Shown piece by piece: positions 1 through 64,000 of a DNA stretch of 64,000 nt. Every line of letters starts with the position of its first letter. Within the stretch, counting starts at the first letter, position 1. A program made the translations under genes and the position numbers. The notes under the pieces were generated by a model. It saw nothing but the letters and a program-made list of their open reading frames with translations, ran no database searches and was not told the DNA's origin. This DNA is from Chara braunii (lineage: Eukaryota > Plantae > Charophyceae): assembly GCA_003427395.1 (NCBI GenBank), contig BFEA01000014.1, forward strand, positions 87,754 to 151,753, read 5' to 3'.

Positions 1-12187: not shown

Positions 12188-12975
12188 CTGCAATGTACAA
12201 CACAGATTTCCTTAAGCTGTCTACGATGGTGCAATCAGATGGGGGGAGGGTTTAGGGTTAGCCGTCCGAGAGAGGGAAGAAAAAGAGGCTTCTTCGCAAA
12301 GCACAGAGCACAACACAAACGCAGCCAGGCTCCCTACCATGTTTTATAGAATATACTTCGCTGGTGGGCCGAAATGTAGACCTACAACTACTAATCACAA
12401 GGCCGAAAGTTCAAATCCCGTCTCACAGATAACATAAATTACTACTGTACTTTGCACAAAAGGGGGAAAACTTCAAACAAAAAAGAAAAGCACGCTACAT
12501 GCCAGTGCAAGCATGGCCGTCATACCCTTACACAGGCCAGTAATGGCAAAAGTCTTAGCTCCATGACACGAAGTACATAAAGAAACTTAGCATATGAAGA
12601 CACTCAGTAGAGACTCAGAGAGCATTTGGGGTTATGCTGACATCACCACTTTCATCCACCAGCACCATGGCAGATGCACCACCGAACCTTCAAGCCTACT
12701 CAAGCATTTCGCTCACGCATTTCCCTCAAGTGTTTCCCTCAAGTCTTTTGCTCAAGCATAATGCTTGGTTGTATTCCCTGTTCTTTTTCCGGCAGATAAT
12801 GACCGACTCCATGCCACGGGCAGGACAGAACGTATGTCGATTTTACCTTGGGAGATGAGAGGAGAGGAGAGGAGAGGAGAGGAGACGAGACGAGACGAGA
12901 GGACAAGAGAGGAGAGGACAAGAGAGGATAAGAGAGGACGAGAGAGAACAGGACAGAGATGTATGCCGATATTAC

Positions 12976-13655
12976 CTTGGGGGGTAGGGAAACACCTGTT
13001 CCTTGCAGGACAACACAAAGCTTACGACTTTGATCCCACTTCAAAGTCAGCTCTTCCTGGCATGCTCCTTCCTCCACCGGTTTCCAGGACACCCACAAGC
13101 AAGTCACGCTTCGAGGACGCACGACAAATGAACAAGGCCTACGTTTCGGCTGTCCTGCATACTTATCCAATTCAGCACCATCCTCTGAGTTCTCAAAGTT
13201 GCCTAGATTATCAGGCTGGCAGCTCAGCCTGAATCCCTTGCTACATAGAATCTTGTCTTCAACGACTTCTTTCGGGAGAGAACTGCAATTCTCCACCCAG
13301 AGAGTCACTACCTTTGTGCTCCCAACTCTGACATCGCCGAACGCAAGGACAGGGATGGTGGAAAATCCTTCCGTCAGTCTCAACACCACTAAAGACCTCT
13401 TCGATTCCCCTTTCTCCATAGTCCCATCAAAAGTTTCCCATGATGAAGTGACCTTTTGCCCTCCCTGTTCATTACTGAGTGTCTTCTCAGAGGCATCACT
13501 TCTGCTGGATTGGCAAGTCCAGCTTGAGGCTTTTCCACACTCCTCTGCACGTGGAATATGCCCTGCCGTTGAACCAAGTACTTGGCCTCGATGCTGGTCA
13601 TAACTACCACGATGCATACTCCACGCGCAATCATTTTCCTTATCACTGATGTCAT
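12976..13655 (-). CDS. ASPM: ASPM-like protein, coding exon 2 with ASH (ASPM-SPD2-Hydin)-like domain
   Basis: Contains LAFGDVRVGSTKVVTLWVEN...VSWKPVEEGACQEELTLKW...VVLQGTG, an Ig-like ASH pattern. GTAAT donor at 12975 (phase 0). The 5' boundary is inferred from a TGCAG acceptor at 13658-13656; the ATG at 13722 is an alternative start. Confidence 0.78.
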
Positions 13656-15636
13656 CTGCATCACACAACAGCAAATTACCCAAACACCGCTTCAATTCAT
13701 TTGCAAATTTGAAGGTCCGCATTTACCCCAGCAAGCGTTCAACATTTCAGAAAGGCAAAGGGGTCCAAACGAATGTTGTAGGCAGAAGTTATCATCGAAT
13801 AACCTGTCGACGGTTCAGGATTTACCGTATCAGGCTGAAGGTGCTGAGGGGAGGGAGGGTTAGTTAAATCATCACCCTTCGACATTCAGCCCGGCCTCAC
13901 AGGAAGCTTACCACAGACAAAGCCTTTCGAAGCCAAACGTTTAAAGTCAGAGCGTTCTCAGTAAAACAAAAAAAGGCAAAGAAAATCAGAGAGGAACAAA
14001 TGGTACATCACAAAACGATAATCAAGATATACACATCTTAATGACTGTCTTCAGACTCCACATTTCCCATCCTGATCTTCAAAGATAAGCAAGATATACA
14101 CCTCCAAATTTCCCATCCTGATCTTAAGAGCAGTCAAAAGGTACACCTCCCAGATGACGCCATGCGGCAGCTCATTTGTTTTGATCCGGGCATATCAGTA
14201 ATGTGTACAATCAACGGCAGCGCCCAAATCAGTCATATGAACACAGATCCAGAGCTTCTGGGTGTCGGGATCCCTGGAGAGTATATACCATGGATCAGTT
14301 TAATGCGGAAAGTATATACCAGTAATGTGGACAGGTTTAATGATCGGCAGCGGCCAAAGCAGTCACATGAGCAGCAGCGCCCAAATCAGTCATATGAACA
14401 CAGATCCAGACAGCCCAAGCGGAAAGTATATACCAGTAATGTGGACAGGTTTCATGATCTGGGCTGCTGGGTGTCGGGATCCCTGGAGAGACAGGCTAGC
14501 ATACCCTTGGACCTGAGGGGGACTGCCTATCTAGGCCCCCTAGCGTCTTCACCCGAGTAGAACGCCCAGTCATTAGAGCTGTATTTGAGCAACTTTCAGT
14601 CTAGATACAGCGATAATGACCAGGCAAGATTGGTAATACCTGCTAGATTGGCCAAACAAATTACTGCAAATTTGGCCATAAAATAGAACACCCCATCCTG
14701 CGGGCCCCTATACTGGGGAGTCATGGTGAGGGTGTGACTAGTTCGCGCGTTCTCTGTTGGTATTTCACAAGTAATAAGGGAGTTTGCTCTCTGGCAGCAT
14801 ATGTATGAGACGGCACTGATCAGCTAGATATGAGCACAGCATGTCAAGTTTTGTAATTAAGAAAATTAAAATTAAAAAAAGGGAAAAATAGATAAGATAG
14901 TTGGATTTTCATAGTGGAAAACAGAGGGTCCTACATAATCAGCTGGGCCGTACTCATCAGTATAAGTTATGGGAGGAGGAAACTGAGCGTGAGTTATTGC
15001 GGTGTTTTATAAAGGGCCTCCCCTCCTGCAGCCTGTTAAGCATACCTCAGGGTTGGCTGAGCTTCACTCCCATCCCATCTCAAGGAACACATGCTTTGAA
15101 AAAACAAAAGGACACAGAAACAGGTGAACTGCAAAGAGAAGAAGCGAACAGAAACAAGGACACAGAAACAGGTGAACTGCAAAGAGAAGAAGCGAACAGA
15201 AACAAGGACACAAACAGAACGAAGGAACAAAAGTGGAAAACAAAAATCGCTGCTGAATACACCCCATGGGTGGCTGGGCTTTAACGCCTATCCCACCCTC
15301 AACGACCACAACATTTGAGAAAACAAAAAGAAGGCCAAAAGCACACGTAGAATTGCAAAGACAAGGAGAAAACATGAACAAGAACAGAAACAGAACCAAA
15401 CAACAAAAATCGAAAACAAACAGCCGCTCCCCTCACCGAGCACAAAATCTGAACTAACAAATCTTTTAAAAAAAATTAAAAAAATAAAACAAAAAACAAA
15501 AAAAAAAAACAAAAGAACAGAACCTTGCGGGTTCAAAATCCAAACCTTCCAAAAAACAACGAGAAGGGCAAAAGCACCTTTTTGTTTTTGAAAGAAACAA
15601 AAAGAAGAGCAGAAGCAAACGAGTAAAGGATTGCAA

Positions 15637-15820
15637 CCAGTTGGTACACCCCTTGAACTGTTGAAATGCAGACCTTAGTTCGAATTCCACTGAAAGCAGA
15701 TGAGTAAAATACTGTATTACATACAATTCTGAATTACCCAGGGCCGGTCAGTTCGATAATGATAGATCATATCATGGCCATTGCCTTTTTCAAATAAAAA
15801 GAAAGAAAGAAAAAAAAGGA
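15637..15820 (+). mobile_element. tRNA-derived SINE, copy 1
   Basis: CAGTTGGTACAC...TGTTGAAATGCAGACC...GTTCGAATTCC (B box). Shares its 3' body GAATTACCCAGGGCCGGTCAGTTCGAT and an A-rich tail with copies 2 and 3. Confidence 0.65.
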
Positions 15821-16689
15821 AACAGAACCAAAGAACAAATGTATACCACACATAACATCGGCCTTCCTATTGGTTATTCAGAAGCGCAGCGGTTTACTCA
15901 CCTGTTCCTCCCCATCCTATCCCATCCGTCCGCCCAGCAATCATCCCTCGCCCAGCCCTACCGGAGCCAGCAACCATGCTCATCGCTTCAGCTTCTGTGC
16001 TTTGGCCACTTCGAGCCGCCCTGCGGAAAAGTCCTGGGTCTTCAAGCGACCACCTCTCCTCAAGGCTTCAAGACTGAGCACAAATCAAAAGAGCACAGCA
16101 TAGTTCGAATATGAGGCTATCGAGCACATCAATTGACAAGACCTTATCCACATCCCGGGTCTTCAAGCGACCACCTCTCCTCAAGGCTTCAAGACTGAGC
16201 AACAAATCAAAACAGCACACAGCATACTTCGAATCTGAGGCTATTGACCACATCAAGACCTTATCCGAACTACTGAGCTTGTCAAATTGTCAATCACTCG
16301 AGTAATACGTCGAGCCTTGTCAATCACCGAACTACTGAGCTTGTCAAATTGTCAATCACTTACACAGCATGTAATACGTCGTTAGAACTTCTCGAGTATT
16401 TTTTTCAAAAGAAGTTAGCCACAAAGAGACTATCGATTTGTTCAGTGATTGTTCTTTGGTTGTGCGATTGCGGAAGGCAAATTTGGATCAATTGATTTCA
16501 ACAACCGATTTGTTCATATTTCAGAATTTGAGAATCCAATAGAAGTTAGCCACTTGACTATTGATTCGTTCATATTTCAGAATTTGAGAATTCCGAATTC
16601 GATCTAAATAACCTAATAGATGACAACAGGGCTGAGCTACTCAGTATCCAATTGATAACCTTATAGATCACAACATAGCTGAGCACTTC

Positions 16690-16777
16690 GGAACAACAAT
16701 AGACAATAGAAGATTAGCATGGCCGCTGCTGCGCAAGCATGACATGCATACGTCGAGAAATGGTCCAAAAAAAAAAA
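16690..16777 (+). pseudogene. U6 snRNA retrocopy 2 with poly(A)
   Basis: AGAAGATTAGCATGGCC...TGCGCAAGCATGACATGCATACGTCGAGAAATGGTCC followed by A11. Candidate TSD TTATAGATCACA (16661) / TTATAGAACACA (16822). Confidence 0.88.
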
Positions 16778-17176
16778 CGAAGGAGAAAGAGGGGGGGGAA
16801 CCAAACAATAGACAGAAGAAGTTATAGAACACAGGGATTCACCGCACAGCTGAACTCGTACGTACACAGGGATGCCAATCGATCACAGAGCATAGAAAAA
16901 AACCGTCAGGGACTCAATAAGTAGAGCACAGTTGAAACATTTGGGGGTGGGGTGCACAGAATGCCCATGCGGCTAGTGCCACAAGGGTTAGGCTGACCCC
17001 CCTCCTCCTCTCTTCTTTTCTCCCCCATTGCCTCGGTACAAGCATGCTTGCCGGGGAGAAGTAACCAGACTGCAGCCCCCCAGAATAGACGGGGCTTGTG
17101 TGTGTTTAAAATACATAATGATAATCAAATTAAAAAAAGATACATTCCTTATGGTACACCCCAAACTACCCTTCAA

Positions 17177-17350
17177 ACCAATGAGCCTAGCTCAGTTGGT
17201 ATACACCTGGACTATTGAAATACAGACCTGCTGAGTTCAGATCCTGCCGGACCTTGATGAAATGTATAAATCATTCTCTGAGTTACCTCAATCACTGTCC
17301 GATCAATGAAGATATCTTAAGCGCGTCGCCTTTTTTAAAAAAGAAAAAAA
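17177..17350 (+). mobile_element. tRNA-derived SINE, copy 2
   Basis: A box TAGCTCAGTTGG, B-box-like GAGTTCAGATCC and an A tail. TSD TACCCTTCAA at 17167 and 17352. Confidence 0.8.
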
Positions 17351-17744
17351 GTACCCTTCAATATCCGTTCCCAGTTAAACACCAACCCCCTACTTCCCTA
17401 AGCCATAGGGAGATATAATTAGCCCGTACTTCCCTAAACCCTTTAAAACCACGCCCTCCCCATCCTCTCTCCCGGCGCCATTTTCAGCATTGAAACGTAC
17501 TGACCGTTGTTCCTTGCAGCGGGCGCTGTTATTGATACATTATAAGTTGATGTCCACCAAGAATTTGACTTCCTGGCTGCGCCACGTCCATGCGAATGAG
17601 TACAGAGAAGGGGAGACCGCCCCGGTTTTCTCTCTCTCCTCCCTCGAGCACTTTCAGACCTAGCCCACACTAACGCGATTATTCAAGCATTCGACTTCAT
17701 ACCATCGCGGCCCTCCATAGCTGCGCACTGCCGAGAACAACAAC

Positions 17745-17833
17745 CTTGGACCCTCCATAGCCATTGGACCCTCCATAGCCCTTGGACCCTCCATACCCCT
17801 TGGACCCTCCATACCCCTTGGACCCTCCATAGC
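17745..17833. repeat. 18-bp tandem repeat, about 5 copies
   Basis: Units of CCTTGGACCCTCCATAGC. Confidence 0.85.
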
Positions 17834-18660
17834 CGCGCACTGCCGAGAAGAACAACCTTGAAAGCTCATCCCTCGTACATCCCTCCCTACTAACAGAGTA
17901 GCTAGGCCATAAGATCGGTCTCTTCATCTGGCGCTTTTCATGGGCAGAATGCTGATGGTAATCTGCAATCTCCACTGCATGATGGCATGGCAATGAAACT
18001 GACCCGCCGACGATGTTCCATAGATCGATCTATCATGATGACAGCCGACAATTTTAATACCTCTTACACTTCCTTGACTGACTTGTAGTGCTAACAACTG
18101 CGCCTCCTACACTTATACCTGTAACCAGGTCATATCACCACATGAATCACTTCCACAACCATCATGTTTCATAAGCAGAATGCACTGACAATCTGCAATA
18201 TCAGCACCATGTCTACGACTCTCTTCATCTGCCACTTGTCATGAGCAGATTTGACGATAGCAAACAACGCATGGCAATCAAGTTATATTCACAATAATGT
18301 TCATTAGCTCTTTCACGATGTCAAAGGTCTCCCACACATCAACATTCTACAACGCTCTCCAATCCACCACGACGCCCAGCAACGTTGCCCGCAAGCAACA
18401 GCACTGCCACAACAGCATTTCTACTGTGTTGAGATCACTTCATAACATGGTCGACTGCATTGCCATTGATTTTTTCATCGCATTTTCTCAATGTCCAGCT
18501 TTGGACATGAAAATACTCAATGGCAATGCCGACATCACGTCAACGGTAAGGCCGTTATCTTTTTTACGTGCAGCGCCCTCCTTCCTACTTAAACGACATG
18601 TTCTCACATCTCCCTCGGTAGATCATTGCAACGGCTGCCTTCAAGATTAAAGGCTCGTGC

Positions 18661-18911
18661 ACCAGTGAGCTTGGCTCAGTCGATACACTAGAATTCTGTT
18701 GAAATCCAGTGGAACCAGACGAGCGACATACACTAGAATTCTGTTGAAATGCAGACGAGTGACATACACTAGAATTCTGTTGAAATCCAGTGGAAGCAGA
18801 CGAGCGACATATACTAGAATTGTGAATTACCTAGGGCCGGTCAGTTCGATGATGATATCTCAAGGACGTCGCCCTTGTCAAAAAAGAAGGAAAAAAGGAG
18901 GGAAAAAAAAA
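18661..18911 (+). mobile_element. tRNA-derived SINE, copy 3 (internal tandem rearrangement)
   Basis: Starts ACCAGTGAGCTTGGCTCAGTCG like copy 2 and has the same 3' body and A-rich tail. TSD GATTAAAGGCTCGTGC / GATGAAAGGCTCGTTC. Confidence 0.75.
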
Positions 18912-19689
18912 GATGAAAGGCTCGTTCTCACGAACAAGCTCTGTAAACCAATACCCCACAACGCCTTCCTCTGCCGTTGGCGATCTGAGTCGCGGCCCAG
19001 CTACGATGGCTGCAACAGAGGATGAACAAAGGCTGAAGGAGATCATAACAAAGGATGAAGAAGATGAAAGCAGTGGATGAAAAAAAACAAAGCAGAGAGA
19101 GACACAGAGAGAGCGAAAGAAATGAAAACAGAGGATAAACAGATTAGAATAGACAGAGTGAAAAAAAGCGATGATTACAAGGAGTAAAAGAGAGAATATG
19201 ATAATCGATCCCTCACTTTCCTCCGCCATAGGAACTCTCCACCAACATCAGCTTCCACCTCACATCACCATGCCATGTGAATTATTTTCCCTCGTTTCAA
19301 ATTGCACAGGACAACAAAACCACTCGGCGGAAGACAATGTCACAAAATAACAAAGAACGGTCGAAAAAAAAGAGATCGACTCCACCCTTGTGTCCATCTT
19401 CTTCTCTGCCTCTGCGGTCCTTTCCTCCGCTCTCTTCGCCCTAACTCCACGCTGTGCCATACCATTGTAAGGCACACTGGTCCTCTGCCTGGCACATGAC
19501 CATCCTCCTGACGTCCATGTGACCCCAACAGCCAGCTGACATGAACGCTAGCTTCGCCTTCATGGCCGAGCCAACCTTTTTTTTTTTTTTTTTTTTTTTT
19601 GGCCGCGCCAACCTTCTCCCTACGGCCCAGCGAAAAGCTACATGTCGCGTGATTGCACTGATACATCTACAAACTGCATACTCACATTA

Positions 19690-19793
19690 CTATCTACACC
19701 CGACTACAACGCCCGGTCATTATGGCTGTATTTGGGCACTTTCCAGTCCAGATGCAGCGATCATGACTGGGCGTTCTATTCGGGTGAAGACGG
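19690..19793. mobile_element. ~100-bp Tc1/mariner(pogo)-type MITE; other copies at about 14543-14625, 22068-22167, 22491-22590, 22757-22909 and 24152-24257
   Basis: TA TSD, TIR consensus CCGTCTTCMCCCGAATAGAACG...CGTTCTATTCGGGKGAAGACGG. Most copies share the core CTTTCAGTCTAGATACAGCG. Confidence 0.8.
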
Positions 19794-20040
19794 TAGGAGT
19801 TTTAACGGCAAGAGACATCCGGGAGCAAGGTCCCACTAGAGCACGGGTTTCGATTAACGCGCCCGAATCTGGATGTGTCTCACGCAGACATGCAGAAAAG
19901 CAGATCCATCGCATTCTTTTGCACCTTTCCCACAAACACGTCCACATTCAGTCTTAATAAAACCCCCTCTGCTGGTGGGACCTGGCCCCAGGAGAGTCCT
20001 TGAATTCAGTACAAGGAGTGCTAGAGTGCTGTGGCCCGTG

Positions 20041-20078
<38 letters not shown>

Positions 20079-20334
20079 CTGTGGCCCGTTCTAACTCACG
20101 TAGAATATACAATACAAAAACAGTTTGATCAACGGGACACGCGCGAGAATCGGGACACGTAGAACTATCACTTCTACTGCCAGAGTCACGTAGTCTCTGC
20201 GCGAGGATCGGGACACGCGACTCCCCTCTCTCATAAGCTAGAGACAGAAAACGTAGCTCACGGGATTCACGGTCACTGACCGCTGCAGTTCACGGCCTAC
20301 CAGTACGCGAAAGTCGGAAGCATATGGCGCCGTA

Positions 20335-20428
<94 letters not shown>

Positions 20429-21761
20429 GCTAGCTCCTGAAGAGTACGTTCACGGTCGGACTTTCCGTCTCACGCCATCCTTCCAAACGCCAAACTGCAA
20501 GATAAGGCTGCTCAATCAACGGGCGGTAAACAGTGCAGGGCTGGGGCAGCATGCAACATCACATTTCAAAACGAAGATAGGAACGAGAACGAGCGGGCCC
20601 AGGAAGGCGGCCTCACGAAGCGCAGCACCAAGCGACCCGAAGATTGTTCGCACAGCACATGACTCTACATTCTTCTTGCCTAATCGATGTGGTCCGGTCT
20701 GTAAAATTGTGCCAGACCTGCCTGAAGTCGTCATCCTGCTCTTCACTTTCCACGAGGGACAGAGAGCCCGACCAGAACGATGAGGCGATGATCGACCTGG
20801 CAGATCTGGGCGTCGAAAATAAAAAAATTAAGCTCCTATCCATAACTGTCGGTCGGGATGTTGCTGATACCGTAACAACGGACACAACATAAGGAGGAGC
20901 TAGGACTCACCATACACAGGACAATGAAGAGCACCAACCAGAGGGTTGTTAGAACCATACCAACACCCGTTTCCGCGTGCTATGATGGAGATGAGAAAGT
21001 GAGCGGGATGAAGAGGAGAGAGAGAGAGAGAGAGGCAGAGGGAGATCTGAGCTTTACCGTCTCCAACACACAGGCACGAGGGAACAGAAAGTCGCGTTCC
21101 ATCTGGTCTAGAGAAAAGACGACTACGGAAGAACAAACACCAGCAGAAGAAGGCGGATGAAGAGAGGAGAGAGAGAGAGAGAGAGGCAGAGGGAGATAAG
21201 ATGGAGGATCAGAGGGGAACAACGGAAAGACAAGGAGGAAAAAGTCGGAGAGAGCAAGCAAAGAGGAGGTAAGACTAACAAACGGGGAAAAAATAGGGGA
21301 GGAAAGAAAAGAGCGGGATTTCTCCAAATGCGGCAATAACGAGAGCAGGAGGGAGGAGCACGAAGGAAGGAAGAATGGAGTAAGAGGGACGGAACGAGGA
21401 CGAAGGAGGAGACGAGTAGTAGGAAAAGGAAGAGGGAGGGAAAGAAAAGGTAAACAAACAAGAGAGCGGACTTCTGGAGAAGCGAGGCGGCGCAATTGGA
21501 GACATCAGGGAAAACTAGATGGAAAAGTGATGGGCGCAGGCCATCACAGATGGAAAACTGGAGGAGGAGGAGGAGGGGGAGAGCGGAAAGGTGATGAATA
21601 CTTAGCGATGGCAAGGAGGAGGAGGAGAGCGCGCAGGCAATCACAGATGACGGGCATTTTGAAATAATCGCGGTGGAGAAATTTGTTTCCCTGGCTCATG
21701 GGCGCGCTACGGAGAGGAGGGGGAGAGTAAGTCAGAGGTAGAGGTAGGAAGAGAACGAGCC

Positions 21762-22620
21762 GGAGGAAAGAAGCGGGAAGAGGAAGAGGGAACAAAACGG
21801 CATGCAGACGGGAGATGAGGTACGGAAGGGAGGCAGATCGCGTCTATACGACCTGAGTCAATGAGCTTTATTACAACAGAGAGATGGACAAAGATCAGCA
21901 GCAGAGTAGAAGAAGAAGAACGATTAAGAGAAAAATGACGGCTGCTAATGTGGTCGATGGAGTGGTTTCGTGTTTTTTTTTTGTTTCTTTTTTTTTTTGA
22001 TGGGGCGGTTTCGTGTGTGAAAGGAACGCCGAGAGCGAAATGCTGACAATATCGTTCGGCCAAGCTACCGCCTTCCACCGGATAGAACGTTTGGTCGTTA
22101 TTGCCGTATTTGGGCCAACTTTCAGTCTAGATACAGCGATGCTAACCTTAACGCGTGGGAAAGACAGTAGATCGTAGGCAAAAAATGAAACGGAGGAAAG
22201 AAGCGGGAAGAGGAAGAGGGAACAAAACGGCATGCAGACGGGAGATGAGATACGGAAGGGAGGCAGATCGCGTCTATACGACCTGAGTCAATGAGCTTTA
22301 TTACAAAAGAGTGATGGACAAAGATCAGCAGCAGAGTAGGAGAAGAAGGACGATTAAGAGAAAAATGACGGCTGCTAATGTGGTCGATGGGGTGGTTTCG
22401 TTTTTTTTTTGTTTTTTTTTTGATGGGGCAGTTTCGTGTGTGAAAGGAACGCCGAGAGCGAAACGCTGTCAATATCGTTCGGCCAAGCTACCGCCTTCCC
22501 CCGGATAGAACGTTTGGTCGTTATTGCCGTATTTGGGCCAACTTTCAGTCTAGATACAGCGATGCTAACCTTAACGCGTGGGAAAGACGGTAGATGGTAG
22601 GCAAAAAATGAAACGGAGAA
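21762..22620. repeat. Tandem duplication of about 423-430 bp, each unit with a MITE
   Basis: GGAGGAAAGAAGCGGGAAGAGG... recurs at 21762 and 22192 with near-identical downstream sequence. Confidence 0.9.
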
Positions 22621-22718
22621 GGACGGACAATTCCACAAGAGTTGCGCAAAGAATCAACGAGGAGGGGACGACGAGGAGGACGAAATTGCTGTCATCGTGA
22701 TGATAGGAAGACGCGGCT

Positions 22719-22966
22719 GACATCCGTCAAAATTGGAGCGATACACAGGAGATTTACAGTCTTCCCCCGAATAGAACGTACGATCATTCTTGCTGTACTG
22801 GATACTGACGAAGGATGAATAGTACTGAATAGTACTGAATAGTACTGAATAGTACTTTCAGTCTAGATACAGGGATATTGACGATACGTTCCATTCGGGG
22901 CAAGACTGGTAGCATGGCCCCTGCGTAAGGATGACGCGCCAAAATCGAGAACTGGTCCAAATTCTT
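22719..22966 (+). pseudogene. U6 snRNA retrocopy 3, interrupted by a MITE at 22757-22909
   Basis: GACATCCGTCAAAATTGGAGCGATACACAGGAGATT(TA), then the MITE, then (TA)GCATGGCCCCTGCGTAAGGATGACGCGCCAAAATCGAGAACTGGTCCAAATT and an A-rich tail. Confidence 0.9.
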
Positions 22967-23197
22967 CACCAAAAGAAAAAGAACACCAAAAAGAAAACGA
23001 ACAGGGGATAATAGTCGGCCTACATTCATGGGCTATCGAGCAAACGCTATATGAAAATATTGCCTCAATGTAAAAACGTATACATAAACATAAAGAAAAC
23101 AAGAAAAATGAAATCATTTATATATATACATAAATAAAAATTGTCGTAGAGAACTGTCAGATGAGCCTTTGGGCAGAAAGGGAGAGAAGTCGTCCGA

Positions 23198-23321
23198 GAC
23201 ATCCTTTAAAATTGGACGATACCCAAAAAAAAAAAAAAAAAAAAAAAGGACGATACAGAGAAGATTAGAATGGCCCCCGCGCAAGGGTGACACGCATAAA
23301 TCAAGAAAATGGTCAAATTTT
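23198..23321 (+). pseudogene. U6 snRNA retrocopy 4, interrupted by a CC(A)23 insertion
   Basis: GACATCCTTTAAAATTGGACGATAC-CC(A)23-GGACGATACAGAGAAGATTAGAATGGCCCCCGCGCAAGGGTGACACGCATAAATCAAGAAAATGGTCAAATTTT. Outer TSD-like AAAGGGAGAGAAG / AAAGGGAGAAAAG. Confidence 0.92.
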
Positions 23322-24662
23322 CAAAAGAAAAATACGTAAAGCAAAAAAAAGGGAGAAAAGGACGAGGGCTGTAACAGGCTGTGACGTCGGCTGCGTCGAT
23401 CACGTAGAATCCTAGTCGTTCCTTGCTCTCTGGAAGAAAGCGGAATGGTAAGACCAAACGAACACAGGTGATGAAGACGGTGGAGGAAGGAAAAAGGAGG
23501 AGAAGAAGAGAAGAAGCGACAAGAGGGAAGGAGAGCCGAGAGGAGGCGATTACAGTATTTCCTGTATTGGCAAGCAGCGGATAATACTGTGCACATATAA
23601 CAGCACAGGGAGAGAAGGAAGGGATACGTAGGAGAGAAGGAGCGAGGAAATAGAGAGGCAGAGGAGAAAAGGAGGAGAGGGAGGACGACAAAAGGAGAGG
23701 GACATGGACAGGAAGGGAGGGAAGACCAAATAGAGGGAGGAGATGAATTACTATTGTAAGGTAAGAACCCAAAGATGACACACACACGTAAGATCATCGA
23801 GATAAATTGTAGACAAAGAACAAGAAGAGCGACAAGATTTGAAAAAGAAGGAGAGAAGAGGAAGAGCTACTCATTACTGTGTCTTCAACGCGCACAAGGA
23901 GCCCTCATCTCTTTCTTCTGAACTCGGCCTCGATAGTCCTCTTGCGCTGCTGACATTACTCCATCGCGTTGCGATCTGGTCCACCCTAAATGCGCCGGTT
24001 AGTTGGGGAGTAATCCTCTCCGCTCACAATCCGCCTACGCGGCTTCCATCCACCCTAAATGCTTCTTGAACTCGATTTCGCGGCTAACATCCGCCTACGC
24101 GGCTCCTTTCTTGTCAGGCATGTTACGCCACGGGCCCGTCTCGACTCCCTACCGTCTTCCCCCGAACACAAAGCACCCTGGTAATGCATGTATACAAGCT
24201 ATCCTTCGGGTCCGGTGCAGCCAACATGACGGTGCGTTGTGTCCCGGAGGAAGACGGTAGGTGTCGTCGTTACATAGCGACGGATTGAGAGAGGGACGGG
24301 GGAAGGTGGCGTCAAAGCGGGACAGGAATAAACAGGGGAAAAAGAGGGAGAGAGAGAGACAGGAAAGAAAGGGAGAGTGAGGGCGAGAGGAGAGGAGAGA
24401 GATAGAAAGAGAGATAGAGAGTGGAGGGGAGGAGGCGGAAGGTCAGTGAACGGAAGAGGAGTACGGGAGAAAGAGGGAGAGAGAGAGAGAGAGGGAGACA
24501 CTGGAAAGGAAGGACGAGAAAGGGCGAGAGAAGGGGAAAGAGAGGGATAAGAAGGGAGGGAGGAGAGAGCATAGAAGGAGCCACGACATTGGCCAAGAAG
24601 ACGACAACACCGAGTCGTTTAGGGAGAAGAGGAAGGAGGAGAGCGACGCCGTGACTACTTAC

Positions 24663-24669
24663 CCGCCAT
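24663..24669 (-). CDS. ASPM: Proposed first coding micro-exon of the ASPM-like gene (ATG GCG G)
   Basis: Minus strand reads ATGGCGG|GTAAGT. Phase 1 matches the acceptor at 13655, giving MADDISDKEN. It is followed by a pyrimidine-rich intron and preceded by the MSA motif cluster. Confidence 0.55.
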
Positions 24670-25007
24670 CGTCGTGATGAGCGCCCTTTCGCCCGTAGAC
24701 AACAGCCGAAATGCATACCCCGCCCTTTCGCCCGTAGACAACAGCTGGAACGCATACGCGCGCCCTTTCGCCCGTAGGCAACAGCCGAAACACATACGGC
24801 GGGCTACAGTCAGTATCAGTAGATGCAGCGACAAGGCGACAAGGCGCCAAGGCGCCAAGCCACATTCGAATTCGAATACTCCGAAACTCGCGCGCCCTGA
24901 AAACAAACTACCGACACCGAAAAAAAACAAATAATATGTAATATAACAAGCAAAAAAAAACAAAAAGTGAGAGAAAAAGAAACGGACCAACAACGCCTGC
25001 TGCTCTA

Positions 25008-25132
25008 CCAACGGGCCTACCGCCGGTAGCTTTGTTGGCACAACCAAATGAAGTGCTGAGTTCGAGGGCTAGGTCCCACTTGCACGAACGAATTAAGAGA
25101 TACTGACCGTTGATAGCAAAGATCAACGGCCA
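25008..25132. promoter_or_regulatory. Cluster of MSA-like (AACGG) mitosis-specific activator elements, putative ASPM promoter
   Basis: CCAACGG at 25008, TGACCGTTGA at 25104-25113 (rc TCAACGGTCA) and TCAACGGCCA at 25123-25132. The cluster lies about 340-460 bp upstream of the proposed ATG. Confidence 0.55.
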
Positions 25133-26837
25133 AAATCTCCTAATTTGCGCAAGTGGTGGGACCTTGCCCCGAGTCCGGCGGAAACGAGATTGAAATTCTC
25201 GGATTACCTTGCCGAAACAAAAAGAAAAGAAATAAAAGAGATCTCGCTACTCTCCAACTCGAACTGGCATCGGCGCGGGGCAGAGTACTGCTAAAACCGG
25301 CCTACCTCATCGCATTCGCGCAATCGGACCCCAAAAGTTTTTTTTGTTTTTTGTTTTTTGTTTTTCCCCCAATAGTTTCGACTGACCTCTGAACGAAATT
25401 GTGGTCAGACGCCATCAGGGGGTTTCCAAAAACAACAAAACAATTGTGGTCAGATGCCATCAGGGTTTGCTGTAATGGCGGTAAAATACATCCAACAAAG
25501 TCCCACTGTCAATCTGCTATCAGAAAAGACCGTTCGCAGAGCGGATCCGGCGCCGCCCGCCACATGTGGAGGCGAAGGACGGGGACGCGTTAAAACTTCC
25601 GGACTGTTCGATCGGCTTGGTTGGCAGATCGAACGGCAGCGAAGTACCGGGACCTAAGTCCGTCGACATCAGGTCAGGGACAAGTTCCCATTCGCCGGAA
25701 TTCTTCCCGCTGGACGGCAGGCCCAGCGGATCAAGGGCCAGAAAGCGGATCAAGAATTCTTGTAGATGGGACCTTGGCCCCGGCTGTGCGATCCCACACT
25801 TACAACATGCCTTTCTTGGATATCTTTGAGCAGAATTACCGCCAGAATCAGAGCATGCTCACGCTGGGAATGTCCTGGACGTATCGGACTGCAATCACAG
25901 ACAGTGCTGCACGTACTTACCGAAGTTGCGGGAGACCCATTGGGGAATCCCCGGAGACCCAATTGGGAATCCCCGACAGAAATGCGGGAGGAAAGTGACA
26001 TCTGGGCAGCTACTACGGTCTCCCTTACACAGTCTGACAGACTCCTGCTAGACAGACCCCTTACACTGGAGGAGATAACAGAAGCTAGGGCTCGGACCCC
26101 ACCGCCCGGCAGCTGGAAAAGGGAAGTGGCCGTGAAAAGCTGGCTACCGTCCCTGGAAAGTTTTTGGCAGTTTTGGAAGCGACCACACCGCCAAGTGCTG
26201 GCGGTGTTTTGGAAGCGGGCTGGCTTTCCGCAATAGGAAACCCGGTAGGGGCCCGTCCTGAAAAGGAAAGTGCGGACGGCCTGCATGGACCAGCGGACAT
26301 GTCCTCGCATATGGATTGTCCGTTGGGGGGGTTGCGGCGCATGCCGTACACGCCAGCGAGCGACGGAGCGCGGAGTCCCAGTGCGACGTCACAAACAGAA
26401 GGAGGTTCCGGATGAGGCAACAGCCATTTTTGTTCGTGCCGTTGCCGGTCACCTGCCCAGATAAGATTGAAAACGGACGTTGGGTCTATGGGTATGTTGT
26501 CGGTCCTGTTCTCTCTGCAGTCGTTGGCACCCGGGGGAGATTGCAGAGCACCTGCCCGTGGCACTCGCCATTCCCCTGCGGACAGTGGGGTTCCATAGCT
26601 GACGGAGACGGTTGCTGTGTCACCGACTCAGTGGACACGTCACACGTTGTGCCCGGATGGAAGCCATGGATGCGTCAGGAGGAGGTGTGCGGCATCCTCA
26701 CAGCGAGGATGCATTGGTCATGCTGGTTCTCTTCCTGTTCCAGTGGGTGAACAGACGGAACGCAGCAGCGTTGGCGGTTGTGGAGGCAGTATCGGTGATG
26801 CCTTTCCTCTTTCCTCCACCAAAATGTCTCCGCTGCG

Positions 26838-28019
26838 GTGACACTCCTAGCGGGGGGGATCTTGCACGGTTTTGCGTTGGGTTCGTTGGCTATGGAGGAG
26901 ATGGGGAGGACAATGGACCGCAGACGTCGTCTGTGGGTGTTGGAGCGCAGCGGCGGTGTGTGGAAGGACCTCCGGCGAGTGGGGGGTGAGCATGACAAGG
27001 TATTTGTGTGGTTTTGCAGACTCCCACGCCCGTTGTTCTTCGAAGTTCTCGCTCGCATCAGCCCGCACATCCAACGCTCGACCACGAACTTCAGACAGCC
27101 AATACCCGCCGGACAGAAGTTCGCATGTGCTCTGATGAGATGGGCAACTGGCGGATATTACAGGCAGTCCTCCCATAGTTTGGGCATGGGCCTCGCGAGT
27201 GATTTGCGCAGCAATGAGGACGTGGCAGACGCCCTAATCCGGGAGTACGGGCACCTGCTACGCTTCCCTACAGGACAACGGCTAGATGACGTGCAGAACG
27301 GCTTCGAGCGAAAAGGGTTCCCCGGGTGTGTGGGCGCAATAGATTGCACCCATCTATATATAGAGAAGCCGAAGGGAGAGCGATCGGAGTGCTATTATCA
27401 CCACACTGGGGGGGGTTCGGTTGTTGCACAAGTAGTGTGCGACCACGAGTGTCGGATTTGTTGCGTTTATGTGGGATGCCCGGGGTCTGTGCATGATTCC
27501 AGAGTTGTGCGCATGTCGCCACTCTACGTACAGGCTACGTCGGGTACAAGAGTGTTGGCTGAGGGGGGTGCCATGCTACACGACGGTAGACATATTGGGC
27601 GGTATCTGCTTGGTGATCAAGGGTACCCCCTTCTCCCTTGGCTCATGACTCCTTTCGGCCGGTTTGCTGTGACGTCAGCGGATCATGCCTTCGACGTGAG
27701 TCAGAGTGCAGCAAGGTCGTGCATCGAGCGGACATTTGGTCGTTTGAAAGCGGTATGGAGGAACTTCATTCGCAGACACATTTGCAACTTGAAGACTGTC
27801 TGCAAAGAGTTCATGGTCGTGTGCATTCTTCACAACCTCATGATTGACCACGGCGTGGAGATCGACCCGACATTGCCGGACTTGAACATCGAGGCTGCGC
27901 CGGAGGATGACCCTACTTATGGGGGGGATCTCGCCAAACACGTCAGGGCAAGCCTGGTTGAGCACGTGCGGCACCACACTGCAGTCTACGGAGCTTCGGC
28001 GCCATGCCCGTGGCGGTAG
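26838..28019 (+). CDS. Harbinger DDE transposase (HARBI1-like, DDE_Tnp_4); N-terminus probably frameshifted upstream of 26838
   Basis: Motifs FRLPR-like HTH lead-in, GFPGCVGAIDCTH, PGSVHDS, LLGDQGYP, IERTFGRLK and CILHN. Confidence 0.93.
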   Translation: MTLLAGGILHGFALGSLAMEEMGRTMDRRRRLWVLERSGGVWKDLRRVGGEHDKVFVWFCRLPRPLFFEVLARISPHIQRSTTNFRQPIPAGQKFACALMRWATGGYYRQSSHSLGMGLASDLRSNEDVADALIREYGHLLRFPTGQRLDDVQNGFERKGFPGCVGAIDCTHLYIEKPKGERSECYYHHTGGGSVVAQVVCDHECRICCVYVGCPGSVHDSRVVRMSPLYVQATSGTRVLAEGGAMLHDGRHIGRYLLGDQGYPLLPWLMTPFGRFAVTSADHAFDVSQSAARSCIERTFGRLKAVWRNFIRRHICNLKTVCKEFMVVCILHNLMIDHGVEIDPTLPDLNIEAAPEDDPTYGGDLAKHVRASLVEHVRHHTAVYGASAPCPWR

Positions 28020-28907
28020 TGGTGTTCTGTCGACATAAAAGTCGCACGTGCTCAACCAGGCTGATGCTGATGGTCGATTATCCACATCATTTGGGGAGAT
28101 GGTGATAGGGTCGAAGAAGAGCTTGCTGTAGCTGATGGTCGATCATCCACAGCGGTGTGTTCGTAGAGAAGTCGTGTGTGTGTCATTTACGTCGTTCGTA
28201 GATCCTGTCGGGTTGATAGGAGTGTAGTCTTCGTTAGACGCAACGGAAGATTGTGTCCGGGACGGGGGGGTTTGAAAACCCGTCGGTGCGAATTTCATGG
28301 TCGTTGTGCTTCGTAATTATAATTGGTAAACACTTTTGTTGGTTGTCTTCATTCGCAGTCGGTCATGATGTTTGTCCGTTTCGTCATTTAATATTTGTTC
28401 AGCCATGCATATGAACACATATATCAAAGCATTTGATGTCAGTCAACACAGAGAGGGTANAGCATTCCTTTGATCTCATAATGTAATCTTTGTTCACCCA
28501 TGCACAAAAAGCATATGAATTCAAGCAATTAATGTTGCGAAATGTATAATTGGAAATGATATACCACCCATGCATATGAACATACGAACATATTAATTCA
28601 CTCGTGCATGTAAAAATTTGAACACATATCTTTACAGAAAGCGGGAGACAAGTTTCCACCAATAACATGCGGACGTGGAAAGTTTTTGGCACACACGACG
28701 ATCATTCCTTGGACGACCATGAACAACCGAATGTAAAATTCACGACAAAAGCCTTGAACACACCCAATGTGAACATGAAATCGGAGCACAATAGCAGCAC
28801 GGTGTCCGGGTAAAGAAACCGCCCAACAATTGGTTTAAGGGCGACACACACAAAATTGCGACGACGGCTACAAACACAAACATGCACATAACCCAAAAAA
28901 ACATTAA

Positions 28908-28949
<42 letters not shown>

Positions 28950-29077
28950 CGGTACGCAGAATCCGAAACGGGTTACAAAAACCGCCGACTCCTTTACGAG
29001 TTCGTTTATATATGCAACAGAATGACTTCAAAATTCGTCGATACTTGTGTCGTTGGGACGATTCACCCGAGTAGACG

Positions 29078-29118
29078 ACATCATCACCATCATCCTCGTC
29101 ATCATCATCGTCGGGGAC

Positions 29119-29165
<47 letters not shown>

Positions 29166-29345
29166 TATTATCATCATCATCATCATCATCGCCATCAGCA
29201 TCATCATCATCTCCATCATCACCATCAACGTCATCATCGCAACCATCATCATCACCATCACCAACATCATCATTGTCATCATCGTCATCATCGTCATCAT
29301 CATCATCATCATCATCATCTCCATCGTCACCATCAACAGCATCAC

Positions 29346-29385
<40 letters not shown>

Positions 29386-29611
29386 TCCATCGTCACCATC
29401 AACAGCATCACCATCATCAGCATCACCATCATCAGCATCATGATGTCACCAACGCCCCCATCGTCATCAACATCATCGTCATCAACATCATCGTCATCAA
29501 CATCATCGTCATCANGCATCACCATCATCAGCATCATGATGTCACCAACGCCCCCATCGTCATCAACATCATCGTCATCAACATCATCGTCATCAACATC
29601 ATCGTCATCAA

Positions 29612-29649
<38 letters not shown>

Positions 29650-29650
29650 A

Positions 29651-29724
<74 letters not shown>
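29078..29724. repeat. (CAT)n-derived compound microsatellite followed by (TC)n
   Basis: Read directly. It explains the poly-His/Ile/Met/Asp ORFs in the track. Confidence 0.97.
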
Positions 29725-29727
<3 letters not shown>

Positions 29728-29843
29728 AACTGCAAACAAACGAATGGACTCCAGCGAACCCGGAACACACAGAAGAGGGACATTCATGGCGCTTCGGTTG
29801 TACACGTCCTCTGTCTTCGGTCAGTGTGACAAGCACCGCCGAT

Positions 29844-30566
29844 TCAAGGCCTCACTTCCCCGTGCAGATACGGCCTGCCCACCAACGGCGGATCAAAAGT
29901 GCACCTAAAAAACGGGAGCGGATCAAGGCGGCGTGCGTACAGGTCGGCAAGCGTGGAGATGTAAAGAAGCACGATCTCCCCCGCCAGATCAACGGGATGG
30001 CCGCCCCACTCGTTCGGGATCACATCCCCGACCTTTGTGACGAAGATGAACACATGTCCTTGTTCGTTTCCGAAAAATCCCAACCCCACCTCCATCTTCA
30101 TAGCGGGGACCTCATCCACATCGACTTCATATAAACGGATGGAGCGACGTGTCACTCCATTCGCGAACTCGAAGTCCCTCGTGTGGTACCCGTCGCACTA
30201 GTGGATCATCTCGTAGACCATAACCCGTCTGCCGTCGATCAGACCACGGTAGAAGACACGCACATCCATCCCTTTGCGTGCCCCTCCCTCCACTCTGTCT
30301 TTGCCTTTCACCAGATCCCTCCCCTTCTCGGAAATGCGAAATGGAGCCGGCCGATTTTACGGTCACTATGCGATGGACCGCGCACCCCCACACCCTCCAC
30401 ACGCCGCTATACAACCAACATCACCAGCGGAGATAGTCCGTGTCGGCATGCTACTGCCTCGCCTTTGGAAAGTGCGATCACTGCCGACGAGAACCCGTTC
30501 TTTAAACACGTGCCTCGGGATGGCCCGCTGGTGTGGTGCGCTGTCACAATCGACGTTTGCGGCCAT
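29844..30566 (-). pseudogene. Degenerate third ORF inside the Harbinger, function unknown
   Basis: One reading frame of 241 codons with a few internal stops, joining track ORFs 30366..30581 and 29844..30155. Its C-terminal part looks protein-like. Confidence 0.45.
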
Positions 30567-30993
30567 GCTCACAAAGAACAATACCGACCCCCACCTTTTC
30601 TTTTGCCATTTTTTTTTTTTTCCCCATCAATTCGTATCCCGATTGACGATTCTGTCCTCCGGCAGAAATCGAACGGCCATGCACATGTCCCCGCCGATGG
30701 CCGTCGACCGTCGAAAGCCCCATGCATGTATATATGTACATATAGACATGCATGAGACTCTCGACGGTCGAATGCAATCGGCGGGGACATGCGAACGGCC
30801 TGTTCGATTTCCGTCGGAGGATAGATCGATATATATATATATATATCATCACAAATAGAACTGCCCGGTAAACCGTAGGCAGAGAGAGAGAAGAGGACAA
30901 CAAACGAGGGGTTGTGACAAACTGTTTCGTCGGAGTTTCACCTATATATATATATATATGTATATATATATACATATTTTTATATATATGTTT

Positions 30994-32511
30994 TTAATCG
31001 AGATGAAGGGTCTGTATCCCGACCCGTTTCAGTGGAGAGACCTCCATTCGCTCCTTGCGGGCTAGAACCCCAACTAGCAACTCCAGAACACTGTTCCCAC
31101 CCCGCATCGCGTCGGCCACATCCCCTATCCGAGTGGCAATTGCGGTGCCTGCGTCTGCGGTGGCTTTGGCAAGGGAGGTGGCCGCTTTGTCCAGGCCATC
31201 ACACTACGAGTGTGTAGAATCTTCCATGGCCCTCCCCATACTCGTGCCACTGCTACTGCCATCTTCCCTTCTCGCCTTCCCGGTGACCATCCGCCTCATT
31301 TTCGCAGAATTATCCGATTCCGCGCATCTTTCATCCAATCCTCCCGCCGGTAATGGATCTGTTCCATCCCCCGATAGGTTCTTCGAAGCCAAGGTGTTGT
31401 CACACCTCATCGACGACCGGTTTAGTTTCCACTGCATAGCGTCCCACATCGGTTTTTTAAAAGACAGCGGGAGATTCTTCTCCTTTCGTTCCTCCACAGA
31501 TAGATCCCAATCCGACGACTGTTCAGACGTGTGACACTTTTCGACGATGAGCTTCGCCGTCTGCAGCATGTTGGACCACTTATTGCGGCAGTCTTCAGCG
31601 GTCCTGTGTTTGAAGCCAGCGTCCTTCATCCTATCGGTCACCCATGCATACCGCTCTTTGCTCTGCTTGAATCGGTGTTGGCCGTTAGCATCCGCCATAA
31701 GGGCATCGTCCTCGCCTATAACGAATGCAAGCTTCACTCGCTCGTCCAACGTCCATGGCACGCTTTGCTTCTTTTGAGCCGGCGGTCGAGCATTCGCCGG
31801 CCGCCTGCTCCCTTCCCCGCCTTCCGCACCCCGGCCCTGCGCATCACCCTGCTCGCCCATCGACCTTGCCATCACTGGAACAACACTTTCGTGTTTTTGC
31901 ATGACCGTCTTCACCGGCTCCTTCGGAAACGGCGGCGCCTTTGTCGTACGGTGAATCCATGCGAGTCTCGGGAGACACCGGCCGCATGTTCGTACGATTC
32001 CACGGGCCGTCCGTGTGAAAGCCCACCTGAGGAGATGGAGAACACCGCATGCCGAACGACCGCACCGTGCTCTGGGTGCATTGGGGAGACCAAGGTGCGC
32101 CACCCATGTCCATGTTCCGTGCGCCCGCCGCCGGCATGCCAAAACCTGCACCCATGCTTGTCCCTTCTGTGCATGCCCTCGCTGCATACAAATCGCACTG
32201 CTGTTGGACGGAGAAAGAGTGATCATCAACGGCGAAACCACCGTCGTCCCGCATGTCCACCGCTGGTGGACAACCATGCAGAAGGCCTGCATGCAACCTC
32301 TCGGGAGAATGTCTACCACACCCTCTATCGAAGGGCAACGACGGGGAAGGCGCACGTGAGGGGAAGTACTGACGTTGCACGACTGACGTTGATTGACGCA
32401 CGACGGCAAAGGAATGCATGCTCGGGAACCCCTGCCCGCGAGAATGGGGCCGTGCATGCACACGATCGTCGTGCATGTCAGTACTACCATCGGAACGAAC
32501 TTCGACGTCAC
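30994..32511 (-). pseudogene. Harbinger ORF2, Myb/SANT (trihelix-like) DNA-binding protein with a premature stop at 31204-31206
   Basis: WTLDERVKL...YAWVTDRMKDAGFKHRTAEDCRNKWSNM is a Myb/SANT pattern. The frame continues after the TAG as helical CDGLDKAATSLAKATADAG...LELLVGVLARK to a TAA at 30994. The true start is uncertain. Confidence 0.85.
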
Positions 32512-33901
32512 CCGTCCAATGTGTGGACTCCATTACCGAACTGCCACCGGAGCACACCGCGTAATCAATAACGAAAGGTGGCACCTTTGGCCCCACCCGT
32601 ACGGAGGATGACTACAGACGCCTGCAGAGAAGGCCAATGGCAACGAACGTGACAACTAACGACAAAAGCAAGACCCCTACCACGAAGGCGAGGACGATAA
32701 TGACTGCTACGCCCACAACGAGCAGCGACACATCTTCCACGGGGCCACCACAACGCCCGTTCGCCACGACGACAACCACATGACATCCCCTCACAGAACT
32801 GCAGCGACACCCCTCACCAGACCCATGTGTAGATGGCGTCGTGCTGTCTCCGATCGCCACGTGTCCACTTTTGACCTGCACACGCTCTCCTGCACTTCTG
32901 CCAACATCCGCTTGTCGATTACACAACGGAGGACCTGCGCTGCAGGCTGGAGATCGCAGTGAATGGACGACGAAAGATGCGGATGGGGTTCTCTGTGGGG
33001 CAGCCGTCGGAGTGAACAGCGACAACGACGTTGGAACAACCACATCACCACAACCACTGCCACGGAAAGAGGCTCGCGCAGCTGCACGTCCGGAGTTGAA
33101 CACAGGAAACTGCAGTAGCGTCCGGACCGCAGTGGAGGCATCCGAATGCGTCCAACAACAACTCCACAAAGGACGACCGTGGGACATGGAAGCACCTTGG
33201 ACGGAAGCCACACGCCTGAAACACGCAAGTCCTGTGAGTACTCGCATGGCAGATCGACCTTCCACTCGGTGCTCGAACGAAGAAGACAACTTCAGACCAG
33301 CAAGGTCGTGACAAAAACTGCGGCCACGTGATCGACAGAGAGCACAATGGCCTGTATTCCTTCTCTCCGCCCAAAGTACTTCTTGGCACGGTGGAAAATT
33401 TCGTTCAAACACCGTTTGAATTCAAATTTGCCGCTCCCGCGTTTCGAAATGCAGCGGGACCACGGCGGGGGACCATCTGAAGGGACCGCGTACGGCCCGT
33501 TTGGACGAAAAGTGCGACACGACGTTCGACCGCTGCGTTTCGGCCTGGTCCGCCCCGACGTACGAGACGCCCGTTTTGTGAACCACACGCGGCCGGCAGT
33601 GATGGAAACTTTTCGGCACTTTCGAGCCCCTACCCGTTTGGAGGACGTTTTGGAAGACGGCCGCCGGTTTCTGGCGGATATTTTCCAGCCGCCAGTCGAG
33701 TAGAAACACGGCCAACAGTGTTTCCAGAATGGCAGTGGGGTCTGTAAAAGACATTGGCATACCGTCGGCGATGCATCTGGCGGCCCAATGGGGTCCGCAA
33801 TTGCCCTTCCATGCCAAAACTTTTCCAGCCGCCGGTCAGTGGGATCCGGGTGTTGACGGTCCAGGTAATGACGGTCCGGGTGATGCCAAAACTTTTCCAG
33901 C

Positions 33902-36300
33902 AACGGATGGCTAAAGGAAAATGTCCAGGTGATGACGGTCTGCCTGTGGAATATTTTGAAATTGTATGGAATCAGGTAGGCCCGCCGTTGCTGCGTATTT
34001 ATGATAACATCCTACTTGGGGGTTGGCTCACAACGGATATGTCTAGAGGAATCATCTCTTTACTGTATAAAAAAGGGGACACAAATAATATTAGGAATTA
34101 CCGTCCTATCTCTTTACTAAATGTCACCTACAAGATCTTTGCGAAGGCTTTGGCCATTCGGCTGGCTCCACACTTACCTCATCTTGTGGCAACGGACGAA
34201 GGTGCCTTTGTTAAGGGCCGTTCAATTATGAACAACATCATGATGGCGATTGAAGCTTTGGAAATAGTTGGGAGAAAGGATAGGGCGGTGGCCATCATGA
34301 TGTTGGACCTTGAAAAGGCCTATGACAGGGTCAATTGGACCTTTGTCCAACCTACCCTAGAACTGATGAATTTCGGCCCGAACTTCTCTCGCTGGGTCAA
34401 CGTGATGTACTCCCTATCTACACCCGCAGTTTTGATCAACGGGACTCTGTCTGAGGAATTCCCCCTCACTCGTTCTCTGCGCCAAGGTTGCCCTTTGACA
34501 CCGCTGTTGTTTGTGATACAGATGGAAGTGGTACTTAATGCTATTAGGAAACATCCTCAAATCAGAGGTCTCACAATCCGATCGAAGATACAGGCGGTCC
34601 TCAAAGGGNACTATCGTAAAAATCTTGGAAGCAAGTGCTAGGTTCCCATGGAGCCCGGATAAAAAGGAAGGGAAATGCATGTCAAAATTGGCATGGAAAA
34701 AGGTCACAACACCTTTTTCATAAGGTGGGTTGAATATTACAGACCCGGGGGACCATAACCTGACAGTTTTGGCCAAATGGATGATAAAAATCGCTACATT
34801 AGAAGAGGAAAGGGTATGGGTAAGTTTAGCGGAGTACATCTTGCAATATGATTGGGGATTATCTAGAGAGGAAGATGTATGGGTGTGTATGCAGATGTCC
34901 TTTTTCTTGCGGCGGGGTTCTTCATCCCAAGTTCGGATTAACATCCTAAAAGCTTGGCAGAAACTCAGACCGAGGAATTTGAAGGTAGATTCAAAGAGTG
35001 CGGTGCTGAGGCAAAATCTCTTTGATAACCCGATGATCTTAGATCTACTAGGGGAGCCGTTTCTGGCCACTAATGCGAAAGGGTGTTTTGGTAGGAAGTG
35101 GGTGGAGCGGGGTGTAGTCGACATCAGAGACCTGTGGGACGAGGAAGGTAAACAATGGCGAACATAGAATAACTTACGAGAGAAACTAGGGGGACTGAGG
35201 CATGTTGGACCAAGAGCGGAAGACCTGATTACCGCTATCCCAATCGAATGGAAGGAACTTATGCTGAATGAAGGCTACACTAACTTAGCCTGACACCATC
35301 TGTAGAACTCAGACCGAGAGGCCCAAAGTTATGCACGAGTACTCTCAGATGAAGGAGATATTGTAATCGTAGAGGAATGGGTATTGAAAGTTAACGCAGG
35401 CAACTACATCTGCTACGACGGGACAGTGACACAGAGTCCGGAGGACTTGGGAGCACATGTGAGAGTGGAAATTTCCCCAAAATGGCGTGGGGGTAAACCA
35501 GTAAAGTTGTTATGAAGAGATGCCTCATTGGATCAAATGCGAATAGACCCTCAAAGCTTTTTCTGGGAAACAGTAGATCCTGAGCAGAGGGAGATTATAA
35601 TTGAGGACTACACAGTAAAATTGGGCACATTGCTGCTTAAACCCCCAGCAGAACCAGAAGAGCAAATGTGGAGGAAACTGTTGCAAACTCTGGGTCTGCC
35701 TGAAATTTCTCAGAGAGGTCAGCTGCAAGCTTTGTGGACTCAGCTACAATTTCTTCCATCCAGAAAGCATGCCGGCCTCCTTTGGATGCTCTCGAGAGGG
35801 ATCATTCCTACTGCTACTTGGCTACGAAAACGAGGAATGGAAGTTGACCCTATTTGTGTCCAATGTAATGCGGAGGAAGAATCCACCAGGCATCTGTTCT
35901 TGGATTGTTTGGTCGCTCAACAGATTTGAACATGGTGGAGGGAACACTGAAAAAATATGTCCAACAACGTCTTGGTCTGGAATGAAGACTGGATACTGAC
36001 AGGGCGGCTCCCGTCATATCTGGATGAGGGTATGTAGCCCAGGCGGCAAGGTCCATACTTCTCTGGGCACTATGGCAGGGAAGAAATGCTAAAGTATTCA
36101 AGAAATATGTATAAGCGCCGAAACAGATGCAGGTGGAAATACGACATCAGTTACGTACAGTCGTTTTGGTGGATTGGGCCCAGAGAGTGCAGAAGAAAAA
36201 AACGGATAAGAAAAGATGTCGTTGGTTTTTTAAGACCTGGGGGTTGAGTTTGAAGAATAAAATCGCTACAGTTACAGACCAGGGGAGACTCTCATTGGCG
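33902..36300 (+). pseudogene. LINE ORF2 remnant (reverse transcriptase and C-terminal zf-RVT)
   Basis: Motifs YRPISLLNVTYKIFAK, LDLEKAYDRV, LRQGCPLTPLLF and CVQCNAEEESTRHLFLDC. Contains stops and frameshifts; the YADD segment is missing near the ambiguous base at 34609. Confidence 0.92.
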
Positions 36301-37984
36301 CCTTGACTCTTGCATGGGCTTACAACCTGAACACTCGGTTGATTTCGTTCGCAGTAGGACAACAGAGAGGGGGACCGGCTTGGGACTGGGGGCGGAGTGT
36401 GAACTAGGGAGGATTTTGTAGATGCCTCTGATTACCTCCGGTCCTGAGTAGGATCCTAATTAGGACTTGATAACTCAGGCCACTAACAATTGGTTGGTTA
36501 GTTTGTGTTGTTTGCTTTGTTATTTTCTCCCTCCCTTCTATGGCTCCTTTTGTTTCGGCATAGGATTGGTGTTTTCTCTCTGCTCCAAAGAGGACAGAGA
36601 CCATTATTTGGTTTCTCTTTTACGTTTTGCTGTAGGTTTTGTTGGATTTTGGTTTATAGGTAGGTGTTTTTTCTCTGTTCCATTTGGACAGCGACCTCCT
36701 TTTTTCTTTCGGGTGTTGAGGATTTGTTGTTTTTGTTGTTTCCGGATAATGTGAGGACCCGGCCTCAATAATTTTTTCACGAGCAATAAATACATTACCT
36801 TTCTGGAAAAAAAAAAAAAAAAAAAAAGTTGCGGCACACAAAGAGACTACGGGCCTCGTTGCATGACTCTCCACATGCACAAAAGACAAAGAATATGGTG
36901 GCGTATATTGCCAAGTTTTAGCAGAAGATTCATTCTCGTTTTGCACATTTGGAGAGTAGTGCAGCGAGACCCTACGTGGTGGCGCAATGTCATCTCAGCC
37001 CGAAAATTCCGTAAAACCGAAACTACGGTAGCCCGGTCCGTGTCCGTGAATGCTACACCCGTTCAGGGCCTCGACGGACTAAGCGCCAGATGTGCAAATC
37101 GAGAGCGTATTTGTCCCTATCACTTGGAAAGATGCACCCTAATAGTTTGTTTGTCTTTTTCACATTTGATTGTGGTAGCCTAGACCCATAAGGTTGATAA
37201 CTCTGAACTAACAGGGTGAGTGTGAAATCACACGTGCACTATTGGCACGAGGGGAAGGGGGCTCGGAAGGGAGGGTCGCCGAACATAGTGCGACGCCGGC
37301 CGAAATCCCGCTATCAGCGACTCCCTGCCCTAATGCTAGTTGGAGATCCTATGGTTGCAGCATCCATGCCATCACGGTCGGATGGTGTTTCTGTGTGCGA
37401 GTAGAGCGTCGACGAAAATAGATCGACGCTAGCTGAAAACCAGACCAGCGCCATCGGCAACTCCCTGCACTTATGCTACATGGGGATCCTATGGTGGCAG
37501 CATCCATGTGATCGCAAACGGTGCTTCTGTATGCAAGTAGCATATGGTTGGGTGTTGACAAAATCCCATCCGACACAACTTCTCATATTTTATCTCTTAT
37601 CACTACTATTTATTTCATGGTTACTGGTGAACCCTCGGAGTTTCTCTAAGTAGTTTCCTTTGGTTGAGACGTTGACCTTATTTATTTGTTGAAGATAAGC
37701 CGATATATCGAAGTCTATCTATTCACTAGTATATAAGAAGAGCGACACAAGTGAAATGGCACAGAACGTTTTCTCGAACGTGAACGAGGTAGAAGGCAGT
37801 TCAGATTTTAAAACGCAAATCTACCAAAATTTGAAGGATTGCTATTTGAATGGCATGTTGCCTACAAATTTAGACTTGAGGGAGGTTAGGTTCGACTCTA
37901 ACCATGCGAGGGTGACATTGAACAATACCATCAAAGAGACGAGTTACCACCATGATGTATGAAGATGACTCTGATGGAGAGAGA

Positions 37985-38360
37985 AGTTTAACAACAGTCG
38001 TATTTTTCATCAGCACTCCAAGACACCCTTTACCACTTCAGGATGCAGTCTGCCTAAACAGATGGTTTTCAGGGTTTTCGGACCTTTCACCACTTCAGGA
38101 CACCCTTCACCACTTCAGGATGCAACCTGCCTAAACAGGTGGTTTTCCGGATCTTCGGACCTTTCACCACTTCAGGACCATTCAGGATTTTCAGACTACC
38201 CAAAACTCTCACTTCACCACTTCAGGATGGAGCCTGCCTAAATAAGTGGTTTTCAGGGTCTTCGGACCTTTCACCACTTCAGGACCATTCGGGATTTTCA
38301 GACTGCCCAAACTCTCACTTCAGAATTTTCATTCCTGAACTTTCAGTTACCTGTTAACCG
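37985..38360. mobile_element. Non-autonomous element with TCACCACTTCAG repeats (related to 55584-56546 and 60718-61818)
   Basis: GTTTAAC...GTTAACC ends and repeated TTTCACCACTTCAGGA units. Confidence 0.55.
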
Positions 38361-39599
38361 CTTATGCTGATTGACTACCTGTCAATTTGAAAAAAACAAT
38401 TGATTCGTGTGTATGAGAATGTATGGTTCAAACTAGTATCGCCACTTTTTTCGTCCACAAGAGGGGTTGTTTCCATCACGAGGCAAAACTTTTACATCAT
38501 ACGCCAAAATTTCAAGTTCAAAAATGCTCATGGATTGGTTAAAAACAACTGGACAGGACAGGGTAACACTTGGAGATAAGAAGAAAAAAAAGTTCAATTT
38601 AAGGGTTATATTACACCAAGTGAGTTAAGGAATGCATGAGTTTTTTTTTTTATCAGATGTTTGGATGTCTCAACCCCTGCATTTTTTTCCGCTGCAGTGC
38701 ACAGTCGAAAAGTCAATGGGGAAAGTTTTCAATGTCCACCCATTCATGGCTTAAGCCATCTGAGGCGCACTTTGTCAATGTTCATTTAACCTCAAATTAG
38801 TCGCAAGGTTCTCTTACTGTAGGACTTTAACTGTGGTGCTTTCTGAGTACGAGAAAGTTGTGGTCAACATGGCATGTACATCTTTTCCTTGGTGTTAGAA
38901 GTGCAAGTGATTCTTTTATACCGCTGATAAATATACACAGTCTGCGCCATGTGGTCCTTGATTGGATGTCGGCGCTGAAGGTCCCCCCCCCCCCCCCTTT
39001 TTTATTTTTCAGGCCCTACCCCCCCGTTGGGAACCGGGCGGGGAAGGACGGAGGGCATAAGAGGTATAGTGGTTCCAGCGGGGACTTTCATTGAGAACTT
39101 CTGGCTCGATGGAACCACCTCCCGTCCAAGGACCACCACCGGTTGGAACCCCCGTTGTGGGAGGCCTATCCGCATTTACAGCTCCCGCATAAGTGGGGTC
39201 GTCGGCCCATAAGTCGGGAAGGACAAAAATAGGAATATGATAAAGCAGTGGGTTAGAGTTGCAATAGTCTATGCAAGCACAGAGGACGAGGTTGTTGCTG
39301 AGATCCAATTTCAGGTAGGATCGTAAACAAAAATAATCATTGAAAGGTGTCAATAGATACACCCGGGAGGAACGACAAAACATCACATAACGAAACAATC
39401 TCTAAAATTGAAAAAAATATATATAATAAAATTACATTTCAAGATTAAATTATCAATTCAATTTTTACAAATAATATTTTTTGACTTTTGAAAAATTTCG
39501 TCTTACTTGAAAACTTTTATTCAAAGAATGGGGTATCCGTTTTAGTTTGAAATGCATGTTAGGGATGGGGGCTCCAATATGTGAAGCATGCGTAATCAA

Positions 39600-40600
39600 A
39601 CTCCCTCAAAGTAAGGTGAGAGAAAGTTTGTCGGCACGTCTACCTTTTGAATCCTCTCCAGCAGTTGAGCAGACGAAAAGTACACAACTGAGTCAGACAT
39701 GACCATCCCACCATTGTCCATCCACCTCAACAACTCTTGGATGAGGGTCATGATCCGATTCACGTACTCCAAGTAATGTTATAACTCCTTGTAACGGATC
39801 TGGAGACGAACCCACTTAGCTTGGACCAGCAATCTGCACTCCCACATGATGCTTGCCTAGACGTCGCCATGGAGCATGGACTCCAACGTGTCGCGTATGT
39901 CAAGGAGACGTGTGAAAATCATAAACACAGTCGCAAATCGGGTCTCCACAATCTCCATAAGTGTCTTGAGTATACTCTTCTTTGTGTAAAGAAAGTGTCA
40001 TGCGATATAATAAATCACACCAACGCTTGCGCATGGAGCTTTATTTGCGTCGCAAAACCTTACAACCTAATGTTGTAGACGTGGGTAGAGAAAGGGAGTC
40101 ATGTGATGCGAAGGAACTCGGAGTCCCTCTCTCTCTCTGTAGGAGATCGACGACCACGATATAACTAGTCATGAAATTCGTGCAGGAAGACACGTCCTAC
40201 GGAGGGAAGGTCATAATAATGGTCTTCTGCCTCCTCAGAACGAAGGGTGTGGTCCTAGATACGGAAGCGTTTCTGTAAGCAAAGGCGAAGAGAATGATGC
40301 ATGTCTCATCGACACCAAGGAAGTTCACAAAAGGCCTATCATCTCGTGACTTCCTACCATCAAGGAAGATGGTAGCACCGTTGTGTGGAAACGGTGCCCC
40401 CACTCCTCTCAACATAGCCACCACTTTTGCCCCCTACAAAGCAATGCCAACCCTCTCTAATCTCCTTGAAACTATGGAACTACACACTGATTGTTGTAGG
40501 CAAGTCCGCTGCCGCTTGCCTCACCTTCCTCCATGGCTGTCTCATTGAGGCATTGAAAGAATACTTGCATTGTAGACCCACGGGAGGAGGGATTCCTCGA
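39600..40600 (-). pseudogene. Degenerate hAT transposase fragment (DUF659-like)
   Basis: GATIFLDGRKSRDDRPFVNFL resembles the 'GCT..SDGW...RPLINFL' motif. VETRFATVFMIFTRLL occurs downstream near 39950-39900. Confidence 0.75.
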
Positions 40601-42287
40601 AGATAATCTGCTTGTTCCCATAATACAGCTCATCCACCCACTTTTATCGTTGTCGGTGAGAAAAACCTTATACGGGTATCCGCCTTGGTTTATGCAAGTG
40701 ACAAAAAATAAGTTTTGACTTGAAATTTGAGTGCATTGTGCGAGTCTCGACTGTATTTTCTCTTATGCTACTAAATGTTTGACTGAAAGGAGAGAGTGTG
40801 TGGGCGCGCAGTTTTCAGGCGCACGTGGTATTTTTTATTGATGTTATAAAGTTTGTGCATCCTCGACCAACTTTCAATTTTTTATTAAACTACGGGCTTA
40901 CGACTAAGTGATGATTTTCGTTGGTCACTACATGTGACCGTGCGCTCATGCGGAGGACAGTTTTGACGACTATGCGGTTTTTGTGTAGTGAACTGAGTGA
41001 GCGGTGGGGTAAGAACACGGAACGAGCTCCACGCAGTAGACGCGGAAGCTTGACGGTCGTGGATTCAAGTGGTAGGTCAAGGTGTGGTCTAGGTATGTGT
41101 TGGTAGGGCCGAGCGTCACACAATACCCACTTATATTGATTTGCCCAGCTACTAATGCAAGCCTTGGGCCTAACACTATTGGTTACAGTGTCGGACTTTC
41201 ATCAAGGAGATTCCACGATTAAGGTCAGCGGGCGACGACAGGGGAACGGTGGATCAGTTTAAAGGAAACCAAGGGGTTAAGGGTTCCGTGAGACTATCCC
41301 CTTTCGTTTTATCGTCGGCCCAAAAAGGAGGGCTAAGAAAGGAAGAAGATAAAAGACTTTGGAAAAAGGGAAGAAGAGAATGAGAAGGGAAAGAGGGAAG
41401 AAAGAGTCAAAGAAGGGAAAAGAAAGTTAAAGAAATAAAACATTTTGTCATACCTGTTATGGATTGCTCTTTCTTATTTTTTTAAATGTTATTATATCGA
41501 TTGTTTTTTCTTATTTTTAAGTGTTGTCATATTGTCGATCTGGTCATAAACATGGTCAGATATATTGAACACGGTTATTATTTGCCCATCACTACAACTG
41601 CAAATAACAAGCACGGTGGTGGCCACGAAAGTCGAGATCCTTTGGGTAAGGTGTGATGCCTCTACCTCTTCCTACTGGACTCATAGTGTGAACTTGGACT
41701 CGAGTCTAGGAGACGGTCAATCAGATAGAACCTCAATTGTCATGCTCCGCTTGGAGCACATTCAGTTATCCTTGAGTAACAAAGAAAGTAAGAGGAAATG
41801 CGACGATGGGAAGAGAGGGAAGAAGAAATAAAAAATAGTAAAGAAGGAAGGCCGAGGGAGGGAGGAAAGGAAATGAAAGGAGAAAAACTTAAGGAAAGGG
41901 ATAATGGTTGAAAAAAATAAGAGATGAAGTGAGTAGGGAGGACAGGGAGGAGTGCTCGCGATCCATTGTCAATGGATAACAAATGTTAACTCAGGTGTCG
42001 CTACGCAAATGTGGTTCTGCCCAATGCTCTGAATGTCAAAGAAACGAGATTCAACCAAGGGCGTTGAGGGTATTGATAACTTTCTCTTAAGGAGACAAAA
42101 TGTTTTATGACTACGGTTTCGATTACTCGTGGTCATCATTTTAAATGAAAATTCATCATCGTTATGATTGTTTTCTCTCCTCGTGACTATCACGATTATG
42201 TGTTTCGGTGATAGAATGTATAACCATCAATCATGACTGTCAAACTTGATTGGTCAATGAAAGTAACAACGTTGTTGTTGACTTTAA

Positions 42288-42453
42288 AACACTAGTACCT
42301 TTGGCGTCCGGTTTCGACAATTACTTGTCAACTTCCGAACTTTCAGGAGGCCGCGCCCGACGTTGATCAATCTGATCAGCGGCCGTCATTTTGTTTCGGC
42401 CTTCTAAAATATTGGAGGTCGAGTATTTTCGAACCGACAAAGGTACTAGTGGT
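42288..42453. mobile_element. TTAA-flanked MITE
   Basis: TTAA|AACACTAGTACCTTTG...TCGA ... TCGAACCGACAAAGGTACTAGTGGT|TTAA. Confidence 0.7.
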
Positions 42454-42689
42454 TTAAGAGACACATATTAAAATTGTTTATAAAATATTTTTATTTTATC
42501 CTCTTTTCTAAATTTCTATGTAAAATCCAACATGATGTCTTATATTTTTTATTGGCATCACAGTGAGGATCATGCACAGTGGCGTGCGGTGTTGACAAGA
42601 TGGAGAAACCGATATGAATAGGAAAACTTTATAAGAGGAAAATCGAAAAAAAACACCAAGAAGGAACTTAGGATGCTAGAGTTTGGGAA

Positions 42690-44500
42690 AAGGTAGTAGG
42701 ATCAAGACTCCATTTTGAGGTGTCCTATCACTTGCATGAATGTGTTTATACAGTACTGAATAAATAATAGGATGCTCCAGTGTAAGTTATCGTATTGTTT
42801 AACCACATGTGTATTGTTCGTAATAATTGTTTGTATGATATCAAACTGGTAGTGGGCGGCTTCAGTAAGGGTTGTCCTATTACTCATTTGACCTTAGTCT
42901 GAATAATTGTGAGGGGTAGTAGAGTACTCAAGTGAGGGTCACCCTACTACTTGTTTGAGGCTAAGATGACTAAGTATTGAAAGAGTGGTGGGGTGCTCCA
43001 GTGTAAGTGACCCTACGACTTGTTTGAACCTGTTTGTTTGTCTCGTATTGAAATGAATGTGGGATGCTCCAATGAGAGTTATCCTACTGAATTGTCGATA
43101 TGTTTGTTGTTGGTAAAAATTGTTTACTCGACATCAAACCGGTAGTAAGAGACTTCAGTGAGGGTCATCCGATTACTTGTTTGATCTTAGTCTGATAAAT
43201 CTTGAAGGGTAGTAAAGTACTCCAATGAGGTTCTCTCTATCACTCATTCGATAGTAGGATGACTAAATATTGAAGAGTGGTGGGGTGCTCCAATGTGAGT
43301 TACCTCACTACTTATCTGAATCAATGGTCTGCCTGACATTGGAAGAGTGTTGGGATACTTCAGTGCAAGTTATCCTACTACTCTTCTGAGTTTGAAGTTA
43401 TCTAAGCTATGTGAACTTCATAATATTGAGCAAGCGAAAATGACTCAGGTACGAGTCATCTTATCGATTGTGTGTGCAAAGATTGTTTGTATATTCATCT
43501 TTATATATATACTTACAACTATATTTTACCAGGTGAACTTGAATGATAAAATAACTCTAGTACGAGTTTATTTTACTAATCGCATACATATCAAACCGAT
43601 AATATGAGACTTTAGCGAGGGTCATCCTATTACTTGGTAGACACTAGACTGAGTAATATTCAAAAGGCAATAAGAGGCTCCAATGAGGGTTATCCTATCA
43701 CTTGTTTGGAATAGCGCAGTATTCGATAGATATTATGGGGCTTCAGGGAGGGTCATCATATTATCATTTTGAATGTAAACAAAACTAGTATTAAATAAGT
43801 AGTATGATAATATGATACTCCAATGAGAGTCATTCTATTTATTTGTTTGAAGTCAGACTGCGCTATCTTCAAGACATAGTAGGTCACTCCAGTGAAGATC
43901 GTCTTATTACTAACTTAAATTATATACTAACCTATGCTAAAATAAAATGTGATGTGGTTTGTTTATTAGACGTTAAAATAATAATGACTTGCTCCAGTGT
44001 GAGTTATCCTACCGTTTTTTTAATGTTGAAGAGTAATGGGGTACTCCAATGTGAGTTATCCTACTACTTGTCTGAAATATATATATTGTTTCGTTTATCG
44101 TTATCCTATTGTTTGTGTGTATGAGAATTGAAAGGTATTGAAAGAGTAGTAGGATACTCCAATGTCAGTAATTTGACTACTTGTTTGAATTGTATGATAT
44201 TGAAAGGGTAATTGGATATTCCAGTGTGAGTTATCTAACTACTTGTTTTAACTCGATTTGCCTGGTATTGAACAAGTAGTCAAACATTCCAATGCGGGTG
44301 AACTTACTACTTGCGTATGCCCAAACTGAAAAGAATCGAGAGAGTGAGAGATAACTATGAATTGTCTTTTTACTTGTATAAAGATAGGTTGATCGGATTC
44401 ATAAAACAATAGAATAGAGACTTCAGTGTGAGTCGTCATACTGCTCGATTAAATCATATTGATTAACAACAATATAGACGAAGGCTTTAGTGAGGGTCTC
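42690..44500 (+). repeat. Hairpin array A (about 24 units, ~67-70 bp period in the core)
   Basis: Unit consensus RGTAGTAGGATACTC-CA(G/A)TGT-GAGTTATCCTACTACT, an imperfect inverted repeat, separated by variable AT-rich spacers. Confidence 0.85.
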
Positions 44501-44939
44501 CATTTAGTCGGATTAGACTATAGTCCTCCGTTATATTAAAAGTGCGTATTACTGAACTTCAGGTGATGTCACATCAATAACAAAGGGGTGTTCAGACCAT
44601 GTTGACATACATGTGATTGAATGTCATCTTAACCTACTTGAAGATGACTCATAATGAGTTTATACACGACCTCATCATGTTGCCTTATGGTAACGCGTCG
44701 ATTTGTCGACTCAACCCTCACTCACCCTCGACACCCACACTTTGTATCGACCTCTGCACTAAAGACATTTTTGATTTTTGGGCCATTGTCTAAAGAGTTT
44801 GTTTTTGATTTAAAACAATGATTGAATGACTAAAGTCAGATGAGACTAAATGACTAAGTCAAAAAAAAAATGTATCACTGAGAGGATTAAAAGTATAATT
44901 TCAATGTGAGTGAAACTAAACAAAATGGTAGACTCTGTT

Positions 44940-45455
44940 TGTAACGAGCGTGAGGCTGAGGGTGAGCCGAGGGAGAGGAGAGAGAGGGAGAGAGTGAGAG
45001 AGTGAGAGCACACACACACACTCACTCACTCGACACGACGGACTCGGACTGAGGATCGGACGCAGACACAGTGGCAAGGCACAAAGTCGAAGTCTTGGAT
45101 TCCCGAATGCCGAAAACAGCAAGTCACACTGAGTACGAGTACAGCAGCAGAGAACTGGTACGAGACTGGTCCCCGTACCTGTCTCTTATACACATCTAGA
45201 TGTGTATAAGAGACAGGCCGGCATAAGTACCGGTGACACGTACGATACCAGGGGCATTTCTGCAAAAGGCCCCGAGGGCAGAACTGAAAAATGCAGTATT
45301 TGAAAGTGGCGCCCGAATTGCAGCATGGCGCCAGTTGTCCGAAATCCTATAGTACCAAAGGAGGGGTTTGGAAAAAGGGTGCCAGACCGAAAACGGGATG
45401 CAACCGAAACAGCAAAAGATAGACCAGGGATCGAGCCCTGGCGGAGTCCGTAACA
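44940..45455. mobile_element. Nested LTR-type insertion (apparent solo LTR, possibly a collapsed longer element)
   Basis: TGTAACG...CGTAACA termini with 5-bp TSD CTGTT at 44935-44939 and 45456-45460. Confidence 0.85.
45179..45216. other. Complete 38-bp Nextera mate-pair junction adapter (artefact)
   Basis: Exact CTGTCTCTTATACACATCTAGATGTGTATAAGAGACAG. Confidence 0.99.
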
Positions 45456-46160
45456 CTGTTAGAATTAATATAATGCGTTTGATTTTTATTGCAGATCATC
45501 AAAACGACCATCCATACGTTATTCACCGTAATACTCGTGTTGAATAACTTATGCTCATATGAGTTTTGACTCAGACACTTCATCGACGTGTAACCTGTGT
45601 ACATGTGGTTTGGATTCTCGACTTTTATCGTTCTTGATGTTAAAATATATTAGGATCATTGACAAAGTTAAGTGCCTCATACAGTTCACATTTCATTGAA
45701 AGGCCACAAACCCATTTTATTTTTTATGTATGATTAAACCAAGAGCCTATGTTCGTTTTTATTCAAAAAATCAAAGATTTGTACATTCTGATGTTTGTTT
45801 TTGTTTGTGTAAAAGTATAAGGACATCTCTTTGCCTTTAAGTCTTAATCCTTGAAATTTATTTCATTATATGTGTATCGATTGGAAAGGGTTTATACAAC
45901 ATGTATAATTTATGGGTCAATACAAATAGATTAAAACGTTATATGCGCAAAGGTTCGTAAGTAAAGTGAATCTGAATTGAAAGTCGGTCCGGGAGTTCCG
46001 CCCCGATGCCCGACACGTGTACGGGTCAATCTTAGACGTTCAACCACTCGTATGCTTGACTTACTTACCTCTTCGATTGCAAGTAAAAACACTTATTATA
46101 TGAGTCAATAACTCGGCAGCCTACCTAAGGGTGGTGACAACCCCTCAGGTACAAGTGAGT

Positions 46161-46835
46161 TGTACCTCGTGGAACCCTTTCCTGTCGCAGAGAGCTTGAG
46201 AGGTATAGTTGGCAAGCACGGCCGAAGTGGTATCTCCGCTGACTCAAAAGCAATACCTTAATCCTGCGTGATATGACCGTGAGGTCTGACACTTGCCCCA
46301 GGGTGTGGAACCATCGTGCCCGACAACGATATATCAGAAGGACAATATTGGATACATTGTTGTTTGGTGAAGGAAGAGGTTGTCTACGATACCTAAGTTT
46401 ATTGCATCGCTCTTATTTGACTTGTATCTCAATGTTTGTTGCTTGTGTCTGCCACGTTTTGCGAGATACACAATTATCTGGTTCATAATGTGATGTTTGT
46501 ACCTCGTGGAACCCTTTCCTGTCGCAGAGAGTCATGAGAGGTATAGTTGGCAAACACGGCCGAAGTGGTATCTCCGCTGACTCAAAAGCAATACCTTAAT
46601 CCTGCGTGACATGACCGTGAGGTTCGACACTTGCCGCAGGGTGTGGAACCGTCATGCCCGACGACGATATATTAAAAGGACAATATTGGATACATTGTTG
46701 TTTGGTGAAAGAAAAGGTTGTCTACGACACCTAAGTTTATTGCATCGCTCTTATTTGACTTGTATCTCAGTGTTTGTTGCTTGTGTCTTCGACGTTTTGC
46801 GAGATACACAATTATCTGGTTCATAATGTGATGTT
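46161..46835. repeat. Tandem duplication of about 338 bp covering the LTR A 3' end and its flank
   Basis: TGTACCTCGTGGAACCC...TGTGATGTT occurs twice (46161 and 46498). Confidence 0.9.
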
Positions 46836-47737
46836 GCAATTTGATTTTATGTCGGTCGCTCTCGTTCATTTTTCTTGCTTATAATAATTATTTATATTAT
46901 TATTATTCTTTGTTATTCTTATTGTCTGTTATTATTCTTTGGTCTATACCGTTTTTTCTGATATAATTGCAAACACAATAAGATACGAGCATGTGAACCT
47001 CGTATCTAGCTGGAACTATAACCGAGTTCACACACGCTGGCCTGAAGCTAGTCCACACGTACGCATAATTATTTAGACGGAGGGCAGGAGTTTGAAAGGA
47101 AAAGGTAGAAGAAAGAGAAGAAAGAGGAGGCAAAAAGTAGAAGAGGAAGTGGGAGGAAGCTAAAAAAATGAGAAAGGAGAAGGTGATGAAGGAAGTGGGA
47201 AGAAAACACGATAAGTAGTGCAAGCTTCGAGCATGATTCATTGTGATTAGGTGTCACTGCAGTGCCCTCTGGATCAAAAGTTTTCAAAACTCTCTATCAG
47301 ATCTTGAGTGACTCCTCCTACATCTTGAGAGCCTCAACGTTCTATTTACTCCCACCCTCTCTAACTATATTTGAGGCTTCTCTAAGGGAAAGACAGTTGA
47401 AAGAGTGTTACTCTGACCAAACTGTGCTAAGACTGTACCAAGCGGCACCTCAAGCTGCCTATCGATTCAGAGAACTCTGTTGGAGTTCATGTGGAAGTTT
47501 GGAGATAGAGAACGATAAGGTGCGTGCGTGTAATCCTTTTCCCGTATACCCTTACATAAACGACCCTATATCAGAGTGCGTGTGTGACTATATGTCATAT
47601 ATGTCTCGACTTTCTTTAGTACAGAGCATCTATAAAGTAAAAAAACTATATATTGTGTAAAAAAGTTTGTCTGAAGGAAGGAGGAAACATTAAACGAACG
47701 TAGTAGAAAAAACATAGTTTGTTTGGGATTGGAGAAA

Positions 47738-50025
47738 AGTGGTAGGATGGAGACTCCAATGTGAGTCGACCTACCGTCTAATGTTCCGTACCGAACAGAT
47801 AGTGGTACTCCTGTGTGAGTAATCCTACTATTTACCCATATATGTATTGTTCCTAAGAGTCACGTGTTCAAAATCAAATTAGTATTAGGAGTCTCTGGTA
47901 AGGGTCGTCCTATTACTTGTTTGAAGGGTAGTACACTACTCCAGGGAGTCTTATAAGTCTGAAGGGTAGTACACTACTCCAGGGAGAGTTGCATTACTAC
48001 TTGTTCGAGACTAGTAAGATGACTAAGTGTTGAAGCTGGTGAGGTGCTCCAGTGTGAGTTACCCTACAACTTGTTTGAACCTGTGGTTTGTCTGATACTG
48101 AAAAAGTGGTAGGATGCTTCAATGCATGTTATCCTACTACTCTTGTGACATAAAGTTATATGTACATTATGTGTTATTGCGCAGGAGGGATGAAAACTCC
48201 AGTATGAGTCATTATGTTGCTTGTTTATGTGCAGATCGGTTACACATATGTGTTTAAGTATACATAATGATAACCTTTTAGTAGACGAATAACGAGATGA
48301 CTTCAGTGTGAGTTATTTTAATGTTTGCCTGCATGTTAAACTTGTAGAAGGATGCTCCAGTGTGAGTTGTCATATTTCTTGTTTGACACTAATTTGATTA
48401 GACCAGGTATTAAGGGGTAGTAAGTAACTCCAGTGTGAGTTGCTTTGCTACTTGAATGTATGCACGAATGCTTGACATTAAAAGGTAGTAAGGAACTTAA
48501 GTGTGAGTTGCTTTGCTACTTGAATGCATGAAAGAATGCATATGACTGAAAGATAGTTAGATACTTCATTGGGAGTTATCCTACTACTTTTTTGTGCATT
48601 TTTAACATATACATATATAAAAACTGATTATCTATGATTTGTTCACACGCATGTGGCTTGTGAAAAATTGAACCAGTAGTCATATACTCCTGCGTAGTAT
48701 GGCGAACGTATTCACGCCCCTTCACATTCGCACAAACGTGTTATCGCGAACATGTTTGGACGAACATAACTTTTTTTCGTTAAAAAAATAAAATAAAATT
48801 ATTTTTTCGGTTTTTGATCTTTAACTCATGATTGGCTATGAATTTGAACATGACTCCAAGGTCAATGTTACTTGTATTGTTATTTTACATAACATTTTTT
48901 TTTTTTCCAGATTTTTCTGTGAACGTTTTCTTTTTTTTTTAAATATTTTTTATGTTTGCGATCGGAGGGTTTTTCACGCTTGTTCGTATTTGGGGGAACA
49001 TGTTTGCGTTCGCCTCCGAACGCGAACACGTTGCTACGTAAATCCTGTGAGGGTCGTCCTACTAATATTATGAAGTGAGACTACACAATCCTCGAAGGGT
49101 AGTAGGAGGCTTCAGGGACGGTCAACCTATTATCAACTTGAATCAAAACTGACTGATAAGGAAAAAAATGGTAGGATGTTTCCGTATGAACCATCCTACT
49201 GCTTATTGTCTACTTTCTTACATGCCATTTGCTTAAATGGGTAGTAAAATATTCCATCGAGGGTCATCATACTACTTATTTGAAGTTAGTTTGCATAATA
49301 TTTGAAGTAGTAAGATACTTAAGTGAGAGTCATCCCATTACTTGTTTGGATATTAATCTGCGCAATATTCAAAAGGTAGTAGGAAACTCCACTGAGGGTC
49401 ATCCTACTACTTTTTTTTAGTTAGAGTATACAGTATTCAAGAGGTAGTAGGGGACTCTAGAGAGGGCCATTCCATTACTAGCTTGAAGTCTACACTAATT
49501 TGTGTGATGTGATTTATTTGTTGGAAACTAAACAAATAGTGAGGTACTTCAATGTGAGTTATCCTACTGTTTGCTTAGTATCGAAAAGTAATGGGGTACT
49601 CTAATGTGAATTATCCTACTACTCGCCTAAAATACATGTATCTATATATATATATATATATTGTTTGATTTATTGTTATCCTACTATTTGTGTGTGTCAC
49701 GGTGCGGATTGTATGGTATTGAAAGAGTAGTAGGATACTCTATGGCAAGTCATCCGACTACTTATTTGAACTAAGCTTGTCTAGTATTGATCAAAGTGGT
49801 AAGAGACTTCAGTGCGAGTCAATGTACTACTTAGGGGTGTTAAAACTAAAATAAATGAGATACCAAAAGAGATATATGTATATCTTCCTCCTACTTGTTA
49901 AATAATAGATAGGTCGAGTTCATAAAGCGGCGGGAATAAAAACTCCAGTGTGAGTCATCCTAGTGCTCGATTGAATGCGTATTTACTACTAAGTAGTAGA
50001 ATGAAGGCTTCAGTGAAAATCTTTA
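47738..50025 (+). repeat. Hairpin array B (about 26 units)
   Basis: Same unit consensus as array A. One unit is split by the MITE at about 48689-49042. Confidence 0.85.
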
Positions 50026-50056
50026 AACTATATATTTACATTTAGTCAGGATCATA

Positions 50057-50336
50057 CCTGTGTAGCATACCGAACATGTTCGGAGCTTTTCCAGACGTCC
50101 GGCCGAACATATTAAAAAAAATAATAATAAAAAATGTTTCTTATTGGTTATAAATTTGAGCATACCCCCAACGCAAACGTTGTTTGTTTTATTATTTTAC
50201 ATAACATATATTTGTTTCAGATTTTTCTGAGAACTGTTTATTTTTTTATTTATTTTTTATTTTTTTATGGTCGCGTTCGGGGGGTTTTGGCGCTCGTTCG
50301 CGTTTGGGTTCGAACCCGAACATGATGCTACACAGG
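50057..50336. mobile_element. MITE with CCTGTGTAGCAT TIRs (second, decayed copy at about 48689-49042)
   Basis: ATA|CCTGTGTAGCAT...ATGCTACACAGG|ATA, with internal CGAAC/GTTCG repeats. Confidence 0.85.
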
Positions 50337-50704
50337 ATAATATAATACTCATCCTTTATATTTAGAGTTCGTGTTATTGAACTTCAGATGATGTCATATC
50401 AATAGCAAAGAGGTGTTGAGACAATGTTGACTTGTGTGTGATTGCATGTTGTCTTAACCAATAACATTCGTTATGAGTTTATACAAGACTACATCCTGTT
50501 GTTTTATGGTAACAAGTTGGTATTTGGTCGACCTTTGTACTAAAAGTCATTTTCATCGATCTCTGCACGAAAAGTCATTTTCTGATTTTCGAATCATTGT
50601 CTAAAGTGTATGTGTTTGGTTAAAAATTGTCATTTAATGACTAAAGTTGGATTAGACTAAATGACTAAGTCTAAAAAAAGATGTATGACTGGGAGGATCA
50701 AAAG

Positions 50705-51610
50705 TGTAAGTGCAATGTGGGTAAAAGTGAACAAATGGTTGACTCTGCTAGAATTGTGCAATGCATTTTGATTTTGTTTGCCGGTAAGTCAAACGACCAA
50801 TCATGTGTCATTCACTATGTAACTCATGTTGACAAACTTATATTCATCAGAATCGTGACTCAGACATTTCATCGACGAGGAACCTTTGAACATTTGGTTT
50901 GGGTATCCTACTTTCATATTTATTAATGTTAAGAAGATTATGATCATATGTAAGACCAAAAGTCTTATACATCATATATTTTATTTGAAAGGTCACGAAC
51001 CTATATTATATTTTATATATGATTGAAAACTTTGTGAATTATGATATTTGTCTTTGCTTATGTGAAAATATAAAGATAATTTTCTGCCTTTAAGTCCCAA
51101 TCCTTGAAATTTATTTATTACATATATATTGATTGAAAATTGTTTTTTCAGTATGAATAATTTATGGGATAATTGCAAATAGATCAAATACTTTGTATGC
51201 ACGAAAGTTCGCCTGTCAAGTCGATCTGAACCGTAAGTCGGTTCGAGAGACCACCGGCCAGATGCTCGATACATATACGGGTCACTCTTAGGCATTATAC
51301 TGTGTGTATGCCGATGTTACTTCGATCGAGCAAACACCCGACCTACCTCTACGATTGCAAGGAAAAACCTTCGCATGGAAGGCAGTAGCTCACCAGGGAT
51401 ACACCTACCAGAAGGTGGTGACAGACCCTCAGGTAGATATGAGTTGTACCTCATGAAGCTCTATCATGTCGCAAGGAGCGGCGAAAGGTATAACTGACAT
51501 ACACGCTCGGAGTGGTATCTCCGCTGACTCAAAAGCAAATACTTAATTCTGCATGAAACGACCGTGGGGTCTAACACTTATTGCAGGGTGTGGTACCGTC
51601 GTGCTCGACA
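50705..51610 (+). mobile_element. LTR B, Ty3/gypsy-like
   Basis: TGTAAG...CGACA termini, PPT-like GGGAGGATCAAAAG upstream and a PBS-like sequence downstream. Confidence 0.65.
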
Positions 51611-51612
51611 GG

Positions 51613-51630
51613 TGGTGCCGTTGTCAGGTA
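51613..51630 (+). other. Degenerate tRNA-Asp primer-binding site
   Basis: TGGTGCCGTTGTCAGGTA against TGGCGCCGTTGCCGGGGA (14/18), 2 nt after the LTR end. Confidence 0.6.
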
Positions 51631-54600
51631 TCTCGCTTTCCAACGGAGTTTCTCAAAGAACAAAATCGGGAGTGGTGAGTCGATGATCACAACAAAATGA
51701 TAACTTTTGATAAAATTAAAATGATTTATTATATACGAACCTGATTATAAATGAAAAAACGCTAAGAGCAATATACTTAAAAAAAATGCGAGACATCATA
51801 TGGACAACACGCACAGATGTCGCCTTACCCAAAAAATTGACTCTCTACATGGGTCCTAAAAAGATAACGGACTCGAGTTGGGTAACCGACGATCTAACCA
51901 AAACGACAGTCAGTAATAAGTGTTTAACATACACTTAAGGTATTTATTTTTAAATAAAATAATCAAGTTTGTCTAGGCCGAATCCATTTGGAATTACATA
52001 TACCAAAGATAATAACTATTGATTATGAATATTTCATAAGGATAGAGCGAAAAAGGGATAAATTTTTACCTTCTCACAAAAAAGTCACGCGAATATAGTT
52101 GTGAAAATTTTGGGGGTACCCATGCTGAGATGTAGGTTCGAAGTTCGTCTTATAAAGTCTAGTAACGAATATATTTTAACCTTTATAATGATAACTGTTG
52201 TTAAAAATTTGTGGATCATGATAATATAATAATTTATAGTAATGCATTTGTTTGTGTTTGTGTCACTATGCGACAAGTTACTCGAACAAGGACGGAGATG
52301 CTTGTCAAAACTGTTTAGCCACCTGAGTTGTTCTCGTACATACCTTGATGCACATGAATAAGAAATATATATGGTTAAGGTGTTAGCCTTAAAAAATGTT
52401 AAAGTTACATGTAACAGAAATTTTGATTGTCTACCAAAACTCTAAGGAAACAGATTCAGTTACAGTTAGACGTCTAGGCAATACGATAATATTAGATATT
52501 ACTACGACCTAGTAAGTGAAACTTAGTGAGAAATTGGTGTATTTATTTTCCCGGCTTCTGTACAATTGTCACGTATCCAACTATTTTTAAGCATGCACTC
52601 AATACGTGACCACTTCTTGTATCTCGAAGGGTGTCAAAGCGACAAATGTTACCTCATACAGCTTGTTTATTTTTAATATATTATTGCCTATACTTAGACC
52701 GTTCTCCTTGATGACAATTTCTACACCAACTTGAATTCCAACAAATATTCGTAATAATAAGGGATTTGCTTTGACAACTGAAGCATTACAAAGATATTCA
52801 ATCAAATAGTATAAAGTTAGCAAGGAAAACCGGTCGACTTACAAATTTTTCCTTATCTAGTTTCGTCGGTTTTTTGTTTCCCTTTGACATGACCTGAAGG
52901 CTGACCGTGACACATATTTTTCAATTGACGCTATGCGTTAGCCATTGACTTTTATACAAAACCATATTTATAGTGTCTGCACTATAAACCTTTAAGGTAA
53001 ATGTCGTGAGTTAACCCGTTCACACTATTCCTAGTCATGTTTGCTCTATCTGAGTAGTTAGTAACACGATCGTTCATATTATATTGTTACTTCCATATTA
53101 TTTTCACTATAGTGGATACAACACAATGACTTACACATTGAGTTCATTATAGTTTCTGCTTTTTGTGCTCGCTGGCCATGTGCTACATCGCTATCTGACT
53201 TGTACATTAAGTTTCTTCGGCTATGCCGCTTATGGTGTGTGGGTCAAGTGCAAGAAAAGAGAGAGAAGAATGGCAATAGAAAGACTCTAAGAGACCCATT
53301 GATTTAGTAAACGAAAGAGAAAAATTAAAGGAGAAAAGGAAGAGAAATGAGAGAAAGCAAGGTTTCGTCGTCGCCGTTGTCACGCGCGACCGTCTCTCAC
53401 CCTGCCGGGAGCACTGAACCTCACAGTTGTGTCACGAAAGATTTTTTAGAGCGAAAAGAACCAGCCACTACTCCGACTGTGCGCTTCTACTATACCTCTT
53501 ACGACACCCCACGACAGGTGGAGGTGTCGCGAAGTACAACTTACCTCTACCCTAGAGGTTGTCACCACCCTTAGGTAGGCATATCCATGCTGAGCCACTG
53601 ACCCACATGCGAAAACTTTTACTTGTCTTTGTAGAGGTGGGTCGGTCGATGGGGTTTGCTGTATCGTCGAAACATAGAAATGGGGTATGCGCGGTAAGAC
53701 GCCTAAAACTGACACATTAGTCAAGTCATGTCCAGGATGTGATCTCCCTATCCTAAACTTCTAGATTTTTAGATCGAACTTTTAGAAGGCTGTCTATTCG
53801 GCTTCTGCGTTTTAAAAATGTGTTATTCTCCTGACAAAATGATCAAGGTATCAATCGAACCTTCTTACTACCAAGGACATTCTATCTTACTTAACGAGTT
53901 ATAACTTAACTGAACATAAGATAGTACAGAGGTTACATAGGACAAATAATGAATATGGGGGTATTACCGCCGAGAACCCTTCCCACTTTCACAAGTGTTG
54001 TAGGTCTGAGACTCTTCACGATATCAAACTCAGTTCAATCCAAACCACACACAAGACAAACCTGCACAGAGTAATGTAAAGACAGTTCATATGCCATGCA
54101 CTAACGACGTCAACCATCAATCCACAGCATTAACCTTGTCCCTACAAATTTTCAGTCCATTTTACTTTCAGTGATTGTCCAATTCGCTTCGTTGGGAATC
54201 AAATCTTCCAATCTCACCGTCGCTACCCTCTTTCGTGCCAACTTAGCCTTTAACTACTTCTCTGAGTTTCGGAGTCGACGCCAATATCTCTTTTAGATTT
54301 AATAACTCATTATGCCCGTCAAGTAGATAATTGACCAAGTTTACTACTAGATTTCCCCCCTCTTCAATCGATGTTTGGTACTTCCACTTCTTCTTCGATT
54401 TTTCCTAGCTTTCTCTTTCCCTTCAGTAATCTTCTGTTTGCGCTTCTTGACTCTCTGTTCAGTGCGTTTATCCTCTTCTTCCCTCAGTTGTTCATCTTGA
54501 TTTTCTTCATCATCGCCTATGTCAATAGAGGCTTCACCAAGAGGCGGCAGAGAAGTTTGCTCCTGTTGCTTGGATACATTGCCTCCCTTAGATCTGGGAG

Positions 54601-55126
54601 CAGAAAAAACACAAAATTCCTAAGGGCGTGGTAGGCTGCCTCTAACCCTGCAGACAGACTTGCCCTCAATGCCCTCGAATTAGGTTCTCGAGGATTATCC
54701 TCCCACTTTCTTGACTCATAGTAAATACGTGCGGGGTCCTCAATTCCAAGTCTTTGATTTCTTCGCATATACCTATCATCCTTGTGTTCAACTTCCCCAT
54801 CTTATCTATCAGATTCTTCATTCTCGTCATGGTTTCCTTTGCCGATTCCCTACTTGCTTCTCCTTCTCCAGGTTCGAGCTCGACCAACGGAGCATTCTCC
54901 TTCCCCAAACCTATTCTCAGTCTTTTTCTTAGCTGCTCACCTAGCTCGGTTGCATCCTCTACTCTAACAACCAGGTCTTCGTTTTTCTGTCATATCCGGA
55001 ACATGGTTCGGGCGCTAGGTCCGAGCTCCGCAACCCTGAGTGCTTCCTTTCTTGTGCCTCCGATGATGTTCGGATCAATCAAATTTCCTCGCGTATCGAA
55101 CACATCCCCATCTATGTTATACATAA

Positions 55127-56730
55127 TTAGTCAATCTTATTTATCAATTTTTCGAACATGACACTTTTTTCATAGTATGTTCCTTAATCTGACAGTGCGT
55201 ACATATGTACTCACTGTAGCCTATCCATCCTCGTCCGGACCCTTGACCGCTCCACTGTCCATCATTCCTACGAAAACCTCTGTCATAGGTCTGGTTATAC
55301 CCTTGACCGTAGCCTTAACCATAACCTTTGTTATACTCCTTACCGACTTGATTAACACTCACTTGATTATAGTTCCCCGACTGAGGGCCTCCCCGATTGT
55401 TCCAATTCCCTCATTGTCCGCCATTTCCTCTTCCTCTAAAGTCTCTCCCTCCTTAGTCAATCTTGTTTATCAATTTTTCGAACATGACACTTTTTTCATA
55501 GTATGTTCCTTGATCTGACAGTGTATACATGTGCACTCACTGTAGCCTATCCATCCTCGTCCGGACCCTTGACCGCTTCACTATAAGAGATGGTTAATGA
55601 GTGCATGTATTTTCATGTCTCATTTCCAGGCAGTTCAGCCACTTTAGGTTACTACACCACTTTCAGATTGTGTTTGGATCTATACATGAGGTTGTCTGAA
55701 ACCGCCTTCAGGCAGTTCAACCACTTCAGATTGATACACCAATTTCATATTGCCTACAGATCCATTGCAAATGGTGGGATGGGGGTACCTGAAACCCCTT
55801 TCAGAAGCTTCAGCCACTTCAACAGTTTCAGGTTCCCAGCTGAAATTCCTCAAATAATCTGAAGTGGCTGAAACCATTTGGATGGGGGTACTTGAAACCC
55901 CTTTCAGAAGCTTCAACCACTTCAGTGGTTTCAGGTCCCCACCAAGAATTCATGAAATGACGTGAAGTGGTTGAAGCTTCCGAAAGGGGTTTCAGGTACC
56001 CCCATCCAAATGGTTGGATGGGGTTGGATGGGGTTACATGAAACCCCTTTCAGAAGCTTCAGCCACTTCAGCGGTTTCAGGTCCCCACCTGAAATTCCTG
56101 AAATGACCTGAAGTGGATGAAGCTTTTGAAAAGGGTTTCTGGTACCCTCATCCAACCATTTGGATGGGGGTACCTGAAACCCCTTTCACAAACTTCAGCC
56201 ACTTCAGCGGTTTCAGGTCCCCAACTGAAATTCCTGAAATGACCTGAAGTGGCTGAAGCTTCTGAAAGGCTTTTAAGGTACCCCCATCCAACCATTTGGA
56301 TAGGGATACCTGAAATCTCATTCAAAAGCTTCAGCCACTTCAGTGGTTTCAGGTCCCCACCTGAAATTTATGAAATGACCTGAAGTGGCTGAAAAAACAG
56401 AGAGAAAAAAAAGACCCTAAAACTTGTCCTGCAAACCACCCGAAACTTCTGAAATGACATGAAGTGTCTTCAGGCCATTTCAACGGTTTCAGATGACTTC
56501 AGAGACTTTCATTCTGAAATTTCACGTGGTCGTTAACCGCGATTGTCTACTGTCCATCATCCCTACTAAAACCTCTGTCATAGTTCTGGTTCTACCCTTG
56601 ACCGCAGCCTTAACCATAACAATGGTTATACTCCTTACCGACTTGATTAACACTTACTTGATTATAGTTCCCCGACTGCCCCAATTCCCTCCTTGTCTGC
56701 CATTTCCTCTTCCTCCAAAGTCACTCCCTC
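55127..56730. repeat. ~326-bp tandem duplication; the second copy is interrupted by the 55584-56546 element
   Basis: TTAGTCAATCTT...CGAACATGACAC occurs at 55127 and 55453. The sequence resumes as CTGTCCATCAT near 56550. Confidence 0.85.
55584..56546. mobile_element. Non-autonomous element with inverted CCACTTCAG/CTGAAGTGG arrays
   Basis: Clean insertion relative to the uninterrupted duplicate, with GGTTAA...TTAACC near the ends. Confidence 0.7.
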
Positions 56731-56979
56731 CTTGACCACTTCCTCGCCCTCCGTTCCGACCTCTGCCTTGCCCCTGTCCGTGTCCTTGTCCTTGGAACTG
56801 ATTCTGATTTTGACTATGGTGCGAGTGTTGACCCTGCTGCGACTGATTTTCACTTGTTCCCCGACCTTATGTTTATCATGTTCCTCCGCCTGCTCCTTGC
56901 ATTTGGGGCAGATTCGTATACAGGCCTATTTAACCGAAGCCTGACCAATGATTCCCTGGGCAAAATCCGAGTCATGGCC

Positions 56980-57476
56980 CCCAACAGAAAAATTCCCACG
57001 AGAAATGAAAGTTGAAAAAACATTGCATAAAAAAAAATCCTTCATATTTAGAAATTATCATTTCAATATTCGTTAAAATCTAATTTGATAAGTTCCCGTA
57101 TAAATATGAGTTTTCCCTTTATTTGTTCAAGATGGAATGAAAGTCTGAACGAGTTTATGAAATGTTGTTATTAGACTGTCATTCTACTACAACTAATATC
57201 TTCTAATTTAGATTGGATTAACATATTTATGACTGAAAATCCTTACTTAGAATGACAGTCCAATTAAAATATTTCATGAACTCATCCAAATTTTCATTTC
57301 ATCTCTAGCATGAAGTTCAAATAAGAAAGGATAACTCATTCTTGGAAGAAAAGTTTTCAAGTAAAATGGGAACTTTAAAAATTAGAATGATATTTTTTAA
57401 GATAGAATGAAAATTTAAAATTTAGAATATAATTTTACTCTAGAATTATTTAATTTTGGAAATTTTTTCTGTTGCC
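56980..57476. mobile_element. AT-rich MITE-like element
   Basis: CAACAGAAAAATTCC ... GGAAATTTTTTCTGTTG inverted ends. Confidence 0.5.
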
Positions 57477-59520
57477 AGAAGGGCCACAACTGGCCAAGGA
57501 GCGAGTTGGGTTGTTGGAGCTGGCGCTTTTGAAACATAGGGCATCATAGTTTGTTGAGAGCTTTGCCCCTTTCCAACTCCTTGTTTTCCCGTTGTTTGGT
57601 TCTTGGTTTTCTTCTGGGTCATTTTTATCTTGAGTGCTTGCTCAGAATCTCCCTCTTTTTATTTGTCTCCTTCATCTTACTTCTCGTATCTTCTTTTGTT
57701 TACTACTTGACCAACCGTCATTACTTTTCCTGGTGCCATTTATTCATTCATCTCCTTGAATTGGGTCACTACACTGCTCAAGACTCCTCCTAAAGCTAGA
57801 TCCACTCCCTGAATAACACTCACTTCCTTCTTTTTCTTTCTCTCCATTTTCACTTGATGGTGAAATACCTGATTCAAATCTTCAGAAACCAAAATTCTTT
57901 TTATTGTTTCTCATGACGTCTTTCTACTTGGCGCACCCCCATGTGTAAGTTTCATGGCCTCATACCCTGAGAACTTCCCTAAGAAGATAACACACTGCAT
58001 TTCCTCGGAAAGTCCTAAAACTTGCTCCGCCATTTTTTGAAATGTCGTCGCAAATGCTTCTATCGCAGTAAAATCATTTCTCTTCAAGTTTTGGAGCTGG
58101 TCGACTGTCACTAATCTGTCTCCCAATATACATTTCCGTTGCATTTCTTTCTTGAAATCATTTCAGTCCCCTTGGGTATCGGTCACGATTTTTTCGACCT
58201 AAGGGCGGAATTCGCACCATACATATTCAAATAATTAAGCAAACTTATCAGTTGATATCAGTTGATTGAAGACTTGTTCCAACAGCTCTAGCCAGTAGGC
58301 ACCCGTTCTCCTTTGAAAGATAATATTTCTATTTTTGGCAGTTGCGACCTTTTGACAACTCTTCTTTTCAGTATTCTCACAATTTTGGCGACAATTATGA
58401 ATCCATGTCCTCCGTTCTCATTGACGTCTCCCATCTTTTCCCACAGTCCTCAATCAATTTGTGTTTCTTATACGCACACGCAAAAACGGCGAGTTTTATG
58501 TTATTTTTATTTTTTTATCTTTTCTCTTTTAGGTTTTTGCCTTGTTTTTTTCCCCATCCCACGATATTATCCAAGACTTGTTCAACCCACAATTTTAACC
58601 ACTTTACACGATCCTTACCTTACTCCTACCATATTTTTCCCCTTTTTCCTGATCTTAAATGATATACACTAATTCCCCCATTCATATCTCTCAATCACTA
58701 ACCCTATCATGCTTAAAATATTTGAGACATCCTCCCTTTTATACAACAAAAATGGGGATTGGTTCTATCCTAACTTTCTATTGAATGAACGCTAGTTCTC
58801 CTAAAATCCTACCCTTCCACTTTTTTTTGAGGACATCCAGTCCCTGGTCAAGGAGTCACACACCATACTGAACATTATGGGGATACCGTCAATGCACACC
58901 TTGTTCCTAACTTCGACCTTGAGTTTTTTCCAATAAGTCTGCCTTGGCTCCATAAAGTAGATCCGGACGTACGTGTTGTCGAGCGCATCGGCCCCTGCAC
59001 GAGCGAGGGCCCTTCCGACCGTGTCACGTAGGAGAAACTTAGTATTTCATATTTTAAAGACAACTCGGGGACGACACGGTAACCCGCACTGACCCTTCGC
59101 CGCTCTGGCCGAGTGCGCCAGCTGTACATCTGGCGGTCCCCTACGACAAGATAGGTTCTCACAGGGCACAACTTACCTTCCCTAAGGGGTTGTCACCACC
59201 CTTAGGGGCGTATCCCCGCCGAGCTACCGGCCCACGTGCGGAGACTTTTATGATGCAATTGTAGAGGTAGCCCGACCGAGGGCTTTGGCTCGTTCGTTGT
59301 AGCATAGGTACGCATGGTTAAACGCCAAAGTGGACCCGTCCTTGGGGCGCTGATCTCCCAGGAATCAGACCGACGTCAGTCGACTAGGACGTGGTATTCC
59401 AAGCATGAGAAAATCTCAATCAATCCTAGTCCCTTCTTTCAAAGACAATAAAAAGTTAAACATACAAAACTCGTTCAAATGAAGACTCACGTCAACGTAA
59501 GTTGATTTATCTTTCAAAAT

Positions 59521-62500
59521 CATCCAAGCACCTACGACCGAGCCACTACAAACACCTTCCCACTTAGTTACTCAAAGCACCTACCCGTCGAGCCACTCCA
59601 AACACCTACTGCCCGAGCCAGTCCAAGCACCTACCGACCATGCTACTCCAAGCACCTTTACCGCTTGAGCCACTTCAAGCACCTATACCGACCAAGCTGC
59701 TCCAGGCACCTACCGACCAAGCCACTCCAAGAACCTCTACCCACTGAGCCACTNNNNNCACCTACCGACCGAGCCACTCCAAGCACCAATCCACCGAGCC
59801 ACTCAAAGGACCTACACACCGAGCCACTCCAAGCACCTACCCACCGAGCCCCTCCAAGCACCTACCGGCCGAGCCACTCCAAGCACCTACCTGTCGAGCT
59901 ACTCCAGGCACATACCGCCCGAGCCACTCCAAACACGTATACCAACTGAGCGTCTCCAAGCACCTATACCGATCGAGCCATTCCAAGCACCTATACCGAC
60001 CGAGCCAATCCAAGCACCTACCAACCGAACAACTCAAACCACCTACCCACCGAGCCACTCCAACCACCAACCCACTAAGCCACTCGAAGCACCTACCCAC
60101 CACACCACTCTAAGCACCTACCCACCGATTCTCTTCAAGCAGCTATTCCGACAGCGCCACTCCAAACACTTATATTGACGGAGCCACTCCAAGCACCTAT
60201 ACTGCCCGAGTCACTCCAACCACCTATCGACCGAGTCATTCCAAGCACCTACCGACCAAGCCTCTCCAAACACCTACCCATCGAGCCAGTCCAAACGCCT
60301 ACCGACTGAGCCACTCCAAACACCTATCAACTGAGCTACTCCAAGCACCTACGGACTGGGTCACTCCAAGCACTTTAAGCCAATCCAAACACCTATCGAC
60401 CGAGTCATTCCAAGCACCTACCGACCGAGCCAATCCAAGCACCTACCCGCCAAACCACTCCAAGCACCTACCCACCGAGCCACTCTAAGCACCTACCCAA
60501 CGAGCCACTTCAAGCACCTACCCACCGAACCACTCCAAGCACCTACCGACCATGCAACTCCAAGCACCTATACCGCTCAAGCCAATCCAAACACCTATAC
60601 CGCCCGAGCCACTCCAAGCACCTACCGATAGAGCCCCTCCAGGCACCTACCAACCAAGCCACTCCAAGAACCTCTACCCACCGAGCCACTCCAAGCACCT
60701 ACCGACCCAGCCACTCCACACGTGGTGAGCGATACTCTGAATCTTCGTTGAAACTAATTATGAAGTGAAGATCTTTCAACATTTTTGAAGTTCTTTGAAG
60801 TCGAGTTTCAGCGATTTGATAAGTGCTGAAAATGTTGAATGCCCCTACGTTGAATAAATCTTCAAAATATTCAACGTTTGCCCCCCTGTTTGAGTATATA
60901 GAAACGTTGAAGATTTTGAAGATTCTGAAGTGGTGAAAATGCTGAAAATTCTGAAGTACAACCCCCCTGTCCGAGTGTATAGTAACGATGAAGGTTCTGA
61001 AAATTCTGAAGTGGTGAAAGTGTTGAAGATTCTGNNNNNNNNNNNNNNNNNNNNNNNNNNNNNNNNNNNNNNNNNNNNNNNNNNNNNNNNNNNNNNNNNN
61101 NNNNNNNNNNNNNNNNNNNNNNNNNNNNNNNNNNNNNNNNNNNNNNNNNNNNNNNNNNNNNNNNNNNNNNNNNNNNNNNNNNNNNNNNNNNNNNNNNNNN
61201 NNNNNNNNNNNNNNNNNNNNNNNNCCCCGCCTCCCCCTGTTTTGTTTCTTTAAGGGGAGGGGGTTCAAAATCTTCGACGTTTTTACCACTTCATAATTTT
61301 CGAAATCTTCAGCGTCTACCCCCAAATCTAAGTGTAGAGAAATGCTGAAGATTTTGAAAATTCTGAAGTGGTGAAGATGATGAAAATTTTGAAGTACACC
61401 CCCCTCTATCTGAGTGTGTAGAACGCTGAAGATTCCGAAAATTCTTAACTGGTGAAAACGCTGAAGATTCGGAACCCCCCCTTGCCTCCCGCTAAGAGGT
61501 CGGGATGGATTCATAATCTTCAGCGTTTTCACCACTTCAAAATTTTCAGAATCTTTAGTGTTCGTCCCCTTGTATGAGTGTGTGGAAATGTTGAAGATTC
61601 TGAAGATTCTGAAGTGGTGAAGATGCTGAAAATTCTGAACTATACCCCCTTTTGTCCGAATATGTAGAAATGCTGAAGATTCTGAAAATTCTGAAGTGGT
61701 GAAAACGTTGAAGATTTTGACCCCCCCCTACTTGTAAAGAGTCTATGCTCGACTGTGTATGAACGTTGAAAGTTCAGTATGTAAATGTTGAATATTAATA
61801 GACCCGTTAACCTTCACTCAGCCACTCCAAGCACCTACTCGTCGAGCCACTACAAACACTTACCCACCGAGCCACTCCAAGCACCTACCAACCATGCAAC
61901 TCCAAACACCTATACCGCTCAAGCCTCTCCAAGCATCTATACCGTCCGAGCCACTCCAAGCACCTATACCGACCGAGCCACTCCAGCCACCTAGCCACTC
62001 CAAGAACCTCTACCCACTGAGCCAGTCCAAACACCTACCGACCGGGCCACTCCAAGCACCTTCCCACCGAGCCACTCCAAGGACCTACACACCGAACCAC
62101 TCCAAGCACCTACCCACCGAGCCCCTCCAAGCACCTGCCGACCGAGCCACTCCAAGCACCTACCAACCGACCTACTCCAGGCACCTATACCTCCCGAGCC
62201 ACTCCAAACACTTATATCGACTAAGCCTCTTCAAGCTTCTATACCGACCGAGTCACTCCAAGCACATATACCGACTGAGTCACTCGAAGTACCTACTGAC
62301 CGAACCACTCCAACCACCTACCCACCGGGCCACTCCAACCACTAACCCACTGAGCCTCTCGAAGCACCTACCCACCGCGCCACTCCAAGCACCTACCCAC
62401 CGAGCCACTCCACGCACCTATACCGGCACGGCCACTCCAAGCACCTATANNNNNNNNNNNNNNNNNNNNNNNNNNNNNNNNNNNNNNNNNNNNNNNNNNN

Positions 62501-64000
62501 NNNNNNNNNNNNNNNNNNNNNNNNNNNNNNNNNNNNNNNNNNNNNNNNNNNNNNNNNNNNNNNNNNNNNNNNNNNNNNNNNNNNNNNNNNNNNNNNNNNN
62601 NNNNNNNNNNNNNNNNNNNNNNNNNNNNNNNNNNNNNNNNNNNNNNNNNNNNNNNNNNNNNNNNNNNNNNNNNNNNNNNNNNNNNNNNNNNNNNNNNNNN
62701 NNNNNNNNNNNNNNNNNNNNNNNNNNNNNNNNNNNNNNNNNNNNNNNNNNNNNNNNNNNNNNNNNNNNNNNNNNNNNNNNNNNNNNNNNNNNNNNNNNNN
62801 NNNNNNNNNNNNNNNNNNNNNNNNNNNNNNNNNNNNNNNNNNNNNNNNNNNNNNNNNNNNNNNNNNNNNNNNNNNNNNNNNNNNNNNNNNNNNNNNNNNN
62901 NNNNNNNNNNNNNNNNNNNNNNNNNNNNNNNNNNNNNNNNNNNNNNNNNNNNNNNNNNNNNNNNNNNNNNNCAAGGCACCCCAAGAACCTCTACCCACCA
63001 AGCCACTACAAGCACCTACAGACCGAGCCACTCCAAGCACCAATCCACCGAGCCATTCAAAGGACCTACACACCGAGCCACACCAAGCACCTACCCAATG
63101 AGGCCCTACAAGTACCTACCCACCGAGCCCCTCCAAGTACCTACCCACCGAGTCACTCCAAGCACCTACATGTCGAGCTACTCCAGGCACCTATACCGCC
63201 CGAGCCACTCCAAACACGTATACCGATTGAGCTTCTCCAAGCACCTATACCGATGGAACCATTCCAAGCACCTATACCGACCGAGCCACTCCAAGCACCT
63301 ACCGACCGAACCACTCGAACCACCTACCCACCGAGCCACTCCAATCACCAACCCACCAAGCCACTCGAAGCACCTACCCACCGCGCCACTCTAAGCACCT
63401 ACCCACCGAGCCACTCCAAGCAGCTACAGCGACAGCGCCAACCCAAGCACCTATATTGACGGAGCCACTCCAAGCACCTATACTGGCCGAGCCACTCCAA
63501 CAACCTATCGACCGAGTCATTCCAAGCACCCACCGACAAAGCCTCTCCAAGCACCTACCCATCGAGTCAGTCCAAACACCTACGGACTGAGCCACTCCAA
63601 GCACCTATCGATTGAGCTACTCCAAGCACCTACGGACTGGGCCACTCCAAGCATTTTAAGCCAATCCAAGCACCTATCGACCGAGATATTCCAAGCCCCT
63701 ACCAACCGAGCCACTCCAAGCACCTACCCGCCAAGCCACTCCAAGCACCTACCCATTGAGCCACTCCAAGCACCTACCCACCGAGCCACTCCAAGCACCT
63801 ACCCACCGAGCCACTCCAAGCACTTACCCACTGAGCCACTCCAAGCACCTTCCCACCGAAAAACTCCAAGCACCTACCTTTTGTGCCAATCCAAGCACCT
63901 ACCCACCGCGCCACTTCAAGCACCAACCGACCGAGCGATTCCAAGCACCTACCGACCGAGCGACTCAAGCACCTACTGACCGAGCGACTCGAGCACCTAC
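59521..64000. repeat. ~23-bp minisatellite (CCGAGCCACTCCAAGCACCTACC), interrupted at 60718-61818 and by an N gap at 62450-62971
   Basis: Read directly; many divergent units. Confidence 0.95.
60718..61818. mobile_element. Non-autonomous element with CTGAAGTGGTGAA repeats inserted in the minisatellite (N gap 61035-61224)
   Basis: Ends CGTTAACC like the related elements. The variant unit CAGCCACTCCA on both sides is a possible TSD. Confidence 0.65.

Follow-up and report, generated by a model that had tools for sequence, protein, structure and literature searches.

The DNA analysed here, referred to as the window, is a 64,000-nucleotide stretch of a Chara braunii contig. A row of tandem hairpin-forming units on the + strand (array A, 42683-44500) opens a non-coding block (block A, 42659-46662, + strand), in which the array is followed by segment X (44520-44937) and segment Y (45456-46662), with an LTR-like sequence between these two segments. 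A second, paralogous block (block B, 47705-51610, + strand) is located downstream and contains an array of its own (array B, 47746-50041, + strand). Upstream of block A, a high-copy transcribed repeat (word depth ~1e4) ends at 42300-42457, and loose ends of reads pile up at 42456-42458, ~230 bp upstream of array A. A PIF/Harbinger two-gene set was also identified in the window, consisting of an ORF with a transposase domain of the DDE_Tnp_4/plant-transposon type (26838-28019, + strand) and a nearby ORF with a DNA-binding domain of the Myb/SANT-like type (31204-32511, - strand).

Array A and its hairpin units

A covariance model was built from 21 clear units of array A; it spans 55 positions and describes a stem of 14 bp that closes a 6-nt loop and carries a single bulged nucleotide on its 3' arm. 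When the whole 64-kb window was searched with this model on both strands and with filters off, 42 matches on the + strand were obtained at E≤0.03 (best E-value 6.5e-14), of which 20 are located in 42754-44454 and 22 in 47787-49976. No hairpin units were found in the window outside arrays A and B, and the matches on the - strand are weak echoes of the + strand hairpins and nothing else. Array A possesses a further, marginal unit at 42683 (E 0.04) and degenerate units at ~43423, 43536, 44334 and 44457, so that the covariance-model matches and the unit table give a total of ~25 units (~21 significant and ~4 degenerate) with a median spacing of 68.5 bp. A preliminary description of this locus had reported hairpin units recurring in tandem and had proposed a covariance model as a means of checking them; the recurrence was borne out, and the row of hairpin-forming 68-bp repeats in array A is confirmed to be real. 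Two units that were quoted there as altered in sequence while still able to pair are likewise present (43430-43473 and 43541-43584).

The hairpin core of a unit is ~35 nt in length. Its loop has the consensus C-A-R-T-G-W, its stem is 14 bp at most, and the bulged base on the 3' strand is T (or C or A), above which lies an upper helix of 4 bp. The best-preserved unit (43267-43321, + strand) retains the full 14-bp stem with a T bulge and has a folding energy of -18.3 kcal/mol, the mean energy of the hairpins being -8.7 kcal/mol as opposed to -4.5 kcal/mol for shuffled sequences. Units of the array are 20-30% diverged from one another, with stem and loop equally conserved. The spacers had been described as poorly conserved, but the 10 nt that adjoin the hairpin at each end are about equal to the stem in conservation, and it is only the middle of the spacer that varies, mostly through indels.

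The units are homologous, lie head to tail and recur with a regular period (62-68 by TRF). Self-BLAST further showed a higher-order repeat at 42770-43379 (+ strand) made up of two ~290-bp copies of four units each (42770-43088 and 43062-43379, 75% identical). Array A is a tandem repeat with dyad-symmetric monomers, which is a known kind of sequence. Surveyed centromeric satellites are rich in dyads, with inverted repeats of less than 10 bp (PMC5889037). The Chara arrays resemble dyad-symmetric satellites in their non-coding head-to-tail units, their higher-order repeat, the inverted repeat within the monomer and their decay by drift. They differ in the length of the inverted repeat (14 bp), in being short (~2 kb), low in copy number and composed of units that are 20-30% diverged, and in a bias towards wobble pairs on the + strand, which is not predicted for a purely double-stranded repeat.

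Two other origins for the hairpins were considered and rejected. Independent insertions of tiny MITEs are excluded by the higher-order repeat and by the unit order that arrays A and B inherited in common, and the conserved flanks of the hairpin differ between its two sides. A cluster of miRNA or hairpin-RNA precursors was rejected on the length of the stems, which are ≤14 bp and would have to be ~21 bp or more for a Dicer-like enzyme.

The loop had also been likened to that of an iron-responsive element (IRE). The iron regulatory protein/IRE system is an animal system and is not known to be used by plants. The array loop is similar in having six bases, often C-A-G-T-G-N; however, the array hairpin has its unpaired base, a T, on the 3' arm at a distance of four pairs from the loop, whereas in the IRE a C is unpaired on the 5' arm and five pairs separate it from the loop. 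The array loop also varies (C-A-R-T-G-W), and its upper helix is of 4 bp rather than the 5 bp of the IRE. No Rfam family, IRE_I and IRE_II included, gave a match at E≤1 in 41000-53000. The resemblance is therefore not upheld, the bulge being on the wrong arm and of the wrong base.

The duplicated block and the solo LTR

Self-BLAST of the window showed that a block of ~4 kb is present twice in direct orientation, with 42659-46662 colinear to 47705-51610 and ~77% identity in the aligned non-array DNA. Array B comprises ~21-25 units of the same family as those of array A. The order of units is colinear between the two arrays in four segments, and this colinearity extends to one degenerate unit that is common to both; the array was therefore finished before the block was duplicated. 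A sensitive BLAST comparison of the DNA between the blocks with that upstream of block A and downstream of block B found no homology past the block ends, and so both a simple three-copy tandem and an LTR-internal-LTR layout are rejected. Among ORFs of at least 70 aa in and around both blocks and in the 10 kb downstream, no Pfam domains were found in or around the blocks, nor any domain of a transposon or retroelement. When the limits of the blocks were examined for TG..CA termini with target duplications of 4-6 bp, only candidates at chance level that are inconsistent between A and B were obtained, and no terminal inverted repeats flank either block.

The two blocks differ in their insertions and repeats. 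Block B carries two MITE-like insertions in or just after array B (~48685-49050 and 50057-50336), which are ~75% alike and absent from array A. The terminal inverted repeats of the second are 12 nt long and perfect and, together with a 3-bp duplication (ATA), are in the style of Tourist/PIF-Harbinger elements. In block A, a 338-bp unit is tandemly duplicated (46160-46835, 94% identical), of which block B has a single copy; parts of this unit recur at ~53489-53580 and 59141-59206, with word depths of ~600-2200. Part of segment X (44664-44860; 50490-50700 in block B) is a repeat of ~180 copies (word depth ~3300) that predates the duplication of the blocks.

According to the preliminary description, array A belonged to the non-coding 3' part of a retroelement and preceded the polypurine tract (PPT) and LTR of that element. 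The sequence in question is a solo-LTR-type insertion of 516 bp with TG..CA ends (44940-45455, + strand). It is flanked by a 5-bp direct repeat, CTGTT (44935-44939 and 45456-45460), and block B has the corresponding empty site at ~50742-50754. Word depth over the insertion, measured in an independent DNA sample, is 1.4e4-2.7e5, as against ~18 for single-copy DNA. The family has roughly 10^3-10^4 genomic copies and exceeds the array in abundance by a factor of ~10^3-10^4; sequencing reads derived from other copies of the LTR break off exactly at 45455-45457. Given its own target duplication, its absence from copy B and its very different abundance, this LTR is an independent, later insertion of a very abundant family and is unrelated to the array. 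As block B lacks the insertion and retains the empty site, the entry of the LTR into block A followed the duplication. The purine run that had been taken for a PPT ahead of the LTR lies inside the insertion, which begins at 44940. The placement of the array in a retroelement 3' region thus falls. The LTR insertion is transcribed, with reads in both orientations in three RNA-seq runs. No second copy of it was found within the window, and no Rfam hammerhead in 44940-45455.

Tandem repeats in the 3' UTR of Tat/Ogre elements of the Ty3/gypsy group are a known source of satellites (PMC7004042). Array A is like them in being a short non-coding tandem array near an LTR-like sequence. It differs in that the LTR is a separate solo copy, with no gag/pol upstream and no LTR pair, so that the defining position of such repeats, from the last ORF to the element's own PPT and LTR, is not the one occupied by array A. 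The nearest coding sequence of any retroelement is that of a LINE-type fragment with a reverse transcriptase (RVT_1 followed by zf-RVT, 33754-35929, + strand), ~6.7 kb upstream; this is the only reverse transcriptase found, and no gag/pol domain is closer to the array than this. An origin of the array in the 3' UTR of this LINE was rejected, since the reverse transcriptase and zinc-finger domains end ~6.7 kb upstream. The LINE ORF gave no match to phage records by megablast.

Within the LTR, at 45179-45216, the assembly contains a Nextera mate-pair junction adapter, in which two Tn5 mosaic ends stand back to back. It replaces ~9 bases of the repeat, and loose ends of reads occur at 45179, 45197 and 45198. 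Adapter contamination of an assembly can create false element boundaries, and sequence limits in the vicinity of such a site should not be relied upon. The adapter in the LTR also accumulates RNA reads in which library adapter is present. A second Nextera junction adapter is present at 7390-7420, directly beside a gap of 796 N.

Base pairing, divergence and expression of the arrays

The preliminary description had proposed that covariation in the stems be examined; the covariation is weak and the outcome mixed. Across all units, 81.9% of stem cells are paired, compared with 79.6% when the 3' partners are shuffled; the former figure is inflated by the choice of units with a model that favours paired sequences, and it becomes 77.6% when marginal units and gaps are counted. 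In 31 stem cells both partners are changed, compared with 20 after shuffling, and the covariation score is 0.320 against 0.292, a score as high as that observed being reached by 17 of 500 shuffles. RNAalifold retains only the apical 4 bp. Parsimony on the unit tree showed that GU to WC and AC to WC make up 67% and 61%, respectively, of the changes leaving each state, figures no different from the proportion of transitions. Common descent of the units qualifies pairing statistics of this type. The array was also compared with a neutral simulation that is tree-aware, strand-symmetric and matched for divergence. The pairing of the array lies above that of the simulation (68-74% +/- 4), and its 31 compensated cells exceed the 15 +/- 5.5 simulated (P 0.007, ~0.01).

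A strand asymmetry of the kind that had been suggested as a way of separating RNA from DNA function is present. Across all units, 95 cells are G.U and 38 are A.C when read on the + strand, and the RNA of the + strand is more stable than that of the - strand in 32 of the 42 units. The difference between G.U and A.C cells is 57, compared with 0 +/- 25 in the simulation (P 0.01-0.04). The skew of G over C is even stronger in the spacers than in the hairpins, and part of the G.U surplus may therefore be compositional. Sites at which A and B agree were taken as the state before the duplication. They hold 12 G.U pairs and 3 A.C pairs, and 3-4 compensated pairs where ~0.7 are expected; stem positions are derived in 13% of cases and flank positions in 22%. 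This older surplus of pairing on the + strand is modest and mainly precedes the duplication, and it suggests that a hairpin in a single + strand (RNA or single-stranded DNA) may have been favoured while the array was taking shape. With more pairing and more G.U than neutral, strand-symmetric decay gives, a plain neutral satellite throughout is an imperfect fit.

What has happened since the duplication was assessed from gapped alignments of orthologous segments of A and B, with segments X and Y serving as the non-array DNA of the blocks. Orthologous stems have an identity of 0.769 and loops one of 0.767; the 10-nt flanks reach 0.750, spacers 0.712 and the X/Y DNA 0.772. The stems thus decay essentially as fast as the spacers and the neighbouring DNA, an outcome that the preliminary description had itself named as contrary to its reading. 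The array is non-coding and evolves at the local neutral rate (0.769 for stems vs 0.772 for block DNA), as is expected of a minisatellite. Since stems, loops and unique DNA have drifted equally (~23%), neither copy of the array is under detectable constraint today; a comparison of two copies has low power for weak selection. Among 13 orthologous unit pairs, single changes at paired positions comprise 24 between WC and GU, 13 between WC and AC and 10 between WC and mismatch, and 4 of 14 double changes are compensated, which is about chance level. The stems show an excess of transitions (ts/tv 2.2 vs 1.25-1.39 in spacers and unique DNA, P 0.03-0.09), and gap columns number 4 in hairpins as against 107 in flanks and spacers.

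Transcription was assessed in three oligo-dT RNA-seq runs from one study (0.9-1.7 billion letters each), a type of data blind to small and non-polyadenylated RNA. Poly(A)+ RNA has zero depth over 42497-44663 and 47225-48200 in all three runs; coverage near the arrays is confined to neighbouring high-copy repeats. In the independent DNA sample, the word depth of the array is 19-131 against a baseline of ~18, corresponding to 1-7 copies at ≥90% identity. Contigs from this sample cover the array with ~0.8% differences. A small number of further arrays of the family are also represented in part among these contigs; their hairpins match but their spacers differ, which indicates that the family is present elsewhere at low copy number. 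A search of metagenomes with a degenerate 20-mer of the hairpin core returned seven contigs, none of which fits the unit model (0/7), and these matches are attributed to chance.

Origin and decay of the arrays

Array A is probably an old, relic tandem repeat with a palindromic core that was duplicated together with its block and is now decaying neutrally and in silence. It would have begun as a ~68-bp monomer containing a 14-bp inverted repeat and would have been amplified in part as a four-unit higher-order repeat of ~290 bp, most likely through unequal exchange or replication slippage. The colinear blocks show that the array, once finished, was copied in direct orientation along with ~2 kb of neighbouring non-coding DNA to give array B, after which stems, loops and unique block DNA drifted alike, as the common divergence of ~23% shows. 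The pairing that remains is probably for the most part the residue of an originally near-perfect palindrome under transition-biased decay, as a transition turns a Watson-Crick pair into a wobble pair and two transitions produce a pair that appears compensated. The array may once have been inside an active mobile element at the time when the hairpin was favoured.

This origin accommodates only part of what had been proposed in the preliminary description, namely a multivalent structured RNA rather than a neutral satellite. The part that stands is that pairing and strand bias exceed those of the neutral simulation; the stems nevertheless drift at the neutral rate and the array has zero depth in poly(A)+ RNA. 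The pre-duplication signal (12 G.U vs 3 A.C, 3-4 compensated pairs vs ~0.7, derived stem sites at 13% vs 22% for the flanks) would also be accounted for if the array were the relic of a once-functional platform borne by a mobile element, in which a multivalent, folded + strand (RNA, or single-stranded cDNA or DNA) served, for example, as docking sites for the carrier element's own protein while the element was active, with blocks A and B as its dead and diverged copies. The greater stability of the + strand fold in 32/42 units, the pairing above that of the tree-aware simulation and the discrete ends of the blocks, with no homology beyond them, are consistent with such a relic. However, the blocks bear no hallmark of a mobile element (a consistent TG..CA end with target duplication, terminal inverted repeats or a coding domain), the family is of low copy number (1-7 copies at ≥90% identity), the statistics become borderline once ascertainment is allowed for (77.6% pairing) and RNA depth in the oligo-dT runs is zero. 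We consider a relic of this type possible but rather unlikely. A more specific version holds that A and B are two dead, non-coding copies of a mobile element whose row of + strand hairpins formed a multi-site docking strip for a protein encoded by the element or by the host, and that they represent a diverged member, conserved in its stems, of an apparently genome-specific class borne by retroelements; this version is more doubtful.

The palindromes might alternatively act at the level of DNA, either as sites for a dimeric DNA-binding protein, for which the subterminal repeats of some DNA transposons are a precedent, or as cruciform-prone dyads of a satellite with a role in chromatin. Both arms of the hairpin keep a recognisable consensus sequence beyond mere complementarity, the array is silent in oligo-dT RNA-seq, a PIF/Harbinger transposase and related MITEs are present in the window, and there is good documentation of satellites in which short dyad symmetries abound (PMC5889037). 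A double-stranded site, however, predicts no strand asymmetry, which is at odds with the 95 G.U and 38 A.C cells. The arrays are also short (~2 kb) and low in copy number, unlike a centromeric satellite, the blocks lack flanking terminal inverted repeats and the stems drift at the neutral rate, all of which makes an element acting on DNA improbable. A structured RNA array that functions at present, whether as a packaging or export platform, as a sponge for protein or as a source of small RNA, is very improbable: ~80% of stem cells still pair and the + strand folds are better than those of the - strand and of shuffled sequences, but depth is zero in three poly(A)+ runs, the stems have diverged between A and B as much as unique DNA, stems of 14 bp fall short of the length required of Dicer-type precursors, Rfam returned no matching family and array B has tolerated two transposon insertions.

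Read as a decayed tandem repeat, the locus taken alone changes little. It may serve as a calibration case, as pairing of ~80%, a wobble bias and a few units that appear compensated can arise largely without present-day selection, and transition-biased decay of a palindromic monomer can be the source of such signals. The comparison of paralogues, in which stem divergence is set against that of neighbouring unique DNA, is a cheap and decisive control. A further repetitive stretch of the window is found at 59523-64000, where a satellite-like, internally repetitive region broken by N gaps matches itself at 72-86% identity at many offsets.
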